Translations under genes and position numbers: made by a program
Notes under the pieces: model-generated
The model's database searches: none
The model's input: only the letters and a program-made list of their open reading frames with translations
What the model was told of the DNA's origin: nothing
In this document: piece by piece, positions 1-64,000 of the stretch
How the letters are laid out: each line of letters begins with the position of its first letter
Position numbering within the stretch: position 1 is the first letter of the stretch
From: Candidatus Yonathbacteria bacterium RIFOXYD1_FULL_52_36
GTDB taxonomy: Bacteria > Patescibacteriota > Minisyncoccia > Phycocordibacterales > UBA1539_B
Direction of reading: 5' to 3'
Length of the DNA stretch: 64,000 nucleotides
Assembly: GCA_001823605.1 (NCBI GenBank)
Contig: MHUZ01000034.1
Coordinates: 38,589 to 102,588, forward strand

Positions 1-546
1 AGGTCGCCTGAAAACACAACGGTCTTTCCATTACGGGAGAGTTCGATCATCGCTGAACCAAGAATGTGTCCTGCGTCACGGAACACCGCCGTAACTCCAC
101 CAGGAAGCTCAACCGGCTCACGATACGGAACTGATTCCCAGAGCGCCATCGTGTGCTCCACATCATCTTCTCCATACAAAAGCTCTTTCCCTTCAGCCTG
201 TGCTTCCTTGCGAAGGACGCCCATACTGTCGGTCATGATAAGTTCCGCCATCGCCTTGGTGGGTGCGGTCGAGTAAATGGCACCCGAAAACCCTTCTTTG
301 ATGAGGCGCGGGATACGTCCCACATGGTCAAGGTGCGCATGGGTAACCAAAAGTACGTCAACCTCACGCGGGTCAAACAAAAACGGTTCACGGTTTTTTT
401 CATCGCACACCTTTTCACACTGAAAAAGTCCGCAATCAACCATGAGCTTGACCGGCTTCCCCTCCCCGGAGAGCGTTACCAGAAAATTTGATCCTGTTAC
501 CATTCCCGATGCACCGTAAAATCCGATCGTAGTCTTATCAGCCATA
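1..546 (-). CDS. MBL-fold metallo-hydrolase, N-terminal part (gene continues beyond window start). Translation from 546 reads MADKTTIGFYGASGMVTGSNFLVTLSGEGKPVKLMVDCGLF...LLVTHAHLDHVGRIP.
   Basis: Manual reverse-strand translation is open to the window edge. HxHxDH metallo-beta-lactamase motif present. Not in the ORF track because there is no in-window stop. Confidence 0.6.
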
Positions 547-549
547 AAA

Positions 550-924
550 TTATTTCTTGCTTGTAGTATTTCTCCTGGTAAGAACTGCGGTTACTGCGCC
601 TACCATGTCAAACATGAGGTCTTGTTGCGTATCGATCGAATCGCCAATAGCATCGAGGCCGAACTCAAACACCTCCCACGATGCACCGACCACAAGGACC
701 GCCGCGAGTGCGGTGCCAAGGCGCCTCCCGAACGACGCTTGGGGCATACGCGTACCGAGAGCCCACAGCGTCACGGCACTGATCCAAAACCCGCCAAAAA
801 AATGCATCGGAATATCGAACCACCAGATCGTATAGTACCAATGGAAAAAGTTTGCGAGTCCGTTGGCGATCGCGATCAGGAGAACGAGCGCTACCAGGGA
901 GCGCGGAAACGTACTCGATTTCAT
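550..924 (-). CDS. small integral membrane protein, hypothetical
   Basis: 124-aa ORF with 3-4 hydrophobic helices (WYYTIWWFDIPMHFFGGFWISAVTLWALG). Confidence 0.45.
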   Translation of the reverse strand: MKSSTFPRSLVALVLLIAIANGLANFFHWYYTIWWFDIPMHFFGGFWISAVTLWALGTRMPQASFGRRLGTALAAVLVVGASWEVFEFGLDAIGDSIDTQQDLMFDMVGAVTAVLTRRNTTSKK

Positions 925-1203
925 GCTTCTTAGTATACCAGAAAACCAGGGCTTCTTCTGTACGAAAAACCCCCTGCCTGAGGCAGAGGGTCATGCGAAG
1001 GGCTACGTTGGAATATTAGCCCTAGAGATGAATCTAGGTGGGTGCTCTCAGCAATGCGCCACGGCGCAGTACGATTCGAACTCCCGTGCTTAATATCTTT
1101 AGTCTAGATAATATCCCAAGTAACCCTTCCTTAAGTATACGCCCGCGTAAACCGGCTGCAATATTGACTCTAACTTTCTATAATGTTGTAACGTGTCAGG
1201 CAT

Positions 1204-1233
1204 CAAAAAATCCCGCACGGTGCGGGATTTTTT
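1204..1233. terminator. bidirectional rho-independent terminator (AAAAAATCCCGCAC-GG-TGCGGGATTTTTT) downstream of ndk
   Basis: Perfect 12-bp stem flanked by A- and T-tracts on both sides. Confidence 0.75.
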
Positions 1234-1255
1234 ACGCTCACCAAACCTCCATTCT

Positions 1256-1858
1256 CTACTCAAGAATGCCGTCAAGGTTCACGTCGTACAGGATCTCATC
1301 CTGAACAAGGCGATACTTAACGATCTCATCCTCGGTAAACCAGAGATTGATCTCCCGTTCCGCCTCAGACACCTCGTCGGTGCAGTGCAATAAGTTGCGC
1401 ACTGCGCGACCGTCCATACTTGAGAGTTCGTATGAGTCGATCATGAGGTCCCCGCGGATCGTACCGACGTCTGAGGTAAGCGGTTCGGTCGTTCCCACAA
1501 GCTTTTTCACGATAGCCACCGCCTGGTTTCCCTCAACCACCATTGCGAGAACAGGGCCTGAGGTGAGCAAGCTGACACACCCACGGATGATATCTTTACC
1601 GTATTCGATTGGCTCTTTTTCCACCGGCATACTCTGATTTTTAAGGTCTTCAACAGTGCGTAGTCCCTTTTTGAGGAACCATTCGTCGTTTTTATTGTAG
1701 TGATCCCAGCATTGCTCATCCTTGGGAACAATAAACTTCATGGCGACAAATTTTAGACCGGTTCGTTCAATACGGCCAAGGATCTCACTCATGAGACTTC
1801 TTTGGATCGCATCGGGCTTTAAGATAACCAGTGTCCTCTCTTTCTTCGGATGTGCCAT
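1256..1858 (-). CDS. ndk: nucleoside diphosphate kinase (long form)
   Basis: ERTLVILKPDAIQR...GNQAVAIVKKLVG motifs of NDK. Start chosen at MAHPKKERT. Confidence 0.8.
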   Translation of the reverse strand: MAHPKKERTLVILKPDAIQRSLMSEILGRIERTGLKFVAMKFIVPKDEQCWDHYNKNDEWFLKKGLRTVEDLKNQSMPVEKEPIEYGKDIIRGCVSLLTSGPVLAMVVEGNQAVAIVKKLVGTTEPLTSDVGTIRGDLMIDSYELSSMDGRAVRNLLHCTDEVSEAEREINLWFTEDEIVKYRLVQDEILYDVNLDGILE

Positions 1859-1934
1859 AAATATATCAGTAACTAGCAAATAGAGCCCTCATAGTACCAG
1901 ACTCGGGTCAAAAATCAATGCCGACAGAACTACC

Positions 1935-4694
1935 TTATCCCGTGCGATACTTCCGCATGATCTCTGCTTCCACTTCTTCGCGCGGACGGCCATAGAGGAG
2001 CGCGGAGAGCTCTTTTAATTTTGGCACGATCTCCGGATTTCCGGGCGTTGGCGGGAGCGTCGCAATGTTGAACGGGCGCGATGGTACGCCATTCACGAGC
2101 ATCTTTACGTACGCGTTCCTGTTCTCAACCTTGATGATATCTTGCGCAGTGAACGTCGGCTTGAATTCTTCCTGCAAGAACTCGGCATCTTCGGTACCCA
2201 CACGGAACACCACTTTTGAGCCAACGTTGCCGAAGACCGCATTCCTAATATTATCTTCGAGCTGTTTAATATACTGGTGCGCGACCGTAAGCGAGAGGCG
2301 GTACTTACGTGCCTCAGAGAGGATAGTCGCGATCGAATCGGTGGTCACATTCTGAAATTCGTCTATATAAAGATAGAAGTCCGCCGGCTTCTCTCCGCGC
2401 GCGAGCATATCGGTTCGCGAAAGCGCTGCCATGAGGATCTTCCCCACCAGCACAAGACCGATCAAGTTCGAGTTGATCTCTCCCAAGCGCCCCTTGGAAA
2501 GATTCACCAAAAAGATCTTTTTCTGGTCCATGATATCGCGGAAATTGAACGCTGAACGCTCCTGCGCAATGATCGGGCGCATCACGTCATTCGTGATGAA
2601 CACGTCAAACTTGTTGGTGACATAGGGAACATAGTTGGCAAGTCCCTGATCGCCGGTCGTTTTTTCGGCATTATCCCAGAACTGCTTAATGATAGGGTTC
2701 TTACAGCGTGAAAGCTTTAGGTCGCGAAATGCCTTATCCGAGAGTACTCGTCCGATCTCAAGGAGCGTGTTCCCCGAGGAGGGGTCATCCATCACAAGGA
2801 GTGCTGAGTTTCTAAAATATTGCTCAAATGCCGGTCCACCGGCAGTCTTCATATCAAACAATTTGTTAAAGATCGCCAAAAGCTCGTTCGCCACAAAGAT
2901 CTTCTGTTCGGGGAACCGTACATCGTATTCAAGCATATTGAGTCCCATAGGGCGCTCGGTCGCTGCCGGATCAAAATAAATGACGTCATTAATGCGCTCG
3001 CGGGGAATATTCGCCAAAATATCCTCAATATCATTCCCGTGAGGATCAATGAAACACACACCATCGCCGTTTTTGATATCCTGCACGATCATGTTCTTAA
3101 GGAGCGTGGTTTTACCGGTTCCGGTCTGACCGATAACGTACATGTGGCGCACACGATCCTCCTCTGTCATTCGCACCTCGGTTTCCTGCCCCTGGTAGCG
3201 GTTCACGCCGAGCACCACGCCTTGGTTCGGTACATCCACGGGCGCTGGCGCATTCTTGCCTGACACCGCCTGTTTTAATTTGGGCGCATCAAGACGCGTG
3301 ACCGGATAATGAAAGATCGTAGTGAGCTCTTTAGTCGAAAGCTCCATTACCTCTTCAGGAGCGTAGGTGCGAAAAATAAATTCGCGCAACAGTTTTATTC
3401 TTTGAGCGCCTTCAACGTTCTTAAACGCGATCCGATTTCCCACTCCCGTATCAGCAAACTGTTGGAACGCTGACTCGACCTCAAGAAGGATCGCGCGGGC
3501 GCGTACATCATCAGCAGCAGATGCCACTACGCGAATGTTCGTATCCACAACCGGTGTTGAGGTCTTTTTCTCGATCGCTTCGATCAAGCGCTGGTTGACT
3601 TCTTTTTCTGCTGACCGCTTCTCGCCTTCATCTTTTTTCGACGCACCAAAGAAGAGCTCCTTTGCCGATTCTGCAAATTCGTGCGCAACACCTGCTAGTT
3701 CACTTTGAAGCGCCTCTTTGAGCGGGATTCCTTTCTTGATACGCTCTAAAACCTTTCTGTACTCATTGGTGCGAATATGAGAGACCGGAGAAACCACGAT
3801 CTGCACCGCCGCACCCTCCCCTTCACGCTTCATTTTTGAAAAGACGCTCAGCAATACCTGGAGCGGATCATACTGAAATGTATCGTACGTCTTGAGTGGC
3901 AAAATATCTTCTTCCGCAAGGCGCGCATACCCACCAACCGTTGCTCCACTATCTTCAAAAGGATTGTAGTCTTCTCTGTGCTCCCGAAGAGTCACCCCGG
4001 GGAAGATCGCGCGGACATGCTTCTCGAACAAGTCCGCACGGTCGATCGGCACTGCGGTATAAAAAATGATCTCATCGCTGTAATTTGAAAGTGCGATCTC
4101 GATCGTAAAGTGCACATCGGAAACTCCCCCTTTGGGATCTTTGGTGAGTGAGAGCATGCCGGCATAGAATTGCTCCATCTTGGCGACAAGCTCGGCAAAC
4201 GTACGCTTTTCATCGTCATCATCCTCATTCTGAAGCGTCACTTCATACAGCTTCATGCGGAGAGCACCAAAAAGCCTGCCTCCCTGCTCGAGACCGGGAA
4301 TCGGCAACTGTTCTCCCACATACTGAACCAAGAAACGATGGAAGTCATCTTCAAGGTGGGGGTTTTTTGACCGCTCGGCCATGACCAGCGCAGTCTTGAG
4401 CCCTTTCGAGCGCATCACCTCAATGAGTTCGTCCACCCGTCCTTCGTGTGATTCCGACATATTGAGCACTTCGCGCTCAATATGATCAATCGGGTCAAGG
4501 TTCCCCTGTTTGTAGACAGCGATCTCTTCACGGATCATCCGTTCTCTCCCCTCCTGTGAACTAGGTTTCTCGGGCAGGGTGATCTGCTCACGCTCGGCAA
4601 CCTTGGCGCGCAAATACGCGATCTCCTCTTCAGGAGTTTTGAAGTGCGTTCCGGAAAATGTTTCCGGCGCCTTGGTGCCGAATGAAATGTTCAT
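1935..4694 (-). CDS. TraG/TraD/VirD4(TrwB)-family coupling-protein-like P-loop ATPase (FtsK/HerA superfamily), cytoplasmic with no N-terminal TM segment
   Basis: Walker A GQTGTGKTT followed by FIDPHGN (DPKG-like motif of VirD4/TrwB). Walker B LYIDEFQNV. 919 aa. No hydrophobic N-terminus. Confidence 0.6.
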   Translation of the reverse strand: MNISFGTKAPETFSGTHFKTPEEEIAYLRAKVAEREQITLPEKPSSQEGRERMIREEIAVYKQGNLDPIDHIEREVLNMSESHEGRVDELIEVMRSKGLKTALVMAERSKNPHLEDDFHRFLVQYVGEQLPIPGLEQGGRLFGALRMKLYEVTLQNEDDDDEKRTFAELVAKMEQFYAGMLSLTKDPKGGVSDVHFTIEIALSNYSDEIIFYTAVPIDRADLFEKHVRAIFPGVTLREHREDYNPFEDSGATVGGYARLAEEDILPLKTYDTFQYDPLQVLLSVFSKMKREGEGAAVQIVVSPVSHIRTNEYRKVLERIKKGIPLKEALQSELAGVAHEFAESAKELFFGASKKDEGEKRSAEKEVNQRLIEAIEKKTSTPVVDTNIRVVASAADDVRARAILLEVESAFQQFADTGVGNRIAFKNVEGAQRIKLLREFIFRTYAPEEVMELSTKELTTIFHYPVTRLDAPKLKQAVSGKNAPAPVDVPNQGVVLGVNRYQGQETEVRMTEEDRVRHMYVIGQTGTGKTTLLKNMIVQDIKNGDGVCFIDPHGNDIEDILANIPRERINDVIYFDPAATERPMGLNMLEYDVRFPEQKIFVANELLAIFNKLFDMKTAGGPAFEQYFRNSALLVMDDPSSGNTLLEIGRVLSDKAFRDLKLSRCKNPIIKQFWDNAEKTTGDQGLANYVPYVTNKFDVFITNDVMRPIIAQERSAFNFRDIMDQKKIFLVNLSKGRLGEINSNLIGLVLVGKILMAALSRTDMLARGEKPADFYLYIDEFQNVTTDSIATILSEARKYRLSLTVAHQYIKQLEDNIRNAVFGNVGSKVVFRVGTEDAEFLQEEFKPTFTAQDIIKVENRNAYVKMLVNGVPSRPFNIATLPPTPGNPEIVPKLKELSALLYGRPREEVEAEIMRKYRTG

Positions 4695-4741
4695 CCCTTC
4701 TATTATACTGCCCTTCGCATCGAGGGCAAAACACGTTTACC

Positions 4742-5509
4742 CTACGAAAGCGCGGTCAATACCTCGTGTCCTCCCTCAGTGATCAAAATAGTATGTTCAA
4801 AATGCGCACTGCGCTTGCCGTCGGCGGTCTTAAAGGTATAGCCGTCTGGATCAAGGAGAATGCCGCGCGTCCCTTCATTGAGCATCGGCTCGATCGCAAT
4901 CACCATCCCGGGGCGGAACCGCGCACCAGGGGACTTCTGAGTGAAATTTGGAATGTAGGGCTCCTCGTGCACATGACGCCCTACGCCGTGCCCACCCAAT
5001 TCGCGAATGATGCCATAGCGCGAACCCACAAATTTGCCGATCGCGTTGCCAATATCTCCCACCCGTCCTTCCGGACCAACTACCGAAATTGCTTCATCGA
5101 GCGCTCGTTTTGTGGTGTCGATCAACACGCGCGCGGCCTCATCAACAGTCCCTACCGGCACCGTCATTGCCATGTCAACAAAAAATCCCTTGTGGCGTAG
5201 ACCGAGGTCGATCCCAATGATGTCGCCCTCTTTGAGCACATGATCCGCACGCGGAATACCGTGCACGATCTCGTCATTCACCGACGTACAGAGTGTCGCC
5301 GGATAGGGATAGTGCGCACCATCAGGGATGTATCCAAGAAACGCCGGCTCATCTCCCCCTTCACGGATGAGTTTCTCGGCGAGTGCGTCGAGATCTTTGG
5401 TAGAGACGCCGGGGTGAACCGCACCACGAACCAGCACAAGGATCGTGGCGAGACGTTTCCCTCCTTCGCGCAGATGCTGTATTTCTTCCTGTGTGTACGT
5501 CGTGATCAT
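4742..5509 (-). CDS. map: methionine aminopeptidase type I
   Basis: Pita-bread fold signature (IGIDLGLRHKGFFVDMAMTV...GHGVGRHVHEEP). Confidence 0.9.
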   Translation of the reverse strand: MITTYTQEEIQHLREGGKRLATILVLVRGAVHPGVSTKDLDALAEKLIREGGDEPAFLGYIPDGAHYPYPATLCTSVNDEIVHGIPRADHVLKEGDIIGIDLGLRHKGFFVDMAMTVPVGTVDEAARVLIDTTKRALDEAISVVGPEGRVGDIGNAIGKFVGSRYGIIRELGGHGVGRHVHEEPYIPNFTQKSPGARFRPGMVIAIEPMLNEGTRGILLDPDGYTFKTADGKRSAHFEHTILITEGGHEVLTALS

Positions 5510-5513
5510 TTAA

Positions 5514-6110
5514 TTAAAGTTCTTCGCCGCAGACCTGCTTTACGATATCTTGATGCACCTCTTCGATACTACGCTCGCCGTTAATATCCAAAAATGTGTA
5601 GTATGGATCAGACCGAAAGTGTTCGATCACCGGCAAGACTTCCTTCTCAAACCAATCGAGGCGGCTATTGATATACTCATCAGTATCATCTTTGCGGCCG
5701 CGTGCTTTCATGAGGTCGTAGGAGAACTGGCGAGAGGTGTTGAGATATACGATATGCGGATTCTTGACGCCATAAAACTTGAACGCTGAGGTGAGGATTG
5801 ATGCCTCATGAATACGCCGCGAAACACCGTCCAAGATCAGGTGTTCATTGCCGGTGTACTGTTTGAGGAGGAAATCAGACCAGATCCAAACAGGCAAAAA
5901 CTCTGGCATGAGTTTTCCATGTTCCATAACCTCCTTGGTAAGCTTGTTGGAGAGGCCGTCGCCAAGCGTAAAGTCGCGAAGGCGGGCGCCCGTCTCCATA
6001 TAGAGCACTTCTTTGTCCCCTTTTTCTTTGAGGCAATCTATGAGCAGTTTTGCCTGAGTGCCCTTTCCTGAGCCTGATTTTCCAAAAAATACGAGTGTTT
6101 TTGCGTCCAT
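5514..6110 (-). CDS. adk: adenylate kinase
   Basis: P-loop GKSGSGKGTQAKLL. Position after secY as in the spc operon. Start at MDAKTLVFF. Confidence 0.8.
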   Translation of the reverse strand: MDAKTLVFFGKSGSGKGTQAKLLIDCLKEKGDKEVLYMETGARLRDFTLGDGLSNKLTKEVMEHGKLMPEFLPVWIWSDFLLKQYTGNEHLILDGVSRRIHEASILTSAFKFYGVKNPHIVYLNTSRQFSYDLMKARGRKDDTDEYINSRLDWFEKEVLPVIEHFRSDPYYTFLDINGERSIEEVHQDIVKQVCGEEL

Positions 6111-6225
6111 TTGATATATAAGGATAGATACTAATGCAATACGACCACCATACCACAGAGCACCCGTTCGCCCAAACAAAATCCCCGCAGAGCGGGGATT
6201 TTGTTTGGGTAATTAAATGAGCGTT

Positions 6226-7494
6226 CTAATACTCTCTCATGGAGATCTGAGCATCGATCTTTTTGATAAGATCGGTCACCACAGAAACAACAATGAGGAG
6301 TGCTGTGCCACCAATGGCGAGAGATGTGGTTCCCGTAATGGACTGCATGACGAACGGGAGCACTGCCACAAATCCAAGGAAGATCGCGCCTACGAGCGTG
6401 ATGCGCGTAAGAACTTTGGCAAGATACTCTGCAGTTGATTTACCAGGACGAACACCAGGGATGAATGCGCCGTTCTTCTGAAGATTGGTCGCGACTGATT
6501 CCGGCTCAAACGTCACGGCGGTGTAGAAGAAGGTAAAAAGAAACACGAGTGAGAAGTAAAGGATACCGTTCACCCACTGGTTACCGATGAATGAGCTGAT
6601 CCCCTGCGCAATATTCCTCACTGTCTCGTTCTCTGCGCCCGAGAGAACACTTACCAGCATTTGCGGAAACACCAAAATAGAAAGTGCGAAAATGATCGGA
6701 ATCACGCCGGCTTGGTTGATGCGGAGCGGGAGGTAGGTTGAGGTGCCGCCATATACCTTCATGCCGCGCACGCGCTTTGCATAGGTGATTGGGATCGGAC
6801 GCTCTGCTTCAGTCACGATCACCACGCCCAAAATAATAATGATCGAAGTGATCAAAAATCCGAGATAAAGCGGAATCTGCGAAACATCAAATTTAAAGAG
6901 GTTCTGGGCAATGAGCGCAGGGAGCCCGGCAACAATACCCGCAAAAATCACGAGTGACGTACCGTTTCCGATACCAAATTCTGAAATAAGCTCACCGATC
7001 CACATGATGAGGACTGCGCCACCGACAATGATCGCCGTGTTGATGATCATGTCTGTCCCTGAAATTGCCCCCAACATTCCCTGTGTCTTCAGGTACACCA
7101 AGAGCGCATATCCTTGAATGATCGCCAGAGGCACGGTGAGGAGCCGCGAGTATTGCGTAAATCTTCGGCGCCCCATTTCCCCTTCCTCGTGGTACATCGC
7201 CTTAAGGCGCGATGACATCATGGTTGAGAGTTGCATGATGATCGAGGCAGTGATGTACGGACCCACGCCGAGCATCATGAGCGATACTGCCGAAAGTCCG
7301 CCTCCCGTGAGTACGTTAAAGAATCCGAGAGCGTTGTTCTCAGCAAGAAGACCTGCGGCACTCCCTCCCGCTGCGGCAGGGATAGGGATATTTGCCAACA
7401 GACGAAACAGGGCGAGTGCGCCCAGCACAAAGAGGATGCGATTGCGCAACGTTGCGTCGGTGAGCACCATTTTGATCTTTGCAAAAAAATTCAT
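6226..7494 (-). CDS. secY: preprotein translocase subunit SecY
   Basis: 10-TM protein with SecY plug and hinge motifs. Conserved position after rplO. Confidence 0.9.
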   Translation of the reverse strand: MNFFAKIKMVLTDATLRNRILFVLGALALFRLLANIPIPAAAGGSAAGLLAENNALGFFNVLTGGGLSAVSLMMLGVGPYITASIIMQLSTMMSSRLKAMYHEEGEMGRRRFTQYSRLLTVPLAIIQGYALLVYLKTQGMLGAISGTDMIINTAIIVGGAVLIMWIGELISEFGIGNGTSLVIFAGIVAGLPALIAQNLFKFDVSQIPLYLGFLITSIIIILGVVIVTEAERPIPITYAKRVRGMKVYGGTSTYLPLRINQAGVIPIIFALSILVFPQMLVSVLSGAENETVRNIAQGISSFIGNQWVNGILYFSLVFLFTFFYTAVTFEPESVATNLQKNGAFIPGVRPGKSTAEYLAKVLTRITLVGAIFLGFVAVLPFVMQSITGTTSLAIGGTALLIVVSVVTDLIKKIDAQISMREY

Positions 7495-7526
7495 TGTGTG
7501 TGGTGGCCCGCGTTATGAGTAGGCTC

Positions 7527-7976
7527 TTATTCTACGATCGCCCCGCCTGCTTTCTTCACTGCTTCACGTACGCCTCCCGAGACGAGGCATCCTGCGATAT
7601 AAACCTTTTTTGAGATCTCAGTTCCCAAAACCTTTACCTGCGGAACGCGTCCTTTCACGGTCTTGATGAGCCCTTTCATGATGAGCGTATCAGGAGTGAC
7701 CTGTGCGCCATTATCAAAGAGTGCTTCAATACGCCCAAGCGTAACGCTTACGGGGCGTACGCGCGTAGCAACAACCGTGCGTGCGCGGTTTTTTCCGTGT
7801 CCGCGAAGTTTCGGCATCTTCTTGATGGTATCGCGAAGTTCAGGACGTTTCTTGTTTCCTGCACGTGCAGTCTGTCCCTTCCCGCCGCGACCTGAAGTCT
7901 TACCGCGTTTTCCGCCGCGTCCAACACGCTGTTCTTTCTTGTGGGGATTTTTCCTTTTGAGTTCGTGGATCTGCAT
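7527..7976 (-). CDS. rplO: 50S ribosomal protein L15
   Basis: G/R/K-rich N-terminus (RVGRGGKRGKTSGRGGKGQ) and L15 C-terminal domain. Confidence 0.9.
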   Translation of the reverse strand: MQIHELKRKNPHKKEQRVGRGGKRGKTSGRGGKGQTARAGNKKRPELRDTIKKMPKLRGHGKNRARTVVATRVRPVSVTLGRIEALFDNGAQVTPDTLIMKGLIKTVKGRVPQVKVLGTEISKKVYIAGCLVSGGVREAVKKAGGAIVE

Positions 7977-7986
7977 AGTGATTTCG

Positions 7987-8700
7987 TTATGCCTTCACTG
8001 CTTCTTCCGGAGCTACTTCTTCTGCCGGTGCTGCTACAACCTTCTCTCCGCCCTTGGGGCGCTGCATCTGAGAAAGTGCCTCGATTGCGGCGCGTGCAAT
8101 ATTCAATTTATTTTTGCTTCCTGAGAAGATCTTTGCCCCAACGTCCGTAATACCCGCGAGGTCAAGCACCACACGAACTGCGCTTCCTGCGACAATACCG
8201 CGTCCCGGAGCAGGCATGATGCGTACGACCGCGCTTGAGTACTTTGCCTCAACTTCGTGAGGGATAGAGCTCTGCTTGGTGAGTGCGATCTTTATTGCGT
8301 TCTTTTTTGCACTGCGCATCGCCTTTTCGATCGCCGAGGCGGTGTCGCCGGACTTTCCGGTTCCTACACCAACCTTACCCTTGCGGTCTCCCGCAACAAG
8401 TGAAACCGCAAAACTGAAGCGGCGGCCTCCGGCGACCACACGGGCCACACGGCGTACATCGATCGTCTTGTGATCGTACTCGGGTCGAGCGCGCTCAAAA
8501 CCACCACGGCGCTCACCGCGCTTTCCGCCCGGCTTACCACCGCCACGCTGAGGACCACCGCGTCCACCACGGTCGCCGCCACGAAAACGGTTACCGCCTG
8601 CGCGTGCACCGTCTCTCGGAGCAGCCTGGGGAGCGGTGGGGGTAGCAGCCGCTGGTGCGACTATCCCTGCCTCGTTCGTTGTTGTAGGTTCTGAAGACAT
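7987..8700 (-). CDS. rpsE: 30S ribosomal protein S5 with a long Gly/Arg/Pro-rich N-terminal extension
   Basis: S5 dsRBD and C-domain (RRFSFAVSLVAGDRKGKVGVGTGKSGDTASAIEKA). About 70-aa low-complexity N-terminus. Confidence 0.85.
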   Translation of the reverse strand: MSSEPTTTNEAGIVAPAAATPTAPQAAPRDGARAGGNRFRGGDRGGRGGPQRGGGKPGGKRGERRGGFERARPEYDHKTIDVRRVARVVAGGRRFSFAVSLVAGDRKGKVGVGTGKSGDTASAIEKAMRSAKKNAIKIALTKQSSIPHEVEAKYSSAVVRIMPAPGRGIVAGSAVRVVLDLAGITDVGAKIFSGSKNKLNIARAAIEALSQMQRPKGGEKVVAAPAEEVAPEEAVKA

Positions 8701-8703
8701 ATA

Positions 8704-9060
8704 CTAGAAAATAAGACCGCCTTCGCGTGCGCCGAGAGCCAAAGCTTTCACGCGTCCTGTGTAAAGAAACCCTCCGCGATCGAACACGACCTGTTCAACA
8801 CCTTTTGCTTTAGCAAGTTTTGCAAGCGCCGTACCCACAGCGTGTGCGCGCTCTGTCTTTACTTTTCCTTCTTTGACGCCAAGGTCAGATGCAGAAGCGA
8901 TCGTTACGCCCAGATCATCATTGATGAGCTGTGCATACATGTACCGATTCGACTTGAAGACCGCAAGGCGAGGGCGCGCTTCCGTGCCTGAAACCTTAGC
9001 GCGCACTCGTGTGTGCCGCCTTGTGCGTGCTTCTTTTTTTGTATTTGAAAGTGTTTTCAT
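8704..9060 (-). CDS. rplR: 50S ribosomal protein L18
   Basis: [30 protein letters not shown] signature. Confidence 0.9.
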
Positions 9061-9069
9061 ACCTCTCTA

Positions 9070-9603
9070 TTATGCGGCTTTCTTACCCTCCTTACGACGA
9101 ACGACCTCCTTGTCGTAGCGGATACCCTTACCCTTGTACGGCTCAGGCTTCTTCCATGAGCGGATCACTGCGGCAAAGCCACCGACCACTTCTTTGTTAA
9201 TACCTGAAAGTGTCAGGGTGCTCTTCTCGAGCGTTGCGGTAACCCCTTCCGGAACATCAAGATTGACCTTGTGTGAAAATCCGACCGAGAGCACGAGCTT
9301 GTTGCCCGAGACCTCCATCTTGTACCCAACACCTTCGATCAAGAGTTTTTTCTGGAACGGTGTTACGACGCCTTCGATCATGTTTTTGATGTGTGCGGCG
9401 TACGTTCCCCACAATGAGCGAGCAAACTTTGTTTCTTTGAGCGGAGCGAACGTTACCGTTCCTTCTTCGATATTGATCGCCACATCAGGAAGAAACGAGC
9501 GCGTAAGCGTTCCGAGGGGTCCTTTTACCGTAACAACGTCTCCGGTTTTTTCTACCGTGACTTTTTCCGGAATGATGAGAATTTGTTTTCCAATTCGTGA
9601 CAT
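9070..9603 (-). CDS. rplF: 50S ribosomal protein L6
   Basis: MSRIGKQILIIPEKVTV...two L6 repeats. Start at internal Met of the ORF. Confidence 0.9.
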   Translation of the reverse strand: MSRIGKQILIIPEKVTVEKTGDVVTVKGPLGTLTRSFLPDVAINIEEGTVTFAPLKETKFARSLWGTYAAHIKNMIEGVVTPFQKKLLIEGVGYKMEVSGNKLVLSVGFSHKVNLDVPEGVTATLEKSTLTLSGINKEVVGGFAAVIRSWKKPEPYKGKGIRYDKEVVRRKEGKKAA

Positions 9604-9607
9604 ATAA

Positions 9608-10003
9608 TTACCAGATCTTAAACAACATCTCACCGCCAACCGACTCCTTTCGTGCCTCAGAACCCGAGAGCACCCCTTTAGGCGTTGAGAGCATGATCAA
9701 TCCGTATCCGTTACGAACCGGCTTGAGACCTTTTGCTCCGCAGTAAAGGCGACGTGACGGCTTCGAGATACGCTCGACTCCTTTCAACTTCGGTGTCTTG
9801 CGCTCGTCATAGGCAAGTTCGATCTCAAGAAGTTTGATCGCTTTCTTCCCCTTCTTTTCAATACTTACAATGTAGCCGTGACGCTTGAGCGCCTCAGCAA
9901 TCGCCAGTACGAATTTTGAATGCTGCACCGTTACCGTCGGGTGTCGGACAACACCCGCGTTCTTGATGCGATTCAACATGTCTGCAACAGGATCGGTTAC
10001 CAT
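9608..10003 (-). CDS. rpsH: 30S ribosomal protein S8
   Basis: [14 protein letters not shown]-terminus. Confidence 0.9.
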
Positions 10004-10182
10004 GATGATTTCCTTACGCCGGGAATAACGCCTTCGTTGGCAAGTTCACGGAAGCAGATGCGGCAGAGTTCAAAATCGCGCATATACCCCCTCTTTCGAC
10101 CGCACTTAAAACAGCGGCGCACGGTGCGCGTGCTGTACTTTGGCTCCTTTAGTGAGCGTGCAATTACTGATGTTTTTGCCAT
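9997..10182 (-). CDS. rpsN: 30S ribosomal protein S14 type Z (zinc-ribbon form)
   Basis: 61 aa. CFKCGRK...CRIC zinc-binding CxxC...CxxC. Confidence 0.9.
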
Positions 10183-10411
10183 AAAAGATTAACTATAGTG
10201 AGGACATCCTATGGGATGCCTTCTTAGGGTGTGCGATATCGCGCAATTTTCCGGCTCTCCCCGTGTCTAACAGGATGAATCGGAACTATGCGGATCACAC
10301 TGATGCTCTTACAAGCACCACGCGATGCTACCAGAAATAGGTGCTTACGTCAATCACGCCCTGGCCGATGGTCCGTGGTGAACACCCGGCCAGGACGCGA
10401 TTGCTTTTGAA

Positions 10412-10951
10412 TTACGCCTTTTTGAACGGAACACCGATTCCGTCAAAGAACGCAACTGCTTCAGGTTTTGTCTTTGCGGTCGTAACGATCGTCACCGCGA
10501 AACCGAATACATCGCGAAGATCTTCGTCGGCAGTTTCAGGGAAGATTGTGTTCTCCTTGATGCCCAGGGTGAGGTTCCCCATCGCATCGATCGCCTTACG
10601 ATCAAATCCGCGAAAGTCGCGCATACGAGGAACGGCAACGTTGATAAACTTCTCGAGGAATCCCCACATCCGCTCGCCGCGAAGCGTTACCGCAACACCA
10701 ACATTCTCTCCTTCGCGGAGCTTGAATGAGGCGATCGATTTTTTTGCCGCACGAGGAGTCGGGCGCTGGCCGGTAATCTTAGCAAGACGGCTGGACACGA
10801 GCTCAAGTCGGCCCTTGCGGTCAGCGGTCTTTCCGGTACCCACGCTTACCACGACCTTCGTGATGTGCGGAGCAGCCATGATATTTTTCCAGCCAAAATC
10901 TCCCTTGAGTGCCTGGTAAGTTTCCTTTTCTTTTTCCTTGATCGTTTTCAT
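10412..10951 (-). CDS. rplE: 50S ribosomal protein L5
   Basis: L5 signature (ITKVVVSVGTG...LRGERMWGFLEKFIN). Start at MKTIKEKE. Confidence 0.9.
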   Translation of the reverse strand: MKTIKEKEKETYQALKGDFGWKNIMAAPHITKVVVSVGTGKTADRKGRLELVSSRLAKITGQRPTPRAAKKSIASFKLREGENVGVAVTLRGERMWGFLEKFINVAVPRMRDFRGFDRKAIDAMGNLTLGIKENTIFPETADEDLRDVFGFAVTIVTTAKTKPEAVAFFDGIGVPFKKA

Positions 10952-10988
10952 AAAATAGTCAGTGGTTCGTAGTCTGTGAGTTGCGACC

Positions 10989-11300
10989 TTATATCTCCGT
11001 ACCGCTCTTCTTGGCGATGCGCACGCGCTTCTCACCGACAACCTTCTTGCCAATACGTGACGGCTTGCCCGTCTTCGGATCAGCGATCATAACGTTTGAA
11101 ACGTGCATCGGTGCCGCAAACTCGACCGTCTGCCCTTTGGTACCGGCACGACGTGCCTTTACATGACGCTTGCGCATATTCATACCCTCAACAACCACGC
11201 GCGATTCACGCGGCATCGCTTCCGCGACCTTTCCTTTCTTCCCCTTCTCTTTTCCCGCGATAATGACCACGGTGTCTCCTTTTTTGATATTCATAGGCAT
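10989..11300 (-). CDS. rplX: 50S ribosomal protein L24
   Basis: KOW motif IKKGDTVVIIAGKEKGKKGKV. Confidence 0.9.
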   Translation of the reverse strand: MPMNIKKGDTVVIIAGKEKGKKGKVAEAMPRESRVVVEGMNMRKRHVKARRAGTKGQTVEFAAPMHVSNVMIADPKTGKPSRIGKKVVGEKRVRIAKKSGTEI

Positions 11301-11671
11301 TACACTACTTCAGGGGCAAGTGAGATAATCTTCTGATAGCCAAGCTCGGCGAGCTCGCGCGGAATCGGACCGAATACACGACCACCCTTCGGATCCTGCT
11401 TGTCTTTCTCGAGAATGATGACCGCATTGTCGTCAAAGCGGATCATACTGCCGTCTCGGCGGCGGAACGGCTTGCGCTGGCGCACCACAACTGCCTGGAG
11501 GACGTCTTTTTTCTTTACGCCCTTGCGTGGCTCAGCAACTTGTACCGAGAGGATCACCAGATCTCCGATCTCAGCGTAGCGTTTCTTGCTTGAACCGAGC
11601 ACTTTGAAGACGCGGCCGATCTTGCCGCCGCAGTTATCCGTTATTTTTACAATGGAACGAGGTTGGATCAT
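11300..11671 (-). CDS. rplN: 50S ribosomal protein L14
   Basis: MIQPRSIVKITDNCGGK N-terminus. Confidence 0.9.
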   Translation of the reverse strand: MIQPRSIVKITDNCGGKIGRVFKVLGSSKKRYAEIGDLVILSVQVAEPRKGVKKKDVLQAVVVRQRKPFRRRDGSMIRFDDNAVIILEKDKQDPKGGRVFGPIPRELAELGYQKIISLAPEVV

Positions 11672-11680
11672 ATATCAAAA

Positions 11681-11932
11681 TTATGCCTTTGAAATCACTT
11701 GGAAGTGTTTATCCTTTGAGATCGGCGGAACTTCCTGGATGAACACGATATCGCCTACATGGTAGGTGTTTGTCTCATCATGGGCCTTGTAGCGCTTGCT
11801 CCGCGTGATGTACTTCTTGTACTTCGGATGCTTCACGTACCGGTTCACACGAACAACAACCGTCTTTTCCATTTTGTCGGAAACCACAGTGCCCTTGAGT
11901 GTCTTTGGTGTTTTTTTCTCTGGTGTTGTCAT
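11681..11932 (-). CDS. rpsQ: 30S ribosomal protein S17
   Basis: [31 protein letters not shown]. Confidence 0.9.
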
Positions 11933-11941
11933 GGCGGTTGT

Positions 11942-12136
11942 TTAATTCGTTTCGTTGCGGCGAGATGAGAGCTCGGTCATGATCCGGGCGATCTGCTTGC
12001 GGATATTGCGGCCCTCCTTCACGTCTTTGACTTTACCGCCCGCAACCGAAATACGGAAATCAAAGAGACTCTTGCGTGATTCAGCAAGTTCCTTGTGGAG
12101 ATCCTTAATATCTTTTTCTTTATAGTTCGATTGCAT
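11942..12136 (-). CDS. rpmC: 50S ribosomal protein L29
   Basis: 64-aa helical protein in the conserved slot between rplP and rpsQ. Confidence 0.8.
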   Translation of the reverse strand: MQSNYKEKDIKDLHKELAESRKSLFDFRISVAGGKVKDVKEGRNIRKQIARIMTELSSRRNETN

Positions 12137-12173
12137 GGTGGTGTAATACTACGTATATTTACTCGTCCGTCAA

Positions 12174-12599
12174 CTATGCTACATCCCGACCGACCACTTT
12201 GGTCTTGAGCGGGAGCTTCGAACCCGCCTTGCGGAGCGCCTCGCGCGCTACCTCAGGAGTCACACCGTCCACCTCAAACAGCATGCGACCGGGGCGAACC
12301 TGAAATTCGTATCCTTGCGGATCTCCTTTTCCCTTACCCATGCCCACTTCAGCCGGCTTTGCGGTGTAAGGGCGGTCAGGGAAGATGCGGATCCAGAGCT
12401 TGCCGGTCTTGCCAATCGTGCGTGACACAACCTTACGTGCGGCTTCGATCTGGTTTGATCGAACGCGTGCCGGAGTTTCAGCCTTGAGGCCGAATGAGCC
12501 GAATGAAAGCGCAATGCCGCGCGTCTCGCTAAGCGGACGCTTCGGGTTGCGGCGCATGGTGTGCCATTTTCTAAATTTTACTTTCTTCGGGAATAACAT
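12174..12599 (-). CDS. rplP: 50S ribosomal protein L16
   Basis: MLFPKKVKFRKWHTMRRN... Confidence 0.9.
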   Translation of the reverse strand: MLFPKKVKFRKWHTMRRNPKRPLSETRGIALSFGSFGLKAETPARVRSNQIEAARKVVSRTIGKTGKLWIRIFPDRPYTAKPAEVGMGKGKGDPQGYEFQVRPGRMLFEVDGVTPEVAREALRKAGSKLPLKTKVVGRDVA

Positions 12600-12608
12600 G
12601 GTGAAATA

Positions 12609-13292
12609 TTATGCTGTTTGATTCTTGGTCTCAACCGGCTGTTCAAACACATCGCCACGATAGATCCACACCTTGATGCCGACCACGCCGTAGGTCATGT
12701 ATGCCTTCTCGCGTGCGAAATCAATGTCTGAACGGAATGTCTGGAGCGGAATTCCACCGCGCTTGAGTTCCTCGGTGCGGCTCATGTCGGCACCGCCCAA
12801 ACGGCCAGAGAGTGCGAGCTTTGCACCTTTAACGTCGCGGTTCGCCATTACCTTCTCCATGGTCTGCTTAAGCACCATACGGAACGGCAAGCGCTTCTCG
12901 AGGCCTTCAGCGATCATCGCACCAACGATCGCTGCGTTTGACTCAGGAGACTTGATCTCCTCGATGTCGAGACGAAATTCTTTGGGGAACTCGATCTTCT
13001 GGCGCTGCGCAAATTTCATGATGTCTGCGCGGAGCTTCACAGAACCCTCTCCGCTGCGGCCAATGAGCATACCCGGGCGCGAGGTGCGAATGATAAGGCG
13101 GAACATTTTTTCATTGCGCTCGATCTCAACACCGCCAACATAGTTTCCACGAAGGCGCTTGGTGAGATACTCACGAAGGAGGATATCGCCACGAAGTGCG
13201 CCCTTGTAGCGTCCCGGCACGCCGAACCAGCGAGACTTCCAGTCCTTGATGATGCCGAGGCGGTGTGCGTAGGGATGTACAATATGTGTCAT
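12609..13292 (-). CDS. rpsC: 30S ribosomal protein S3
   Basis: KH domain plus S3 C-domain (GIKVWIYRGDVF). Confidence 0.9.
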   Translation of the reverse strand: MTHIVHPYAHRLGIIKDWKSRWFGVPGRYKGALRGDILLREYLTKRLRGNYVGGVEIERNEKMFRLIIRTSRPGMLIGRSGEGSVKLRADIMKFAQRQKIEFPKEFRLDIEEIKSPESNAAIVGAMIAEGLEKRLPFRMVLKQTMEKVMANRDVKGAKLALSGRLGGADMSRTEELKRGGIPLQTFRSDIDFAREKAYMTYGVVGIKVWIYRGDVFEQPVETKNQTA

Positions 13293-13318
13293 AAGCGTCT
13301 AGTCTAAATAGTGTCTCG

Positions 13319-13765
13319 TTATGCTTTCTTAACGGTTTTCTTTACAGGCTTCTTTGCTTCTACTTTTTTTGCCGGTGCTTTCTCTGTGCTTTTCTTGGGA
13401 GCAACGGCTTTTGCTTCCTTGCTGACAAGTTGTGCACCGCTCTTTGAAACGAGCTCTACGACAACATTACTCGCCTTTTTGCGAATAACCGATGAACTGC
13501 CGCGTGCTTTCGGCAAGCTGCGCTTAAGCAACATACCCTTGTCTACACGCATGCTCTTGATCGTCAAATCCTCGTCGGTAGCACCAAAATTGTGGCGTGC
13601 ATTCGCTGCTGCTGATTCAATGAGCTTCTTCATAGGAAGCGCGGCGCGCTTGGTGAGCGCATTAAGCTCATTTAAAGCCTGGGGTACGGTCTTTCCCTGT
13701 ACCATGCGGGCGACAAGGCGTACTTTGCGCGGAGACTGACGATAATTTGAGAGGATCGCTTTCAT
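13319..13765 (-). CDS. rplV: 50S ribosomal protein L22 with Lys/Ala-rich C-terminal extension
   Basis: SPRKVRLVARMVQGKTVPQALNELN... followed by a KKxxKK tail. Confidence 0.9.
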   Translation of the reverse strand: MKAILSNYRQSPRKVRLVARMVQGKTVPQALNELNALTKRAALPMKKLIESAAANARHNFGATDEDLTIKSMRVDKGMLLKRSLPKARGSSSVIRKKASNVVVELVSKSGAQLVSKEAKAVAPKKSTEKAPAKKVEAKKPVKKTVKKA

Positions 13766-13770
13766 AAAAA

Positions 13771-14118
13771 TTATTTCTTCTTCGTGTCAGTTGCGGCAGT
13801 TTTTGCTGCTTTAGCGGCGGTGATCTCGGCCTCTTTCTTCTTCTGCTCGAGTTCCTTCTGCATTTTACCGCCGTGACGAACGAATTTCTTGGTCGGTGAA
13901 AACTCGCCCAAACGGTGCCCGACCATGTCCTCGGTCACCAAAACCTCGATATGATCCTTGCCGTTGTGGACACCAAAGGTAAATCCGACCATTTCAGGTG
14001 CGATCTGGCTTGCACGTGCCCACGTCTTAATAACGCCGCTGGTGCTGGCTTTTTTACCGTCTATTTTCTTAATAAGTTTCGGGTCAATGTAAGGACCCTT
14101 GTGTAGTGATCGTGTCAT
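13771..14118 (-). CDS. rpsS: 30S ribosomal protein S19 with C-terminal extension
   Basis: [12 protein letters not shown]...[17 protein letters not shown]. Confidence 0.9.
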
Positions 14119-14280
14119 AGGAAATTTGCGCCTCGGCCCCGGGAAAATGTACCCGATGGGTCAAATGGGCACAAAAAGAAAAACGAGCCCGGAAAGAGCT
14201 TCAGGTCATATTAGCAGAAACGAAGAGAATGTCAACCGCGTAAGGTTTCTCTGGTGACGATCTGTGGCACGTGAGTTACA

Positions 14281-14318
14281 CCAGAAAACGGCTCACCCAG
14301 GGGTGAGCCGTTTTCTGG
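14281..14318. repeat. AACGGCTCA-family palindromic terminator (copy a), 17-bp stem: CCAGAAAACGGCTCACC-CAGG-GGTGAGCCGTTTTCTGG
   Basis: Read directly from the sequence. Lies 3' of the 794-aa gene and upstream of rpsS. Confidence 0.85.
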
Positions 14319-14374
14319 GCCGTTTCGAGCCTTCTCTCTCGACATGTAGGCCGGGAGCCTTACGGCTTCTACCC

Positions 14375-16759
14375 CTACCGCGGCCTGATCGCGCCAATAT
14401 TAAATTCGCTCGTGTCGGTTGCACTGATACAGCCAGGGTCGGCATCGGCTGGGGTGCCCGCACCGTTAAAATCAGTGTAGCCGTCACTATCGTTGTCGAT
14501 ACCATCACTACAAACTACGTCAGTGAATTGCGTCGAGGAGTCATTTTCGTCATCATCGCTGGAGTCCACACAGCCGGGATCAACCAAAGAGGCGTCGCCG
14601 GTGCCATCATAGTCAATGAATCCGTCGCCGTCATTGTCAGTGTTGTCTACGCACTGCACAGCCACGCAGTACTCCCCATCCCAAACATTACTGCTCCCAC
14701 ACATGGCGGCGGGATAGATCTCAAGGAGCACATCAGTACCATTGCGTGCTTGGATCGTATTCTCCCCGTAGACGATCTCTTTAATTTGCCCAACAGAAGA
14801 CCCTGTCACATACAGTTCTCCTGTTGTTTGGTTGTAGAAGTTCGGAGAAAGCGCGTCGGTAACAGTTCCCACAACGTACGACCAGCACGTACTCATTCCA
14901 CGCGCGATAGTGCAATCGTACGCAGAAAGCGTTGCACTGGGCACAATGGGTGTAGTCGATTCGGTCACGACCACGTCTACCCAGGGGCTGCAGTTGTCAT
15001 TTTCGCTTGTTTCCGGGATGCTGTTGGAACTATCGGCACACGCGCGCATGGAGTAGGTGCCTGCAGTCGGGAATATGTATGAAATACTGCTCACCGCACT
15101 GGTACCACTTGCAAGCGCTGCCCTAGATATCAAGAACTCCTGGATCGTACCCAAACCGTCACTCTGGCTTGCCAGCTCAATCTTGTTCACGAAAGAATTA
15201 CCTGTCGATGCGGCTCCCTCGTTCGTGATGGTCGCAGAGAATGCCGTTGTCTTGCCGGCGAACGCAGTAGTTGGAGCTACTGAAGAAGCCTTGAGGTTGG
15301 ACATGGAGACCGTGACATTTCCCCATGTACTACAATTATTTGATTCATCGGACTCGGCAATGACTCCTCCGTCCGTGCTTGATGACTTGTCAGCACACGC
15401 GCGCATGGAATAGGTGCCTGCTGTCGGGAATGTGTATGCTTTATCTTTTGGGGAAACCGACCCCACATTACTGAGTACGGGGTGCGTCGATGCAGAAAGG
15501 TCTGTGATTCCTCCGTTGCCATCTGCAAGACTTGCCACCTGGAAAAAATACGGGAAGCTTGTGTCGGTGCTTGCGGTACCGTTGTTGTAGATAATTGCTG
15601 AGAATGTCGTGGAGACGCCCGCAATAACGTTTGTGGGCATGGAATACATATTCGCAGTAAGGTCAGGGATACCCAGCCCGCCCGTGACTGTGACCGTGTC
15701 TGATGCGGTTAAGACCGTACCGTCTGTTGCAATACACTGAACAGTAAATACCGTCTTGTCATAAAGAGGAGTCACGGTTGTGTCGAATCCTGCAGTTGCG
15801 TTGCCGGTTTGAAAACCAGAGTCTGCGCCAGAGATCACACTGCACGATGTCGTGTCTCCAGAATCCCAACCCACACTAATGACGTCACCCTTGGAAACAG
15901 TCTTGTACACTGGACCATACGTGAACGCAGTAACATCAACGAACCTCACTTCCGGAGAGACGTACGGGGGCGGAGCCTCACGCTTTTGAATCCTACCTAC
16001 ATCAAAGTTGTTGTCTGCTCCTCCTACAATATACACATTACCTAGGTCATCTGGCTCCATAGAGTATGGTCCATACCAAAGTTGTGCCGCCTCTCCTTGT
16101 ACGGTGTATGGTCCGTAAGTATATTTCGTCATCCATTCCCCTTTGGGAATAGAGTATATTACCCTATTAACAACTCCTTCAGTTGCAGCCTCAATTTGAA
16201 GGTAACTAGGCCAGCTCGAGTTAAAACCTGTATACGTACTGTTCTGCTCAAGAGACAAACTAGTGCGTGAATAGTTGTCATAGACATTACGCATCTTGGT
16301 ATTGTTATCTCCAGCTAAATCATTTACGTCGAAATCTGGACTGGGATCAACATAAACGGAGACAAGACCAAGGTCACTTTTCCTCCTAATCTCCCACGAA
16401 CCTCCCCACATAGATATTTTTATATTATCACTACCATCAAAAGACACATACCTAACTCCATAGGGAGCTACACTTGTTACCTTTGAAAGCAGTGCTCCAC
16501 TACTAGGTGACCACTTTTGAACCAGAGGGGTTGTTACTGTGTAAAAAAAGTAACCGTATCTATTTCTTCCTGTATATACACCAGTTGCATCTGCAGCAGC
16601 GTCAGAAAAATTATCCCCCGCTGAGTCGATTGACCAAATTAAGTCCCCAAAGGCTGCCGATGCCTGCGTGTACCCCGTAAAAAATATCCCTGCGGCAAGC
16701 AGTATGCTTCCTACTGCTGAAAAAATCTGCTTCTGTAGGTAAGTAGTGTTCATGGTCAT
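14375..16759 (-). CDS. large secreted surface protein with beta-propeller-like repeats, two CARDB-like domains, MopE/TSP3-like Ca or metal-binding repeats (CxDGxDNDxDG...DPGC) and a conserved C-terminal tail ...DPGCISATDTSEFNIGAIRPR
   Basis: N-terminal signal peptide (MTMNTTYLQKQIFSAVGSILLAAGIFFTGYTQASA). CARDB-like YTFPTAGTYSMRACAD...NNC modules occur twice. The acidic DNDGDG repeats and C-terminal tail are shared with the 56731-60204 protein. Confidence 0.75.
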   Translation of the reverse strand: MTMNTTYLQKQIFSAVGSILLAAGIFFTGYTQASAAFGDLIWSIDSAGDNFSDAAADATGVYTGRNRYGYFFYTVTTPLVQKWSPSSGALLSKVTSVAPYGVRYVSFDGSDNIKISMWGGSWEIRRKSDLGLVSVYVDPSPDFDVNDLAGDNNTKMRNVYDNYSRTSLSLEQNSTYTGFNSSWPSYLQIEAATEGVVNRVIYSIPKGEWMTKYTYGPYTVQGEAAQLWYGPYSMEPDDLGNVYIVGGADNNFDVGRIQKREAPPPYVSPEVRFVDVTAFTYGPVYKTVSKGDVISVGWDSGDTTSCSVISGADSGFQTGNATAGFDTTVTPLYDKTVFTVQCIATDGTVLTASDTVTVTGGLGIPDLTANMYSMPTNVIAGVSTTFSAIIYNNGTASTDTSFPYFFQVASLADGNGGITDLSASTHPVLSNVGSVSPKDKAYTFPTAGTYSMRACADKSSSTDGGVIAESDESNNCSTWGNVTVSMSNLKASSVAPTTAFAGKTTAFSATITNEGAASTGNSFVNKIELASQSDGLGTIQEFLISRAALASGTSAVSSISYIFPTAGTYSMRACADSSNSIPETSENDNCSPWVDVVVTESTTPIVPSATLSAYDCTIARGMSTCWSYVVGTVTDALSPNFYNQTTGELYVTGSSVGQIKEIVYGENTIQARNGTDVLLEIYPAAMCGSSNVWDGEYCVAVQCVDNTDNDGDGFIDYDGTGDASLVDPGCVDSSDDDENDSSTQFTDVVCSDGIDNDSDGYTDFNGAGTPADADPGCISATDTSEFNIGAIRPR

Positions 16760-17511
16760 TAGGGCATTAGGTAAATCTTCGTTGCGTTGAACCTGTTGAT
16801 CGAGTACACATTCCCCTCACCCCAAGCGGTCACCTGCGCTCCCGCCACAATGTCGCTCATTGTTTTTCCTTCCAAAAACTCCGTGGTCGGGGTAATGGTG
16901 ATCGTGTATCGCTTCGTGACATACGGGACAGTGAACGAGCCACTTGATGTATCGAGACTATCCAGCTTTTCTTCATCGGCAACTTCTGTCTCGATAGTCA
17001 ATGTCTTTCCTCTAACACTGAGTACCTTCCCCGCGATCATGTCGCGTTGTGTAACCTCGTTGATGACTTGTGTTTTGAGATCAAAACGCTCCACGGACAG
17101 CGCCGTGGGGTGATCGGTCTCGTAAATACTTGCGGATAGCACGGTTTTAACGATCAAGCCCGTGGTAATCTCATTCTTCATGAAACCAACGTATGATGTC
17201 TCGGGACTGAGGTTGATAGTGATCTCACGGTCAGAAAACTGAAGTGGTGTCCTTTTTCGCACAGACTCCTCAACAGTATCGACGTCCCCAACTTGAGTTT
17301 TTATGGTGATCGTCGTATCGGTAATCGCCACGACCGTGCCTTCGATATGTGTGCCGCTTGCAATGAGCTCCTGACGAACCTGTGCGGTCAATTCTTCAAC
17401 ACCCATGCCTTGGGGTTCTGGAGTGCGCATGAGGATAAATGCGACGGCCACAACGAGAACCATGAGCCCTACAATGAATACACCCGGCCGTTCTTTTATT
17501 TTTTGAAACAT
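16759..17511 (-). CDS. N-terminally membrane-anchored hypothetical protein, translationally coupled (ATGA overlap) to the downstream surface-protein gene
   Basis: Start at MFQKIKERPGVFIVGLMVLVVAVAFIL (one TM helix), followed by a Thr/Val-rich extracytoplasmic region. Confidence 0.6.
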   Translation of the reverse strand: MFQKIKERPGVFIVGLMVLVVAVAFILMRTPEPQGMGVEELTAQVRQELIASGTHIEGTVVAITDTTITIKTQVGDVDTVEESVRKRTPLQFSDREITINLSPETSYVGFMKNEITTGLIVKTVLSASIYETDHPTALSVERFDLKTQVINEVTQRDMIAGKVLSVRGKTLTIETEVADEEKLDSLDTSSGSFTVPYVTKRYTITITPTTEFLEGKTMSDIVAGAQVTAWGEGNVYSINRFNATKIYLMP

Positions 17512-17582
17512 AGAGAAAGCTGATTTGATTATGTATCTATATAGTACCCCGCGCCAAGAGAAGCGCGGGTGTGGATAACAAA

Positions 17583-17612
17583 AAAAACGGCTCACCTGGG
17601 TGAGCCGTTTTT
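17583..17612. repeat. AACGGCTCA-family palindromic terminator (copy b) immediately 3' of rplB
   Basis: AAAAAAAACGGCTCACC-TG-GGTGAGCCGTTTTTTT. Confidence 0.85.
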
Positions 17613-17619
17613 TTGAAAA

Positions 17620-18492
17620 TTAATCGGTGCCTTTTGAGCGCTTGCCGCGCTTTTTGCGGCGAGAAACGATGAGGAGATTTGAATACTTCTTGGGCTTGCG
17701 TGTCTTTACGCCGCCAGTCTTCTTTCCCCATGCAGTCTTAGGATATTTTGTACCACGCGGCTGGCTTCCTTCACCTCCACCGTACGGGTGGTCAACAGGG
17801 TTCATGGCTGTACCACGAACTGTCGGGCGGATACCGAGCCAACGTGAGCGTCCTGCCTTGCCGATCGTGCGAAGTTTGAATTCTTCGTTCGAAACCTCAC
17901 CGATCGATGCCCATGCGGCATCAGGAATGCGGCGCACTTCTGTTGAGGGGAGTTTTACGTGGGTGTAGCCGGCGTCATGTGCAATCACTTCAGCATAGTT
18001 TCCTGCCGAGCGAACGAGACGCGCACCGCCGTTCGGGTGAATTTCAAGATTGTACACGAATGTCCCGACCGGAACATTGCGAAGGAGTGTGCGGTTTCCC
18101 GGAGTGAGGGGTGCTTTTTCTGAAACCAAAAATGACGTGCCGACACTGAGGGCCTTCGGCGCGATCACGTAGCGGCGCTCGCCGTCTGCGTAACACACCA
18201 GCGCAATAAAGCTTGAGCGGTTCGGGTCGTACTCAATAGTCTCAACCTTTGCGGGGATATCACGCTTTGCGTAAAGAAAATCGATCTCGCGATAGAGGCG
18301 CTTGTGTCCACCTCCTTTGTGGCGCACCGTAATGCGACCATCGGCGTTGCGTCCCATAAAACGCTTGCGGCCCTTAGTGAGGGACTTTTTCGGCTCTGAT
18401 GCCGTCAAAACTCCGCGGTACGAGACCGTAGTCATGTGGCGGCGCGACGGTGTTGTTGGTCGATAGCTTTTCATACGCTTATGCAAATTCAA
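17620..18492 (-). CDS. rplB: 50S ribosomal protein L2
   Basis: L2 signature (GRNADGRITVRHKGGGHKRLYR...). Confidence 0.9.
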   Translation of the reverse strand: MNLHKRMKSYRPTTPSRRHMTTVSYRGVLTASEPKKSLTKGRKRFMGRNADGRITVRHKGGGHKRLYREIDFLYAKRDIPAKVETIEYDPNRSSFIALVCYADGERRYVIAPKALSVGTSFLVSEKAPLTPGNRTLLRNVPVGTFVYNLEIHPNGGARLVRSAGNYAEVIAHDAGYTHVKLPSTEVRRIPDAAWASIGEVSNEEFKLRTIGKAGRSRWLGIRPTVRGTAMNPVDHPYGGGEGSQPRGTKYPKTAWGKKTGGVKTRKPKKYSNLLIVSRRKKRGKRSKGTD

Positions 18493-18862
18493 TTACATCG
18501 CCTTTTTTGAGCATTACATATGCCTTGTGAATGGCGGCTTTCTTTCCTCTTTTTCCACGCACGACCACATTCTTTGCGGGCGTATGGACCACGTTGACCG
18601 ATACGGGATCGAATCCGTAGATCTCTTTGATGGCACGCTTGATCTCGATCTTGTTGGAACGAGCATCAACCTCAAATGCGTAAGTATTTTTCTCAGCAAG
18701 GAGCGCTGCCTTTTCGGTGATGCGCGGGCGCTTGATCACTGAGTGTGATGAGCGCGAAGAAACTGCGGGAGATCCTCCCTTAGTATTCCCTCCTGTCTTA
18801 GAAGCTACCGCCTTTTTTGCGGAGCCGGACTTTTTTGTTTTAAGAATATCGGTGAATGCCAT
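18479..18862 (-). CDS. rplW: 50S ribosomal protein L23 with N-terminal extension
   Basis: C-terminal half matches L23 (KRPRITEKAALLAEKNTYAFEVDARSNKIEIKRAIKEIYG). Confidence 0.85.
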   Translation of the reverse strand: MAFTDILKTKKSGSAKKAVASKTGGNTKGGSPAVSSRSSHSVIKRPRITEKAALLAEKNTYAFEVDARSNKIEIKRAIKEIYGFDPVSVNVVHTPAKNVVVRGKRGKKAAIHKAYVMLKKGDVIEFA

Positions 18863-18872
18863 GGTAGGTATG

Positions 18873-19619
18873 TTATGCGTTCTTTGTCATACGTGAAGCG
18901 ATCGTCTTTACGCTCTCTTCAGGACCGGCAATAACGAGGTACTTGTGATTCATCACGATGTACGGATTCAAGTCCTTTGCCTGCAATACCTCCATGTTGG
19001 AGAAATTGCGGAAACTTTTCTCTGCAGAAATGTTACGGCCAGGGAGTGCAATGAGTGCGGTGTTGGTCTTCTTGGTTGAAAGCTTCTCAAATCCTTTCAC
19101 GGTCGAGAGTGCTCCCACAACGCCCTTCGCGTCTTTGGTCTTTGGTGCTGAAAAATCGAGAGCGTCCACGAAGAGCACATGTCCCGAGCGAAATTTCTCG
19201 GAGAGCACTGTGTAGAGCGCTTTTGCGCGCATCTTTTTGTTGACCTTCTTCGTGTATGCCTTCTCGTTGCGCGGACCATGAGCGACACCACCGCCACGCC
19301 AGAGCGGTGAGCGGATTGATCCGTGACGAGCACGGCCGGTACCCTTCTGGCGCCATGGCTTTTTACCGCCACCAGCAACATCACTGCGATCTTTGGTGTG
19401 AGCCACCGGTGTACGCATGTTTGAGCGGATCGCCTCGACCACTTGGTGCACGAGGTCGGCATTCCAATTAAGGCCGAATACTTCCTCCGGGAGGTTCATT
19501 TTCCCTGATTCTTTGCCTTTCTGGCTGTATACCGTTGCCTCCATACTCAAAGGAGCCTTGGGCGTCTTTGGTGCGCTTGTTTTTGCTCCCTTATTCTGTT
19601 TTGTTTCTTTTTTAGACAT
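18873..19619 (-). CDS. rplD: 50S ribosomal protein L4 with N-terminal extension
   Basis: GGGKKPWRQKGTGRARHGSIRSPLWRGGGVAHGP. Confidence 0.9.
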   Translation of the reverse strand: MSKKETKQNKGAKTSAPKTPKAPLSMEATVYSQKGKESGKMNLPEEVFGLNWNADLVHQVVEAIRSNMRTPVAHTKDRSDVAGGGKKPWRQKGTGRARHGSIRSPLWRGGGVAHGPRNEKAYTKKVNKKMRAKALYTVLSEKFRSGHVLFVDALDFSAPKTKDAKGVVGALSTVKGFEKLSTKKTNTALIALPGRNISAEKSFRNFSNMEVLQAKDLNPYIVMNHKYLVIAGPEESVKTIASRMTKNA

Positions 19620-19657
19620 GGTGTTGCTTGAGTGTTCTCACGAGACACGTATTCAAA

Positions 19658-20272
19658 TTAGCCGCGTACTTCGAGTAGGGTTCCGCGTCGTCCCGGAAGA
19701 GCACCTGAGATAAGCATCTTGCCGCCTTCCGCATCAACCGCAAGAACAGTAAGTTCCTTGACCGTTACCCGATCAGCTCCCATACGCCCTGCCATTCTGC
19801 GTCCCTTGAAAACGCGCTGTGGTCCTGTTGCACCGATCGAACCCGGCTCACGCTCTGAGTGCTTCTGGCCGTGCGAACGCGGACCTCCATGGAATCCATG
19901 GCGCTTGACCACTCCCTGGAATCCTTTACCTTTCGTGATTCCTGAAACAGCGACTTTATCTCCCGGCGCAAAAACGCCTGCATCGATCACTGCACCGCGC
20001 TCATACTTTCCTGCTTCTCCCGCATCAACGCGAAACTCGCGAACGAAACGGAACGAGCCGAGATCTTTCCATGCACCCTTCTGTGCTTTTCCGAGGTTCT
20101 TGTCTGCTTTTGTTCCCATGCCAACCTGTACGGCAGTATACCCGTCGCGTTCAGTCGTGCGAATATCCGACACTTTGTTGGGGGTAGCAGTAATGAGCGT
20201 CGCGGCATATGCTTTGCCGGTCTGGTCGAAAAACTGAACCATTTCTTCTTTTGTTCCGAGAATGAATTTCAT
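19658..20272 (-). CDS. rplC: 50S ribosomal protein L3
   Basis: GITKGKGFQGVVKRHGFHGGP... Confidence 0.9.
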   Translation of the reverse strand: MKFILGTKEEMVQFFDQTGKAYAATLITATPNKVSDIRTTERDGYTAVQVGMGTKADKNLGKAQKGAWKDLGSFRFVREFRVDAGEAGKYERGAVIDAGVFAPGDKVAVSGITKGKGFQGVVKRHGFHGGPRSHGQKHSEREPGSIGATGPQRVFKGRRMAGRMGADRVTVKELTVLAVDAEGGKMLISGALPGRRGTLLEVRG

Positions 20273-20364
20273 ATCTGTTTTCTGAAGCGTCCTTTCGGTA
20301 GCTTACAAGTCCCCTAACGCCTTCCAAAAATGGAGGTCGTCAGGAGACCTAAAGCCGCCCAAAG

Positions 20365-20724
20365 CTACATCATCTTCACGTCAATGCTTACGCCTGAAGG
20401 AAGTGAGAGATTGGTAAGCGATTCAATGACCTTAGGCATCGGGTTCAAGATATCAATCAATCGCTTGTGAATTCGTATTTCGAACTGTTCTCGCGCGTTC
20501 TTGTATACGAATGCTGCACGGTTGACGGTGTATTTCTTGATCTCCGTAGGGAGCGGGATGGGGCCGAGGATCTTTGCATCGTAGCGAAGTGCCGTATCCA
20601 TGATCTGGCGCACTGAAGCGTCCAAGATCTTGCTGTCATACGCACGCACACGAATGCGAAGCTTGTGGGCAACATCCTTTTCTTTTGCCGGTTTTGTTTT
20701 TGTTTTTTTCTCTGCAACAGTCAT
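20365..20724 (-). CDS. rpsJ: 30S ribosomal protein S10 with N-terminal extension
   Basis: HKLRIRVRAYDSKILDASVRQI...PIPLPTE. Confidence 0.9.
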   Translation of the reverse strand: MTVAEKKTKTKPAKEKDVAHKLRIRVRAYDSKILDASVRQIMDTALRYDAKILGPIPLPTEIKKYTVNRAAFVYKNAREQFEIRIHKRLIDILNPMPKVIESLTNLSLPSGVSIDVKMM

Positions 20725-20747
20725 TGTAGGGTAGATAAGGGGGAACG

Positions 20748-21941
20748 TTATGCGACGATCTTTGAGACCACGCCGGCGCCGATTGTCTTGCCACCCTCAC
20801 GGATCGCGAAACGCTGCTTCTCTTCAAGGGCGACCGGGGCGATGAGCTTCACCTTAAAGGTGATCGTGTCGCCTGGCATAACCATCTGCACGCCGTCGGG
20901 GAGGGTAACCTCGCCCGTAACGTCAGCGGTGCGGATGTAGAACTGAGGCTTGTAGCCGTTCATAAATGGGCTGTGGCGGCCACCTTCGTCTTTGTTGAGG
21001 ATGTATACCTCAGCTTCGAAGTCGGTGTGCGGCTTTACAGTACCCGGCTTTGCGATAACCTGACCACGGGTGATGTCCTCCTTTTTGATACCACGGATGA
21101 GGATGCCGGCATTGTCGCCTGCCATACCTTCCGTAAGCGTCTTGTTGAACATTTCGATACCCGTAACGGTTGACTTCATCGCATCCTTGAAACCAAGGAT
21201 CTCGATTTCTTCACCAACCTTTACGATACCGCGCTCGATCTTGCCGGTAACCACCGTACCACGTCCTTCGATCGAGAATACGTCTTCAACCGGCATAATG
21301 AACGGTTTGGTCGTATCGCGCTCAGGGACCGGAATGAAGTCATCGAGAGCCTGCACGAGGTCAAGGACCTTCTTTGCCCACTCGTCGTCAGCAGACTTTG
21401 CCTCGAGAGCTTTGAGGGCTGAACCGCGGATAACCGGGGCATTCTTGCCGTCAAATTCGTTCTTAGTAAGGAGCTCGCGGATTTCTTCTTCCACGAGGTC
21501 GATCATGTCCGGATCATCAACCATATCACACTTGTTGAGGAACACGATGATGCGAGGGACGCCAACCTGACGTGCAAGAAGGATGTGCTCGCGTGTCTGG
21601 GGCATTGCACCGTCAGTTGCAGCAACCACGATGATCGCACCGTCCATCTGTGCTGCGCCGGTGATCATGTTCTTGATGTAGTCGGCGTGGCCCGGAGCGT
21701 CGATGTGCGCGTAGTGGCGCGTATCGCTTTCGTACTCGTTGTGCGAGAGCGCAATAGTGATTCCGCGTGCCTTTTCTTCAGGTGCGGAGTCAATCTGACT
21801 AACTGACTTCATCTTGACCGTCTTTCCTGCCAAGCTCAACACATGGAGGATCGCGGCGGTAAGAGTCGTCTTGCCGTGGTCAACGTGGCCGATAGTACCA
21901 ACGTTTACGTGCGGCTTGGAACGCTTAAATTCTTCTGCCAT
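20748..21941 (-). CDS. tuf: elongation factor Tu
   Basis: [45 protein letters not shown]. Confidence 0.95.
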
Positions 21942-22185
21942 AAGAATAATAGGCTGTGAGAAAACGTCGAAAGATGAGTGCGCGAGAACACTCCCTCATC
22001 CCTCGTCGCTTTCCGCGAGCGCAATGAATTAGTTACTAAAAAGAAAAGCACCGGACAGCTCTCCGTTTAAGACAAAAACAAAAAGCGGAATGCACATCCG
22101 ATATGGGGGCTATAGTATCAGAACGCGGGATTAAGTCAAGCGATTATGGGCCGGTCAACCCCTGAGAAACCCTCGGCGGGCAAAA

Positions 22186-22212
22186 AGAAACCCCGCACAG
22201 GGCGGGGTTCGG
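22186..22212 (-). terminator. rho-independent terminator of the 22232-22750 gene
   Basis: CCCCGC-ACAGG-GCGGGG followed by a T-tract on the minus strand. Confidence 0.6.
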
Positions 22213-22231
22213 TTCTTGGCTGAACAAAAGA

Positions 22232-22750
22232 TCAGGGCGTAAGGTCGATAGCCTTGGTCTGATTGCGCGGAATAAGGATCAATGCCCGTTCGCCAGGTTC
22301 ATTGACCCCTTCTTTTGCGGCAAGCCGTGCCAGAAGGTGGTTTGGATTCAGCCGTTCTGACGGAGCGCGAGTGCATGGAACTTCATACACACAGAGATCG
22401 AACCCCGCGAACGGCGATAGGGCATGGAAAAACTCATATCCCGCATCACCACACAAGGTTTTTGCAACATCACGCTCCTTAGAATCACAGTCGGAAAGGT
22501 ATGTGCGAATATGGCTATCCTGCTGGTCGAAATTAGTAAAAAAATCAACCCAGGGAACATATTCCCCTCTGACAAGATCCATCACCCGCTCATAGTAATC
22601 CTCTCGAGTGGTGTTGTTTTTCCGTAAAATGAAAATTTCATCCTCGCGAGAAAACAATGTTTTCTCAGCCATCGCGGCACGGACCATGAGGTATAACGCA
22701 CCCTCACAACGACCTTGCTGATTCAATACCACCATTGCATTCTTTGGCAT
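22232..22750 (-). CDS. hypothetical protein (172 aa), inserted between tuf and fusA
   Basis: Intact ORF with its own terminator. No family recognised from sequence. Confidence 0.5.
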   Translation of the reverse strand: MPKNAMVVLNQQGRCEGALYLMVRAAMAEKTLFSREDEIFILRKNNTTREDYYERVMDLVRGEYVPWVDFFTNFDQQDSHIRTYLSDCDSKERDVAKTLCGDAGYEFFHALSPFAGFDLCVYEVPCTRAPSERLNPNHLLARLAAKEGVNEPGERALILIPRNQTKAIDLTP

Positions 22751-22822
22751 CTCATACGTCCTCCCTTACAAGTTCATGGAATGTACAACAAAAAACTGTC
22801 GCGCAGTGTACAACAAAAAATC

Positions 22823-23305
22823 CTATTGCGCAAGCTTTGCCCCAAAAATCTTATTGTAGAGCCACGATCCAACGCACCAGTGAGTGGTCGCCATAAGCCC
22901 CGCCGCGACAATATAGCCGACCCCAAAGCCATATCCCCAGGTAGTAGCGCCCACAAAAAACGAATACGTGGCACCAATGAGGAACGCTGCGCCAAGGGCG
23001 CACGCAAAGCGCTTCTGAGGCGGTGCAGGCGGGAGCTTCGGCGTTCGAAACAGCTTGTAAAATAAGGTGTTATAGAGGACATCCACTGGCTGTCCTTTTG
23101 GGAAAATAGTCCCCAAAATTCCAAAAATGCTGAGTACCGCAAAGACCTCCCAGCTCCCCAAAACCATACCGACGACGACACCAACACTGCACACTGTCGG
23201 TGTGAACCGGAGTGGTAGATTGAGTCTAATTTTCTCTTCAGTTGAAAACGCTGTATACCCCTGTGCATCAAGATGCGCGCACGTGCGTGGTGAAATTGTG
23301 TTCAT
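22823..23305 (-). CDS. hypothetical polytopic membrane protein (DUF4395-like)
   Basis: 160-aa ORF with 4 predicted TM helices. The alternative overlapping frame 22774-23271 was judged less protein-like. Confidence 0.45.
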   Translation of the reverse strand: MNTISPRTCAHLDAQGYTAFSTEEKIRLNLPLRFTPTVCSVGVVVGMVLGSWEVFAVLSIFGILGTIFPKGQPVDVLYNTLFYKLFRTPKLPPAPPQKRFACALGAAFLIGATYSFFVGATTWGYGFGVGYIVAAGLMATTHWCVGSWLYNKIFGAKLAQ

Positions 23306-23368
23306 TGTTTAATTGTAACAGAGAACCCGCGCAAGTGCGCGGGTTTTGAACTACGGCTTCTGTAATTA

Positions 23369-23540
23369 TTACTTCAGCACTTTCTGAGGAATATTCTCCG
23401 GAGGGATTTCCCCGAGAATCTCTCTTTTGAGCTTCCGAAGTTGCGCTATCGTATGATTGCATGCGCTGAGGGCACTCTGAAGCTCTGAGCGCACGTCGTG
23501 GCCATTCTTAGGGGTAGTAGAGTTTCGTGACACACCCATC
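23369..23540 (-). CDS. small hypothetical protein (57 aa) with strong RBS
   Basis: AAGGAGGT 6-8 nt upstream of ATG at 23540. Reads MGVSRNSTTPKNGHDVRSELQSALSACNHTIAQLRKLKREILGEIPPENIPQKVLK. Confidence 0.45.
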
Positions 23541-23642
23541 GAGAAACCTCCTTTCGTAATGATCCTCACCCAGCGTACCATGCGGTAACGAAAAAACCAC
23601 ACCTTTTCAGATGTGGTTTTTTCGTTCTAAGGAACAAGATGA

Positions 23643-25685
23643 TTATTTGCGTGCTTCGATGATCGTCTGCGCTACGTTCGTAGGAACGATCTCGTAGTGA
23701 TCGAATTCCATCGTGAAACTTGCGCGACCTTCGGTCATTGAGCGGAGCGACGTAATGTAGCCGAACATTTCCGAAAGAGGAACCTTCGCCTTCACCACTT
23801 TGTACATGCCGCGCTCTTCCATACCTTCGATCTGTCCGCGCTTCGATGAGAGGTTGCCGGTAACATCACCCATGAACTGGTCCGGAGTAACCACCTCAAC
23901 CTTCATGACTGGCTCGAGAATGACCGGAGACGCTTTGCGTGCTGCCTCCTGCAGTGCCTGTGCTGCGGCGATCTTGAACGCAATTTCTGAAGAGTCCACT
24001 TCGTGGAATGAACCGTCGTAGAGCTCTACTGAAATATCAACGAGGTTGTAGCCGGCAAGAATACCGCGCTCCATTCCTTCCTTGAGACCTTTTTCGATCG
24101 GTGAGATGTATTCCTGCGGAATGACGCCTCCTTTGATGCTGTTGATGAATTCAAAACCCTGCTCACGCTTAACGTTCTTTGCGACTGTCTCTCCCTCAGC
24201 GAGGGGTACAAGAGGCTTCATGCGGATCTTCACGTGACCGTACTGACCGCGACCACCGGACTGCTTGATGTACTTGTTTTCCACCTCAGCTTCTTTGGTG
24301 ATGGTTTCTTTGTAGGCCACTTGAGGACGACCAACATTCGTCTCAACGCTAAACTCGCGCTTCATGCGATCAACGAGAATTTCGAGGTGCAATTCACCCA
24401 TTCCCCAAATAACCGTCTCGGCTGTTTCTGCGTTGGTGGTAATGCGGAACGTCGGGTCTTCGTCTGAAAGGCGCTTAAGTGCCATACCCATTTTTTCCTG
24501 GTCTGCTTTTGTCTTTGCGTTCTTGAGACCTACCGCTGCGGCGATATCGCCAGCAAAAACTTTCTTCACTTCCTCGCGCTGGTCTGCCTGAAGGCGCACA
24601 ATGCGGGAAAGGCGTTCCTTTTCCCCGGTTGTTGAGTTGTAAATATATGAACCAGCTTCAAGTGTCCCTGAGTACACACGGAAGAAGGTGAGTTGTCCGA
24701 CGAACGGATCTGACTGGAGCTTGAAGGCGAGTGCAGAGAACGGTTCTGTGTCTGATGCATGGCGCTCGATCGGCTCATCAGTGCGCGGATCAGTACCTTT
24801 CATTGCCTGAATATCCATCGGAGAAGGAAGGTAATCTACCACGGCATCAAGCACGAGCTGAACACCTTTGTTCTTGAGCGCTGTTCCGGTGAATACAGGA
24901 AATATCGCATTCGCAATGACTGCCTTGCGGAGCGTAGCCTTTAGTTTATCCATGGGGATCACGCCTCCGGCGAGGTACTCATTCATGAGCGTCTCGTCGT
25001 TCTCAACGATCTTTTCGATGAGTTCTGCGCGATACTTCTCTGCATCAGCGAGCATGTTCTCTGGAACCTCTCCCTCAATGATCTGCTCGCCCATTTTACC
25101 GTCGTGGCGGTATGACTTCATTTTGAGAAGATCCACAACCCCTTCGAAGTCGCCTTCAGCGCCGATCGGCAGCTGCATGCGAACCGCATTCTTATTCAAG
25201 CGGTCAAGAATGCTCTGGAACGAACGCTCGAATGATGCACCCGTACGATCAAGCTTGTTGATGAAACAAATGCGTGGCACCTGAGCCTCGTCGGCATAGC
25301 GCCAGTTGGTCTCTGACTGAGGCTCAACACCGGCAACACCGTCAAATACCACCACGGCACCGTCGAGGACGCGGAGCGAACGCTTCACCTCCACGGTAAA
25401 GTCAATGTGTCCCGGCGTGTCGATAATATTGAAACGATACTTCGTCTTTGCAGGATCGTCGGTCTTTGTCCAAAAACAGCTCACAGCAGCGGCGGTAATG
25501 GTGATACCGCGCTCGCGCTCTTGTTCCATCCAGTCGGTGACCGTCTCACCTTCGTGAACCTCGCCGATCTTGTGCGTCATCCCCGTGTAGAAGAGGATAC
25601 GCTCTGAAGTGGTTGTCTTTCCTGCGTCAATGTGGGCAATGATCCCAAAATTGCGCAACATTTCCAATGGGTAGTCTCGTTCCAT
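23643..25685 (-). CDS. fusA: elongation factor G
   Basis: [27 protein letters not shown] and all five EF-G domains. Confidence 0.95.
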
Positions 25686-25882
25686 AAATTACTTTGTAAA
25701 ATATTTTAAATTAAAGTTTTTCGGTGGGACACCATCTCAGATCAAGGCGCGTTATTTTGGGTACTCTCCCAACAACGAGCTTCTGTTTTTACGAAAGACT
25801 CACGGAGCGCGGCGGCGCGAGTGTAAGAAAAATTCAGTAGAATTTTATCTGTGTCTTTCGTAAAGACAGAAACGAGCGCCAA

Positions 25883-26353
25883 CTACCAGGCGAAGTGCGC
25901 AAAGGCTTTGTTCGCCTCTGCCATCTTGTGCGTGTTGTCACGCTTCTTGATCGCCTCGCCTTCGTTCTTGCTTGCGGCAATGAGCTCATCAGCGAGCTTC
26001 ATGTGCATAGGCGTTCCTTTTTTTGAACGTGCCGCCTCAAGGATCCAGCGCATCGCAAGTGCCAAACGGCGCTCGGTGCGCACCTCGCGAGGAACGAGAT
26101 AGTTTGCCCCACCAACGCGGCGTGAGCGGATCTCAACGATCGGGCCTGCATTCTTGAGCGCGAGCTCAAAAACCTCAAGCGGATCTTCCGTCTTGAGCTT
26201 CTCTTTGATCACATCAAATGAACCGTACACGATCTTGCGTGCGGTGTTCTTTTTACCCTCTTTCATCACATGGTTGATGAATTTCTCCACCTTCATGGAA
26301 TCATGAATGAGATCAGGTTTTACGATGTTTCGGTTTTTTACGGGTCGACGCAT
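25883..26353 (-). CDS. rpsG: 30S ribosomal protein S7
   Basis: S7 family. Position between rpsL and fusA. Confidence 0.9.
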
Positions 26354-26358
26354 ATGAA

Positions 26359-26781
26359 TTACTTCTTAACTGCCTTAGGGCGCTTATTACCATAGAGTGA
26401 GCGGCCCTTGCGGCGCTTCTCGACACCAGCGGTATCGAGTACACCACGCACGATGTGGTAGCGCACACCGCCCAAGTCTTTGACGCGACCTCCGCGAATG
26501 ACCACTACTGAGTGTTCCTGGAGGTTGTGTCCCATTCCTGGAATGTAGGCGGTAACTTCCATACCGTTCGTCAAACGAACGCGGGCAATCTTACGGAGTG
26601 CCGAGTTCGGCTTTTTCGGCGTGGTGGTAGTAACCTTGGTGCATACTCCGCGCTTGAACGGTGCTGAGTAGTGTACGGGACGATTCTGAAGAGTATTGAA
26701 TCCGCGGCGCAAAGCAACAGAACGCGATTTTTTGATCGGGCTCTTGCGATTCTTGCGAACAAGCTGATTAAGTGTTGCCAT
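26359..26781 (-). CDS. rpsL: 30S ribosomal protein S12
   Basis: [10 protein letters not shown]...[13 protein letters not shown]...[20 protein letters not shown]. Confidence 0.9.
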
Positions 26782-26885
26782 GTGGTGTATTCAAAAGAAA
26801 ATGCCGCCGAAAAGGCAGTGAGGACACTCTACTATGAGGGAGAGAAAAATGCAAGCATCGAGAGGCGGCAATTACTCGTGCGCGC

Positions 26886-27503
26886 CTATAGGGGAAGTGC
26901 TGTTCCGGCGAACAATGCAAAGATGAAGCGCGTAGCAGGGATAACGATCACCCCCGCAAATAAAATGACCGGAATAATAAGGACGTACCAGTACTGTTCC
27001 ATGGTTTCCTCAATGTGCCTAAACTGCACGGGAAGGACCGCAAAGAGCACTTTTGCCCCGTCGAGTGGAGGCACCGGAAGAAGGTTGAACACCGCGAGAA
27101 GCGCGTTCACAAATACAATGATCGCGGAGATCTCAATGAATGCCGGTGGAAGCCCCGCACCGAACCGTATGATCATCCCAAAAACAAAGGCCAGAAGCAG
27201 GTTGGCGAGCACCCCGGCCGCGCCTACGAGAGCCGTCCCCCACCGTTGATTCCTTAGATTGTAAGGGTTGTACGGCACCGGCTTTGCCCAGCCAAACAAT
27301 ATGTTTGAGTGCATGAGCACCAATGTTGCCGGCAAAATGACCGACCCCAACGGGTCAATGTGGGGCAAAGGGTTGAGCGTAAGCCGTCCGGCAAGGCGCG
27401 CGGTCGGATCGCCCAGAATATTCGCCATATATCCGTGGGAAACCTCGTGGATCACCACAGACATAATGAGCACGAGCACATAAAAGATGATATCTGCTTG
27501 CAT
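26886..27503 (-). CDS. site-2 protease family (peptidase M50) zinc metalloprotease
   Basis: HEVSHG HExxH motif inside TM helices. Start at MQADIIFYVLVL. Confidence 0.7.
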   Translation of the reverse strand: MQADIIFYVLVLIMSVVIHEVSHGYMANILGDPTARLAGRLTLNPLPHIDPLGSVILPATLVLMHSNILFGWAKPVPYNPYNLRNQRWGTALVGAAGVLANLLLAFVFGMIIRFGAGLPPAFIEISAIIVFVNALLAVFNLLPVPPLDGAKVLFAVLPVQFRHIEETMEQYWYVLIIPVILFAGVIVIPATRFIFALFAGTALPL

Positions 27504-27534
27504 AATATACCGCTTATGATACCATACGCGGACT

Positions 27535-27768
27535 ATGGCGAAAACATGTCCCATCTGTGATAAAGGTTCCCGCGTCGTTGGCGGATACTCAAACCGCGTT
27601 CGCGCAACCAAGTTCAACCCGACCGGCAAGCGTCGCGTTCACCCCAACCTTCAGTGGGCTCCCCTCTCTGACGGCACTCGCATGAAAATGTGTACCCGCT
27701 GCATGAAGGCAGGCAAGCACCTCGAGGTGAAAGTGAAGGCTCCCAAGAAATCTGTCGTAGCAGCGTAA
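27535..27768 (+). CDS. rpmB: 50S ribosomal protein L28
   Basis: 77 aa with CPICDK...CTRC zinc ribbon and an L28-like core (NRVRATKFNPTGKRRVHPNLQ). Confidence 0.75.
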   Translation: MAKTCPICDKGSRVVGGYSNRVRATKFNPTGKRRVHPNLQWAPLSDGTRMKMCTRCMKAGKHLEVKVKAPKKSVVAA

Positions 27769-27787
27769 TATCTAAGAAAATCAATCA

Positions 27788-27820
27788 AATCAAACGGCTC
27801 ACCCAAGGTGAGCCGTTTGA
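27788..27820. repeat. AACGGCTCA-family palindromic terminator (copy c) 3' of rpmB
   Basis: ATCAAACGGCTCACC-CAA-GGTGAGCCGTTTGAT. Confidence 0.85.
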
Positions 27821-27828
27821 TTTTCAAT

Positions 27829-27853
27829 AAAAAGCGGGGCAATACCCCGCTTT
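27829..27853 (-). terminator. rho-independent terminator of the 27881-28183 gene, convergent with copy c
   Basis: AAAGCGGGG-CAATA-CCCCGCTTT plus T-tract on the minus strand. Confidence 0.6.
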
Positions 27854-27880
27854 GATATATGTTTGACAGTGCGTAAGGGT

Positions 27881-28183
27881 TTAAACCTTCACCTTCGCCT
27901 CATTTTCTTCTGCGTGTTGTATTGCCCCATTGTTTTCTAAATAGTTCCAAGCAAGCTCGTCGGGGGTCGGCTCACGGCCGAGCTTCTTTCCGGTGACATA
28001 TACATTAAAGGGGCTTAGAACCTTCTCCACCTGCATCTGCAGATACTCTTCGCCGCTGATCGTGGGATCATCAGCCAGCTTATTCATAGACACCTCCATA
28101 CAGTGGAATACTACACCTAAGCACGGTACTTCTGTCGATGAGTATATTCCTCCCGCTACTAAATTCAACTCAAGGCTGTGCAT
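27881..28183 (-). CDS. small hypothetical protein
   Basis: ORF with a downstream terminator. True start possibly at the internal Met (MEVSMNKLADD...). Confidence 0.4.
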   Translation of the reverse strand: MHSLELNLVAGGIYSSTEVPCLGVVFHCMEVSMNKLADDPTISGEEYLQMQVEKVLSPFNVYVTGKKLGREPTPDELAWNYLENNGAIQHAEENEAKVKV

Positions 28184-28186
28184 AAC

Positions 28187-29041
28187 TTATCGCACCCGCC
28201 AGATAGTTTTTCCGTCGCTTTTAAAAATGATCGTGCCTTGATCGGCGGTGTTTAAAACTTCGATGTCTGCTTCTTGAAATGTATCGAGAGTTTCCTTGTG
28301 GGGATGGCCATAGGAATTGTTGCTGCCGGAAGAGATGACTGCCGTCTGTGGACTGACTGCCGCAACAAATTCCGGAACACTCGACGTGCGCGAGCCATGA
28401 TGTCCTGCTTTTAAAATATCGCTGTTGACCTTCTCTCCGTCGAGCACGAGCACGTATTGTTCTATCTCGTCCGGTGCATCACCTGGAAACATCACGGACG
28501 TATCGCCGTAGATCAATCGCCCCACGATCGAGCCGGTGTTGGTCGTAACGCCTGAAACATCTCGATCGGGGAACAGCACTTCAAAGTGCGCGCCGCCCCC
28601 AAGGTCGATCACGGTCCCGCGCCGTGCCACGATACGCGTAGCATGGGTGTCTCCTTTTTGTTTCAGAGCCTCATACACGCCGGATGCGCCGATGGTTCCC
28701 GGCTCTACCACCGCGCCGATCCCATACCGCTCAAGAAGCGGAATGAATCCGGCAATATGATCCTTGTCCGGATTTGAAACAAGGATCACATTCACGGTGC
28801 GGTCAAAGAACGGCATCACCTCTGCAAGCGAACGGAGCATCCCACGGTCGGGTCCGCCGTCGATCAACATATCGCCACCGCCCGGCGCACGCACATAGAT
28901 CGCGTCCCCTTGTCCCACGTCGAGAAACGCAATGGTGAGGAGACGCGCATCAGCGCGATACGCTAGATACTGCCATCCAACAAGCGCACAAAAAATACTT
29001 CCCCCAATAACGAAAGCGGTGATCCGGTACGCATTCTTCAT
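28187..29041 (-). CDS. ComEC/Rec2-related metallo-beta-lactamase domain protein, encoded separately from the channel part
   Basis: N-terminal TM then LDVGQGDAIYVRAPGGGDMLIDGG and HHGS motifs of the ComEC C-terminal lactamase_B domain. Confidence 0.8.
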   Translation of the reverse strand: MKNAYRITAFVIGGSIFCALVGWQYLAYRADARLLTIAFLDVGQGDAIYVRAPGGGDMLIDGGPDRGMLRSLAEVMPFFDRTVNVILVSNPDKDHIAGFIPLLERYGIGAVVEPGTIGASGVYEALKQKGDTHATRIVARRGTVIDLGGGAHFEVLFPDRDVSGVTTNTGSIVGRLIYGDTSVMFPGDAPDEIEQYVLVLDGEKVNSDILKAGHHGSRTSSVPEFVAAVSPQTAVISSGSNNSYGHPHKETLDTFQEADIEVLNTADQGTIIFKSDGKTIWRVR

Positions 29042-29043
29042 TC

Positions 29044-29700
29044 ATGAATGGTACAATGCGACGTATGAGCGAAGCAACTATTGAAATGATCATCATCGCC
29101 GCAAGCTACGGCGGCATATTCCTCATGATGATCTTGAATGGCGCGGTAAGCTTCCCCTCAAGTCAGGTCCTCTACATTTTGGTGGGGTACTTCATTGCGC
29201 GCGGAGACCTCGCGCTTGTGCCCGCGGTCATTGCAGGCAGCATCGGCAACATGATCGGCAATATGATCCTCTACGAGATCGCGCGACGCAAGGGCATCGA
29301 GTACATCACGCGCTTCAAACTCTTCCCTCCCGAGATCACTCGTCGCACTGAGATCGCATTCAAAAAACGCGGGGCGTGGTTTGTCTTTGTGGGGAAACTG
29401 CTTCCTGCGATCAAAGTGTTCGTGCCGATCCCTGCCGGTATCGGCAAAATGCACCGCGGGCTTTTTGCTGCGATCATGGTCGTTGCTACGAGTATTTGGG
29501 TACTTCCCTTCACTGCTGTGGGATACTACTTCGGAAAATCGCGTGATGTCTTTGGCGCATACGCATTCGTGCTTCTTGCGATCGCGATCGTGGTCGTCGC
29601 ACTCTTCTTCCGTTATTTAAAGAGCAGTGATGTGGAGCGAGAACTCACCGCACTCGACGAGGGAGAGAGTCGCCACACCAACACGCCGAGTGCTCCGTAG
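29044..29700 (+). CDS. DedA/SNARE-associated family membrane protein
   Basis: Polytopic membrane protein with DedA-like layout. 3' end overlaps the convergent comEC channel gene by 88 nt. Confidence 0.7.
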   Translation: MNGTMRRMSEATIEMIIIAASYGGIFLMMILNGAVSFPSSQVLYILVGYFIARGDLALVPAVIAGSIGNMIGNMILYEIARRKGIEYITRFKLFPPEITRRTEIAFKKRGAWFVFVGKLLPAIKVFVPIPAGIGKMHRGLFAAIMVVATSIWVLPFTAVGYYFGKSRDVFGAYAFVLLAIAIVVVALFFRYLKSSDVERELTALDEGESRHTNTPSAP

Positions 29701-31139
29701 CTGAGAGCCAGAAACCAAACAGGAAGTACCGGGGTCGTTGCGAGTGCGAACGGAAACGAACCAAACCATTCCGCCATACGGAACACATACGCGGAGAGTG
29801 CTTGTGCGAACATACCAAATGGAAACGCCAGAGCAGGAGTAATGAATCCGAGGACCCCTGCAACAAACCCCACGCCCATAATGATCGGTACTACGGGCAA
29901 CACGAGGATGTTCGTGGCGAGGCCAACCACGCTCGCATTGCCGATTGAGAATAGGAGGAGCGGGAGCACAAACACTTCTGCGGCGATCGTCCCCGCGATG
30001 ATCGTGCGTAGTCCAAACGTTTGAGGAACCCGTCCAAGTATTCGTTCAACATGCGGCGCAAACACAATGAGTCCGAGCGTCGCCATAAATGATAACTGAA
30101 ATGAAAGATCGTAAAGAAGAATATGCGGCCGATGTAAAACCATCGCCACGCCGGCGATCACGAGCCCTCGCAAAAGATCATTTGGTCGTCCGAGCGCACG
30201 CGCCAGAACCACCAAAAGCGCCATGATACTCGCGCGTACGACCGTGGACCCTGCACCGGCAAGCAGGGCGAAGAGTACAATGCTCACACTACCGGCGGCA
30301 AACGAAACTGCGCGCGGCAAAAACGCCGTCATGCGCATGAGCGCTTCAGCAACAATGGTGATGTTGTAACCCGAAAGGACGATGATGTGCACGATCCCCG
30401 CATTACGCAGGAGCTCAAGCAGGCGCTCTCCGAGCGATTGCTTCGCACCCAAGAGCATTCCTGCGACCAACGAGGATTCCGGCTCTTCAATACTACGCCC
30501 CAGCGATCCTATGAATGCACCTTTAAGGTCATACAGTGAGCGCTTGAGAGCACTCCCTCCTTCGCCGTCTTCTTGGGTCACGCGGGGAAATGCAATTTCG
30601 TATCCAATGCTGTCCTTTGCAAGGAATCGCTCGTAGTTGAACACACGCCCATCATCACCTTTAAATGATTCGGGGATTTTCAAAATTCCTTCCGCACGAA
30701 TACGATCGCCGTAGGAAAATGCGGGGTACGTCGACACTGAAATGCGCACCCGAATATCTGTTTCGGTATCTGCGACGCGTTCAGCACGAATTACCAAAAA
30801 TGTTTTTGCATCACGTTCATCGGGCTCATCAGCAACAAAACCCTGCACCGCCACGCGCGTGCCGATGAACGACTCAAGGGACACATCACGAAGCGTTCGC
30901 TCTTCATACTCGTATCGAACCGCACCCGCCATTCCGGCAACAAGAGCCCCTGAAACAAGAATGAGTGATATCGATCGTCGCGGTACCGCAAACACAAGCG
31001 CAAGCGCTGCCGCTACGGCAAGCACTTTCAAGAGAACCATTCCGCCTAAAAGCGTCTGCACAAGCACGCCACCAATGAACCCTGCGCAAAGTAGTGCGAG
31101 GATCCGATCGCGCATACCTACGCGTTCCGTGCACCCCAC
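29613..31139 (-). CDS. comEC: ComEC/Rec2 DNA-uptake channel (DUF4131 OB-fold plus Competence domain), no fused MBL domain
   Basis: N-terminal TM helices, OB-fold region (RVAVQGFVADEPDER), Competence-domain helices (HIIVLSGYNITIV). 508 aa. Confidence 0.8.
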   Translation of the reverse strand: MGCTERVGMRDRILALLCAGFIGGVLVQTLLGGMVLLKVLAVAAALALVFAVPRRSISLILVSGALVAGMAGAVRYEYEERTLRDVSLESFIGTRVAVQGFVADEPDERDAKTFLVIRAERVADTETDIRVRISVSTYPAFSYGDRIRAEGILKIPESFKGDDGRVFNYERFLAKDSIGYEIAFPRVTQEDGEGGSALKRSLYDLKGAFIGSLGRSIEEPESSLVAGMLLGAKQSLGERLLELLRNAGIVHIIVLSGYNITIVAEALMRMTAFLPRAVSFAAGSVSIVLFALLAGAGSTVVRASIMALLVVLARALGRPNDLLRGLVIAGVAMVLHRPHILLYDLSFQLSFMATLGLIVFAPHVERILGRVPQTFGLRTIIAGTIAAEVFVLPLLLFSIGNASVVGLATNILVLPVVPIIMGVGFVAGVLGFITPALAFPFGMFAQALSAYVFRMAEWFGSFPFALATTPVLPVWFLALSYGALGVLVWRLSPSSSAVSSRSTSLLFK

Positions 31140-31837
31140 GCTTGGGCGATCGCACGCTCGTCATCAGCAGAAAATGCTTTTTTGAATCTCGCCCCTTTCA
31201 CTCCTTTCACTCGCTTCTCGCATTCCGCCCAACTGGTGTGACGCATAAAATGTCCATCAACAAAACTTACGTATGAAAATGCTTTGGCACGGGAACGTTC
31301 GCGCGTAGCCGAACGTGCTTTCTGTTTTTCCTCATCGTACGAAACATTCAAAATATCCGGTGAATACTTTTCAAGTGACCCATGATATAGGTTCGGAATA
31401 TCGTCATCAGCAAATGCGGTCGCAATCTCATCGGCACGTTCATTCCCCGGAAGACCCGCGTGCCCCGAAATGCGGTTCCACGTGATCGAGAGCGGTGTGG
31501 CAACTTCATCGAGGCGTTCCCAGAGATCTCGATTTTCCACCGGCGTCTTTGTGCTCGTGATCCAATTGTTGCGCTTCCATCCTTTCACCCATTTCGTGAT
31601 GCCATTCACCACATAGCTTGAATCCACGTACATAATGACGGGCTTACTCTTTCCCTTCACATGCGCGAGCGCTTCAATGGCTGCCAAGAGCTCCATCTTG
31701 TTGTTCGTCGTGTGTTTATCCCCGCCGCCAAGCTCGGTGACCGTTTCACCATCCACCACAATAGACCCCCACCCGCCAGGCCCGGGATTCCCGCGCGAAC
31801 TGCCGTCGGTGAAAATAACAATAGAGGTATCGCTCAT
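31118..31837 (-). CDS. rnhA: ribonuclease HI with a C-terminal hybrid-binding (RNase_H1_N/Cauli_VI-like) domain
   Basis: N-terminal RNase H catalytic core (IVIFTDGSSRGNPGPGGWG...TNNKMELLAAIEAL...ISGHAGLPGNERADEIA). C-terminal FSYVSFVDGHFMRHTSWAECEKRVKGVKGARFKKAFSADDERAIAQAW. Confidence 0.8.
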   Translation of the reverse strand: MSDTSIVIFTDGSSRGNPGPGGWGSIVVDGETVTELGGGDKHTTNNKMELLAAIEALAHVKGKSKPVIMYVDSSYVVNGITKWVKGWKRNNWITSTKTPVENRDLWERLDEVATPLSITWNRISGHAGLPGNERADEIATAFADDDIPNLYHGSLEKYSPDILNVSYDEEKQKARSATRERSRAKAFSYVSFVDGHFMRHTSWAECEKRVKGVKGARFKKAFSADDERAIAQAWGARNA

Positions 31838-31902
31838 ATAGCAATCAATATACCACGCGCAAAAGAAAACCCGCGGCAAGCCGCGGGGGAAACCATAAGA
31901 TT

Positions 31903-32589
31903 TCATTGTAAATTCGATACGGTGTCCTGAATTAAGTATCGTTCAATGACCACGCGTTCAGAGGTAGTGAATAGATCACCCTGTTTCTCTAAAAGAGACC
32001 TGCTGAGGTTTACGAGCGCCACGCCTTTCACGTTGTGGATACTTAATCTATCGTATCCGGACCCTGACCATTCGCCGTTGCAGATCTTCTTGAAGAGGAT
32101 CGCACGGATGTTGGTCCCTGAAATTGCGATACCAAGTGCGTCCATCACCCCGCTTCGATCATAGCGATCGTACATGCTGTTAGGGATGGGATCATCGTGC
32201 CAGGTTGCCCCCGGGTACCACGAACTGGGATCGAAGTAATCGCGATAGTTATATATCAACCCAGGAACTTCGACCTGAAACAGTTCCGCATGTTCCAGGG
32301 ACGTCGCATGCCCTATCCATATCCGCCACGAAGGGTCAAAGAAGATCGTTTTATCCTTCCACAATCCAAATCGTGATTCCACCGTTCTGTCGAAGGTGAG
32401 TCCGACGCATGACTCGAACCCTGTCGGCAATTTTTTTGTTTCCAAAATGCCGTGCAGGGTGGCTTCGAATCGTACCGGATCTACCGGATCACCCGGTTGT
32501 GTTAGCGTGCACCGGATCCATGCCCGCCCAAGGCCTCGGAGCATCTGTTCCGCCTTAGCCCGACCATTTGCTGTTGCGATCTCGTTCAT
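31903..32589 (-). CDS. hypothetical protein (228 aa)
   Basis: Intact ORF, Trp/Asp-rich. No family recognised. Confidence 0.5.
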   Translation of the reverse strand: MNEIATANGRAKAEQMLRGLGRAWIRCTLTQPGDPVDPVRFEATLHGILETKKLPTGFESCVGLTFDRTVESRFGLWKDKTIFFDPSWRIWIGHATSLEHAELFQVEVPGLIYNYRDYFDPSSWYPGATWHDDPIPNSMYDRYDRSGVMDALGIAISGTNIRAILFKKICNGEWSGSGYDRLSIHNVKGVALVNLSRSLLEKQGDLFTTSERVVIERYLIQDTVSNLQ

Positions 32590-32658
32590 GCCACAACCTC
32601 CCCTATAAAGTCTCTGGGCATTATACAGAGATACTGATAGGACGCAATCAAAACCCCG

Positions 32659-32997
32659 CTATGAAGCGGGGCAATAGAGGTGCTGTATTGAAAGAACGGA
32701 GCGCCGGTGAATGTGTTCTAAAATCCCCCAACGATCTGGAACGGGGATCGAGTATATGAACCACCCGAGCCGTGGTGCAATAAGAATAGTTCTTCCATGA
32801 AGAATGGTGCCATCTTTGTGCGTAAATACACCCAGTTCGAACTGGTCACCAAGATCAGCAACCCACTCCACTTTTACAAACCACGAATGAGTCGGATCAT
32901 CGCAAAACAATATTTTAAGGATACTTCCTGGGCAACACGAGCCTAGCGTGTTCATTGCACGATTAAATTCTGGGTTTACTTGCCTTTTCTTGAGCAT
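32659..32997 (-). CDS. hypothetical protein (112 aa) whose stop codon lies in the loop of its own terminator hairpin
   Basis: ORF ends inside AAAACCCCGCT-ATGA-AGCGGGG (32650-32676). Confidence 0.35.
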   Translation of the reverse strand: MLKKRQVNPEFNRAMNTLGSCCPGSILKILFCDDPTHSWFVKVEWVADLGDQFELGVFTHKDGTILHGRTILIAPRLGWFIYSIPVPDRWGILEHIHRRSVLSIQHLYCPAS

Positions 32998-33085
32998 TCG
33001 GAACCCTCCTCACCATAATCATTTCCATCTCTGCCCTCGTTGTACTATCGTTCAAAAAGCATGTCAATACAGTGAACTGGCCTCC

Positions 33086-34771
33086 TTACATTACGTCCAT
33101 GATGCGCAGCCGCAATTCCGGTCGGCCGCGGAACATCGACTTCTCAAGTGTTGCGTAGAGATCTATCCGTGCACCCGCCACCGGTTTTACTTTGAACGAT
33201 TCATCGGTCGCAAAAAATCCGATCGCAGAAACTTTTTGTCCACGACCGTTACGAAATGAGAGCTCGAGGTGATTTTTTTCTTTCCCGAACATGCGCACCT
33301 CAAACACCTCAATGCCTTTGAGTACAAATATTGGTTTAGGATTCTCTACACCGAATGGTGCGAGTTTTTCAACGACATCCCACGTCTTCCATGCCACATC
33401 ATCAATCGTCAGTTCTGCATCCGCAATGATCGCACGATCATCTGCCGTCTTTTTTTCGAGCCGTTCATACGCTTCCAGGATCGCATCTTCCAAAAAATGT
33501 ACGTTCTCGTGTGATACCGAGAATCCGCCCGAGTATTCGTGCCCTCCAACATTCAAGAAAAATCCTTCGCGCACCGAGGTCATGAGCTTCACCACATTGA
33601 TCGATCCGTCAGAACGACATGAGCCCTTGATGTGCTCGCTCTCTGCTCGTCCCCACACGAATGCCGGACGCCCATAATCTTCCATGAGCTTGTTCGCGGC
33701 GAGCCCCAAGACGCCTGGACGCCACAGGGGATTTCCTACCACGATCACCTTGCGGAGTTCGCGCATTTCAAGATTGTGTCGCGCCTCCTTGATCATAGTG
33801 GCCACGATTCCCTTACGCGTATCATTAAGGCTGTTTAGATGATTCGCCAGATGCTCAGCGCGCGCAGGATCAGTGGTTGAGAGCAGCTCAAACGCCTCGA
33901 ACGGAGTGCTCATGCGCGATGCAGCATTGATACGCGGTGCGATCATGAATCCCACATCGTCTTCAGCAAGATATGCCTGAGAAACACCTGCTTTCTGTAA
34001 AAGTATTTTGAGCCCGGGGCGCTTGCTCTTACGAAGCACCTTCAGTCCAAAGTATGCAAGTGCACGATTCTCTTTTTTGAGCGGCACCATGTCTGCAATA
34101 GTGGAAAGTCCCGCCATGTCCAAAAGCCATTTCTCAAACCCTTCCGGAATTTTTGCACGAAGTTCCGCTGGTGCACGGGCAATGAGTGCCTGCGAAAGTT
34201 TCCATGCAACACCCGCGCCGCAGAGCATGTTGTCGGGATATGTGTCACCTTCTTGTTTTGAATTAAGGATCGTATACGCGGGCGGAAGCACTTCTTGTGG
34301 TAAGTGGTGGTCCGTCACAATGACATCGACCCCGAGCTCCTGCGCACGGGTTACTGACACCACGTCCGCAATACCGCAATCAACCGTGATGATGAGCTTC
34401 ACGCCCTCGTCGGCAAATTTCTCAACTGCGTTCAAGTTGAGGCCATACCCTTCCTCGTGACGATGCGGAATATAGTTCTTGAAGTGCGGATATTCGAATT
34501 TTTTTAGCATATCGTGGAGCACGACCGAGCCAGGGATGCCATCGCAATCGTAGTCCCCATAGACAACAATGCTTTCATTGCGCTCCATTGCGGAAAAAAT
34601 ACGCTCCACCGCACGCTCCATATTAAGGATCCCGAACGGATCGCCAATGTCGCGCTCATAGGAAGGGTTCAAAAACACTTCGGCTTCTGCTGTATTAGTG
34701 ATTCCCCGCTTGCGAAGAAGCGTCGCGAGAAGTGGCGGATATCCCGCGAGATCGTCAGTCATGGAGCGCAT
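33086..34771 (-). CDS. recJ: single-stranded-DNA-specific exonuclease RecJ
   Basis: DHH motifs (VVYGDYDCDGIPGS, DHH) and DHHA1 domain. Start ambiguous: 34771, 34762 or 34804. Confidence 0.85.
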   Translation of the reverse strand: MRSMTDDLAGYPPLLATLLRKRGITNTAEAEVFLNPSYERDIGDPFGILNMERAVERIFSAMERNESIVVYGDYDCDGIPGSVVLHDMLKKFEYPHFKNYIPHRHEEGYGLNLNAVEKFADEGVKLIITVDCGIADVVSVTRAQELGVDVIVTDHHLPQEVLPPAYTILNSKQEGDTYPDNMLCGAGVAWKLSQALIARAPAELRAKIPEGFEKWLLDMAGLSTIADMVPLKKENRALAYFGLKVLRKSKRPGLKILLQKAGVSQAYLAEDDVGFMIAPRINAASRMSTPFEAFELLSTTDPARAEHLANHLNSLNDTRKGIVATMIKEARHNLEMRELRKVIVVGNPLWRPGVLGLAANKLMEDYGRPAFVWGRAESEHIKGSCRSDGSINVVKLMTSVREGFFLNVGGHEYSGGFSVSHENVHFLEDAILEAYERLEKKTADDRAIIADAELTIDDVAWKTWDVVEKLAPFGVENPKPIFVLKGIEVFEVRMFGKEKNHLELSFRNGRGQKVSAIGFFATDESFKVKPVAGARIDLYATLEKSMFRGRPELRLRIMDVM

Positions 34772-34802
34772 TGTAGCACATACCACATGGTATACTTTTC
34801 CC

Positions 34803-35219
34803 ATGCATAACGATTGCTTATTTTGCAAGATAATCGCGGGAGAGATCCCCTCCACAAAAGTGTACGATGACGAGCACGTACTCGTATTTCTTGATATTCA
34901 CCCCGTGAACATCGGGCACACACTCGTAATCCCAAAAACACATCACACAAACCTCTATGAAACGCCTGATGAAATACTTGCGCATCTCGCCATCATCGTC
35001 AAAAAACTTTCAATCGCAGTCAAAGAGGCAGTCAGTGCTGACGGCATCAACATTGAAATGAACAACGACCCCGTTGCAGGGCAGATCATCTTTCATGCGC
35101 ACATCCACATCGTTCCGCGCTTCGCAGGCGACGGCTTCACTCACTGGCAAGGCGCACGGGATTATGCAGAAGGTGAGTCCGAAACTATTGCAAAAAAAAT
35201 ACACGCACGTCTCAAGTAA
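34803..35219 (+). CDS. HIT-family (histidine triad) hydrolase
   Basis: MHNDCLFCKIIAGEIP...HAHIHIVPR triad. Confidence 0.85.
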   Translation: MHNDCLFCKIIAGEIPSTKVYDDEHVLVFLDIHPVNIGHTLVIPKTHHTNLYETPDEILAHLAIIVKKLSIAVKEAVSADGINIEMNNDPVAGQIIFHAHIHIVPRFAGDGFTHWQGARDYAEGESETIAKKIHARLK

Positions 35220-35222
35220 TCA

Positions 35223-35432
35223 CTACGGTAACTGGTCCATTACTGCATTCTCTTCTGCGGCGCGGGAATCAAGGATCATTTTGATCTCTTTGCTCTGCTC
35301 AACCCCTTCGATTCCCTGTTCAAGTCGACCATTCTCTTTTGTCTCTTCTTTTAAATAAAGCCCAATAAGCAACAGGGTGATGGCAAGTGCAACAAGAGAC
35401 CCAGCGCCAACTGTTTTGAATTGCGTTCCCAT
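35223..35432 (-). CDS. small membrane protein, hypothetical
   Basis: 69 aa with one TM helix. Immediately upstream of pgk. Confidence 0.35.
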   Translation of the reverse strand: MGTQFKTVGAGSLVALAITLLLIGLYLKEETKENGRLEQGIEGVEQSKEIKMILDSRAAEENAVMDQLP

Positions 35433-35440
35433 ACCTATCT

Positions 35441-36583
35441 TTATTTGCGTGTGCGTTTTTTTATGATCGCATCGATGCCGGGAAGTTTTCCGTCGGCCAA
35501 ATAATCAAGCATTGCCCCGCCGCCTGTTGAAACAAACGTGAACGATCCTTCGAGTTTTAGTTTTTCAATGAGCGCGATCGTATCGCCACCACCCAAAATG
35601 GTCTTCCCGCGCGCCTTGGCAAGAATTTTCAACAGCGTATCCGTACCCTCTTCAAATCCTTCTTCGTAATTTCCCAAGGGGCCATTCCAAACCACAAGTT
35701 TTGCCTTGCGGATCACCTCTTCTAGTGCGCGGAGCGTTGCCGGACCTGCGTCGAGGATCCTATCGCCTTTCTCTATATGGTCAGCGCGCCGTACCGCACG
35801 ATTCTGTGTTTTATCAAGCACTACCACATCCACCGGAAGCACCACGTTCTTTTTCTTGAAAAGCGGACGGAGGCCGAATGTTCCTTTCTCCACGAATGAC
35901 TTCCCGATCTGCATTCCTTCCTCTTTGAAAAAATTGTTCGCCAGTGCGCCGCCAACGAACACCGTGTCCGCAAGTCGCGTAAACTTTTTCATGAGGGGCA
36001 TCTTGGTCGAAACCTTGGCGCCACCGGTCACAAACACGAACGGGTGGGCTGGCTTGAGTGCCATTGAGAGATGTTTTAATTCATCAAGAAACAAAAAGCC
36101 GAACGCGGAAGGCAGAAGCTTGGGAAGCCCCACGATCGACGCGTGTTCGCGGTGCGACGCAGAGAATGCATCGTTTATGTAGTAGTCACCGAATGAAGCA
36201 AGAAGCTCTGCGAGCGCGGGATCGTTCTTTTCTTCGCGTGCATCTATCCGCAAGTTCTCGAACACCACCACGCTCCCTTCTTTCATGTGCGCCACCACAT
36301 CACGTGCTTCTTGGGTACGAAAATCAGGAACGAACCCAATATCAAACTCTCGCTTTAGGTACGCAACCACGGGGCGCAGACTTGATTCTTTCCCTTTGCC
36401 GATATGGCTCAACACGATCACCTTCGCTTTTTTCTTGCGCAAATATTCGATGGTCGGAAGTGAACGGCGGATGCGGTAATCTTCAACAAGCGCATTGCCT
36501 TCCATGGGCACATTCCAATCAGCGCGCACGATCACGCGCTTGCCTTTCAGATCCTTAAGGTCTCGTGGTGAGGGGAAATTCAT
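35441..36583 (-). CDS. pgk: phosphoglycerate kinase
   Basis: RADWNVP, GGGA hinge motifs. 380 aa. Confidence 0.9.
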   Translation of the reverse strand: MNFPSPRDLKDLKGKRVIVRADWNVPMEGNALVEDYRIRRSLPTIEYLRKKKAKVIVLSHIGKGKESSLRPVVAYLKREFDIGFVPDFRTQEARDVVAHMKEGSVVVFENLRIDAREEKNDPALAELLASFGDYYINDAFSASHREHASIVGLPKLLPSAFGFLFLDELKHLSMALKPAHPFVFVTGGAKVSTKMPLMKKFTRLADTVFVGGALANNFFKEEGMQIGKSFVEKGTFGLRPLFKKKNVVLPVDVVVLDKTQNRAVRRADHIEKGDRILDAGPATLRALEEVIRKAKLVVWNGPLGNYEEGFEEGTDTLLKILAKARGKTILGGGDTIALIEKLKLEGSFTFVSTGGGAMLDYLADGKLPGIDAIIKKRTRK

Positions 36584-36594
36584 AGTGTAAAAAC

Positions 36595-37356
36595 TTATAT
36601 GCCGGTATTGGCTGTGCGCACGATCCCACCGAACGTCTTCGCCGAAAGGCTTGCGCGGCCAACGAGGAGTCCGTCCATTCCTGCATCAAACAAAAAATCT
36701 TTCGCGTTCTTCTCGTCAACAGAACCGCCGTAGAGGATCGGTATCGATTCTGCAACAGGACGGGTGAACAGGTGCGCCAATGTGCGACGGATCACGATCG
36801 CCATTTCGAGGCCTTCTTCTTTGGTGGCGGAACGTTTCGCCTGCTTGCCGATCGCCCAGATCGGCTCATACGCCACCACCACGTGCGAAGCATCAACACG
36901 CGGGAGTCCTTTGAGCGCTGCGGTAAGTTGTGCGGTTACGAACGAAATATGCTCGCCCTCGCCGGCGCGTTCACGTTCTCCGACACAAAGGATCGGGATA
37001 AGCTTTGCGGCAAGTGCGGCCTTTACCTTGCGGGCGATGTCTTCGTCGGACTCACCCCGCGCGCGGCGTTCGGAGTGTCCGACGATCACCATTTTTGCTC
37101 CGCTGTTTGCAATCATCGCGCCCGACGCCTCCCCGGTAAATGCGCCCTCCTTTTCCCAAAAAAGATCTTGAGCGCCCAGCGAAACTTTTTTTTCTTTGAG
37201 CGCCGCGAGCGGGTTCAGATACATATCCGGCGCACACACCGCAACAGAGGCTTTTGTAATAGTACGCGCTTCACGTACCACATCTTTAAAAAGTTTTACC
37301 GCGTCCCGCGTCGTCTGCGGGTTCATCTTCCAGTTACCGACGATCAGTTTTTTCAT
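36595..37356 (-). CDS. tpiA: triosephosphate isomerase
   Basis: GNWKMN...AYEPIWAIG...GGS. Confidence 0.9.
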   Translation of the reverse strand: MKKLIVGNWKMNPQTTRDAVKLFKDVVREARTITKASVAVCAPDMYLNPLAALKEKKVSLGAQDLFWEKEGAFTGEASGAMIANSGAKMVIVGHSERRARGESDEDIARKVKAALAAKLIPILCVGERERAGEGEHISFVTAQLTAALKGLPRVDASHVVVAYEPIWAIGKQAKRSATKEEGLEMAIVIRRTLAHLFTRPVAESIPILYGGSVDEKNAKDFLFDAGMDGLLVGRASLSAKTFGGIVRTANTGI

Positions 37357-37508
37357 GGTTCTATCTTACCACAGAGGCATACGGGTGGGCATTTTTGCGT
37401 GATATGCGCGAAGCCGTCGAGTACCGAACCGAGGCATACTGAAGCGGTATGGTGAGGGAGGAACGGAGACGGCGACAAAGCAGATCGCCAAAAATGCCCG
37501 CCCCTATA

Positions 37509-39332
37509 TTATTCGACTTCTTTCCATGAGGAAACATTCCACCCCCCGCCCGGCCCCGAAGAAAAGGTCGTATCCGCAACGCCTTGCTCGTAGGTAATGA
37601 CCGCATTGTTTGAAATATTGAGTTTATACCCCACCACCGCTTTCATGTCCGCGTTGTTCGCAACATTGATCATTGAGTCGGTCGTATAGAAAACGGCACC
37701 GGTAAGGTTGTTGCCGAGGTTGATGCCTGAATATCCGGATGCGCACCCTGAGGCAGTCGTTCCGTTACACCCCTCTTTGGTGGACACCGCGAGAAGATAG
37801 CTCCCCGTCTGCCCTGATCCGGCAAATGTCGCGTTGTTGTTGCCATCAATGTATCCATCGGCGAGGAGTACGCAACTATCAGCGCCAAACGTCACATCGC
37901 AGCGAATAGTTGATCCGTTCTCTACGGTAATGTTCCCCTGCACATACACCACCCCCGTGAGATTCATGGTCTCTCCGTTCGTGACCGAAAGATTCCCCGT
38001 GATACGCGCAGGGCCGATCGAGATCGTCCCACCACCGGAACATCCCGCAACGCCGCCCGTATCACCACAGTTACCACTGTACGTTACGCCTGCTGTAGCA
38101 TCAGTTTTCCATTGTTCAATGTTGCCGTCTGAGAGCGGCATATTGAGCGGCGAGGGATCTGCCTGTGATGTGTTGCACGCTTTATTATTGCTTGATCCGC
38201 TCTGACAGTAGAGTGAGCCAGTGATCGTGCTATTGGTAACGGTGTTCGCACGCGCTGCGGCACCAATATCAACATTGTTGATGATCCCCGGACCTCCTCC
38301 TAGGTATGTCTTGAAAGCGAAATCCCCCGTGATTGCCGCAGACCATGCGCTGCCACTACTCCAGCTCGCGCGGTACTTGCCCACACCATTACCGAATCCG
38401 TTATTGCTGTCCTTGCACCAGATAAAATAATTTGTGGTATTAGCACCATCGTCATCGAGAATGATCCAATAGGTATTTCCACCAACAAGACTTGCGGGCG
38501 AAGAGAACGTAACATCAACCCAGCCGTAGGTGGTGGTTATCAAACTTGTCTGAAGCGTAGCGCTTGCGAGTGTCGTTGTGTTGGGTACACCACTTCCATT
38601 ATCTGCGACGACACGGATCGTCTGGTTCCCCGGACTGCCAGTCTTTTTTATATACAAACTTACTTTGTACAGCGGCTTGGAATCGGCGGGAGAAAAACTT
38701 TGTGCAAAGTCGATCTCGGGGCTTGTGCGCGCAATGTTTTGATCAAGGTTACACACCGTCGACTGCGCTTGCACATCCTCCTCAACGCTTGTTGCCACCA
38801 CCGCATCGCCAGTCACTTCGGCACCATTCGCGCCCGTGATCGGCCCGTTCGAGTATACGTTTCCTACCGCGCCGCCAGTCCCCTCAATACTTGAATTTCC
38901 CCCCATGACAATCCCTCCATCACCCACCTGCGCCCCATAGGCAAAGTCAGAACCGACGCCGGCACTGACGACAAGTTTTACGTTGCGATCATTACTGCCC
39001 ACTGCGCCCGATGCCAAGATCTCTTTTTGCGTACCACTCACGGCCGTCACGGCGACCGAAACTGTTCCGCCATTGAGCGCGAGTACTTCCGGGCTCGAAA
39101 GGAGCATCGCTTCCTTGGTGCGATAGTATGCATCTTCGATCCCCGCATCAGAAGTGTAGTAAGAACTCTTTGACTTCATCAACGTCTGCGCATTTTTGAG
39201 ATCACGTACCACCGGCGACATTGAGCCCAAAACGATCGCGATCGATACGATCAAGAAAAACAGGACAGTGATCGTGAGCGCCGCACCACGTGTGTACACC
39301 ATTCTTTTCTGTTGTTGTTTTGATAGGGTCAT
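37509..39332 (-). CDS. large pilus-associated protein (PilX/PilY-like candidate tip or minor subunit) with N-terminal TM anchor and Gly/Asn/Thr-rich extracellular domain
   Basis: 607 aa, N-terminal hydrophobic helix. Last gene of the type IV pilus cluster. Confidence 0.5.
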   Translation of the reverse strand: MTLSKQQQKRMVYTRGAALTITVLFFLIVSIAIVLGSMSPVVRDLKNAQTLMKSKSSYYTSDAGIEDAYYRTKEAMLLSSPEVLALNGGTVSVAVTAVSGTQKEILASGAVGSNDRNVKLVVSAGVGSDFAYGAQVGDGGIVMGGNSSIEGTGGAVGNVYSNGPITGANGAEVTGDAVVATSVEEDVQAQSTVCNLDQNIARTSPEIDFAQSFSPADSKPLYKVSLYIKKTGSPGNQTIRVVADNGSGVPNTTTLASATLQTSLITTTYGWVDVTFSSPASLVGGNTYWIILDDDGANTTNYFIWCKDSNNGFGNGVGKYRASWSSGSAWSAAITGDFAFKTYLGGGPGIINNVDIGAAARANTVTNSTITGSLYCQSGSSNNKACNTSQADPSPLNMPLSDGNIEQWKTDATAGVTYSGNCGDTGGVAGCSGGGTISIGPARITGNLSVTNGETMNLTGVVYVQGNITVENGSTIRCDVTFGADSCVLLADGYIDGNNNATFAGSGQTGSYLLAVSTKEGCNGTTASGCASGYSGINLGNNLTGAVFYTTDSMINVANNADMKAVVGYKLNISNNAVITYEQGVADTTFSSGPGGGWNVSSWKEVE

Positions 39333-39336
39333 ACTA

Positions 39337-39855
39337 CTAGTAGGAACCGCGAAGCACGATCGTCGTGTAAAAATTCCTTGTCTTGCTTAAGTCCCCACGC
39401 GTGGCCGTGATCGTTGCCTCAACCTTCACCGCTTCGGTGCTGGCATTGGTGAGCTGCCGCACAATAAAAGAATCGATTGTTGTATTCGAACTCATGATGG
39501 ATCCTTGCGCTACACCGTTTTCGCGGATCTTTACCAAGCTATTCTCGACATAAAACTCGACCGTGGTAGCCGAACCACCCGAGTCGGTCGTGTTGAGCGT
39601 GAGGCGTCCCGGATGCGACCCAAGCGTGCTCTGTGCCGTATCCACGCTGTTTGCACTACGCATATCGCGTGACATGCGCTCCAAAAGTGCTGTTGCGGAA
39701 CTGTTGAGATCACGCGAGACGCGCAGATCGGCAAATGCGCGCGTCATCGAGAGCGTTGACTGTATCGCGAGCACCGTAATGACGGTGAGGAGTGCTATGT
39801 ACACGACCAGTTCAACCATGGTGAATCCTTGCAGTGTCCCGGTTGTGCGTTTCAT
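39337..39855 (-). CDS. type IV minor pilin (prepilin-type N-terminal cleavage/methylation domain)
   Basis: GFTMVELVVYIALLTVITVLAI class III signal. Confidence 0.7.
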   Translation of the reverse strand: MKRTTGTLQGFTMVELVVYIALLTVITVLAIQSTLSMTRAFADLRVSRDLNSSATALLERMSRDMRSANSVDTAQSTLGSHPGRLTLNTTDSGGSATTVEFYVENSLVKIRENGVAQGSIMSSNTTIDSFIVRQLTNASTEAVKVEATITATRGDLSKTRNFYTTIVLRGSY

Positions 39856-39856
39856 A

Positions 39857-40321
39857 TTAAAAAACATTCGTGAGATAGGTCGAAACAGTTCGCGTCGTGG
39901 TCGCTGTACGGTCCCAGAAGCTTACCGTTACGGTTACCTTGCGCGTGTTTGGATCAACAGTACCGCCCACGGCAACAATATCATCACTCAGATCACGCGA
40001 TACATCATTGAGCGTGATCGAGCGTTCGAACACCCCATCAACAAACCCTGTGTCGGTCGTACTTGTGGCAAACGCAGTCCCGTTAAAAGCGAGGTAGTAC
40101 ACCGTGCCGTCAGCAGGTGCGCCCACGTTCGCCCAGCCGGTATCGCGGAAAAATCGAGCCACCTCGATCCCCTCTTCGAGCAAAAAACTTGCCTGTACGA
40201 TCTGCGCTGTTGTTCGACTCACCTGAAGTGACGACTGGTAGTACGCGGAAATCCCTACGAGCGACGTCGCAAGGATCGCACTTCCCACAATGATCTCAAT
40301 GAGTCCGAATCCACGATGCAT
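39857..40321 (-). CDS. type IV minor pilin
   Basis: GFGLIEIIVGSAILATSLVGI prepilin signal. Confidence 0.7.
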   Translation of the reverse strand: MHRGFGLIEIIVGSAILATSLVGISAYYQSSLQVSRTTAQIVQASFLLEEGIEVARFFRDTGWANVGAPADGTVYYLAFNGTAFATSTTDTGFVDGVFERSITLNDVSRDLSDDIVAVGGTVDPNTRKVTVTVSFWDRTATTTRTVSTYLTNVF

Positions 40322-40355
40322 AAATATGCTTTTAGTATACACCTCCCCAACACTC

Positions 40356-40817
40356 TTACGAAGAACTCGCCACCCCCGTTCCATTCACGGTGATCGTACG
40401 CGTCTTTGCGGTATCGTTCGTGACGCGGATCACGAACGTGCCGTTCTGTGATGTTTTGCCGGTCAACCGATCAAATAGTACATTCTGTCCGCCTCCCGTA
40501 AGCGTGATCGAGGTGATCTCGAGCGCGCCATCAAGCACAACGTCTTGATTATTCGAATCAGAACTTGAATACGTCGCGCCCTGATAGATCACCGCTTTGT
40601 CTGCTTGGAGGTGTACGCCATATTGGAGGCCATCTTTTGAGGAAAGCGTATCTCCGCGCGCCTGCGAGAGTGCAGTAAGCACGTCTTCTACTGCCGTATC
40701 GAGCACCTTGCTGTTGCGAAATGCGGAAAACGAAGAGAGCACGATCGCTGACAACACCGCAAGGACCGCAACGACGATCAGGAGCTCAAGCAACGTAAAA
40801 CCTTTTTTAGTGAACAT
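40356..40817 (-). CDS. pilA: type IV major pilin (PilA-like)
   Basis: MFTKKGFTLLELLIVVAVLAVLSAIVLSSF canonical prepilin leader plus G/FTLxE. Confidence 0.8.
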   Translation of the reverse strand: MFTKKGFTLLELLIVVAVLAVLSAIVLSSFSAFRNSKVLDTAVEDVLTALSQARGDTLSSKDGLQYGVHLQADKAVIYQGATYSSSDSNNQDVVLDGALEITSITLTGGGQNVLFDRLTGKTSQNGTFVIRVTNDTAKTRTITVNGTGVASSS

Positions 40818-40823
40818 ATGCTC

Positions 40824-42035
40824 CTAGATATTATTCATGACCGAATACATCGGCGAGATCATCGAGATCGCAAAGAATCCAACGCCACCTCCGATCACGA
40901 GCATGAGGATCGGCTCAATAATGGTTGCCATGTCTTTCGTCGCCGCTTCAACCTCTGCTTCGTAGAATGACGCAACGCGCATGAGCATTTCTGAGAGCTT
41001 GCCGGTCTCCTCACCCACTTCGACCATCTCGCCCACCAGGATCGGGTAGATATTGTCTGCCTCTGCGAACGCCACTGAGAGCGCGGTTCCTTTTTGCACG
41101 CCCTGCGATGCCTTTTCGAGCACCTCTTTGTAGTATGAATTCTGGAGCACATCACGCGTAATGTTGATGGACTCGATAATATCCACGCCGGAAGAAAGGA
41201 GCGAGGAAAGCGTGCGCGCGGTGAGCGCCGAGTTTGCTTCTTTGGCGATCCCCGAGACCACCGGCATGTGGAGCACGAACCACTCAAAACTGCGCCTGCC
41301 TCTCGGCGTACGGAGCGCCATGATAAAACCTGTTACCAACACCACGAATCCCAGCAACACCCAAAGCCCATAATTCTGGAGACTATCGCTTATAAAAATG
41401 ATTGCCTTGGTCGAAGCAGGAAGATCACCACCGATCTCCTTGAATGTCCCAATGAGCGTGGGCACCACATAAATGAACATGAGGACCGCAATGATGAGCA
41501 TTGCCGAGATGACCACCGAAGGATAGATCATCGCGCCCTTGATCTTCTTGCGTAGGTTGTAGCTTTTTTCAAGCTGGTTGCCGATCACCGTAAGCGCCTG
41601 TGAAAGGTTGCCTGACTCTTCTCCTGCGCGCACCATGGAAACAAAGAGCGTCGAGAACACCTTTTCGTGCTTGCCCATCGCGTCGGAGAGACTGTTACCT
41701 TTGCTGATCTCTTCGTTTAGGTCGTGGAGGATGCCCTTGAACTTTATGTTCTGGGTTTGCTTCTCAAGGACCGAGAGTCCGCGCGAAAGTGAAAGCCCTG
41801 CATCGATCATCGCCGAAAGATTTTTGGCGAACACGATACGGTCCTGCATCTTGATACGCGTGAGGTACTTGCTCACGTCAATATTCATACCCTTCTTCTC
41901 GACCTCATCGATCGCGATCACCTCTTTGCCTTGTGCTTTGAGCTCTTTGGCGAGCGCGAACTTGTCCGCCGCGTCAGAATCCCCCTCAGTGATTGCGCCG
42001 GAACTTTCTCGTACTTTGTAATGGAATGTAGACAT
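40824..42035 (-). CDS. pilC: type IV pilus assembly platform protein PilC (GspF family)
   Basis: Two T2SSF repeats. 403 aa. 3 TM segments. Confidence 0.85.
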   Translation of the reverse strand: MSTFHYKVRESSGAITEGDSDAADKFALAKELKAQGKEVIAIDEVEKKGMNIDVSKYLTRIKMQDRIVFAKNLSAMIDAGLSLSRGLSVLEKQTQNIKFKGILHDLNEEISKGNSLSDAMGKHEKVFSTLFVSMVRAGEESGNLSQALTVIGNQLEKSYNLRKKIKGAMIYPSVVISAMLIIAVLMFIYVVPTLIGTFKEIGGDLPASTKAIIFISDSLQNYGLWVLLGFVVLVTGFIMALRTPRGRRSFEWFVLHMPVVSGIAKEANSALTARTLSSLLSSGVDIIESINITRDVLQNSYYKEVLEKASQGVQKGTALSVAFAEADNIYPILVGEMVEVGEETGKLSEMLMRVASFYEAEVEAATKDMATIIEPILMLVIGGGVGFFAISMISPMYSVMNNI

Positions 42036-42039
42036 GGGA

Positions 42040-43794
42040 TTATTCGGACACCACGCGGAAGATCTCTTCGATGCTCGTGAGCCCCTTCGCGGCTTTATAG
42101 ATACCGTCTTCGATCATCGTGATCATCTCTTCTTTCTTTGCCTGCGTTTCGATCTCGGCGGCCGTGGATCCCTTGATCACCAGCTCTTTGATCGTGGGCG
42201 ACATTTTCAAAATCTCGTGGATCCCGATGCGTCCCTTGTAGCCATCTTCACACTCATCTGATTTTTTCGCACGATAGAACGGAATGTCACCCCAATCCTG
42301 ATCATCCTTGATGATCTTCTCTTCTTTGAGCACGCCGAGCACGCGATCAAGGTCAATGATCTTGCTGAGACGTGCGATCTCATCATCGTTAAGCAAATAG
42401 CGTTCTTTGCCCGCGTCACACAAACGGCGCACGAGGCGCTGTGCAATGATCACGTTGACCGTCGAAACAATAAGGAACGGCTCAACACCCATGTCGATCA
42501 TGCGCGGGATCGCACCCGCAGCAGAGTTGGTGTGGAGTGTCGAGAGCACCAGGTGTCCCGTGAGTGACGCGTTGATTGCGAGCGATGCCGTTTCTTGGTC
42601 ACGCACCTCTCCCACCATGATGATGTCCGGGTCTTGACGCATGAGCGTACGGAGGCCGTTCGCAAAGGTGAGGCCGATCTCCGATTTCACCTGCGTCTGA
42701 TTCACGCGCGCCATTTGGTATTCGATCGGATCCTCGATCGTCGAGATGTTCACCTCGGGCGTATTCAAAATATCGAGCATTGTATAGAGCGTCGTGGTCT
42801 TTCCTGATCCCGTCGGTCCTGTGGTGAGGAGGAGTCCCACCTTTTGCTTCATGGCATCATGGATGCGCTCAAGTCCTAGGCCGTGAAAACCAAGGCCTTC
42901 GAGCGTAAATCCTGACGATGAGTCCCTCAAAAGACGCATGACGGTCTTTTCACCAAAGTATGTCGGGAGTGTCGAGACGCGGAACGATACTTTCTGATCG
43001 GCGGTCTCGATCTTGAAGCGTCCGTCCTGAGGAAGACGCTTTTCATCGAGCTTCAAGTTCGAAAGCACCTTCAAGCGTGCCGTAATGCCCGGAGCCACAT
43101 CTTTGGGGAGCACCATCGCGTCATGGAGAATGCCGTCAATGCGATACCGAATGACCATTTGTCCTTCCATCGGCTCGATATGAATATCTGACGCTCCCTG
43201 CAGAATGGCGTGGTTGAGCAGCGTATCCACGATCTTCACGATCGGCAGATCTTCAGCAAGCTCTTTCAGGTCTTTTTCTGACTTCTCGCCCCCTTCTTCA
43301 TCCGAAAGCGATTTTACCGATACGGCTTCTTTCTGAATGATGTCACCGAATTCTGACTTGAGGTCTTTTTGGTATTGGACGAGCGCCCCTTTGAGCGAAT
43401 CCTGATCGGTGAGACGGGGGAGAATCTTGAGTCCCACCTTTTTCTTGACGAATTCGATGGCCGTCAGGTTGTCGGTGTCGAGCATCGCCACCTCGAGCGC
43501 CGTGGTGGTCTTTTTGAACGCCACAATGTTGTGTTTGCGGGCGATCGGCTCCGGGATCATCGAAAGCACTTCAAAATCGATCTTCTGACCTTTGAGTGAG
43601 ACGAAGGGGATGCCGAGAATGTACGCTTCTGTTCGGCGCAGATCGTCTTCAGTGACTTTGCCATCGCTTACCAAAATTTCACCGAGGTAGCGCCGTTTGT
43701 CGTGCGCCTTCTTGAGGGCAGCATCAAGGTCAGACGAGGGAATAAGTCCCGCATCGAGGAGAAACTCACCAAGTTGTTCGTCGCGAACGTTCAT
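42040..43794 (-). CDS. pilB: type IV pilus assembly ATPase PilB (GspE family)
   Basis: N-terminal T2SSE_N domain. Walker A TGPTGSGKTTTLY, Asp and His boxes, tetracysteine motif. Confidence 0.9.
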   Translation of the reverse strand: MNVRDEQLGEFLLDAGLIPSSDLDAALKKAHDKRRYLGEILVSDGKVTEDDLRRTEAYILGIPFVSLKGQKIDFEVLSMIPEPIARKHNIVAFKKTTTALEVAMLDTDNLTAIEFVKKKVGLKILPRLTDQDSLKGALVQYQKDLKSEFGDIIQKEAVSVKSLSDEEGGEKSEKDLKELAEDLPIVKIVDTLLNHAILQGASDIHIEPMEGQMVIRYRIDGILHDAMVLPKDVAPGITARLKVLSNLKLDEKRLPQDGRFKIETADQKVSFRVSTLPTYFGEKTVMRLLRDSSSGFTLEGLGFHGLGLERIHDAMKQKVGLLLTTGPTGSGKTTTLYTMLDILNTPEVNISTIEDPIEYQMARVNQTQVKSEIGLTFANGLRTLMRQDPDIIMVGEVRDQETASLAINASLTGHLVLSTLHTNSAAGAIPRMIDMGVEPFLIVSTVNVIIAQRLVRRLCDAGKERYLLNDDEIARLSKIIDLDRVLGVLKEEKIIKDDQDWGDIPFYRAKKSDECEDGYKGRIGIHEILKMSPTIKELVIKGSTAAEIETQAKKEEMITMIEDGIYKAAKGLTSIEEIFRVVSE

Positions 43795-43914
43795 GGGTGC
43801 TTTGGTCAAAGTATACCACGACAATTCGCGCAACGCTGGGGATTAGTATGATTTTCCGATCATGCAAAAATCCCAGAAGATCATTCTGGGGAGGTCCTGG
43901 CTTCTCCAGGGAGA

Positions 43915-44112
43915 TTACTTTGTTCTTCCGTACCGTTTCTCTAGCTCTCCGGAAGCGAGTTCTTTTCCCGACCAGCGTCCAAACCGCGCACCGCATGCCT
44001 GACACGAGATTTCACTTGCCCCATCGTATCGCTCAGGGCTTCCTGGAGCATGCTCAACAAAGACCACGTTCGTGCTGTCACATTTCTTGCATTTTTCTTT
44101 TCCGTTTTCCAT
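43915..44112 (-). CDS. small zinc-ribbon protein
   Basis: CKKCDS...CQAC four-Cys pattern in 65 aa. Confidence 0.35.
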   Translation of the reverse strand: MENGKEKCKKCDSTNVVFVEHAPGSPERYDGASEISCQACGARFGRWSGKELASGELEKRYGRTK

Positions 44113-44125
44113 AAAATATTTGGTC

Positions 44126-45325
44126 TTAATTTTTCTTATTTAAGGACGATGGAACAAAACCGTTTTTCTCCAGGACATAAAATATACCCCGTAGTAAATA
44201 ATTATTGATAAAACCAATCGTGTACACCCTGCTCTTCCCGGGCACAGGACGAAGCATTTCCTTATCTTTAAGTCGCTTGAGAATGCGCGAGCGCTGAACG
44301 GGTGATTCTTTTCCGATGATCACATCGAGGTCTGATGATTTGACGCTCATTGATTTGCTTTTAACCAAAGCGGTTAAAATGCTGAACTCACGTTCAGTAA
44401 TAAGTTTTCGTTCAAGCGCATACGACAAAGACGGTATCAGAATTGTCTCGGTTATATACTTCAGATCAAGCAAGCGATCAATTTTTTCGATCTCCTCTCT
44501 CAGTCCCTCAAGAACGTACGCACACCACCGTAACACCTGTTCTTGCTCACCAGTATCCGCAAGTGCCAAGTTTGCATAGTATTCATTTCGATCCATGCAA
44601 AAGATCGCTGTCGGGTTGAGAATTCTTCCGTTATGGACCTTGAAGCCCTGCTTAATGAGCAGTGCGTAGGTAAACATACGAATTAAACGTCCGTTGCCGT
44701 TATCAAACGGGTGAATCCACGCCATACGATGATGAGAGAGTGCCGTGACCAAGAGGTCGTTCTGGGGACTAGTGTCTGCGTTCACAAAAGCAATAAGCTC
44801 CTCAAAGTAATCCGGCACTTTCACCATATCGGGTGGGATATGTGATGAACCTTGAATTCCGACATTGATCGGTCGCAGACCACCTGGGTAACGAGACCCT
44901 TCTCCGGATGGCGGTGGAGTAAGACCATCCACAATGATCTTGTGCAATTCTGAAATGTGGGCACGCGTGATTATTCCACCCTCCGTAATGGTCTCTTCAA
45001 TGAATTTAATTGCTCGCTCAATGTTAAAAATCTCTCGAATGGATTCCTCTTTGGTATCTTTCGGAACCTGGTCAATGATCTTTTCGACGAATTCTGCAAG
45101 AGTTGTATGATTCCCTTCAATACGCGCAGATCCGAGGCTCTCCATCAGCTGAAAAATATCTTTCAGCTGAAAGAAAATGTACGGCGGCACTGGTCCGCCA
45201 AGCTTTTTTACGCGCAACTTTTCAAGCTCGACAATGGTGCTGGCGAGCTCCGACCCCCACGCCGGTTCGTATATTTTTAGAGGGATTTCTTTGAATTCCC
45301 CTTTATTTACATCTTTAGATTCCAT
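44126..45325 (-). CDS. Fic/DOC family protein (AMPylase-type) with inhibitory helix motif
   Basis: Fic core HPFDNGNGRLIRM. N-terminal SARIEGN matches the (S/T)xxxE(G/N) inhibitory motif. Lower GC than the core genome. Confidence 0.85.
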   Translation of the reverse strand: MESKDVNKGEFKEIPLKIYEPAWGSELASTIVELEKLRVKKLGGPVPPYIFFQLKDIFQLMESLGSARIEGNHTTLAEFVEKIIDQVPKDTKEESIREIFNIERAIKFIEETITEGGIITRAHISELHKIIVDGLTPPPSGEGSRYPGGLRPINVGIQGSSHIPPDMVKVPDYFEELIAFVNADTSPQNDLLVTALSHHRMAWIHPFDNGNGRLIRMFTYALLIKQGFKVHNGRILNPTAIFCMDRNEYYANLALADTGEQEQVLRWCAYVLEGLREEIEKIDRLLDLKYITETILIPSLSYALERKLITEREFSILTALVKSKSMSVKSSDLDVIIGKESPVQRSRILKRLKDKEMLRPVPGKSRVYTIGFINNYLLRGIFYVLEKNGFVPSSLNKKN

Positions 45326-45432
45326 TAATTAACATTTTAAGATAAATTATCTAGTAAATCAAGTGTTTAACAAGATATCTGCTGTACGGTAATTTAACAT
45401 TCTTACATTAACGAAATTAACAGTGGCTCAAA

Positions 45433-45477
45433 AACAAACGGCTCAGCGTAGCTGAGCCGTTTGTTGAGCCGTTTAAT
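45433..45477. repeat. AACGGCTCA palindrome (copy d) with an extra right half-site. Its 26-bp core is identical to copy e.
   Basis: AACAAACGGCTCAGC-GTA-GCTGAGCCGTTTGTT then GAGCCGTTTAAT. Confidence 0.85.
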
Positions 45478-45497
45478 CCATTGCAAATACTGGCTTT

Positions 45498-45956
45498 TTA
45501 CCGGATCGTATAAAACACGTCCTTGCCGGTGGTGCCGTGCTGGCGGATATGTCCTTCTTGTTCAAGCTCGTGGAGATACCGCTCCGCGCTCGCGTCAGAG
45601 ACGCCGAGCAGAGCTTCTACATCGTTATTTTGCACTTGACCGCGCTCGGTGATGAGCGCTAAGACCCGCGCCTTGCGCGCTTCTTTCTCGGCATTCGGTT
45701 CTTTTGCATACACCACTGTCTTGGGTGCGCTTCCCTCCCCATCCTCGATCACGTATGCCGGAAGCTTGCCGCTTGCCATGAGCCAGACCACAGAACCGGA
45801 GCCCACGAACACGAGTGTGAAGAACAGATACTCTGCCGTGCCCATCTCAGGTGCTCCGGCAAAGAATTGCTTGTACGTAACAAAAAGCCAAATAGCGACG
45901 AACAACGGCGGCACGAACCGCTTCTGCCACGCCGGCAAATATACGTTCTTTTTCAT
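45498..45956 (-). CDS. membrane protein with C-terminal winged helix-turn-helix domain
   Basis: Two TM helices then a DeoR/MarR-like wHTH (ERGQVQNNDVEALLGVSDASAERYLHELEQEGHIRQ). Confidence 0.55.
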   Translation of the reverse strand: MKKNVYLPAWQKRFVPPLFVAIWLFVTYKQFFAGAPEMGTAEYLFFTLVFVGSGSVVWLMASGKLPAYVIEDGEGSAPKTVVYAKEPNAEKEARKARVLALITERGQVQNNDVEALLGVSDASAERYLHELEQEGHIRQHGTTGKDVFYTIR

Positions 45957-46100
45957 GTGATTATTGTACCGCAAAACTCCCCAGTAAATCCACAGGCTGT
46001 CCCCAAAAATCACGTCAGGGCATGATTTTGCAGCCCACGGGCTTGATATAATTTAGTTACTGGGATTAGTCGAGCCAGTACAATAAGGAACGAATAGCGT

Positions 46101-46280
46101 ATGGCAAAATATTACCTGAAGAAGGACGTGCGAGGCCAATACTACTGGATTCTCAATTCCAAGAATGGGGAAACAGTTTGCATGAGTAGTGAATCCTACC
46201 TATCCAAGGAGGGAGCAGAAAAATCCCTTAAATGGAACCAGGCAAACGGAAAAACTACTTCTGTTATCGATCTTGCATGA
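46101..46280 (+). CDS. YegP-like (DUF1508) small protein
   Basis: 59 aa, MAKYYLKKDVRGQYYWILNSKNGETVCMSSESYLSKEGAEKSLKWNQANG. RBS AAGGAA. Below the ORF-track length cutoff. Confidence 0.55.
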   Translation: MAKYYLKKDVRGQYYWILNSKNGETVCMSSESYLSKEGAEKSLKWNQANGKTTSVIDLA

Positions 46281-46415
46281 CACAAGAGGTTAATTGAGCA
46301 AACGTGCCGGGCTATAGAGATCCCGCGGAGAAGGAGAATTGATTGTGTCACGGCTACTCACCTACGGAGCTAGAAAAGCACACCTCGTTCATGGTAAAAC
46401 CCACGAAAGTGGGTT

Positions 46416-46970
46416 TTACCATTTTAAGTATTGTTTTGCCTCAACTAAGACCGCATTGCGCACTGCCTTACAGAGATTTAGTAATTTTGTTTGCTCGAGA
46501 ATCATAAAATCATTCTTTTTAGGCGTAAGTACTCCGTACCTCAAAGACTCGACTGGGTAAACCCTGATAATCTCGTTACTTAAATAAAAATCAAAGTAGT
46601 GGTGATTGAATGTTTTCCCGTTACTCTTTTGTTTAGAAAGTTTCACTTTCTTTACCCCTGCGGTTAACATAAAATCTTCACCGACCCCTTGATAATGATA
46701 TATATGATCTAACTCGTGACCAAAAGCTGACGCTCTTTTATTTATTTCCTCAATATCAAGGTTATCGTATTTCTCCCAACGCAAACACATAAACGATTTG
46801 GCATACAACTCAAGAGCATTAGAAGCAAGGAATAAGTAGGCTCCTCCAGCATCCGAAACATCATTTTTTGTCTTTTCCATCAGCGAAACACATTCGGACG
46901 CAAATTTAAAAGTTAGGTAGCGAGCTAAAAATAATTCTGCAATCTTTTTTGCATCGTTATTATTTTTCAT
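46416..46970 (-). CDS. low-GC hypothetical protein with a possible HEPN-like Rx5H motif (RASAFGHELDH)
   Basis: 184 aa, AT-rich codon usage unlike the core genome. Family call is tentative. Confidence 0.45.
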   Translation of the reverse strand: MKNNNDAKKIAELFLARYLTFKFASECVSLMEKTKNDVSDAGGAYLFLASNALELYAKSFMCLRWEKYDNLDIEEINKRASAFGHELDHIYHYQGVGEDFMLTAGVKKVKLSKQKSNGKTFNHHYFDFYLSNEIIRVYPVESLRYGVLTPKKNDFMILEQTKLLNLCKAVRNAVLVEAKQYLKW

Positions 46971-47052
46971 GATTTTAAAATAAATTAAAATTATCTATTT
47001 GTATGTTTTTATACAACTCAAATAAAAATTCAATGCGGGATTCTTTGGTGGG

Positions 47053-47829
47053 CTATCTCCATCCACGCCCCCTTTTTACTATTTTTTCGTGTGTCTGCTT
47101 CTTGGGGCATGCCGTTAGGCTTGTTTCAAATTGCTCATTGCACACCGAGCATATACACATGCCTTCCTTTCCTAAAAGCGGAGCTCCATTAATCTCATAC
47201 AGCAGGATCAAAAAATCCCTCAAGGTCACGCTCGCCCACTCACAAAAATTTTTAGTTAATTGAACTTTATACGATCTGCGCCCTTTCCATTTATACTTAT
47301 ATATGCGAACCGCGCCTTTGCGATTTTTACTTAAACGTTTAAAGGCAGCAAATGATTTTTCATCCTTCCCTACAAAATCATAGCCATCATTATGTGCAAA
47401 AAAATTCCTTATTTTATTTAAATCAGTAACCTTTTCCAATTCCTGCGGAATAACCCCATTGCATACACTCTCCAAATACTTAAAAGATCGCCAAGTTCCA
47501 TTCCCATCAAGATCTCGCACCTTAATGTTATGTACCTGCTCTTCCATTACGCACAGATTGGCAAGATATCTTTCAAAATCACTGTAGAGCACAAGGAGGT
47601 ACGCGCCATACCAGTGATTTAAATTTGCAAAATTAGCCCAATGCTGATCTGCTTCTCGTTCCAGCAACAACCTCCTGCTTTTTGAGATACTGCCATAATG
47701 TTCTGTAAAAATGCTCAAGTACTCTGACTTACGATGATTTATATTCTCGTCGATGAGATTAAGCAGATCGAAATGCTTTGAAAGAAAGTCTTCTTCAATC
47801 CACTTTACTTCGCTTTGATCCAAAAACAT
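47053..47829 (-). CDS. Abi_2/HEPN-like abortive-infection-family protein
   Basis: IRNFFAHNDGY matches the RNxxAH (Rx4-6H) HEPN/Abi_2 motif. Low GC. Cys-rich C-terminus. Confidence 0.55.
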   Translation of the reverse strand: MFLDQSEVKWIEEDFLSKHFDLLNLIDENINHRKSEYLSIFTEHYGSISKSRRLLLEREADQHWANFANLNHWYGAYLLVLYSDFERYLANLCVMEEQVHNIKVRDLDGNGTWRSFKYLESVCNGVIPQELEKVTDLNKIRNFFAHNDGYDFVGKDEKSFAAFKRLSKNRKGAVRIYKYKWKGRRSYKVQLTKNFCEWASVTLRDFLILLYEINGAPLLGKEGMCICSVCNEQFETSLTACPKKQTHEKIVKRGRGWR

Positions 47830-47842
47830 ACAAGGGGTAAAG

Positions 47843-50593
47843 CTAAGTTACTGCTACCATCTTTCTTTTTACGGAAGTTTTCTTGTTTTCGCTTGCAGTG
47901 TATTTGCAATACAGTTCAAACAGGAACTCGATTCTCTCCTCTTTATTCGAAAACTTTTTGCCGTAGCAGGCGTCAACAGCGCGGTCGAGGTCGGTGTGGG
48001 CTTTGACCAGGTCGGGTGGCATTGTGTTGGGGTCATAGAGATCAGCGAGAGAACTCTCGGGAAACCGAGCTCGCGCATCGAGTACTCTTTGCGCACACTC
48101 CTCTACTTTTTTCCTGTGCTCGTCCGACACACTCTCGGGCCATGGAAAATTATTGTAAACGATATCTTTTGAGTAGCGATACCGACTTTCAAGCCGTCCG
48201 CAGGTGTATCTCACCCATGTCATATGCATAAGTGACTGCAAGATACCAAGGTGAAACAAGGTCGCCCCAGACCCGATAAGGCAGAGGTTGCTCGTAATAA
48301 CACTCTCATCCATAAAACCCAAGGGGATATAAGCCCTCCTTTCCGATGAGACACTGGGAATAAGCAGATATCGCCCATTTGGAAAATTTTCTACATGGAA
48401 TCGTGTCGGCGTTTCCGCAAGTTTTTGCGTTGGTGGACTCACGCTATCTAATCGAAGTTTTCGCACAGCTTCAATGCGCTTTAATACTTCAGGCATTTCA
48501 CGTAATTCATGGGGCGGAGTATCTCCAAGCCACAAACACCAACGCTCATACCCATTCAAGAACTCATCTGCTCCGATCCACTTACGAAACAATTTCTCAC
48601 TTTTTGGCTCATGTTTTATAAATTCATTCTTTTCCTCGGGTGTAAAAAGGTAATTCCCACCATCGATCGGCTTGTTCCCAATTCCGATATTTGGAACATC
48701 TTCCACGATCGGCTTCGAGCGTGATTCCACAAACACGTCTTCGCCTGCAACAAGATATGCATTAATATGCTCCACCTCTTTTTCCTTCGGCTCGCTTTTT
48801 ATCGTCTCATATTCGTAGAGATATTTCTTTGGAGTATCCACGCACGCAAAGCCAACAATCACGCAGTACACCGCCGCCACCCCTGGCGCGTCATTGTTCC
48901 ACTTGAAAGTCTGGTGCGCAAAATGAATAATGATGCCGTATTTTTCTTTGAGACGCTTCCACAGAATACCCACTTGCTCACCTTGGCAGATCGAGTTGGT
49001 GGACACAAACGCAGTTTTGATATTGGTGCCAACCATATACCTTGACGCCTTTTCATACCACGCTGTTACAAAATCGAGATTACCTGCGCCTTTTGCATTA
49101 TCAAAGATATTAAGAAATGCTTCTTTTTGTTCTTTTTCCATTAACCGTGCTCCAACAAACGGCGGATTGCCAAGAATATACGAGAGTTTGTGTTTTGGCA
49201 CAACCTCTTCCCAATCTTTTGTAAGCGCATTGTCGTTCACGATCGTCGCGGGCTCACGAAGCGGGATGCGTGCGTACGGCTTGCCAAACTTCTCTGACAA
49301 AAGCTGGTTCATTTGATGATCGGCGAGATACATCGCTACGCGGGCGATCAGTGCGGGAAATTCTTCGATCTCTATTCCGTAGAACTGATTGACGTTGATG
49401 CGCGAAATGTCTTCAACCCCCAATATTGCTATCTGGTCGTCTTTTTTCTTTCGCAAAAGAATTTCGAGTTCCAGTTTTCGCAGTTCACGGTACGCAACAA
49501 CGAGAAAGTTTCCACACCCGCACGCAGGATCAAGAAACGTGAGGTTTGCAAGCTTATTGTGAAACGCATCGAGCTTCTTGGCGTCATACTTCACCTGATC
49601 GAATTCAACATGCAATTCATCAAGAAAGAGCGGTTGAATGACCTTCAAAATATTCTTTTCGGAAGTGTAGTGCGCACCAAGTTGCCTGCGTGTGTTCTCA
49701 TCCATCATCCCTTGGAACAGGGATCCGAAGATTGATGCAGATATCTGTGACCAATCAAAACTACAACATTTCAATAACTTGAGATACGCGGTTGCGTCCA
49801 AGGAAACAGGCGCGATCTGCTCTGCGAAAATACCGCCGTTGATGTATCCGAACATCATCAACTGCTCGTCTAAATTTGTCTGCCTCTTTTCCTTTGGCGT
49901 ATTGAGGATGTGGAAAATTTGCATCAGATGAATCCCCAGATCGGACCCGTCGTGATTGATTCGATTTTCTACGTATGAGCGAAAATGATTTTTAGGGAAA
50001 ATACCTGTGTCGTCGGCAAAAAGACAAAAGAGGATGCGGATGAGAAAAACTTCGAGGTCGTGCCCACTGTACCCCGTCTTGGCAAGTTCGTTATGGAAAT
50101 CAGCCATCAACTTCACGGCTTCAATGCTCACCTCCTCTTCTTTTTCGTAGGCGCGGACAGTGTATCCAGATATAAACCCAAAGAGATCTATGTTTTTGTG
50201 GAGCTCTTTAAGTAAAAATTCTTCTTGAGTGTTCTTGTCCAGATCGTACAATCGTATTTTTTCAAAGTCAGAAACGACTACATAGCGCGGAAGTTCCACG
50301 TCTTTCAACCCGGGGAAATAATCCTTCGCTTGTGTGTACGCCTTGTCCAAATTTTTGCCGCGAGTTTTGTGTTCCGCAAGCATCACGCCTTTCCATAGAA
50401 CATCAATGAATCCCTGTGCCCCACCCTGCTTTTTTACAAAGTGCTCAAAGGAAGCGACGCGTCGGCGTGGAACGCCAAACACCTCAAAGAAGCCGTCCCA
50501 AAAGCTTTTTGCCTCTGCGTCTTCGTTGGATTCTTGCTCCCATTCGTGCGCAAAGGTGATTGCGCGATTTCGGATTTCGTTGATGCTTATCAT
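47843..50593 (-). CDS. MmeI-family type IIL/IIG restriction-modification enzyme (fused endonuclease, N6-adenine methyltransferase and TRD)
   Basis: N-terminus MISINEIRNRAITFAHEWEQESNEDAEAKSFWDGFFEVFGVPRRRVASFEHFVKK closely parallels MmeI. Methyltransferase motif IV LGNPPFVGA. 916 aa. Confidence 0.85.
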   Translation of the reverse strand: MISINEIRNRAITFAHEWEQESNEDAEAKSFWDGFFEVFGVPRRRVASFEHFVKKQGGAQGFIDVLWKGVMLAEHKTRGKNLDKAYTQAKDYFPGLKDVELPRYVVVSDFEKIRLYDLDKNTQEEFLLKELHKNIDLFGFISGYTVRAYEKEEEVSIEAVKLMADFHNELAKTGYSGHDLEVFLIRILFCLFADDTGIFPKNHFRSYVENRINHDGSDLGIHLMQIFHILNTPKEKRQTNLDEQLMMFGYINGGIFAEQIAPVSLDATAYLKLLKCCSFDWSQISASIFGSLFQGMMDENTRRQLGAHYTSEKNILKVIQPLFLDELHVEFDQVKYDAKKLDAFHNKLANLTFLDPACGCGNFLVVAYRELRKLELEILLRKKKDDQIAILGVEDISRINVNQFYGIEIEEFPALIARVAMYLADHQMNQLLSEKFGKPYARIPLREPATIVNDNALTKDWEEVVPKHKLSYILGNPPFVGARLMEKEQKEAFLNIFDNAKGAGNLDFVTAWYEKASRYMVGTNIKTAFVSTNSICQGEQVGILWKRLKEKYGIIIHFAHQTFKWNNDAPGVAAVYCVIVGFACVDTPKKYLYEYETIKSEPKEKEVEHINAYLVAGEDVFVESRSKPIVEDVPNIGIGNKPIDGGNYLFTPEEKNEFIKHEPKSEKLFRKWIGADEFLNGYERWCLWLGDTPPHELREMPEVLKRIEAVRKLRLDSVSPPTQKLAETPTRFHVENFPNGRYLLIPSVSSERRAYIPLGFMDESVITSNLCLIGSGATLFHLGILQSLMHMTWVRYTCGRLESRYRYSKDIVYNNFPWPESVSDEHRKKVEECAQRVLDARARFPESSLADLYDPNTMPPDLVKAHTDLDRAVDACYGKKFSNKEERIEFLFELYCKYTASENKKTSVKRKMVAVT

Positions 50594-50676
50594 GGGATGA
50601 TCTCCAGTTTTTGACTAGACCTCCTATCCAAACCGTTTCTTCATAATCCCACAAAATAAGCCTTAAATCAACGGCG

Positions 50677-50718
50677 GAAAACGGCTCAGGGAACGGCTCA
50701 GCGTAGCTGAGCCGTTTA
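50677..50718. repeat. AACGGCTCA palindrome (copy e) with an extra left half-site. Mirror of copy d.
   Basis: AAAACGGCTCAGGG then AACGGCTCAGC-GTA-GCTGAGCCGTTTAA. Confidence 0.85.
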
Positions 50719-50839
50719 ATTGTTCTGGTTTTCAGGGGTTTCCAGCCGGGCGGAAAACCATGCCGTGGCTCACATTGACAAAATCCGTTTCATAAATTAT
50801 AATTTGAATACGTTTCAACGTCCACAAGGAGATATTCCG

Positions 50840-51040
50840 ATGCGTTGCAAGATCTTTGTATTCGAACTTGTTTCCAGCATGATGGAGGAAAAAATTAACC
50901 GCTGGTTGGCGGAGAATCCTAACATCAAGATATTGAATATGGCCCAAAGCTCAGCAAGTGGAAACACGAGCGGCGACCCAAGAGATGGTGAAAATGTTGA
51001 GACGACTCTCACTATCTTCTACGCCCCCTTTTGTCCTTAG
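50840..51040 (+). CDS. small hypothetical protein (66 aa)
   Basis: AAGGAGA RBS 7 nt upstream. Strong terminator immediately downstream. Confidence 0.45.
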   Translation: MRCKIFVFELVSSMMEEKINRWLAENPNIKILNMAQSSASGNTSGDPRDGENVETTLTIFYAPFCP

Positions 51041-51050
51041 AAGATCATTC

Positions 51051-51088
51051 GTCCGGTACGCCAATTGGCGTACCGGACATTTTGTTTG
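51051..51088 (+). terminator. rho-independent terminator
   Basis: GTCCGGTACGCC-AATT-GGCGTACCGGAC followed by ATTTTGTTT. Confidence 0.8.
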
Positions 51089-51113
51089 AGATCGAGGCAT
51101 TTCATGCGCCATA

Positions 51114-51141
51114 TTGACAATAGGTGTGGATTTGCTATACT
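51114..51141 (+). promoter_or_regulatory. sigma70-like promoter of nusA (TTGACA, 16-nt spacer, TATACT)
   Basis: Consensus -35 and -10 hexamers read directly from the sequence. Confidence 0.6.
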
Positions 51142-51149
51142 ATATGAGT

Positions 51150-51333
51150 GAGTTGTTCAGGTGCGCCCCGGTCCGTTCCGCCAAGGAAACGGCCTTTTTT
51201 ATAAGCGACGTAGGGCGAACGAAATGGAAGCGTACTCGTTTACATTTCTGAGCCGAGGAGCTTATATGGATGCCCTAGTGTTGCGGAGCAACCCTAGGGC
51301 ATCCATATTTAAACAAAATTACTACAAACTATC
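51150..51333 (+). promoter_or_regulatory. structured nusA leader: terminator-like hairpin plus U-tract (CCGTTCCGCCAAGGAAACGGCCTTTTTTAT) and a perfect 11-bp hairpin (GGATGCCCTAG...CTAGGGCATCC)
   Basis: Stems read directly. Candidate attenuator. Confidence 0.45.
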
Positions 51334-52701
51334 ATGATGGACCTCAAAGTATTGAACTCGGCACTCCACCAGCTCGAAGAAGAGCGCGGGATCCCGAAAG
51401 ACAAGATCGTCGACGCGATCGAGCAGGCGCTCGCCGCGGCGTACAAAAAAGACTACGGCAAAAAAGGTCAGATCGTGCGCGCGCACTTTGACCTTTCTTC
51501 AGGCATGACCGAATTCGCTCAGGTCAAAGTCGCCGTGGATGAATCCATGGTGCGCATGGAGGAAGAAGGCGAGGAAGACGAAGTGACCGAGCGCGCGGAA
51601 ATCGCCGACGGCGAAGAAGTCCTCCCCCGCTTTAATCCTGAACAACATATTCTCATCGAAGACGCCCGCCGCATCAAAAAAGACGTAATCCCCGGCGAAG
51701 AACTCGTTTTTGCTTTGGAAACCAAGGACGATTACGGCCGCATCGCCGCACAGACCGCCAAGCAGGTCATCATTCAGCGCATCCGTGAGGCAGAGAAAGT
51801 TTCCGTCATGGAGGAGTACGGCAAGCGCGAAGGAGAGATCATCTCCGGAACCGTACAGCGCATTGAGCGCGGCAATATCTTTGTTGACCTGGGCAAGGCA
51901 ACCGGAATCCTTCCGTATGAGGAACAGATCCGCAATGAGCGCTACCGCCAAGGCGAGCGCGTTCGTGCCTACCTTTTCTCAGTCGAGGAAACACCCCGTG
52001 GTATCAACCTCCGCCTCTCACGCTCGCACCCGATCTTTCTCCGCAAGCTCTTCGAGATCGAAGCGCCCGAGATTGCATCCGGTGTTGTCGAGATCAAGGC
52101 GATCGCCCGCGAAGCAGGTTCGCGCTCAAAGATCGCGGTCTTCTCGAACGATAGCCACGTGGATCCTGTCGGTTCGTGTGTCGGTCAGCGCGGTGTACGC
52201 GTTTCGACCGTCATGAGCGAGCTCGGCGGTGAAAAGATCGACATTATCGAATGGTCAGCCGACCCGGTGCAATTCATTGAGGACGCCCTTTCTCCGGCAC
52301 GCGCACAGTCTGTCGAGATCTTCGAGGCCGAAAAGCGCGCCACGGTAAAGGTATCCGGCGACGAGCTCTCGCTTGCGATCGGTAAAGGAGGCCAGAATGT
52401 ACGCCTTGCGGCAAAGCTCACTGGCTGGAGGATCGACATCCAAGGCGACGCGCCAACAACCGTCCCTGTTGATGAAACACTTGCCCAAGAAGTTGCGGTA
52501 ATGAACGGCGCCAAGGAGATCGAGGAAGTTGAGGAGTCTGCACACGAAGACGAGCTCATCGCCGAAGAGATCCAGGAGCGAAACAACTCGACCGACGAGG
52601 ATGCTGACGCTTCGTCCAAAACCCCCGAGGAGGTTGAGGGATCGATCGATGATCTCAAAGCAGAGTCCGAGGAGGCACGCGACGAAGAGGAAAAGGCGTA
52701 G
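51334..52701 (+). CDS. nusA: transcription termination/antitermination factor NusA with acidic C-terminal tail
   Basis: NusA N-domain, S1 domain, two KH domains (GKGGQNVRLAAKLTGWRIDI). Confidence 0.9.
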   Translation: MMDLKVLNSALHQLEEERGIPKDKIVDAIEQALAAAYKKDYGKKGQIVRAHFDLSSGMTEFAQVKVAVDESMVRMEEEGEEDEVTERAEIADGEEVLPRFNPEQHILIEDARRIKKDVIPGEELVFALETKDDYGRIAAQTAKQVIIQRIREAEKVSVMEEYGKREGEIISGTVQRIERGNIFVDLGKATGILPYEEQIRNERYRQGERVRAYLFSVEETPRGINLRLSRSHPIFLRKLFEIEAPEIASGVVEIKAIAREAGSRSKIAVFSNDSHVDPVGSCVGQRGVRVSTVMSELGGEKIDIIEWSADPVQFIEDALSPARAQSVEIFEAEKRATVKVSGDELSLAIGKGGQNVRLAAKLTGWRIDIQGDAPTTVPVDETLAQEVAVMNGAKEIEEVEESAHEDELIAEEIQERNNSTDEDADASSKTPEEVEGSIDDLKAESEEARDEEEKA

Positions 52702-52758
52702 CGGCGCATGTGCGGTCATCCGCGTGTATACTACGTACTACTAACCACAAACTAAACC

Positions 52759-53289
52759 ATGAACCTTTGGCACGATATTGAAGCAGGAAAGAACGCCCCC
52801 GAAACGGTGAACGTCATCGTCGAGATCAACAAGGGGTCAAAGAATAAATACGAGATCGACAAAGAAACGGGCATGATCGCGCTTGACCGTGTGGCGCACA
52901 CCACGCAAGACTTTCCGTTTGACTATGGCTTCATCCCGAAGACACTGTGGGATGACGGCGACGCCGTGGACGTGGTGCTCCTCACCACGCACCCACTCGT
53001 TCCGGGAATTCTCGTCAAAGCGCGGCCGGTTGCCATCATGCGCATGATCGATTCAGGAGAAGGTGATGACAAAATCATCGCCGTACCCAAAGACGATCCG
53101 CGCTGGGAACACGTAAAGGACATCAAAGACATCAACCCGCATACGATCAAAGAGATCGAGCACTTCTATTCCACATACAAAAAACTCCAGCACAAGGAGG
53201 TTACCATTGAAGGATTTGAGGGAGTTGCCGCCGCACACGAAGCAGTCGAGCGCGGAAAAACGCTCTATCACGAAAAATTCGGCGCGTAG
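52759..53289 (+). CDS. ppa: inorganic pyrophosphatase (family I)
   Basis: VIVEINKGSKNKYEID...DGDAVDVVLL signature. Confidence 0.9.
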   Translation: MNLWHDIEAGKNAPETVNVIVEINKGSKNKYEIDKETGMIALDRVAHTTQDFPFDYGFIPKTLWDDGDAVDVVLLTTHPLVPGILVKARPVAIMRMIDSGEGDDKIIAVPKDDPRWEHVKDIKDINPHTIKEIEHFYSTYKKLQHKEVTIEGFEGVAAAHEAVERGKTLYHEKFGA

Positions 53290-53325
53290 CACGCATAGCC
53301 CACGAAACTGTTGCTCACCAACGCA

Positions 53326-53356
53326 AAAACACCCGCCCCAAGCGGGTGTTTTTGCG
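53326..53356 (+). terminator. rho-independent terminator after ppa
   Basis: AAAAACACCCGC-CCCAA-GCGGGTGTTTTTG. Confidence 0.8.
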
Positions 53357-53471
53357 TTTGGGGCAGTTATCAACAGCACCATTCCATTATGTAGCGCAAA
53401 ACCGCTATAATGAGTCTGAGGTAATAACTTCACTGTTTAGTAATTATTCGTTTTAGTTTTGAATACGCACA

Positions 53472-54362
53472 ATGACATCGACAGATAAAAAATTGGGTAT
53501 CGCACTTGCGCTCGTCGGCGCACTTGCGTTCGGAGCATCGGCATTCGCGGAGGAAATGTCGACTGACGGCTCAGTGAGCGTTGACGCTACCGTAAAGACG
53601 GAGGCCACGGTAACAGCACCGACCCCGGAAGATGTACGCGCGAAGATGGAAGCACGCGCACGTGAAGCGCGCGAACTTGCCGAGAAGAAACGCCTAGAGG
53701 CAGAAGCAAAGCGCGGTGAATTGCAGGCAAAAAAGGCCAGCACCACGCAAATGATCGCGGAAAAGCGCACGGTCATGGAGCAGAAGCGTGAAGATTTTCA
53801 AGACAAGCGTGCAAGCACGACGGAGGCCTTGAAAGGAAAGCGTGAGGAATTGCAGGTAAAGCGTGCAAGCACCACCGAGGCTATCAAGCAAAAGCGTGAG
53901 GAAGTGCGCAACAACCTTGAAGAGAAGCGCAAAGAGATCATCCTTGCGCACGCAAACCGCATGGAGGAACGTTTCAACGCCGCCTTTGACCGCTTCGACA
54001 AACTTGCCGATCGCATCGAGGAACGCTTGATCAAACTTGAAGCAGCAAACAAAAATATCCAGACCGCAACGGCTCATTCGCTCGTTGACCAAGCTCGGCT
54101 CAAGATCGAAGAGGGACGGCTCCTTTCAGCAGAGCTCTCTGCTGAAGTAGAACTTGCGATAGTATCTGAGGACCCCAAGGCAGCATTCGACGGTGCACGT
54201 GGTGCCATAAACGAAGTTATCGGGGTAATGAAAACAGCTCAGAAGCTCTTGGTGGACGCAGTGAAGTCGATCAAGGCAAATACGCCTGACGAGCTCGAAA
54301 ATGACGATGACGACAACGGTTCAACCGCTACGACGACCACAGCCACAACAACGGCTCAGTAA
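53472..54362 (+). CDS. secreted coiled-coil repeat protein with Thr-rich C-terminus
   Basis: Signal peptide (KKLGIALALVGALAFGASAFA), triplicated KRASTTEA-x-K-x-KREE heptad-like repeats, ends TATTTTATTTAQ. Confidence 0.6.
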   Translation: MTSTDKKLGIALALVGALAFGASAFAEEMSTDGSVSVDATVKTEATVTAPTPEDVRAKMEARAREARELAEKKRLEAEAKRGELQAKKASTTQMIAEKRTVMEQKREDFQDKRASTTEALKGKREELQVKRASTTEAIKQKREEVRNNLEEKRKEIILAHANRMEERFNAAFDRFDKLADRIEERLIKLEAANKNIQTATAHSLVDQARLKIEEGRLLSAELSAEVELAIVSEDPKAAFDGARGAINEVIGVMKTAQKLLVDAVKSIKANTPDELENDDDDNGSTATTTTATTTAQ

Positions 54363-54390
54363 ACTATTTATTATCTAACCCTTATCACGT

Positions 54391-54744
54391 ATGGATGAAC
54401 AGAATGCAACTCAGACCCCTGTGCAACAGCCACAAAATCAGGGCGTGCAGCAGGACGTAGCAGCAAATGTGTTCGATGAGAAATCAGGCGGCATTGGCCC
54501 GATTGTCGGTGTGATCATTGTGGTCGTACTCCTCATCATTGGCGGCGTATACTACTATATGAACATGCAGGGAGTCGCGGGACCGGCAATGGAAGTGCCG
54601 ACCGGCGCAGATCCAACAGCTGAGGTGCTTCGCCAGCAGAGCGACTCAACGAACGTTGCTGATATTGAGGCAGACCTCAATTCAACAAACCTTGATGTTC
54701 TCGTGGAGGACATTCAGGCGATGGAACTCCAGCTCGCCCAGTAA
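54391..54744 (+). CDS. small single-pass membrane protein, Gln-rich N-terminus
   Basis: 117 aa, one TM helix (IGPIVGVIIVVVLLIIGGVYYY). Confidence 0.45.
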   Translation: MDEQNATQTPVQQPQNQGVQQDVAANVFDEKSGGIGPIVGVIIVVVLLIIGGVYYYMNMQGVAGPAMEVPTGADPTAEVLRQQSDSTNVADIEADLNSTNLDVLVEDIQAMELQLAQ

Positions 54745-54764
54745 CAGGACGCAGCTTCTTCTCA

Positions 54765-54800
54765 AAAAACACCCCGATGTCCTCGGGGTGTTTTTTGTTT
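54765..54800 (+). terminator. rho-independent terminator
   Basis: AAAAACACCCCGA-TGTCC-TCGGGGTGTTTTTTG. Confidence 0.8.
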
Positions 54801-54839
54801 GCAGAACAAAGAAAAACACGTTACACTGCCCGCACATAT

Positions 54840-54925
54840 ATAGCTCCCCCGTCAGGGGCCGAGGGAGGGGAGCTATAGTAGCTCCTCGGCTCGGAAATGG
54901 GAATGAGTACATTCCCATTTCGCTC
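54840..54925 (+). promoter_or_regulatory. structured tig leader with nested hairpins (GCCGAGG...CCTCGGC enclosing GAGCTA-TAG-TAGCTC, then GAAATGGGAATG-AGTA-CATTCCCATTTC)
   Basis: Perfect stems read directly, immediately upstream of the tig ATG. Confidence 0.4.
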
Positions 54926-54930
54926 GCTCT

Positions 54931-55995
54931 ATGTCGCTAATGAAACAAAAAATGTCATACACCATAAATATAAAAGAGATTCCGGAGACCTCTGAGGTTG
55001 AGGTGACGGGAGAGATTGCTACGGATTCATTTGCCGTCTACGAACCGGGAGTTGTGGCGTACTTCGCACAGACCGCAACCCTCCCAGGATTTCGCAAAGG
55101 TCATGTCCCCGAAAAGATCATCCGTGAGCGCATGGGTGACGATACCATTCTTCACGAAATGGCTGAGCGCGCGATCGCGGATGCATATCCCAAGATCATT
55201 CAGGAAAAGAGTCTCGAGCCCTTGGGGCGCCCTGAGGTGGCGCTCACCAAAGTCGTCCGCGGAAATCCGCTTGGATTTACGATCCGCTTTGGGGTAATGC
55301 CGAAATTCTCACTCCCCGACTACAAAGCGCTCGCCGCAAAAGTACCCGCGGAGCCGGTAGTGGCCGAGGAGAAGGAGATCGATGATGCGCTCGAAGAACT
55401 TCGCAAACGCGTGGCGCGTTTTGACCAATCAAAGAACGGTGGTTCGCCGACACAAGAGATCCCTGACGAATTACTCCCGACGCTTGATGATGCATTCGCC
55501 GAGCACGTTGCCGGAGTCAAGACGCTTGCGGAACTCCGCGAGAAAATGCGCGCCGGGATCATCGAAGAAAAGAATCTTCGCACGCGAAGCACCCGCCGCA
55601 GTAAGATCCTTGACGCGATCCTTTCTGCAACAACGATCGCGGTCCCGCCCATTGTGGTTGCGGGAGAAACTGACGTGTTGCTTGGAGAGCTCCGCACCGA
55701 CATCGAACGTCTGGGTATCACCTTTAGCGATTATCTGAAGCACGCAGGGAAAACCGAAGAGGAGTTACGCAAAGATGTTGCTCCTGACGCCGGAAAACGT
55801 GCTCGCATTCAGTTCATCTTGAATGCAATCGCCGAGAAGGAAAACATCCTCCCCGACAAAGCTATCCTTGAGAGCGAGACTGCGCGCCTGATGCAAGCAT
55901 ATCCCGATGCGGAGAAGACGCGCGTTATGGTCCATGTGGGCACCAAGCTCGTGAATGAGCAGACACTTAAGCTCCTTGAGAACGCAGGGGCATAG
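54931..55995 (+). CDS. tig: trigger factor lacking the FKBP-type PPIase domain
   Basis: N-domain signature [10 protein letters not shown] (GFRxGxxP ribosome-binding loop) joined directly to the C-terminal chaperone domain. 354 aa. Confidence 0.75.
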
Positions 55996-56057
55996 CTTGC
56001 TATTCACATCCCCCTCCTCGTATAATTGAGCGATACTCACTAACCCCATTTAATTCT

Positions 56058-56651
56058 ATGTCCTACCTCATCCCCACCGTCATCGAAAAATCACCGAACG
56101 GCGAGCGCGCGTATGATATTTATTCGCGACTCCTCAAGGAGCGCATCATTTTCCTATCGGGCGTGATCGACGATGACGCGGCAAACATTGCCATCGCCCA
56201 GCTCCTTTTCCTTGAGTCTGAGGATCCCAAGAAAGATATTTCGATCTACATAAACTCACCCGGGGGATCAGTGACTGCGGGCATGGCGCTCTACGACACC
56301 ATGCAACATGTTAAACCAGCCGTGGCAACGATCTGCGTCGGCATGGCGGCATCGATGGGTGCGGTGCTCCTCTCTGCTGGTGCCAAAGGTAAGCGCTTCA
56401 TCCTTCCCAACGCCGAAGTGATGATCCATCAGCCGCTCGGCGGTACTGAAGGCCAGGCGTCCGACATCGCCATCACCGCAAAACATATCTTGAAGATCAG
56501 AGAGAACCTGAATAAGATCCTTTCGAAAAATACCGGTAATCCGTTGTCGCAGATCGAAAAGGATACCGATCGCGACTTCTATATGTCAGCGGAAGAAGCA
56601 AAGAAATACGGCATCATTGACGAGATCTACAAGCCAAAGAATCCTCGTTAA
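56058..56651 (+). CDS. clpP: ATP-dependent Clp protease proteolytic subunit
   Basis: [19 protein letters not shown]...AASMGAVLL...MIHQP (Ser-His-Asp triad context). Confidence 0.95.
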
Positions 56652-56667
56652 GAAACCCTTTCACCAC

Positions 56668-56710
56668 AACAAAACAAACGGCTCAGCATTGCTGAGCCGT
56701 TTGTTTTGTT
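56668..56710. repeat. AACGGCTCA-family palindromic terminator (copy f) shared by convergent clpP and the giant surface-protein gene
   Basis: AACAAAACAAACGGCTCAGC-ATT-GCTGAGCCGTTTGTTTTGTT. Confidence 0.85.
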
Positions 56711-56730
56711 GGTTGGTTGGGTAGTATCCC

Positions 56731-59700
56731 CTACCGCGGTCTGATCGTGCCGATGTTAAATTCGCTGGTATCGGCGGCACTGGTACATCCTGGGTCTGCG
56801 TTGGCAGGGTTTCCATTACCATCCCAGTCGATTTTGCTATCGCTATCGTTGTCGATACCGTCGTTGCACTGAGTGGGGGGTACATTGAACTCGTCACTGT
56901 CGCGCGGATCATACGTGCCGGATGTGTTTTCGCAGCCAAGATCGTCGACATCGACATCTCCGTCCCCATCATCATCACTGTTGTTTGAACAGGCCGGGTT
57001 TGGTGATTCAGTGGTGTCGGTTGCACTGGAGCAGCCCGGGTCGGCTGGGTAGTTGTTCAGACCGTCACCATCGTTGTCTGTCGTGTCGCTACATTGAGGC
57101 GCGGCAGGTGCGCAAATCGTACCGTTCCAAGGGGCACTTGAGACACATGCGGCATTGACGGTGATGTCCCGTATAAACGTAGTATTGTCACGTGCCCGAA
57201 TAGTGTTGTTGCCGTAGCCAAGCGTACATGGCGCATTGGTACCCGTAGCACCGGTTCCACAAGAGGCACTGCGTGTCTGGTTGTAGACGTTGGGGGTGGT
57301 TGCGTTCTGAATGACCCACGTCACTCGTCCGGGGCAGGTACTTGCATTTGCGGCAATGGTACAGGTGGTCGCAGTGAGGGTGGGTGCAGTGGGGGCGGAG
57401 CCGGAGACGGTAATGTTCTGCCATGGGCCGCAGTTATTGGTTTCGCTCGCCTCAACGACAGTGCCCGCATCTGAAGCGGATCCTTTATCTGCACAGGCAC
57501 GTGCAGAGTATGTTTGTATATTAGGGAACGTATACGAACGCGTAATGGGAGAATTTGCTCCGGCGGCAAGCGTAGATATTGTTGACGGCAAGAGGCCGGT
57601 GATTACTCCACCCCCGTTTGCGCCACTTGCCACTTGGAAGAAGTTCTGGAACCCTGAATGAGCACCTATTTTGGTGACACTGGTGGCAGCATTATTCGTG
57701 ACCCACATATTCGTGCCGTCAAAGGCGATGCCCCAAGGACTATTCCCTGTTCCAGAGTATACGGTAGCCGCCCCTGATGGAGAGATCCTTGTCACGCTAT
57801 TGTTGCTAAAGTTCGCAGCCCACATATTCGTGCCGTCAAAGGCAATATCTGTTACGACCCTAGCCAGCGGGTATGTGGTCATGCCACCTGTGGGGGAGAT
57901 CCTCGTCACGCTACTCCCAGAGAGCGCGGTTCCGTTCGCCGTCCACATATTCGTTCCGTCAAAGGCGATCGCTCGTGGAACAGACCCCGTACCGCTATAG
58001 GTGGTCATTGTTCCTGTGGGAGAAATTTTTGTAACACGATTCGCATTATAGTTTGCTACCCACATATTGGTGCCGTCGGAGGCAATGCCCCAAGGCGCAC
58101 CTCCAACAGGAAGCGCATACGTGGTCATACCACCCGCGGGGGTAATCTTTGTTACAGAGTTACTCCCGATATTTGCCGTCCACATGTTCGTGCCGTCAAA
58201 GGCAATATCCCACGGGCCACCTCCAGTTCCTCCATACGAAGTTCTTACTCCACCAGGAGTAATCCTGGTCACACTATTGCTATTAGTATTTGCGACCCAC
58301 ATGTTCGTGCCGTCAAAGGCAATCCCCCGGGGGCCACCCCCTACTCCTCCATATGTTGTCATGGTTCCCGTAGGAGAAACTTTCGTAACACTATTCGCGC
58401 TTCCGTTGGTCACCCACATATTGGTGCCATCGGAGGCAATGCCAAATGGTCCTGCCCCCGTCCCTCCATACGTGGTCATACTGCCAATAATCGTGCTCGG
58501 GGTAGCTGTACCGCCAATGTTCCGTATTTGGGCAGAAAGAGAAACTGGCGTGTTCCGTACTGCAGTAACAGGAGTTACTGCAGATGCGACAAGGTCGGGC
58601 TGAGAAGGTGCTGGGGTTACCGTTACAGTTACTGAGTCGCACGGCGACCACGCCATTGAATTGTCGCGCACGTGGAAGTAGATAGTGTTCGTGCCGACAG
58701 GGAGATCACTTTTTGTAAATGAACTTGCGCTTGAAATATTTGCGCCTGCACCACAGCCACCACGATTCCATCCATACGCAGCGATAGTCCCGTCGGGGTC
58801 ATTTCCCGTGCCGGTGAACGTCACGGTGCTACCGGAAGCGACGGTAATGTTCCCTGCGGGGACGGTAATGGTGGCGGTAGGGACTTGGTTGGAAGGCGGA
58901 AGGACAGGGACGCCATCGAGTTCCCGCTTCTGAAGGACAGCTGACGCTGAAGTGTTCGAAGCAAAGATCGTTCTCAATACATACATATACTCATCGTTGC
59001 CCTCAATACCGACAGGGAATGATTGGGGTGGCAATCCGCCAACTTCCCAACCAAGTGCCCCATTGGTTAGACTTCTTTTTTGAAGAAAAGCGGGCGAAGC
59101 ACCCACACGACGGATACCATAGATCCCCTGATTACCGAGTACATAACCATATGATGTCCCCGACACCATCGGCAGTGGCGCACTCCAGGCCGGACCTCCT
59201 GAACTCGTATTCCTTGCAGTCAAAGAAAATGTTGGGTTGACGATCGTACCCCCCATCGCAAGGCCATGTGTCCGTGTACCAGGGTTCTCTATTACGCCAC
59301 CTTTTATTCGTTCTGAGATTCCCGTATAGTTGCCGGAAGTAGACCAGACCGGTGATCCTCCTAATCCCCATTTTTCTGTCGTAGCCGAACCTGTCGCCAT
59401 GAATGATGCTTGTTGAAGGTAGAGATTCTGAGCATCGATACCAAAGATCTTCGTGACATTCGGTGTTCGCCTCCACACCAGATTTCCATTCGTAAGATTA
59501 CGGCGTTCCACAAAACCAGAGCTGACTCCCCACGTTACACCATACGTCCCCGCCACATAGACGCCTGAGCCGTTTACCGCAATCGAACTTGGAGATACTC
59601 CTTGTCCTAACACAGTATTCTCAGCCCATACCAGAGCACCATTGGTTTTATTGATACGCACAATTCGTGCATATCCGTTCCCGGAAAAATACTGCCCTAC

Positions 59701-60204
59701 ACCGTATACCGATGTGCCGTCAACGACAATACCGTTATCAAATGTGGGGATGTTCCCCACAACACGAGACCATATAACCAAGCCATTCACCTTTGAGCGC
59801 TTCTCAATCCTCCACGTTGATCCTCCAGCGAGACCGCCGCCTGAATTGTTTACTCCTGAAATATAGACCCCCGTGGCATCTAACTCAATTTCCCGCGGAC
59901 AGTCTGAGGTGTTGGTGTAGTTCTCTGATCTTTGCCACGCACGGCTTCCATCAAGATTCCGCTTCTCCACATACCATCGAGCCCCACGCAGGGTTGGCGA
60001 CCACCCTCCGGCACAAGCTCCACCAGACTCACCCGCTAAGTAAACCCCTGTGGCATCATTTGCATACACACTGGGCAAAGCGTACCCCGAACTGTGGGTT
60101 ATTGCTTGCTGCCAAACCAGGTCACCTCGCACCGCATACGCAACTGAAAACGATACCCCCCAAATAGCCGCTATAAAAAGTACTTTTTTGTAGAGTGAGG
60201 CCAT
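56731..60204 (-). CDS. giant secreted surface protein: N-terminal PQQ-like beta-propeller repeats, about 8 NHL/Vgb-like propeller repeats, CARDB-like domain, MopE/TSP3-like Ca or metal-binding repeats, conserved C-terminal tail ...DPGCTSAADTSEFNIGTIRPR
   Basis: Signal peptide from MASLYKKVLFIAAIWGVSFSVAYA (start 60204; upstream in-frame ATGs at 60225 and 60300 are possible). Repeats read from translation: G(V/I)Y(V/L)(A/S)G...W.(I/V)E(K/R)R..(N/D)G...W.R, and GGGPRGIAFDGTNMWVANTNSNSVTRI. Confidence 0.75.
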   Translation of the reverse strand: MASLYKKVLFIAAIWGVSFSVAYAVRGDLVWQQAITHSSGYALPSVYANDATGVYLAGESGGACAGGWSPTLRGARWYVEKRNLDGSRAWQRSENYTNTSDCPREIELDATGVYISGVNNSGGGLAGGSTWRIEKRSKVNGLVIWSRVVGNIPTFDNGIVVDGTSVYGVGQYFSGNGYARIVRINKTNGALVWAENTVLGQGVSPSSIAVNGSGVYVAGTYGVTWGVSSGFVERRNLTNGNLVWRRTPNVTKIFGIDAQNLYLQQASFMATGSATTEKWGLGGSPVWSTSGNYTGISERIKGGVIENPGTRTHGLAMGGTIVNPTFSLTARNTSSGGPAWSAPLPMVSGTSYGYVLGNQGIYGIRRVGASPAFLQKRSLTNGALGWEVGGLPPQSFPVGIEGNDEYMYVLRTIFASNTSASAVLQKRELDGVPVLPPSNQVPTATITVPAGNITVASGSTVTFTGTGNDPDGTIAAYGWNRGGCGAGANISSASSFTKSDLPVGTNTIYFHVRDNSMAWSPCDSVTVTVTPAPSQPDLVASAVTPVTAVRNTPVSLSAQIRNIGGTATPSTIIGSMTTYGGTGAGPFGIASDGTNMWVTNGSANSVTKVSPTGTMTTYGGVGGGPRGIAFDGTNMWVANTNSNSVTRITPGGVRTSYGGTGGGPWDIAFDGTNMWTANIGSNSVTKITPAGGMTTYALPVGGAPWGIASDGTNMWVANYNANRVTKISPTGTMTTYSGTGSVPRAIAFDGTNMWTANGTALSGSSVTRISPTGGMTTYPLARVVTDIAFDGTNMWAANFSNNSVTRISPSGAATVYSGTGNSPWGIAFDGTNMWVTNNAATSVTKIGAHSGFQNFFQVASGANGGGVITGLLPSTISTLAAGANSPITRSYTFPNIQTYSARACADKGSASDAGTVVEASETNNCGPWQNITVSGSAPTAPTLTATTCTIAANASTCPGRVTWVIQNATTPNVYNQTRSASCGTGATGTNAPCTLGYGNNTIRARDNTTFIRDITVNAACVSSAPWNGTICAPAAPQCSDTTDNDGDGLNNYPADPGCSSATDTTESPNPACSNNSDDDGDGDVDVDDLGCENTSGTYDPRDSDEFNVPPTQCNDGIDNDSDSKIDWDGNGNPANADPGCTSAADTSEFNIGTIRPR

Positions 60205-60226
60205 GGAGTGATTTGTACTATTCATA

Positions 60227-60931
60227 TTATTGAGCGATTGGTGTTGCCATTCCCTGGTAATAGGCCGCGATGCAATGTTTCTGGAAAACCTCTGTTGCAA
60301 ACTCGCTGCAAAATTCTTGTGTCAACGAAGCCTGGCTATCAAGTGATCCTTGAAGTACGTTGCAATCTTTTTCCATTTTCTGATCATCGAACAAATCGCA
60401 CTGCGTTGTCGCCAAACCCCCTGACATCACTGTTGCAAATGAAAATTCGTCACGACACGAAGACTGTTTCTCTTCTGGCGCTTGATCACATAGTGTTTGG
60501 TCATTCTTTTTGAGTGCAAGTGACAAGTAAAAATTGTCCTTGCATGCTGTTTTTTCCTCTTCTACAACCATCTCATCACACACAGAGACACTTTCGTCTC
60601 GTAACGCTTTTGCATTTACCACTGAGCGTTCACAGTCCACGCGCGGCACTAGCACATCGTCAAGGAGTGCACAGTTGGATACGTCGAGTGTTTCCTGCGC
60701 TTTGTTGAGCGCGATATTGTTACGGCACACCGTACGGTACATCGTATCCTTGATCTGATCACAGGAATCGATCTGCCCCTGCTCGACAAGCGCACTCACT
60801 TCATTTTGAAGCAGAACCTCCTGGTCAGAAGAAAGTCCTCCTGGAGAGCGGCCGACAAAAAAAACTACCATAGCAAGCACTAAAACAATGAGTGCCGCAC
60901 CGACGACGATCTTTCGTTTCTCAATGTGCAT
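60227..60931 (-). CDS. N-terminally membrane-anchored Cys-rich protein upstream of the giant surface-protein gene
   Basis: One TM helix (IVVGAALIVLVLAMVVFFV), at least 12 Cys in the extracytoplasmic part. 22-nt gap to the downstream gene. Confidence 0.5.
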   Translation of the reverse strand: MHIEKRKIVVGAALIVLVLAMVVFFVGRSPGGLSSDQEVLLQNEVSALVEQGQIDSCDQIKDTMYRTVCRNNIALNKAQETLDVSNCALLDDVLVPRVDCERSVVNAKALRDESVSVCDEMVVEEEKTACKDNFYLSLALKKNDQTLCDQAPEEKQSSCRDEFSFATVMSGGLATTQCDLFDDQKMEKDCNVLQGSLDSQASLTQEFCSEFATEVFQKHCIAAYYQGMATPIAQ

Positions 60932-61239
60932 AAGTAATCGCGCTGTTTAGAAATAGATACACTTATTCTAACAGTCCTCCCTTGTTAAAACTACAAAATG
61001 TGGGGAAAACTGCGGCGGCGCAAGCTCCATAGACACCCCCGAAAACGTCTGGTACTATGTGAATGTAGACATTTACATTTACCCATTAGCGTACTGATTG
61101 ACCGACCTGCGACTGAATTTCTATGCGAAATCCCGAAAATACCCTTTTGTTTTCTGAAAAAATCGTTTTCTCTCCCGAACATCCCGTTCGCCTGTTTCCG
61201 CATACAATGCACCGTTAAGATCGGTCTTCACCCGACCGT

Positions 61240-62769
61240 ATGTCATTAAAAATAGCATTACTTCTGGCAAGCATTGCCGGAGTGGTGGGAATCGCCTTCG
61301 GCTATTTTTTGCGCTGGCTTGTCACCTTGGGTAAACGCGGGTCCATTGAGCTTGAGGTCAAGCAAATGATGCTCGCCGCCAAGGAAGAGGCACAAAAAAT
61401 AACCGAGGAGGCCGAGAAAAAGGCACTTTCCACCATTGAAGACGCCCGTCGAGAGGAAAAGGAGAAGGAAAAACGACTCAAACAAACCGAGGAACGCCTT
61501 ATTAAAAAGGAGGAATTGCTGGACCGCCGTCAAACTGATATTGACGATGGTTCTGAGCGCCTCAAAGAACGCGAACAGGAAGTTGAACTGATCAAAACAA
61601 AAGCGGAACAAGCAGGAGAACGCGCTCGCCTTGAAACAGAGCGTGTTGCGAAACTCTCTACCGAAGAGGCGAAAGCTGAGCTGTTTCGCCGTGTTGAGGT
61701 TGAAGCACAAGAGGATACCCTTATCCGCATCAAAAAACTCGAGCAGGAAAGCCAGGAGCGGCTTGAGCGCAAAGCAAAAGATATCCTTGCCACGTCGATC
61801 CAGCGTCTGGCTGCATCCACCGCGTCCGAAACCATGGCAACCGCGGTTTCTATCCCCTCAGAGGACTTGAAGGGTAAGATCATCGGGAAAGAAGGCCGAA
61901 ATATAAGGGCATTTGAGCGAGCAGCGGGGGTTGAGCTCATTGTGGATGATACGCCGGGAGCAATCGTGGTCTCATCGTTTGACCCTGTACGCCGACAGAT
62001 TGCCCGCGTCGCTCTTGAAAACCTTATTCTCGATGGCCGTATCCAACCAGTAAAGATTGAGGAGATGGTCGAAAAAGCAAAAGAAACCATTGGTAAGATC
62101 ATTAAAGACAAGGGTGAGCAGGCGGCATACGAGTGTGGCGTCTTCAATCTTGATGCGCGCCTCATTATGATCCTTGGTCGCCTCTACTTCCGCACAAGCT
62201 ACGGCCAGAATGTTCTTCAACACTCGATTGAAATGGCGCACATCGCCGGGATGATCGCCCAGGAACTCGGTGCCGATGTGAACATTGCCCGCGCAGGGGC
62301 ACTCCTCCACGACATCGGCAAAGCTGTCGATCATGAAGTTCAGGGGACCCATGTGGAGATCGGACGCCGCATTCTCCAGAAATTCAACGTGGACGAGCGC
62401 GTCATTAAGGCGATGCAATCCCACCATGAAGAGTACCCGTATGAGACGATCGAGTCGATTATCGTGCAGACCGCTGATGCCATCTCGGGTGGCCGTCCAG
62501 GCGCCCGTCGCGACAGCGTAGAGAACTACATCAAGCGTCTCCAAGACCTTGAGGCGATCGCCAACTCGTTCGACGGTGTCGAAAAAACCTTTGCAATACA
62601 AGCCGGAAGAGAAATCCGTGTCTTTGTGACCCCGGACAAGATCTCTGACCTTGAGGCGAGAACGCTGGCGCGCACTATCGCGCTCCGGATCGAAAATGAG
62701 CTCAAATACCCTGGAGAGATCAAGGTCAATGTGATCCGCGAGCTCCGTGTTCTTGAGTTCGCCCGGTAA
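61240..62769 (+). CDS. rny: ribonuclease Y
   Basis: N-terminal TM, coiled coil, KH domain (GKIIGKEGRNIRAFE), HD domain (LLHDIGKA...H). Confidence 0.9.
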   Translation: MSLKIALLLASIAGVVGIAFGYFLRWLVTLGKRGSIELEVKQMMLAAKEEAQKITEEAEKKALSTIEDARREEKEKEKRLKQTEERLIKKEELLDRRQTDIDDGSERLKEREQEVELIKTKAEQAGERARLETERVAKLSTEEAKAELFRRVEVEAQEDTLIRIKKLEQESQERLERKAKDILATSIQRLAASTASETMATAVSIPSEDLKGKIIGKEGRNIRAFERAAGVELIVDDTPGAIVVSSFDPVRRQIARVALENLILDGRIQPVKIEEMVEKAKETIGKIIKDKGEQAAYECGVFNLDARLIMILGRLYFRTSYGQNVLQHSIEMAHIAGMIAQELGADVNIARAGALLHDIGKAVDHEVQGTHVEIGRRILQKFNVDERVIKAMQSHHEEYPYETIESIIVQTADAISGGRPGARRDSVENYIKRLQDLEAIANSFDGVEKTFAIQAGREIRVFVTPDKISDLEARTLARTIALRIENELKYPGEIKVNVIRELRVLEFAR

Positions 62770-62845
62770 GTACGCGACTCTCTTGGCAACAGAAAAATCA
62801 GGTTGTCGAGGGTTCAGGGTTTTCCCCTGTATGTATTGCACAAAA

Positions 62846-62874
62846 ACCCCTATGCTATATACTTATTTTTATGG
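62846..62874 (+). promoter_or_regulatory. sigma70-like promoter upstream of hup (TTGCAC, 17 nt, TATACT)
   Basis: Hexamers read from the sequence about 110 nt upstream of the hup ATG. Confidence 0.4.
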
Positions 62875-62980
62875 GCACTATGGCCGTGTTGGCACGACGC
62901 CCTAGAAAAGGTCGAGGCGCGACTTGTCGTGGGGGTCGCAAACCATACACGGTTTCATTTATTAGCACAACGAAAACCAT

Positions 62981-63253
62981 ATGAATAAAGTAGGACTTGT
63001 TGAAGTTGTTCACGAGACACTCGGTGGAACCAAGACAGCAGCAGAAGGTGTTGTCGACACAATCATCGAGACCATTGTGAAGTCGCTCAAGAAAGGTGAG
63101 GAAGTTTCAATCGCAGGACTCGGTATCTTTTCAGTCAAGGCACGCGCTGCACGCACTGCACGCAATCCGAAGACTGGTGAGGCCGTCCAGGTTGCCGCAA
63201 CGAACGTTCCTAAGTTCCGCGCAGCAAAGGCACTCAAAGACGCTGTTAAGTAG
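62981..63253 (+). CDS. hup: DNA-binding protein HU
   Basis: 90 aa. GLGIFSVKARAARTARNPKTGEAVQV beta-arm signature. Confidence 0.9.
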   Translation: MNKVGLVEVVHETLGGTKTAAEGVVDTIIETIVKSLKKGEEVSIAGLGIFSVKARAARTARNPKTGEAVQVAATNVPKFRAAKALKDAVK

Positions 63254-63274
63254 TATCACTTTTTGATACCGAGA

Positions 63275-63309
63275 AACACGCCATCGGCATACCCCGATGG
63301 CGTGTTTTA
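63275..63309 (+). terminator. rho-independent terminator after hup
   Basis: AACACGCCATCGG-CATACC-CCGATGGCGTGTTTT. Confidence 0.8.
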
Positions 63310-63539
63310 CGTTATGCCCATTTCTACGCTATACACAGCCCTGCCTCCCAAATAAATATCTTTGAACTACAAAACTATATCCTGCTATGGTTTCCGAAAA
63401 TGCACGATCTCATCCCTTAAACTCGCTTTGGGTAACTCTGCTACGACAAAACTCGTTTTCGGGCGACCTCGCGCATTTCCGGAACCCTCGCAACGAACCT
63501 AGTTTTGTAATTCAAAGTGCTATACTATTCAGTAATGAT

Positions 63540-64000
63540 AATTTCCTGGAAGATCATCGTCGCGCCGATCACGATCATCACTTTGTGGGTGTTGCTTTCC
63601 ATCCACATATTTCAATCGAACGATGTGGATCTTCTCGAGATCAGTATTTTTATTGTCTCATTCTTCTTAGGAGGATTCCTCTTCTACACCGCCTACCTTG
63701 AATCCCGCCAACGACAGGCCCTGCAGCTGATGGCGGACAACCTGCGCACCCTGAATGAAACGCTTGAGTCGCGTGTTTCTGAACGCACTGAAGATATGTT
63801 TCGCGCCAAGATCCACACCGATGCGATCATTGAGAGCCTCACACTTGGTCTCATCGAATACCGCGGTGACCACACGGTCGTACGACTTAACAGAGCGGCA
63901 GAGGACATGCTTGGTGTGAAACGCGAAACGATCACCGGGAAACAGCTTCTTCCTGCCGATATGAGCAAACAGGAACTTTCTTCTCTTGGTGAAGTGACCT
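63540..64000 (+). CDS. membrane-anchored sensor protein, N-terminal part (probable PAS-containing histidine kinase; runs off window end)
   Basis: Manual translation MIISWKIIVAPITIITLWVLLSIHIF...(two TM helices)...coiled-coil...DAIIESLTLGLIEYRGDHTVVRLNRAAEDMLGVKRETITGKQL (PAS-like). Open to the window end. Confidence 0.45.

Follow-up and report, generated by a model that had tools for sequence, protein, structure and literature searches.

Is a ComEC that comes as two genes, one for the channel and one for the nuclease, on either side of an antisense gene, a broken gene or a regular state of its lineage, and what would the nuclease do once it is separated from the channel? The question is raised by three adjoining genes in the stretch of DNA analysed here (64,000 nucleotides, hereafter the window), which is derived from a groundwater Parcubacteria (CPR) genome. 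They encode a ComEC channel (minus strand), a DedA/VTT-family membrane protein (plus strand), and a ComEC-type metallo-β-lactamase (MBL; minus strand). The comEC split is real, neither an error nor a one-off, and the window locus represents the ordinary state of its lineage.

Gene layout of the locus

The channel ORF extends over positions 29613-31139 (minus strand, 508 aa at longest). Gene callers run on independent assemblies place its start at ATG 31115 and not at GTG 31139, giving a channel subunit of 500 aa (29613..31115). The ComEC-type MBL nuclease subunit (284 aa) is encoded at 28187..29041 on the same strand, 571 nt away from the channel ORF, with the DedA gene antisense in between. 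The longest DedA ORF covers 29044-29700 (plus strand, 218 aa); its start is most likely ATG 29065 and not the alternative ATG 29044, since every homologue alignment starts at residue 8 and this start is also called in two assemblies, and the likeliest form thus has 211 aa (29065..29700). The start codons of DedA and MBL are 23 nt apart with ATG 29065 and 2 nt apart with ATG 29044. The original prediction had placed these three ORFs correctly and had described DedA as a convergent gene between the two halves, which holds for its orientation toward the channel gene, whereas it is divergent from the MBL gene.

The predicted 88-nt overlap of the channel and DedA genes is exact (29613..29700, tail-to-tail). 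Here, the DedA tail (...SRHTNTPSAP) lies antisense to channel TM10, and the channel tail (...SSRSTSLLFK) lies antisense to the DedA segment FRYLKSSDVERE. An overlap of 88-94 nt is kept in relatives with 76-88% identity (loci L092, L081, and L093) and is missing in L082 (58% identity), L012, L016, and L020.

Upstream of the channel gene, a minus-strand cluster (31118..34855) comprises RecJ (33086-34855), a hypothetical protein (31903-32589), and RNase H (31118-31906), with RecJ and RNase H assigned by Pfam. The RNase H gene ends 2 nt from the channel ATG, and the hypothetical protein and RNase H genes overlap or abut. The channel gene thus apparently shares an operon with RNase H, to which RecJ probably belongs as well; RecJ-RNase H-channel synteny was observed in about 25 loci. 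Directly 3' of the MBL gene follows a small conserved ORF of 100 aa without a family (27881-28183, minus strand), and beyond it a strong terminator-like hairpin of 17 bp (27823-27787, minus strand). No Rfam match for a structured RNA was found in the region at E<=0.1.

Domain content of the two halves

The two halves cover complementary parts of ComEC in both Pfam and TIGR00361. In the channel ORF, the predicted DUF4131 (OB fold) and Competence domains were recovered by Pfam at residues 39-180 (E=4.5e-16) and 228-491 (PF03772, E=1.8e-46, 159 bits vs a cut-off of 23), respectively. Residues 12-75 form a hydrophobic block, which fits three N-terminal TM helices ahead of the OB fold. [quoted passage not shown] All of the 120 closest channel homologues are 378-522 aa long (most of them 480-520 aa) and carry no MBL domain.

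The MBL ORF matches Lactamase_B (PF00753, E=3.4e-11), which places it in the MBL superfamily, and it spans TIGR00361 positions 416-663 (E=3.2e-37). Its own TM anchor and the motifs LDVGQGDA and HHGS are present as predicted, the anchor (residues ~4-30) being equivalent to TM11 of fused ComEC. All of the 120 closest homologues are stand-alone proteins. Among PDB sequences, the MBL matches 9ic4 (E=1e-35) and 30bt (E=9e-34, residues 534-792). The AF2 model (pLDDT 88.6) consists of a helix at residues 2-33 followed by an MBL fold, and its best Foldseek match is the ComEC MBL domain 9ic4 (TM 0.79/0.84; E=1e-24 vs 1e-15 for the next MBL). The structural search gave 150 PDB matches at E<=0.001, and 50 of 50 among the matches listed have the MBL fold. 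A grouping with non-ComEC hydrolases, which had been named as a possible objection, is not borne out, as the protein sides with the ComEC nuclease domains (9ic4 and 30bt best).

The metal motifs of the MBL are D46, N90-x-D92-x-D94-H95, N168, D188, H214/H215, and H246/H248. They were compared with the Mn ligands H598, D600, D602, H603, motif III Asn, D700, and motif V His (N. glycerini numbering). D92, D94, H95, N168, D188, H214/H215, and H246/H248 are invariant in 23 MBL homologues. The first motif-II His (equivalent to H598) is replaced by Asn (N90) in the window clade. An H598A variant was virtually inactive in vitro (PMC12455585); Asn at this position could in principle ligate Mn.

The middle ORF belongs to the DedA/VTT family of ~200-aa proteins (VTT_dom/DedA PF09335, E=1.6e-12, 48 bits vs a cut-off of 34); its matches to the UptA and DedA NCBIfam models are weak and all under cut-off, so that it is placed in no subfamily.

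Reality of the split

Canonical ComEC is a single polypeptide, and a break of one comEC by an indel or by a recent DedA insertion, be it an error in sequencing or assembly or a pseudogene in decay, was considered as a rival. This single-polypeptide precedent is the sole support for such an explanation, to which we assign next to no probability. Four independent assemblies (ENA, JGI, and Logan) are 100% identical over 3.1 kb and gap-free, with no sign of an indel or a misassembly, and two shorter contigs are 100% identical over the parts that they cover. The halves lie 571 nt apart, a distance filled by well-conserved DedA coding sequence. Omega values of 0.07-0.13 for the channel, MBL, and DedA genes indicate strong purifying selection (0.073 for the channel against a relative with 88% identity, 0.10 for the MBL, and 0.077 for DedA), and the same arrangement is found in relatives with 58-88% identity. 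Flanking repeats and signs of mobile elements were not found.

Two specific candidates were tried and rejected. A frameshift or assembly artefact was ruled out by the identical independent assemblies together with the purifying selection, and a recent mobile insertion of DedA was discarded as the flanks hold no repeats, direct or inverted, other than short chance matches and the composition is unbroken.

Fission point and distribution

When the channel and MBL were aligned with eight fused Chloroflexota ComECs, the junction fell into a variable loop of 25-45 aa between two hydrophobic helices. The cryo-EM topology of full-length ComEC has the order TM10-CH1-TM11-linker-MBL (PMC13539106), with which the position of the window junction agrees. 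By alignment, the fission point, which the proposed comparison with the full-length protein was meant to locate, therefore falls into the little conserved cytoplasmic loop that joins TM10 to TM11 in an ancestral three-domain ComEC.

The distribution was examined in 80 species-representative loci. Among them, fused ComEC ORFs are confined to Chloroflexota-like and Myxococcales genomes; the Patescibacteria loci are split. RecJ-RNase H-channel-[slot]-MBL-M50 makes up a conserved backbone, in which the slot is the place between the two halves. In many Patescibacteria, the channel and MBL genes still abut or overlap, and 12 of the 80 loci hold abutting split pairs with no slot gene. An antisense Fe/Mn superoxide dismutase (SOD) gene lies directly upstream of the MBL gene in 19 of the 80 loci and an antisense DedA gene in six. 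Same-strand MBL-channel synteny persists down to 35-40% identity. In six Patescibacteria loci (L002, L022, L028, L039, L044, and L047), the MBL gene and the nearest channel gene are >6 kb apart.

In the Paceibacteria lineage to which the window genome belongs, an antisense accessory gene lies between the halves, and it usually encodes an Fe/Mn SOD. The occupant is DedA in two clades, one of them the window's own, and an antisense DedA was found in the slot in the window and nine further loci (same slot and orientation in L011, L012, L016, L018, L020, L077, L081, L082, L092, and L093). Many loci hold further genes in the slot, namely those for a methyltransferase, RNase III, IMPDH plus SDR, or malic enzyme. 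No SOD was found elsewhere in the window. Both DedA clades have a bootstrap of 100%. With respect to the origin of the DedA occupant, the RecJ tree gives one DedA lineage that takes in the abutting-type L023 (70%), the MBL tree joins the window clade with the SOD-type L001 (62%), and support in the concatenated tree is 30%.

The view that the split and its interrupting antisense gene are unusual could thus not be upheld. The split is the standard architecture in the lineage, with fusion essentially absent from CPR according to PMC6744442, and the interrupting gene is conserved in relatives, usually as SOD and not as DedA. The same paper gives OB and Competence ComEC in 86% of CPR genomes and an MBL fusion in only six. 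Full-text literature searches turned up no account of a CPR ComEC nuclease with a gene of its own.

Comparison with known ComEC systems

Canonical ComEC/Rec2 (B. subtilis; Neomoorella carbonis 30bt; TIGR00361) contains the same modules in the same order as the window genes, namely TM1-3, OB fold, Competence channel, TM11, and MBL nuclease, and the metal motifs of the window MBL are ComEC-type (H/N-x-D-x-D-H, motif III Asn, and bridging Asp). The window differs in having two genes, cut in the TM10-TM11 loop with an antisense gene between, in a nuclease gene with a promoter-like element of its own, and in the replacement of the first motif-II His by Asn. With the ComEC-type MBL on a separate ORF, the locus falls outside the single-polypeptide definition of ComEC/Rec2, and both halves stay below the TIGR00361 equivalog cut-off of 190 bits (56.5 and 128 bits).

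The OB and Competence architecture of the window channel is that of the CPR-type ComEC without MBL fusion (fam000603), as described by Meheust et al. (2019, PMC6744442). What the window adds to that account is a nuclease that has been kept as a TM-anchored protein of its own, with its synteny conserved. In S. pneumoniae, strand degradation is performed by EndA, so that the nuclease is likewise apart from the channel protein, and the ComEC of H. pylori is without an MBL domain (PMC8579336; PMC12455585). EndA, however, belongs to an unrelated nuclease family, whereas the separate nuclease of the window is the ComEC MBL itself with TM11. The C-terminal domain of S. pneumoniae ComEC, which is probably inactive, has Asn for the motif-II His like the window MBL (PMC8579336). 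MBL lipoproteins of Firmicutes/Negativicutes (L064, L065, L073, and L079) belong to the same subfamily (33-38% identity) and are also extracytoplasmic and membrane-tethered, but they carry a lipoprotein signal peptide in place of the TM11-like helix, and no channel gene lies within 6 kb of them.

Probable reassembly or an independent nuclease

We regard it as probable that comEC fission is ancient, fixed, and characteristic of Patescibacteria (CPR), and that its products act as two subunits that reassemble. The MBL subunit would consist of TM11 and an extracytoplasmic, presumably active Mn-type MBL nuclease, which would rejoin the channel subunit non-covalently on the outer side of the membrane. 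By analogy with full-length ComEC, rejoining may proceed via TM packing and a small interface between the OB loop and the MBL. The docked nuclease would then degrade the non-translocated strand, with ssDNA entering via the channel. In full-length ComEC, the MBL is connected with the channel by a flexible linker and positioned by a small conserved interface with the OB fold; TM11 was unresolved in one cryo-EM protomer (PMC13539106). In one cultivated Patescibacterium, transformation needs comEC (PMC10633639).

The MBL might instead be an independent surface-anchored nuclease, digesting extracellular DNA to scavenge nucleotides or acting in the manner of EndA, in both cases undocked, and its linkage to comEC would merely be left over from the fission. 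When isolated, the MBL domain of ComEC acts as a Mn-dependent nuclease (PMC8579336; PMC12455585), which fits the two-subunit model as well; it has endonuclease and 5'-3' exonuclease activity (PMC12455585), and it is thus active by itself. The OB-MBL interface is described as weak in the literature; soluble OB and MBL in trans showed no rate gain (0.29 vs 0.26 per min), and tethering of the two raised the rate ~7-fold (PMC12455585). The lack of an OB boost in trans favors the independent nuclease and counts against the two-subunit model, as does the unlinked MBL in several genomes; N90, the weak interface, and the TM11 unresolved in one cryo-EM protomer are further points against the latter. 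The promoter-like element of the MBL gene, the lipoprotein-signal MBLs that lack a channel gene within 6 kb and lie outside CPR (L064, L065, L073, and L079), and the lack of nucleotide synthesis in CPR, which are thought to scavenge DNA (PMC6744442), favor the independent nuclease as well. On the other hand, the window MBL has kept a TM11-equivalent helix and not a cleavable signal peptide, and same-strand synteny with the channel gene is maintained across deep divergence (35-40% identity). Moreover, DNA binding by the isolated domain is undetectably weak and it works efficiently only with a DNA-binding module close by (PMC12455585), and a Saccharibacterium grew without comEC, which speaks against an essential scavenging role of com there (PMC10633639). 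Taken together, we judge the independent nuclease to be unlikely.

Divergent spacer and possible regulation

Between the DedA and MBL starts lies a putative compact divergent promoter region (29042..29064). A -10 hexamer for DedA, TACAAT (29052-29057, plus strand), is preceded by TGg (29049-29051) and ends 7 nt before ATG 29065, and one for the MBL, TACCAT (minus strand, reverse complement of 29048-29053), lies 6 nt before the MBL ATG. Between them, the hexamers have 2 bp in common, a geometry found in both DedA clades. No Shine-Dalgarno sequence is present in the spacer, which indicates a leaderless-type geometry. TAnnnT was found 5-8 nt upstream of the start in 23 of 30 MBL genes and 19 of 30 slot genes, whereas 2000 shuffles gave 4.4-4.6 on average and 11-12 at most. 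In the divergent spacer, a generic sigma-70 scan was empty, so that the case for promoters depends on the positional -10 analysis. The MBL gene thus seems to be served by a leaderless-type promoter of its own, which stands back-to-back with the slot gene's. The suggested separate regulation of channel and nuclease is partly supported, by the -10-like box of the MBL gene and the apparent RNase H operon of the channel gene, both read from the sequence.

With 2 bp shared by the -10 boxes of the two strands, RNA polymerase might start only one of the two genes at any given moment. An excludon is an arrangement in which a long transcript from one gene runs antisense over an opposite neighbour and represses it. 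The slot and nuclease genes may accordingly form a regulatory unit, in which no more than one promoter fires at a time, so that nuclease expression would be coupled inversely to that of SOD or DedA (stress or envelope); alternatively, DedA may be silenced in an excludon-like manner by read-through from the channel operon. Two unrelated occupants share the same slot and antisense orientation with divergent spacers of 14-91 nt, the overlapping -10 geometry and the positional enrichment fit such a unit, and no terminator-like hairpin with >3 G-C pairs was found from the channel stop up to the MBL gene, in contrast to the 17-bp hairpin after the downstream ORF; terminator-like sites near the channel/DedA overlap are weak. 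Compact divergent promoters are, however, expected in small, gene-dense genomes anyway, the loci are phylogenetically related so that plain inheritance may explain the conservation, and many loci have extra slot genes or, in the 12 abutting pairs, none. Such a unit seems highly doubtful to us. A broader proposal, which we consider improbable, would make the slot functional, with the nuclease and SOD/DedA genes toggled by a bidirectional leaderless promoter, and the separate, membrane-tethered MBL a general answer to how ComECs lacking the C-terminal domain degrade the strand that is not imported. If true, fission would free nuclease dosage from the channel in these minimal cells, and the toggle would set it against stress, oxidative or of the envelope.

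Implications for ComEC in Patescibacteria

That CPR ComEC lacks the MBL fusion was known already from PMC6744442; the persisting separate nuclease was not described in the literature found. For annotation, two CPR "ComEC" genes should be treated with caution, as they are halves of one machine and not paralogues or pseudogenes. A natural two-piece ComEC can be used to test whether a covalent tether between nuclease and channel is needed, and also offers a route to the workings of the OB-MBL interface and to separate regulation of channel and nuclease. Nearly half of the sequenced ComECs have no nuclease domain, and how the non-transforming strand is handled is an open question (Silale et al. 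2021, PMC8579336). Our comparison suggests that Patescibacteria kept the nuclease, split off with TM11 as its anchor and usually beside the channel gene, which would provide a simple answer to that question for this group.

Split comEC genes in the window and in independent assemblies

ComEC is encoded by two minus-strand genes in the window. The channel ORF (29613-31139) carries Pfam domains DUF4131 (OB fold, residues 39-180) and Competence (228-491), whereas the MBL ORF (28187-29041) carries the Lactamase_B domain of the nuclease half. The place between them (the slot) is occupied by an antisense ORF with a VTT/DedA domain (29044-29700, plus strand). ORF reading and Pfam thus confirmed the three ORFs and the domain content of the original prediction. 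On the NCBIfam full-length ComEC_Rec2 model the two halves are complementary, with the channel ORF covering positions 123-367 and the MBL ORF 416-663 (E=3.2e-37). They match residues 12-485 and 534-792, respectively, of the 801-aa ComEC 30bt, a solved full-length structure, and the MBL ORF also aligns in sequence with the isolated ComEC nuclease domain 9ic4 (E=1e-35).

Gene callers start the channel gene at ATG 31115, with the stop of the RNase H gene 2 nt earlier. The DedA start is called at ATG 29065 in some assemblies, and all alignments of DedA homologues start from residue 8. The RNase H protein (31118-31906, minus strand) has a weak C-terminal match (residues 224-243) to the RNase H1 hybrid-binding (Cauli_VI) domain, which is usually N-terminal in RNase H1. 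The window also has type IV pilus genes at a distance of about 10 kb from comEC. They encode a PilC-like protein (T2SSF) and a PilB-like ATPase (T2SSE) that carries an MshEN domain, and in their vicinity lie genes for a complete restriction-modification enzyme of the MmeI type and for a Fic-domain protein (region coordinates 40824-43833, 44126-45325, and 47843-50593, all minus strand).

An assembly artefact as the cause of the split was ruled out. The identical MBL protein is found on 18 contigs (ENA, JGI, and Logan assemblies), and 28100-31200 is matched at full length, at 100% and without gaps, in four of six fetched contigs, the two shorter contigs matching in the parts that they cover. The order channel, antisense DedA, MBL is shared by relatives at 88%, 77%, 76%, and 58% MBL identity. 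Omega values (Nei-Gojobori) against the 88% relative are low (channel 0.073, DedA 0.077, MBL 0.10), and those against the 75-77% relatives are similar. Neither repeats flanking DedA nor a compositional break were found at the locus. The homologue search recovered the MBL protein at 100% but the channel protein at best at 94% over 74% coverage, followed by 75%. A 500-aa channel gene is nevertheless annotated on the same identical contigs, and the missing match probably reflects how the word-based filter selects candidates.

DedA and the channel gene overlap by 88 nt (29613-29700). Relatives at 76-88% identity have an overlap of 88-94 nt, but the 58% relative and more distant DedA-type loci have none, so that the trait is limited to the window's immediate clade. 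The C-terminal tail of DedA (SRHTNTPSAP), conserved in close relatives, is encoded antisense to channel TM10 and looks like the result of a stop-codon shift that extended DedA across the 3' end of the channel gene.

Distribution of the split and of the slot genes

The original prediction regarded the split as unusual, which the homologues contradict. For the MBL ORF, all of the best 120 homologues stand alone, their lengths ranging from 246 to 320 aa and mostly falling near 280-300 aa, and the best 120 of the channel ORF all consist of DUF4131 and Competence only (378-522 aa, most about 480-520). The architecture was classified at 80 loci of species-representative genomes, and fused ORFs of 721-868 aa proved to be confined to Chloroflexota/Dehalococcoidia-like genomes and probably one Myxococcales genome. 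Abutting or overlapping split genes were found at 12 of the 80 loci, almost all from Patescibacteria and one labelled Gammaproteobacteria. Their spacing ranges from a gap of 27 nt to an ORF overlap of up to 379 nt, the large overlaps arising where the longest-ORF call places the start of MBL too far upstream; at five loci no more than about 14 nt separate the stop from the start. A few genomes lack a channel gene within 6 kb of the MBL gene. One published survey had already described the ComEC-MBL fusion as essentially absent from CPR, with six genomes containing it (PMC6744442), so that split comEC is the norm of the lineage and not an oddity of the Yonathbacteria genome.

In a large Paceibacteria group the two halves share a strand, the channel gene coming first, and are separated by the slot; the conserved backbone reads RecJ, RNase H, channel, slot, MBL, M50 peptidase, S12, S7. 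The occupant in most relatives is not DedA but an antisense Fe/Mn superoxide dismutase (SOD), which separates the two halves in 19 loci and is the immediate upstream neighbour of MBL in 24. Among the homologous loci (L handles), SOD fills the slot in L001, L003-L005, L007, L008, L010, L013-L015, L019, L024, L025, L027, L029, L030, L033, L034, L040, and L083, and antisense DedA in the window, L011, L012, L016, L018, L020, L077, L081, L082, L092, and L093. Some loci hold additional slot genes (methyltransferase, RNase III, IMPDH and SDR, or malic enzyme). SOD is reported to be an oxygen-linked accessory gene in Patescibacteria (PMC8672522), and none is present anywhere in the 64-kb window. Two DedA clades (loci within L011-L020 together with L077, and the window with L081, L082, and L093) each have 100% bootstrap. 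The RecJ tree joins them in one lineage (70%), whereas the MBL tree groups the window clade with the SOD-type L001 (62%), which implies either more than one change of the slot gene or an exchange of one of the genes.

Fission point and nuclease domain

Full-length ComEC has 11 TM helices by cryo-EM, three of them preceding the OB fold, and its C-terminal part runs from TM10 through a short cytoplasmic helix, TM11, and a flexible linker to the nuclease domain (PMC13539106). When channel and MBL were aligned with eight fused ComECs of Chloroflexota origin, the break was located in a variable loop of 25-45 residues between two hydrophobic helices: the channel ORF stops 19 residues past the TM10 equivalent and the MBL ORF opens with the equivalent of TM11. 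The MBL family consensus has basic residues ahead of this N-terminal helix and acidic ones behind it, consistent with a predicted N-in, nuclease-out topology.

In a confident AlphaFold2 model of the MBL ORF (pLDDT 88.6), residues 2-33 form a long N-terminal helix ahead of the MBL fold. Among PDB structures the model matches 9ic4 best (E=1e-24, TM 0.79/0.84), with the next MBL protein nine orders of magnitude behind; the protein is therefore ComEC-type, as originally proposed, and does not group with non-ComEC MBLs.

Motif II reads N90-P-D-K-D-H (NPDKDH) in the window's clade and H-x-D/H-x-D-H in other ComECs, the N90 codon lying at 28772-28774 (minus strand). Asn also replaces the first His in L001, L003, L004, L007, L014, L021, L027, and L032, while this His is kept in other Patescibacteria and all fused ComECs. 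The H598A mutant at the equivalent position was virtually inactive in vitro (PMC12455585), and the Streptococcus pneumoniae ComEC domain, probably inactive, has Asn at the same position (PMC8579336). Given the strong purifying selection on the gene and the invariance of every other metal ligand, we would expect the MBL protein to be enzymatically active, with its first metal site altered.

Putative transcription signals

The start codons of MBL and DedA are 23 nt apart, and each is preceded at 6-7 nt by a -10-like hexamer: TACCAT for MBL (minus strand, reverse complement of 29048-29053) and TGgTACAAT for DedA (plus strand, 29049-29057), the two hexamers overlapping by 2 bp. No Shine-Dalgarno sequence was found in this divergent spacer. 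In the second DedA clade (L012, L020, L077), the whole spacer is 14 nt long and built on the palindrome TACTATAGTA, which gives a TACTAT -10 box 6 nt before both start codons simultaneously. A TAnnnT box lies 5-8 nt before the MBL start at 23 of 30 loci (peak at 6 nt), whereas 2000 shuffles of the MBL spacers averaged 4.4 (sd 1.9) and never exceeded 11; the slot gene is preceded by such a box at 19 of 30. Because the loci are related, neither count represents independent events. These sequence features suggest leaderless transcripts and a promoter of its own for MBL. The channel gene adjoins RNase H in an apparent operon, which lends some support to the proposed separate regulation of the two halves. 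Such regulation is not inherent to the fission, however, since the split genes abut in other Patescibacteria. Between a small ORF downstream of MBL and a convergent L28-like gene, two facing, strong terminator-like hairpins (27787-27853; 17 bp on the minus and 9 bp on the plus strand) may form a bidirectional terminator closing the minus-strand unit.

Possible arrangement of the two halves

The C-terminal domain of ComEC is a Mn-dependent nuclease required for efficient transformation (PMC8579336). In isolation it is active but binds DNA poorly; tethering to a DNA-binding module raised its rate about 7-fold, while soluble OB and MBL in trans gave no increase (PMC12455585). In full-length ComEC, a small, weak OB-loop interface places the nuclease at the channel entrance (PMC13539106). 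From these published results we infer that the TM11 anchor would hold the split nuclease in the membrane plane beside the channel subunit. If the halves associate there, native ComEC geometry would be recreated without a covalent link. Stand-alone ComEC-type MBLs also occur outside CPR, in Selenomonas, Clostridium, and relatives (L064, L065, L073, and L079; ORFs near 5840-6990). They carry lipoprotein-like signal peptides, and the surrounding 6 kb contain no channel gene, which suggests that ComEC-family nucleases tethered to the surface also occur independently of a split ComEC. That the MBL protein of the window is likewise an independent surface nuclease appears unlikely to us, and the TM11-anchored arrangement beside the channel is preferred.

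The components belong to known families, and some stand-alone halves are already labelled ComEC/Rec2 in databases. No account of a ComEC nuclease that persists as a separate, TM11-anchored gene was found in a full-text literature search, and none of the site of fission, the conservation of an antisense slot, or the putative back-to-back promoter. Strand degradation by ComECs without the C-terminal domain is an explicit open question in Silale et al. (PMC8579336). Split ComEC is real, lineage-wide, and experimentally useful, but its mechanism is unsurprising and its presence ordinary for the genome of the window.

Follow-up and report, generated by a model that had tools for sequence, protein, structure and literature searches.

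The locus between the genes pilB and nusA of Candidatus Yonathbacteria, an uncultured groundwater bacterium, raises the question of whether its genes form one acquired antiviral system or several modules gathered at one site. The locus was analysed within a stretch of 64,000 nucleotides, referred to here as the window. The 5′ end of pilB lies near positions 43794–43833 and nusA starts at 51334. The 7.5 kb between them hold an ordinary cluster of anti-virus genes, which is probably a mosaic, horizontally acquired defence islet at a hotspot for variable cargo in Paceibacteria. All open reading frames were found where an earlier note, made from the sequence, had placed them (Table 1).

Table 1. 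Coordinates of the features of the pilB–nusA islet in the window.
Feature	Position	Strand	Basis
Whole variable region, pilB–nusA cargo	43834–51333		Synteny and gap sizes in 45 related loci; composition
65-aa zinc-ribbon protein	43915–44112	-	Two CxxC pairs
399-aa class-II-type Fic protein	44126–45325	-	Pfam Fic 1.4e-13; PADLOC SoFic 4.3e-38
Left palindrome and half-site	45436–45474		26-mer at 45437–45462
171-aa (152 aa in the NCBI annotation) membrane protein with C-terminal wHTH	45498–46013	-	Pfam DUF977, HTH_IclR
59-aa single-domain YegP/DUF1508 protein	46101–46280	+	Pfam PF07411 8.6e-08
Perfect hairpin with 14-bp stem, ATGGTAAAACCCAC GAAA GTGGGTTTTACCAT	46391–46422		Between the convergent YegP and 184-aa genes
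184-aa orphan protein	46416–46970	-	Family alignment, gene contexts
258-aa HEPN-domain protein	47053–47829	-	Homologue family, motif, fold, PADLOC matches of relatives
916-aa MmeI-family type IIL/IIG RM enzyme	47843–50593	-	Pfam, PADLOC, 5hr4 alignment, motifs
Right palindrome	50679–50717		Half-site at 50680, 26-mer at 50692–50717
Small transcription unit	50775–51078	+	Promoter, 66-aa ORF, terminator

In 45 related loci from Paceibacteria, the gene pairs pilC–pilB and nusA–ppa lie side by side in divergent orientation, and the gap between pilB and nusA varies from 39 nt to 8.6 kb. Sixteen of the 45 gaps are shorter than 400 nt. The gaps contain unrelated cargo, including an integrase, an IS200 transposase, HepT, AbiEii, YafQ, and surface proteins, and none of the genes of the islet is present in any of them. 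This variability indicates that the junction is a hotspot and that the islet was acquired. The base composition of the region differs from that of its surroundings, with a GC content of 0.443 between 43834 and 51333 and of 0.517 in the rest of the window. Individual islet genes have GC contents of 0.36–0.46, compared with 0.524 ± 0.025 for 39 background genes, from which the islet composition deviates by 2.6 to 6.6 SD. The drop in GC seen earlier is deepest at 46.4–47.9 kb, where 400-nt windows have values of 0.34–0.40 and where the lowest 1-kb windows of the entire 64 kb are located; the background is about 0.52, and not about 55% as previously estimated. Contigs that carry close homologues of the MmeI-family enzyme or of the 184-aa protein are mostly of low GC as well (0.32–0.41, with two at 0.44 and 0.48). 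The two closest MmeI homologues, of 76% and 70% identity, are on contigs with GC contents of 0.41 and 0.38, and the contigs with homologues of the 184-aa protein span 0.32–0.48. The proposal of an acquired, defence-rich island is upheld by its absence from the 45 related gaps, its deviant composition, PADLOC matches to type IIG RM and SoFic-like models, and the presence of a HEPN protein.

The 916-aa protein matches the Pfam domains MmeI_N, MmeI_hel, MmeI_Mtase, MmeI_TRD, and MmeI_C, all far above cutoff, with E values from 1e-22 to 2e-91, and the PADLOC type IIG RM model with E = 0. Its residues 2–908 align to residues 3–912 of MmeI from Methylophilus methylotrophus (PDB 5HR4; 1026 bits), the namesake of a family that includes NmeAIII, and the five domains of the two proteins are collinear over their full length. 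In one chain they correspond in order to an N-terminal nuclease, a helical spacer, a gamma-class N6-adenine methyltransferase, a target recognition domain, and a C-terminal domain. The nuclease motif D64-VLWKGVMLA-EHK (D-X9-EXK of the PD-(D/E)XK type) is intact, as are the methyltransferase motifs DPACGCG at residue 355 (SAM motif I) and NPPF at residue 476 (motif IV). The D-X9-EXK and NPPF motifs and the specificity loop GRLESRYRYS are shared with MmeI. Judged by its sequence, the protein is a full-length, motif-intact orthologue of MmeI, in agreement with the earlier identification of an MmeI-like RM enzyme.

The target site of the enzyme was predicted from the target recognition domain, as the earlier note had suggested. 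Its specificity residues are S/N/L/E/R/R, and the residue code of PMC2731914, which gives positions 3–6 of the site, yields the predicted recognition sequence NNCGAC. Residues S751, N773, and L774 replace E, N, and A of MmeI, so that CGAC is predicted instead of CRAC at positions 3–6. By analogy with MmeI, the enzyme would methylate one strand of this asymmetric site and cut unmodified invading DNA about 20 nt away from it (20/18 nt, by homology to MmeI).

The 258-aa protein matches no curated model in Pfam, NCBIfam, PADLOC, or PHROGs, and its identification comes from its relatives. A family of 57 remote homologues was found among 1.84e9 representative proteins. HEPN proteins are recognized by an Rx4-6H motif, a polar residue (N, D, or H) after the arginine, and a conserved acidic residue upstream (PMC3710099). 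The 258-aa protein contains the motif R141-N-F-F-A-H146, in which the arginine is followed by N142, and E86 upstream; across 55 family sequences, R141 and H146 do not vary, and conservation reaches at least 90% at N142 and E86. The predicted structure, modelled with confidence, has an all-alpha HEPN fold. Among the 55 family sequences, the Pfam profile HEPN_RiboL-PSP matches seven (best E value 3.9e-4) and HEPN_Cthe2314 three, with HEPN_MAE_28990 also matched, whereas the PADLOC defence model RTasHEPN, labelled DRT, matches 37 (best 1.2e-11). There is no reverse transcriptase near the islet gene. The 258-aa protein is a genuine HEPN protein from an uncurated family. Its previous designation as Abi_2 does not hold, since Abi_2 (AbiD/AbiF, PF07751) did not match the protein at E ≤ 0.1 or any of 54 relatives at E ≤ 0.01.

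The best sequence match of the 258-aa protein in the PDB is HepS of the Gifsy-1 prophage (PDB 9OIJ/9OIK; PMC13043305), at the RNxxxH motif. Both proteins are about 200–260 aa long and have a single HEPN domain, the RNxxxH motif, and an upstream glutamate. A C-terminal cluster of cysteines (C225, C227, C230, and C241) is absent from the relatives of the 258-aa protein and distinguishes it from stand-alone HEPN RNases such as HepS and RTasHEPN. By analogy with HepS, the 258-aa protein is predicted to be an abortive-infection RNase, which would act independently of metal ions, be triggered by infection, cut tRNA or mRNA, and so abort the infection. It is a stand-alone HEPN protein, and its gene is probably co-transcribed with the MmeI-family gene.

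The earlier note counted the 184-aa protein as a second HEPN-like protein. The motif behind this suggestion is present: E54-x3-K58 (of the form Ex3[KR]) and R79-x5-H85 (Rx4-6H) are invariant in ten sequences of the family, which has 12 members. Other invariant residues include N51, R64, and W65 and the segments YHYQGVG and SLRYG. However, the residue following R79 is alanine, which is non-polar, and neither profile searches nor fold comparison detected similarity to HEPN proteins, so that of the two candidates only the 258-aa protein is confirmed as HEPN. The 184-aa gene has the lowest GC content of the islet genes (0.359). The protein is tentatively suggested to be another toxin or an enzyme of effector type, acting through the invariant residues E54, K58, R79, and H85.

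The 184-aa and 258-aa genes are adjacent, co-oriented, 82 nt apart, and both very AT-rich, and the earlier note suggested that they may include an uncharacterised pair. They were considered as a toxin–antitoxin or two-component abortive-infection pair. No gene of the 258-aa family was found near seven other genes of the 184-aa family, which stands alone beside differing neighbours. Around 67 MmeI homologues there was no match to the 184-aa family and a single weak match, located upstream, to the 258-aa family. Comparison of the profiles of the two proteins indicated no relation (probability 2.5%). Because the two families never occur together in these other contexts, they are not a pair; this reading is largely refuted and is considered very improbable.

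Coupling of the MmeI-family enzyme to the genes behind it requires separate consideration. The HEPN gene is co-oriented with the MmeI-family gene and starts 13 nt past the stop codon of the latter, and one terminator follows the 184-aa gene, which would be the last gene of an MmeI–258–184 transcription unit. HEPN genes are well known to occur linked with RM systems and DOC/Fic toxins, at least 16 HEPN clades being linked to RM, and the analogy of such genes to PrrC has already been proposed (Anantharaman et al. 2013, PMC3710099). As with PrrC–EcoprrI and other RM-linked HEPN genes, the HEPN gene of the islet directly adjoins an RM gene and shares its mobile neighbourhood with a Fic/DOC toxin. 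An RM-guarded backup system would unite MmeI, HEPN, and possibly the 184-aa protein in one functional unit: MmeI would silence the HEPN RNase, and a phage anti-restriction factor disabling MmeI would release it. Where the sequence extends far enough downstream, about half of the loci with MmeI homologues have an open reading frame in the same orientation within −28 to +50 nt, and RM genes adjoin the 184-aa family gene in three of five informative contexts. The 13-nt spacing and this frequent tight linkage could reflect functional coupling rather than independent modules.

Nevertheless, PrrC is an ABC-ATPase–HEPN protein within a type I RM operon, whereas the islet has a small HEPN protein encoded behind a single-chain type IIL enzyme. 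The association of HEPN and RM found in the islet is not conserved. The 258-aa family is absent beside other MmeI homologues except for the weak upstream match among the 67 loci. Most of its members match the HEPN profile associated with reverse transcriptases and not with RM, and the one relative with an annotation, carried by a Bacillus plasmid, stands by itself between recombinases. Defence islands yield variable neighbours without physical coupling. Furthermore, a natural variant with a split MmeI gene (contigs L084 and L095) has kept its HEPN gene intact, which speaks against a need for MmeI to restrain HEPN. An RM-guarded unit of the PrrC–EcoprrI type is therefore rather unlikely. The preferred reading is that the modules of the islet were assembled by several events and do not constitute one obligate system.

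The position directly downstream of MmeI homologues is occupied by unrelated genes. In the window it contains the new HEPN family and then the 12-member orphan; elsewhere it contains HEPN_AbiU2, a PLD nuclease (PLDc_2), SIR2 (SIR2_2), or a short pAgo (Piwi), which are known effectors, or DUF2726. The position might represent a hypervariable effector slot of MmeI-family enzymes, with occupants acting as second-line abortive-infection effectors under the guard of the RM enzyme, like PrrC under that of EcoprrI, but this generalization is considered unlikely.

The Fic protein consists of Fic_N and Fic domains and a C-terminal wHTH-like region. It carries the active-site motif HPFDNGNGRLIR at residue 205, which is of the HxFx(D/E)GNGRxxR type with asparagine in place of D/E, and, at residue 66, SARIEG, an auto-inhibitory motif of the (S/T)xxxE(G/N) type. 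The inhibitory motif is intact, as had been noted, and both Fic and Fic_N are matched in Pfam. The PADLOC match to SoFic extends over residues 55–368 and covers positions 53–349 of the 361 in the profile. The protein shares its domain layout and both motifs with SoFic, a single-gene Fic defence protein of class II with an N-terminal inhibitory helix. In contrast, the score against the NCBIfam SoFic equivalog is 33.9 bits compared with a cutoff of 550, showing that the protein is not an orthologue of SoFic; it also has Asn for Asp/Glu and is followed by a zinc-ribbon gene. On the strength of the one PADLOC model, it is a candidate SoFic-like defence protein.

The zinc-ribbon gene is 13 nt downstream of the Fic gene on the same strand and always adjoins it in contigs of the same population. 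Zinc-ribbon and Lar-like profiles match its product below threshold, and the two CxxC pairs agree with its earlier description. The Fic protein may be a separately promoted, auto-inhibited, SoFic-like AMP-transferase with this small zinc-ribbon protein as its partner. The C-terminal wHTH of the 171-aa membrane protein and the assignment of the 59-aa protein to YegP/DUF1508 (32.4 bits, cutoff 22) were confirmed. Next to nusA, a consensus promoter TTGACA-17-TATAAT (50775–50803) precedes the 66-aa ORF (50840–51040) and a terminator hairpin (51051–51078); the 66-aa product has weak PHROG matches, all to families of unknown function. The membrane-wHTH, YegP, and 66-aa genes are probably passengers.

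Two identical palindromes frame the segment from the membrane-wHTH gene to the MmeI-family gene. The 26-mer occurs exactly twice (zero copies are expected by chance), 1–2 nt from the positions 45435 and 50691 reported before, and the extra half-sites facing the islet, GAGCCGTTTAAT (45466) and AACGGCTCAGG (50680), are present, giving an imperfect inverted repeat of 39 nt whose arms are 85% complementary. In the window, six intergenic hairpins share a stem, the two palindromes among them, and five of the six are at gene 3′ ends with T-runs. Read on the minus strand, the left copy consists of the half-site, the hairpin, and GTTTTTG, 24–60 nt past the stop codon of the membrane-wHTH gene, and it is therefore the terminator-like hairpin of that gene. 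The right copy is terminator-like on the plus strand, where it is followed by TTTAATTGTTCTGGTTTT, but has no plus-strand gene upstream. This orphan hairpin separates the divergent MmeI-family and 66-aa genes and may keep antisense read-through from reaching the 66-aa/nusA side. The perfect hairpin with the 14-bp stem is unrelated to this CGGCTCA family and is probably the end of the MmeI–258–184 transcription unit.

Genome-specific repeated hairpins are known as REP/BIME-like elements and as the uptake-sequence pairs of Neisseria and Haemophilus, which double as terminators. The family in the window resembles them in its many intergenic copies with one stem, mostly at gene 3′ ends, but no REP-associated transposase was seen in the 64 kb. 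The islet palindromes come from the genome's own set of terminator-like hairpins and do not mark where a mobile element ends.

The earlier note saw this layout as consistent with palindrome-targeted insertion or recombination, a reading in which copies of the genome palindrome served as insertion sites for a 5.2-kb cassette (45463–50691) or recombined to move it. The two islet copies are identical including their 3-nt loop, in which the other four copies differ, and the two have therefore probably undergone some duplication or gene conversion. The mirrored half-sites, the right copy with no gene to terminate, and a contig (L100) that begins at the left palindrome point in the same direction. 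A strain variant has a left hairpin with the same stem at the same place and another loop, and the left–right identity is therefore specific to this strain. However, the domain search detected no integrase, transposase, or other recombinase in the islet, there is no tRNA in the window, and no target-site duplication was found apart from the palindrome itself. The low-GC tract is a mosaic that is not coextensive with the bracketed segment: the Fic gene (GC 0.446) is outside the bracket, whereas the membrane-wHTH gene inside it is native-like (GC 0.543, GC3 0.657). The only strain variant found (L092) breaks at about 45757, inside the membrane-wHTH gene and not at the hairpin. The layout with three half-sites recurs at 14287, outside the islet, and the combination of direct loops with inverted half-sites is not what a simple duplication, direct or inverted, would leave. 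The search for an empty site among same-population contigs with islet genes or nusA (23, 13, and 15 contigs read, 16 distinct places shown) identified none. Insertion targeted to the palindromes is thus improbable. As copies of the genome's hairpin family, the palindromes may nonetheless have served as homology for recombination.

The islet overturns no current ideas and follows the pattern expected of a defence island. Bacteria of the Candidate Phyla Radiation have tiny genomes and few CRISPR systems, which makes their investment in defence informative. The junction of pilB and nusA is documented as a hotspot for variable cargo across Paceibacteria and could be mined for further defence genes. 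The analysis brings out the family of the 258-aa protein as an uncurated family of stand-alone HEPN proteins with a confident structure model. It further shows that MmeI-family genes are often followed, in tight linkage, by a gene that is highly variable. The 184-aa family is very rare and recurs beside RM genes; if MmeI-family enzymes do carry an effector slot, it would be a new RM-associated effector or regulator.

The island (43834-51333) is flanked by the minus-strand genes pilC-pilB, ending at about 43.8 kb, and the plus-strand genes nusA-ppa, starting at position 51334. All open reading frames (ORFs) that the earlier note had described were recovered at the same coordinates. The GC content of the island is 0.443 versus 0.517 in the rest of the window, and all the lowest 1-kb GC windows of the whole 64 kb are contained in 46.0-47.3 kb. 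The genes of the 184-aa protein (0.359), the 258-aa protein (0.393), YegP (0.422), Fic (0.446), the 66-aa ORF (0.453), and the MmeI-type enzyme (0.458) differ in their GC contents; background ORFs (n = 39) have a GC content of 0.524 +/- 0.025. The gene encoding the TM-wHTH protein is native-like (GC 0.543, GC3 0.657), which makes the island mosaic. The GC content also dips, more mildly (to ~0.445), at 15750-16250, inside a 794-aa gene (14375-16759).

The window proteins were mapped onto 80 nusA loci, selected as one genome per species. A pilB gene (at least 60% identity) is divergent from nusA and positioned upstream of it in 45 of these loci, where the two genes are 39 nt to 8.6 kb apart. The gap is shorter than 400 nt and geneless in 16 loci. 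None of the island genes of the window occurs in the pilB-nusA gaps of the 45 related loci. The cargo found there is diverse, with CARDB/PKD surface proteins, pilins, HepT, AbiEii, YafQ, and GIY-YIG as well as a tyrosine integrase and an IS200 transposase; the integrase, the transposase, and toxin-antitoxin genes are present in some species. The GC content of the gaps in relatives is within about 0.06 of that of their flanks, whereas the cargo of the window is 0.07 lower overall. The two closest MmeI homologues (76% and 70% identity) are encoded on contigs with GC contents of 0.41 and 0.38, and contigs with homologues of the 184-aa protein have GC contents of 0.32-0.48. The gap survey and the GC data therefore identify the pilB|nusA junction as a variable-cargo hotspot across Paceibacteria. 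The cargo of the window is acquired, probably from lower-GC organisms. A phage collection contained no nucleotide match to the island. The observation of the earlier note is essentially correct, and its interpretation of the region as a defence island is supported. Neither of the outcomes that the note named as refuting it was observed: the two small proteins were not assigned to unrelated housekeeping families, and none of the 45 related loci has the same layout at native GC.

The exact 26-mer repeat near the ends of the 5.2-kb core was confirmed at 45437-45462 and 50692-50717, with a chance expectation of none. The extra half-sites are also present, and jointly form a 39-nt imperfect inverted repeat. 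The earlier note considered the palindromes consistent with palindrome-targeted insertion or recombination. However, they belong to a set of six full hairpins in the 64-kb window with the stem AAACGGCTCA(C/GC)...TGAGCCGTTT, all of which are intergenic (Table). Five of the six are positioned directly past the 3' end of a gene, and each of these has a T-run after it on the strand concerned. The left island hairpin belongs to the TM-wHTH gene as its terminator-like structure. The right one has plus-strand polarity without an upstream plus-strand gene, and is thus an orphan. Related Paceibacteria loci covering 1.23 Mb lack the AAACGGCTCA stem and have hairpins with stems of unrelated sequence; the hairpin family is therefore lineage-specific. 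Since its copies have a common stem and type IV pilus genes are encoded in the same window, the family could conceivably have a REP-like or DNA-uptake-sequence-like role.

Table. Positions of shared-stem hairpins and of the 66-aa ORF unit in the window, and neighbours of 184-family genes on other contigs
Feature	Coordinates	Description
Shared-stem hairpin	14287-14324	Half-site and hairpin layout also present
Shared-stem hairpin	17586-17609	
Shared-stem hairpin	27793-27817	
Shared-stem hairpin, left island	45437-45474	
Shared-stem hairpin, right island	50680-50717	
Shared-stem hairpin	56677-56702	
66-aa ORF unit	50775-51078	Adjoins RM gene; perfect sigma-70-type promoter TTGACA-17-TATAAT; strong 12-bp-stem terminator
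184-family gene, L088		After Eco57I/TaqI_C-type methyltransferase and 161-aa unknown protein; before Panacea toxin-antitoxin module
184-family gene, L089		After MjaI restriction endonuclease
184-family gene, L101, L104		Upstream neighbour DnaX or nothing

A strain variant (L092/L085, Logan SRR3989314_19445) is 100% identical to the window over 45757-54897. Identity drops to about 66% over 45520-45756, in the half of the TM-wHTH gene that encodes the wHTH, and the sequences are unrelated further left. The recombination breakpoint is therefore located inside the TM-wHTH gene, away from the palindrome. The hairpin of the variant has the same stem as the left palindrome of the window and the loop CCCGGGG; the contig stops short of the replacement of Fic. 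The exact identity of the left and right 26-mers is specific to the strain of the window, a hint that the hairpins took part in gene conversion or recombination. However, a cassette bounded by the palindromes is very improbable, because the island contains no recombinase, the window contains no tRNA, no target duplication was found, and the boundaries in GC content do not match the palindromes. Furthermore, searches for an empty site, made with the 184-aa protein, NusA, and Fic, recovered no contig that lacks the island. The idea of palindrome-targeted insertion is not supported.

All five MmeI Pfam domains are found in the 916-aa protein, which also matches the PADLOC type IIG model (E = 0) and can be aligned end-to-end with MmeI (5hr4) with a score of 1026 bits. 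Its catalytic motifs are intact, including the nuclease motif D64-X9-EHK, the SAM motif DPACGCG, and the catalytic NPPF. The residue code for the specificity of the MmeI family, validated experimentally by Morgan and Luyten (PMC2731914), was applied to the alignment of the 916-aa protein with MmeI (5hr4). The residues S/N at the equivalents of MmeI E751/N773 specify C at position 3, as in NmeAIII, L/R at the equivalents of A774/R810 specify G at position 4, and E/R at the equivalents of E806/R808 specify C at position 6. The predicted recognition site of the enzyme is NNCGAC. None of the 16 NNCGAC hexamers tested in the window is notably under-represented (the lowest is GCCGAC, z = -1.6), a result that carries no information where a host methylates its own sites. 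In a population variant (L084/L095), a 21-nt change and a SNP relative to 50416-50446 split MmeI into 49 and 846 aa, and the HEPN, 184-aa, and Fic genes are intact. Judging from its sequence, the variant looks like a natural inactivation of the RM enzyme.

HEPN active sites are defined by the RNxxxH motif and an upstream acidic residue (PMC3710099), both of which are present in the 258-aa protein. Curated libraries contained no match for the protein itself, and a word-index homology search found no relatives. When 1.84 billion representative proteins were scanned exhaustively with HMMER, 57 weak relatives emerged, most of them 200-240 aa long. In the alignment of the family, R141 and H146 are invariant, and N142, E86, C93, D106, G111, and Y118-L119 are nearly invariant. 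Weak Pfam matches of the family members include HEPN_RiboL-PSP (7 of 55), HEPN_Cthe2314, and HEPN_MAE_28990, and the PADLOC profile RTasHEPN, labelled DRT, matches 37 of 55 (best 1.2e-11). The AlphaFold2 model calculated with the family alignment has a pLDDT of 83.5 and a pTM of 0.76. The top PDB sequence match, at the motif, is HepS. We conclude that the 258-aa protein is a HEPN protein from a family still uncurated in Pfam. The motif, family profiles, and model thus bear out the previous HEPN-like label for this protein, but the label stays putative for the 184-aa protein, and the 258-aa protein does not belong to Abi_2. Among characterised proteins, its closest analogue by mode of action is HepS, a lone HEPN protein that both detects phage and cuts tRNA anticodon loops (PMC13043305), and we infer nuclease activity of the 258-aa protein. 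The C-terminal cysteine cluster C225/C227/C230/C241 is absent from the relatives. The sole annotated relative is encoded on a Bacillus plasmid, where its gene stands alone with recombinase genes on both sides.

A hypothetical protein of Candidatus Yonathbacteria bacterium RIFOXYC1_FULL_52_10 (GCA_001823595.1, contig MHUX01000019.1) has the same sequence as the 184-aa protein, which places the organism among the Parcubacteria/Paceibacteria of the Candidate Phyla Radiation. The 184-aa family comprises just 12 members in 5.8 billion protein clusters, and a profile search enlarged it by only two. The residues N51, E54, K58, R64, W65, R79, and H85 and the motifs YHYQGVG and SLRYG are invariant. E54-x3-K58 and R79-x5-H85 resemble the two HEPN motifs, although R79 is followed by alanine. 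No library matches any family member, and a Pfam search of all members at E <= 10 returned nothing. AlphaFold2 prediction from 10 sequences was poor (pLDDT 63.7), and a Foldseek search of the PDB with the model gave no match. A PDB profile search with the family found a tRNA methyltransferase only, which was dismissed as a chance match. A relationship to the 258-aa family was rejected (hhalign probability 2.5%). The 184-aa protein encoded beside the HEPN homologue from the Bacillus plasmid is unrelated to the family, and its length is coincidental. In the window, the 184-aa gene follows those of MmeI and the HEPN protein. RM genes adjoin the 184-family gene in three of five informative contexts, which is beyond chance expectation as a rough inference, with no statistic computed. 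The genomic contexts of the family are suggestive. An unrelated metagenomic contig with a 184-family gene (L102, GC 0.36) contains at 1965-1990 a hairpin with a ACGGCTCA/TGAGCCGT stem, the same as that of the palindrome family of the window.

The MmeI and HEPN genes are separated by 13 nt, and the HEPN and 184-aa genes by 82 nt. A perfect hairpin (46391-46422), with a stem unrelated to the palindromes, overlaps the stop codon of the 184-aa gene, which suggests that the three genes are on a single transcript. The 184-aa and 258-aa proteins had been proposed to form a pair. However, a 184-family gene is present in none of 67 metagenomic MmeI-homologue loci, a 258-family gene in one, as a weak match upstream, and no 258-family gene was found near other 184-family genes in the contexts examined. 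Since the families are never neighbours elsewhere, the pair is not supported. About half of the MmeI-homologue loci with enough downstream sequence have a co-oriented ORF at -28 to +50 nt from the MmeI stop. The ORFs 3' of MmeI homologues encode HEPN_AbiU2, PLDc_2, SIR2_2 with HATPase_c_4, a Piwi-domain protein, DUF2726, SieB-like and membrane proteins, and a 157-aa PD-(D/E)xK-like protein (motif identified by eye; Pfam match sub-threshold). A PrrC-like guard, in which MmeI restrains the HEPN protein, is possible but unsupported, and the intact HEPN gene beside the split MmeI argues against the enzyme being needed as a restraint. The data are most simply read as clustering of defence genes in an island, with a variable slot behind MmeI-type genes.

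The Fic protein contains the HPFDNGNGRLIR motif and, towards its N-terminus, the inhibitory motif SARIEG. It matches the PADLOC SoFic model over nearly its full length (4e-38) and is far under the NCBIfam SoFic cutoff, which makes it a putative SoFic-like protein, not an orthologue. A 65-aa zinc-ribbon gene is positioned 13 nt after Fic, and YegP consists of one DUF1508 domain. Homology searches with the 66-aa ORF were uninformative, and no HTH or other domain was detected; its product could be a small regulator. Copies of an approximately 80-nt element at 51197-51276 (+) and 54866-54945 (-), 79% identical and in inverted orientation, are located upstream of nusA and of the trigger-factor gene. 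A hairpin with 21-bp arms (51264-51308) comes after the copy at nusA. The element has no Rfam match, and no Rfam families were found at 43-52 kb.

The clustering of RM, HEPN, and Fic genes has been described in general terms (PMC3710099). Their occurrence together in a hotspot is an already known theme, represented here with one uncurated HEPN family and one rare orphan family.

What the first reader, a model, noticed from the sequence alone, without database searches (positions are those of the whole stretch)
56731..60931. Two giant secreted proteins share a conserved C-terminal tail, and each is preceded by a small membrane-anchored partner protein
The 794-aa protein ends ...CSDGIDNDSDGYTDFNGAGTPADADPGCISATDTSEFNIGAIRPR. 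The roughly 1157-aa protein ends ...CNDGIDNDSDSKIDWDGNGNPANADPGCTSAADTSEFNIGTIRPR. The nucleotide sequences differ at synonymous positions, so the tail is conserved at protein level and is not a recent duplication. Both proteins also carry CARDB-like modules (FFQVAS...YTFP..GTYS.RACADK...E.NNC) and MopE/TSP3-like acidic CxDGxDNDxDG...DPGC repeats. Each gene sits just downstream of a gene for an N-terminally anchored single-TM protein (16759-17511 and 60227-60931). The tail is not LPXTG, PEP-CTERM or a T9SS CTD. It may be a lineage-specific sorting, anchoring or partner-recognition signal for envelope display in an organism that lacks an outer membrane. This is the kind of machinery expected for episymbiont attachment.
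Basis: partly seen in the sequence, partly recalled or inferred. Interest (0 to 1): 0.7.

Follow-up and report, generated by a model that had tools for sequence, protein, structure and literature searches.

The report
Shared C-terminal tail on secreted proteins
Three or more exported proteins of one tiny groundwater bacterium (Candidatus Yonathbacteria) end in the same tail, made of a common calcium-binding-type repeat plus a 7-residue end piece that may be a new kind of surface-retention tag; the proposed upstream "partner" proteins are unrelated to each other.

Summary
Two minus-strand genes (14375-16759, 794 aa; 56731-60204/60300, 1157-1189 aa) end in ...DPGC.SA.DTSEFNIG.IRPR. The tail is conserved at protein level: pN 0.06-0.15 against pS 0.54-0.72.

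The tail has two parts.
- The first ~38 residues (C.DGIDNDSD...DPGC.S..D.SEFN) are one copy of a widespread acidic, disulfide-bridged repeat. It occurs in 2090 representative proteins from many phyla, usually internal and tandem. The closest solved relative is the Ca2+-binding teneurin C-rich domain.
- Only the last 7 residues, IG[AST][IL][RK]P[RA], are lineage-specific.

That end piece is still positionally conserved. A third, differently built protein of the same genome carries it, as do that protein's orthologs at 50-69% identity. More distant orthologs carry a different end motif at the same place. That motif, P-x-Φ-x-E-x or Φ-x-E-[IV]-x-P at the extreme C-terminus, occurs in 111 of 133 Parcubacterial homologs. 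I found no description of it.

The "partner" idea is not supported. The upstream single-TM proteins share no similarity, and such neighbours are common.

Best reading: a Ca2+-stabilised stalk repeat plus a short C-terminal recognition peptide. Its function is inferred, not shown.

The parts
14375..16759 (-). Gene for the 794-aa secreted protein (NCBI tag A2408_01870, Candidatus Yonathbacteria RIFOXYD1_FULL_52_36). It has an N-terminal signal peptide (aa 1-35, 16655-16759), two CARDB modules, a beta domain, two acidic repeats and the tail.
   Evidence: ORF. CARDB at 71 bits. Identity to P0001 and the organism name. Coordinates.
14399..14512 (-). Body of the tail in the 794-aa protein (aa 750-787, CSDGIDNDSDGYTDFNGAGTPADADPGCISATDTSEFN). 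This is the terminal copy of the widespread acidic, Cys-bridged, Ca2+-binding-type repeat.
   Evidence: 50-67% identity to repeats in 229+ loci of many phyla. The consensus after the second Cys is [ST]S[AP]xD[NDT][DSN]E-x-N. NF033662 hit below its cut-off. Teneurin-4 C-rich domain 7PLP is the best PDB hit.
14378..14398 (-). Lineage-specific extreme C-terminal heptapeptide IGAIRPR of the 794-aa protein.
   Evidence: In 1.84 billion representative proteins, only strain variants of the two window proteins matched the profile through to this end among the 150 listed hits. It is conserved in the third paralog and its orthologs.
14546..14656 (-). Internal acidic repeat of the 794-aa protein (aa 702-738).
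16759..17511 (-). Upstream gene for a 250-aa N-terminally anchored protein with two weak DUF5666-like beta domains. Its stop overlaps the start of the 794-aa gene (TAATG). It is co-transcribed, but it is not a conserved 'partner' family.
   Evidence: DUF5666 E = 3e-4, below cut-off. No similarity to the other upstream protein. Junction.
56731..60225 (-). Gene for the 1157-1164-aa secreted protein (A2408_03120). In order: signal peptide (60133-60204), N-terminal beta-rich region, PKD-like domain (58618-58857), Vgb_lyase-type beta-propeller (57934-58485), CARDB (57430-57585), beta domain, three acidic repeats, tail.
56755..56868 (-). Body of the tail in the 1157-aa protein (CNDGIDNDSDSKIDWDGNGNPANADPGCTSAADTSEFN), the terminal acidic repeat.
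   Evidence: Same evidence as for the 794-aa tail body. The preceding internal repeat ends ...DSDEFNVPPTQC, which shows that EFN belongs to the repeat/linker.
56734..56754 (-). Extreme C-terminal heptapeptide IGTIRPR of the 1157-aa protein.
56884..57096 (-). Two internal acidic repeats of the 1157-aa protein.
   Evidence: NF033662 at 35.8 bits (cut-off 41).
60227..60931 (-). Upstream gene for a 234-aa N-terminally anchored protein. It has six paired-Cys segments (C-x10-12-C) and no family match. Its stop lies 1 nt before ATG M26 of the giant gene.
14288..14311 (.). Hairpin ACGGCTCA...TGAGCCGT downstream of the 794-aa gene. It is a generic terminator-like palindrome of this genome, not tail-specific.
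   Evidence: Six copies in the window against 0 expected. Sequence.
56678..56700 (.). The same hairpin type downstream of the 1157-aa gene.

Best explanation
The 45-aa tail is a composite.

(1) Residues 1-38 are the last copy of a widespread extracellular repeat, C-x-D-G-x-D-N-D-x-D-G...D-P-G-C-x-S-x-x-D-x-S-E-x-N. This is an acidic loop closed by one disulfide. By analogy with the teneurin C-rich domain and thrombospondin type-3 repeats, it binds Ca2+ and forms a rigid spacer. This step is inferred from sequence similarity.

(2) The last 7 residues, I-G-[AST]-[IL]-[RK]-P-[RA]-COOH, are a short linear motif specific to Candidatus Yonathbacteria and close relatives. The motif sits where more distant Parcubacterial orthologs and many other secreted Parcubacterial proteins carry a different extreme C-terminal motif (P-x-Φ-x-E-x or Φ-x-E-[IV]-x-P).

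Proposed mechanism (inferred, not shown):
- The proteins are exported by Sec and their signal peptides are removed.
- Disulfides and Ca2+ stiffen the C-terminal repeats.
- The free C-terminal peptide is recognised by an envelope component, either by docking or by enzymatic processing and attachment.
- The protein is then held by its C-terminus, with the CARDB and beta-propeller parts pointing outward.

The upstream single-TM genes are co-transcribed neighbours, not a dedicated partner family.
For: - Composite nature. The genome scan and the exhaustive HMMER search match tail positions ~2-43 only, in hundreds to thousands of proteins with up to 34 copies each. The repeat consensus includes D-x-S-E-[FY]-N.
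- Ca2+ analogy. The best PDB hit of a 36-repeat profile is the teneurin-4 C-rich domain 7PLP (E = 0.0028), followed by EF-hand loops. 7PLP binds three Ca2+ with TSP3-like coordination (PMC9058538).
- The terminal peptide is conserved and positional. It is found on three architectures in one genome: 794 aa, 1157 aa and 357 aa (A2408_01870, A2408_03120, A2408_02330). It is also found on orthologs of the 357-aa protein at 69%, 63% and 50% identity, as ...EFNIGSIRPR...EFNIGSIRPA and ...EFNIGSLKPR.
- Selection. pS is 0.46-1.1 against pN 0.04-0.15 over the last 21 codons in all pairs.
- Positional equivalence. In 35-38%-identical orthologs with the same architecture, the end is ...LPxPxF[KQH]E[IV]xP, and MAFFT puts S-I-R-P-R under E-I-K-P-E.
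- The general motif. It occurs in 111 of 133 homologs against 3 of 150 acidic-repeat proteins from all phyla. It follows at least five different kinds of preceding domain. 103 of the 111 have an N-terminal hydrophobic segment, and only 1 of 111 has a C-terminal one.
- A second family with the same end type. The neighbouring 'AWTGPT' secreted protein ends ...YIGTLAP or ...AVGHLVP, the same [IV]-G-x-[IL]-x-P type.
Against: - No recognition machinery was identified. There is no sortase-like or other candidate enzyme in the window.
- The AF2 model gives no information on the tail. pLDDT is 40-60 for residues 256-357 and below 50 for the last 8.
- The near-invariant Glu of the general motif is Ser, Ala or Thr here, so equivalence of the two motifs rests on alignment of very short segments. 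An alternative alignment is possible: I-R-P with the [VIL]-[VIL]-P that precedes Φ-x-E, as in P0006 ...VIRPIIFER.
- The end piece also resembles a truncated inter-repeat linker (EFNVPPTQC against EFNIGTIRPR), so it could be a structural cap.
- Only about 100 kb of the genome could be inspected, so genome-wide counts are unknown.
- The 48-aa word-index search found nothing. It also missed the proteins themselves, so it is uninformative.
Confidence: 0.5

Rival explanations
1. The tail is purely structural. It is just the last repeat of a Ca2+-binding, disulfide-bridged repeat array, plus the remnant of an inter-repeat linker acting as a cap. Its conservation reflects folding constraints and the spread of one C-terminal module (Cys-rich segment, repeat and end) by duplication or domain shuffling within this lineage. 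It has no sorting or recognition role.
For: - The body of the tail is a canonical repeat.
- 19 of the 150 best-scoring repeat proteins from diverse phyla also end within 15 residues of their last repeat, for example ...CTSAYDASEFNQ and ...CISAYDDNEFNR. C-terminal placement is therefore not special.
- Internal linkers resemble the end piece: DSDEFNVPPTQC in the 1157-aa protein and DTSEIDTISPPTTQC in P0168.
- The module shared by the three paralogs is 75-130 aa long, not 45.
Against: - In other lineages the residues after the last repeat's Glu are variable and show no common motif. Here EFNIG.[IL][RK]P is nearly invariant across paralogs and across orthologs down to 50% identity, with saturated synonymous sites.
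- A similar [IV]G.L.P end occurs on a neighbouring protein family that has no acidic repeat.
- Distant orthologs carry a different but equally terminal conserved motif at the same place.
Confidence: 0.33
2. One reading: the tail is recognised by the small membrane-anchored protein encoded just upstream. Each giant would then have its own anchor or partner.
For: - Tight gene coupling: TAATG overlap and a 1-nt gap.
- Both upstream proteins have one N-terminal TM helix and an extracytoplasmic body.
- The third tail gene is also preceded by exported or anchored proteins in a conserved order.
Against: - The three upstream proteins have no detectable similarity to each other (all E > 1) and no shared Pfam or NCBIfam family. 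A near-identical tail would have to be read by three unrelated proteins.
- By a crude hydropathy test, 59 of 180 ORFs in Parcubacteria-type loci have an N-terminal hydrophobic segment. Two out of two by chance is therefore about 11%.
Confidence: 0.07
3. The tail is a secretion signal of the type I (RTX-like) kind. Acidic Ca2+-binding repeats followed by an uncleaved C-terminal signal would drive export and Ca2+-dependent folding outside the cell.
For: There is an architectural analogy: Ca2+-binding-type acidic repeats sit next to the C-terminus.
Against: - All three proteins have classical N-terminal signal peptides.
- The repeats are Cys-bridged, not GGxGxD nonapeptides.
- No ABC/MFP exporter genes lie nearby.
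- According to the literature, CPR cells lack an outer membrane (PMC6744442).
Confidence: 0.03

Closest known systems
Teneurin cysteine-rich (C-rich) Ca2+-binding domain (PDB 7PLP) and thrombospondin type-3 repeats
   Same: The core motif C-x-D-x-x-D-N-D-G-D-G-L-x-D-x-x-D-P-x-C is shared. It is the best PDB hit of the repeat profile (E = 0.0028). The location is extracellular, and the motif is an acidic loop closed by a disulfide. In 7PLP the acidic residues coordinate three Ca2+ in a TSP3-like way (PMC9058538). The teneurin core was earlier likened to the MopE motif (PMC3278476).
   Different: Teneurin has six Cys and three disulfides in a single domain. The repeat here has two Cys per ~35-45-aa unit and occurs in tandem arrays. 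Only the first 23 profile positions align. Ca2+ binding by the bacterial repeat has not been shown.
NCBIfam NF033662 'acidic double-disulfide repeat'
   Same: This is the only curated model that touches the tail. It hits the start of the tail and the internal repeats.
   Different: Scores are 16.8 and 35.8 bits against a cut-off of 41. The repeat here has one Cys pair per unit.
Sortase (LPXTG), exosortase/archaeosortase (PEP-CTERM, PGF-CTERM and similar) and T9SS C-terminal sorting signals
   Same: Like those signals, the end piece is a conserved element at the extreme C-terminus of Sec-exported surface proteins of varied architecture, present on several proteins per genome.
   Different: There is no hydrophobic helix after the motif, no LPXTG or PEP motif, no ~80-aa beta-sandwich CTD, and no matching NCBIfam or Pfam model. 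No cognate enzyme was found.
Extreme C-terminal motif P-x-Φ-x-E-x / Φ-x-E-[IV]-x-P of Parcubacterial secreted proteins (seen here; no description found in the searched literature)
   Same: It occupies the same position, the last 6-9 residues, on the same kinds of proteins, including direct orthologs of the third tail protein. The [IV]-x-P-x ending is shared.
   Different: The near-invariant Glu is Ser, Ala or Thr in the Yonathbacteria tail, and the upstream Pro is missing. Both types coexist in this genome: the window protein 37509-39332 ends ...SSWKEVE.
RTX / type I secretion substrates
   Same: Acidic Ca2+-binding-type repeats lie close to a functional C-terminus.
   Different: An N-terminal Sec signal is present, the repeats have a different chemistry, and there are no T1SS genes nearby.

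Membership tests
CARDB (Pfam PF07705) | HMM score above the gathering threshold (22.7 bits). | tested here: met
   71.3 bits for the 794-aa protein (two stretches) and 29.0 bits for the 1189-aa ORF.
NF033662 acidic double-disulfide repeat | HMM score at or above the curated cut-off (41 bits). | tested here: not met
   16.8 and 35.8 bits. 17.4 and 22.9 bits for related tails. This is similarity, not membership.
Pfam Cu-binding_MopE (PF11617) / TSP type-3 repeat families | A detectable HMM match. | tested here: not met
   No hit at E <= 0.1 on the whole proteins or at E <= 10 on the isolated C-terminal regions.
Teneurin C-rich Ca2+-binding domain | The core acidic motif C-x-D-x-x-DNDGDG-x-x-D-x-x-DP-x-C. 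| tested here: met
   Profile of 36 repeats against PDB: 7PLP at E = 0.0028, aligned over profile positions 1-23.
Teneurin C-rich Ca2+-binding domain | Six cysteines forming three disulfides, and three bound Ca2+. | tested here: not met
   There are only two Cys per repeat unit in the tails. Ca2+ binding cannot be tested here.
Sortase substrate (LPXTG-type cell-wall sorting signal) | An LPXTG-like motif followed by a hydrophobic helix and a basic tail. | tested here: not met
   The tail has no LPXTG and no hydrophobic segment (sequences). No sortase gene was found in the window.
PEP-CTERM / archaeosortase-type signals | A signature motif, then a TM helix, then an Arg-rich end; matched by NCBIfam models. 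| tested here: not met
   No NCBIfam hit and no C-terminal hydrophobic segment.
T9SS C-terminal domain | An ~80-100-aa beta-sandwich CTD model hit, in a diderm host with T9SS. | tested here: not met
   No NCBIfam or Pfam CTD hit. The AF2 model shows no folded C-terminal domain. The host is a CPR bacterium.
Type I secretion (RTX) substrate | No N-terminal signal peptide, GGxGxD repeats, and an adjacent ABC/MFP exporter. | tested here: not met
   N-terminal signal peptides are present. Repeats of that type are absent. No exporter genes occur within +/-10 kb.
Proposed Yonathbacteria-type C-terminal tail | The extreme C-terminal ...D-T-[SN]-E-F-N-I-G-x-[IL]-[RK]-P-[RA] on an exported protein. | tested here: met
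   Met by both window proteins, by the 357-aa protein on contig Ga0208375_1000428 (locus L089; protein P0289 / NCBI tag A2408_02330; a 99%-identical strain variant on locus L090 is P0165), and by P0166, P0167 and P0168.
   No similarity among the three upstream proteins.

The most novel reading that the evidence does not exclude
Parcubacteria (CPR) may use an undescribed class of sorting or attachment signal that has no TM segment and lies at the extreme C-terminus of Sec-exported surface proteins. Its forms are P-x-Φ-x-E-x-COOH and Φ-x-E-[IV]-x-P-COOH. The Yonathbacteria tail ending I-G-x-[IL]-[RK]-P-[RA] would be a lineage-specific variant. The signal would be read by a still unknown envelope receptor or transpeptidase-like enzyme, with the residues after the conserved position acting as a short leaving group or docking peptide.
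Probability: 0.3. Interest if true: 0.8.

Novelty: new variant of a known kind. Interest (0 to 1): 0.5.

Why it matters
How CPR/Patescibacteria build and decorate their envelope is unknown, and so is how their giant surface proteins are held on a cell that has no outer membrane and often no obvious sortase substrates. A short, modular C-terminal motif would give a concrete handle on this. It is found on most secreted proteins of two large Parcubacterial families, with a lineage-specific variant on at least three proteins of one genome. It could be used to predict the surface proteome, to search for the cognate machinery by phylogenetic profiling, and to look for processed C-termini in existing groundwater metaproteomes. 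If the tail is only a structural cap, the finding reduces to one more occurrence of a common Ca2+-binding repeat.

Tried and rejected
- The word-index homolog search with the 48-aa tail returned no candidates. It is uninformative, because it also missed the proteins themselves.
None of the 78 loci had the SEFNIG.IRPR end.
- Pfam scans of the isolated C-terminal regions gave no MopE or TSP3 hit.
- A single-sequence PDB search gave only a non-significant dockerin hit (5lxv_B, E = 0.65).
- The AF2 model of the 357-aa paralog, built with a 62-sequence alignment, has low confidence for the Cys-rich, repeat and tail part. Foldseek against PDB found nothing significant.
- I did not use the messy alignment A4 for a second structure prediction.
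- I considered whether the similar hairpins after the tail genes mark a mobile 3' cassette. I rejected this because the same palindrome occurs six times in the window, at unrelated genes as well.
- I considered recent gene conversion as the cause of the tail identity. I rejected it on pS 0.46-0.72.
- Walking about 9 kb beyond each window edge found no further tail genes.
- Literature searches found no paper on a CPR C-terminal motif or on the 'acidic double-disulfide repeat'.

Full report
**1. The observation**

The window carries two minus-strand ORFs. One is 14375..16759 (794 aa). The other is 56731..60300 (1189-aa ORF). Its likely starts are M26 at 60225 or M33 at 60204, and independent gene calls give 1157 aa.

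Both have N-terminal signal peptides. Both end in ...DPGC[IT]SA[TA]DTSEFNIG[AT]IRPR. 33 of the last 50 residues are identical. The motif occurs nowhere else in the six-frame translation of the window.

The two proteins are in fact similar over about 330 C-terminal residues. That region covers CARDB, a beta domain, the acidic Cys repeats and the tail (39% identity, E = 1e-46). The tail is the best-conserved segment:

| Segment | pN | pS |
|---|---|---|
| Last 21 codons | 0.06 | 0.54 |
| Last 45 codons | 0.15 | 0.72 |
| Rest of the shared region | 0.43 | 0.78 |

CARDB is confirmed in both proteins. The larger protein also has a PKD-like domain and a Vgb_lyase-type beta-propeller.

**2. Source**

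Exact-sequence look-ups place all of this in Candidatus Yonathbacteria bacterium RIFOXYD1_FULL_52_36. This is a Parcubacteria/CPR genome from the Rifle aquifer. The locus tags are A2408_01870 and A2408_03120.

**3. What the tail is made of**

- *Genome scan.* A scan of 185,579 species genomes with the two-tail alignment returned more than 229 confirmed matches at 50-67% identity. They cover only tail positions ~2-43. They come from CPR, DPANN archaea, Myxococcota, Gammaproteobacteria, Acidobacteriota, Actinomycetes and others.
- *Copy number and position.* The 78 loci kept hold about 1000 copies, mostly internal and tandem. Only a handful lie at a C-terminus, and none has SEFNIG.IRPR.
- *Exhaustive protein search.* HMMER over 1.84 billion representative proteins gave 2090 hits at E <= 1e-3, with up to 34 copies per protein. 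Among the 150 listed, only P0045 and P0084 matched all 50 profile positions up to their own C-terminus. Both are strain variants of the two window proteins.
- *Repeat consensus.* In 269 strictly defined repeats, the residues after the second Cys read [ST]-S-[AP]-x-D-[NDT]-[DSN]-E-x-N. Phe or Tyr is common after the Glu.

So C.DGIDNDSD...DPGC.S..D.SEFN is a canonical repeat unit. Only I-G-x-I-R-P-R is specific to this lineage.

*Comparison with known families:*

- No Pfam family, including MopE and TSP3, matches.
- NCBIfam NF033662 (acidic double-disulfide repeat) hits below its cut-off.
- A profile of 36 repeats finds the teneurin-4 C-rich domain (7PLP, E = 0.0028) as the best solved relative, followed by EF-hand loops.
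- 7PLP binds three Ca2+, two of them coordinated as in thrombospondin type-3 repeats (PMC9058538).
- The teneurin core motif had already been compared with MopE (PMC3278476).

C-terminal placement of such a repeat is not unusual. 19 of the 150 top proteins end within 15 residues of the last repeat's Glu, with variable ends.

**4. The end piece is nevertheless conserved and positional**

A degenerate DNA pattern for D..EFNIG.IRP was scanned over the metagenome collection. It gave one locus, L089, on a 62-kb contig.

That locus encodes a 357-aa signal-peptide protein with a completely different N-terminal architecture (GYAWSDTIGWISLN-type domain plus an Ig-like domain). It ends ...ADPGCTSTADTSEFNIGSIRPR. 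It is A2408_02330, so it belongs to the same genome.

Its orthologs keep the end:

| Ortholog | Identity to the 357-aa protein | C-terminal end |
|---|---|---|
| P0166 | 69% | ...EFNIGSIRPR |
| P0167 | 63% | ...EFNIGSIRPA |
| P0168 | 50% | ...EFNIGSLKPR |

Gene order is also conserved: TatD, a small TM protein, an 'AWTGPT' secreted protein, the tail protein, then rpsF-ssb-rpsR.

Over the last 21 codons, all pairs of the three paralogs and two orthologs have pS 0.46-1.1 and pN 0.04-0.15.

The neighbouring 'AWTGPT' protein has no acidic repeat. It ends ...YIGTLAP...AVGHLVP or ...YVGDLVIQ, which is the same [IV]-G-x-[IL]-x-P type.

**5. Relation to a much wider motif**

More distant orthologs of the 357-aa protein (35-38% identity; Sungbacteria and others) have the same architecture, including a final acidic repeat. 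They end ...LPxPxF[KQH]-E-[IV]-x-P. MAFFT aligns S-I-R-P-R under E-I-K-P-E.

I took the 133 homologs recovered through their N-terminal or CARDB regions and examined their ends:

- 78 end P-x-Φ-x-E-x.
- 33 end Φ-x-E-[IV]-x-P-x(0-2).
- About nine more are close variants.
- The motif follows at least five different kinds of preceding domain.
- 103 of the 111 motif proteins have an N-terminal hydrophobic segment, and only one has a C-terminal one.
- Only 3 of 150 acidic-repeat proteins from all phyla end this way.
- No NCBIfam or Pfam model covers it.
- I found no description of it in the searchable literature.
- The same genome also has an E-type end. The 607-aa protein at 37509..39332, next to the type IV pilus genes, ends ...SSWKEVE.

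Equivalence of IGxIRPR with the E-type motif rests on a very short alignment, and an alternative register exists (P0006 ...VIRPIIFER). I treat it as a lead, not a result.

**6. The 'partner' proteins**

Both giant genes are tightly coupled to an upstream gene for an N-terminally anchored protein. The junctions are a TAATG overlap and TAA-T-ATG.

- The two upstream proteins share no similarity.
- Neither resembles the upstream proteins of the third tail gene.
- One has weak DUF5666-like beta domains.
- The other has six C-x10-12-C pairs and no family match.
- By a crude hydropathy test, 59 of 180 ORFs in comparable Parcubacterial loci have an N-terminal hydrophobic segment. Two out of two by chance is therefore about 11%.

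Co-transcription is likely. A dedicated partner family is not supported.

**7. Mechanism**

*Shown:*

- The composition of the tail.
- Its selection pattern.
- Its recurrence on three or more architectures and on orthologs.
- Its strictly terminal position.
- The absence of any TM segment or known sorting domain.

*Inferred:*

- The repeat binds Ca2+ and is disulfide-stapled. CPR genomes are enriched in MdbA/VKOR-type disulfide machinery (PMC6744442).
- The free terminal peptide is read by an envelope component that retains or processes the protein.

The AF2 model is uninformative for this region. No candidate enzyme lies in the roughly 100 kb inspected.

The main rival is a purely structural cap that spread with a duplicated C-terminal module.

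**8. Verdict**

A lineage-specific C-terminal signal is plausible, but it is about 7-10 residues long, not 45. The remainder is a common repeat, and the partner idea fails.
- Novelty: a new variant within the general kind 'C-terminal motifs of exported surface proteins'. It sits on a repeat of a known kind.
- Interest is moderate (0.5). It would be higher if the wider Parcubacterial motif proves to be a real sorting signal.

Noticed in passing
Proteins P0002-P0014 and P0165-P0284 (homologs); window 37509-39332 (-): 111 of 133 Parcubacterial secreted homologs end in P-x-Φ-x-E-x or Φ-x-E-[IV]-x-P-x(0-2) at the very C-terminus, for example ...VVPVFNEF and ...LPEWKEIAPF. The motif comes after several unrelated kinds of domain and has no C-terminal TM segment. 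No Pfam or NCBIfam model covers it and no paper was found. The window's 607-aa protein beside the pilus genes ends ...SSWKEVE.
   Followed up: partly
window 14119-17619; also locus L079: The two-gene cassette (250-aa anchored protein plus the 794-aa giant) is inserted inside the S10 ribosomal-protein operon, between rplB (17620-18492) and rpsS (13771-14118). The third tail gene lies directly upstream of rpsF-ssb-rpsR (L090, L092). Tail genes thus sit in or next to ribosomal operons.
   Followed up: partly
window 14288-14311, 17587-17608, 27794-27816, 45438-45460, 50693-50715, 56678-56700; L090 ~4832-4858: A palindrome ACGGCTCA-N(6-8)-TGAGCCGT, followed by a T-run, occurs six times in 64 kb (0 expected). 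Two copies bracket the cassette inserted in the S10 operon. It looks like a genome-specific terminator or REP-like element.
   Followed up: partly
L090 2876-3622, L091 2710-3399, L092 2656-3261: A conserved secreted protein family sits upstream of the third tail gene. It has a signal peptide followed by AWTGPT..P..N..P.NVG. It ends ...YIGTLAP, ...YVGDLVIQ or ...AVGHLVP, which resembles the IGxIxP end of the tail but comes without any acidic repeat.
   Followed up: partly
window 57934-58485 (beta-propeller region of the 1157-aa gene) compared with P0084: A strain variant (P0084, 1118 aa) lacks exactly one 39-aa propeller blade (...AANFSNNSVTRISPSGAATVYSGTGNSPWGIAFDGTNMW...). Blade number therefore varies between populations.
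   Followed up: no
window 60227-60931 (-): The 234-aa upstream protein consists of one TM helix followed by six segments, each with a Cys pair spaced 10-12 residues apart (for example SCDQIKDTMYRTVC and NCALLDDVLVPRVDC). It matches no family.
   Followed up: no
window 37509-43833 and 28187-31139: There is a type IV pilus cluster: a pilin with an N_methyl motif at 40356-40817, a PilC-like gene at 40824-42035, and a PilB-like gene at 42040-43833. The PilB/PilC names are judged from the sequences by eye only. There are also ComEC (29613-31139) and a metallo-beta-lactamase protein (28187-29041), giving typical CPR competence and pilus gene content. A TraG/VirD4-like 919-aa gene lies at 1935-4694 and a Fic protein at 44126-45325.
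   Followed up: partly
window 14375-16759: NCBI's model of this gene (OHA82835.1, P0285) is 585 aa. Other gene callers and the ORF give 794 aa with a signal peptide. The deposited annotation probably starts too late.
   Followed up: no
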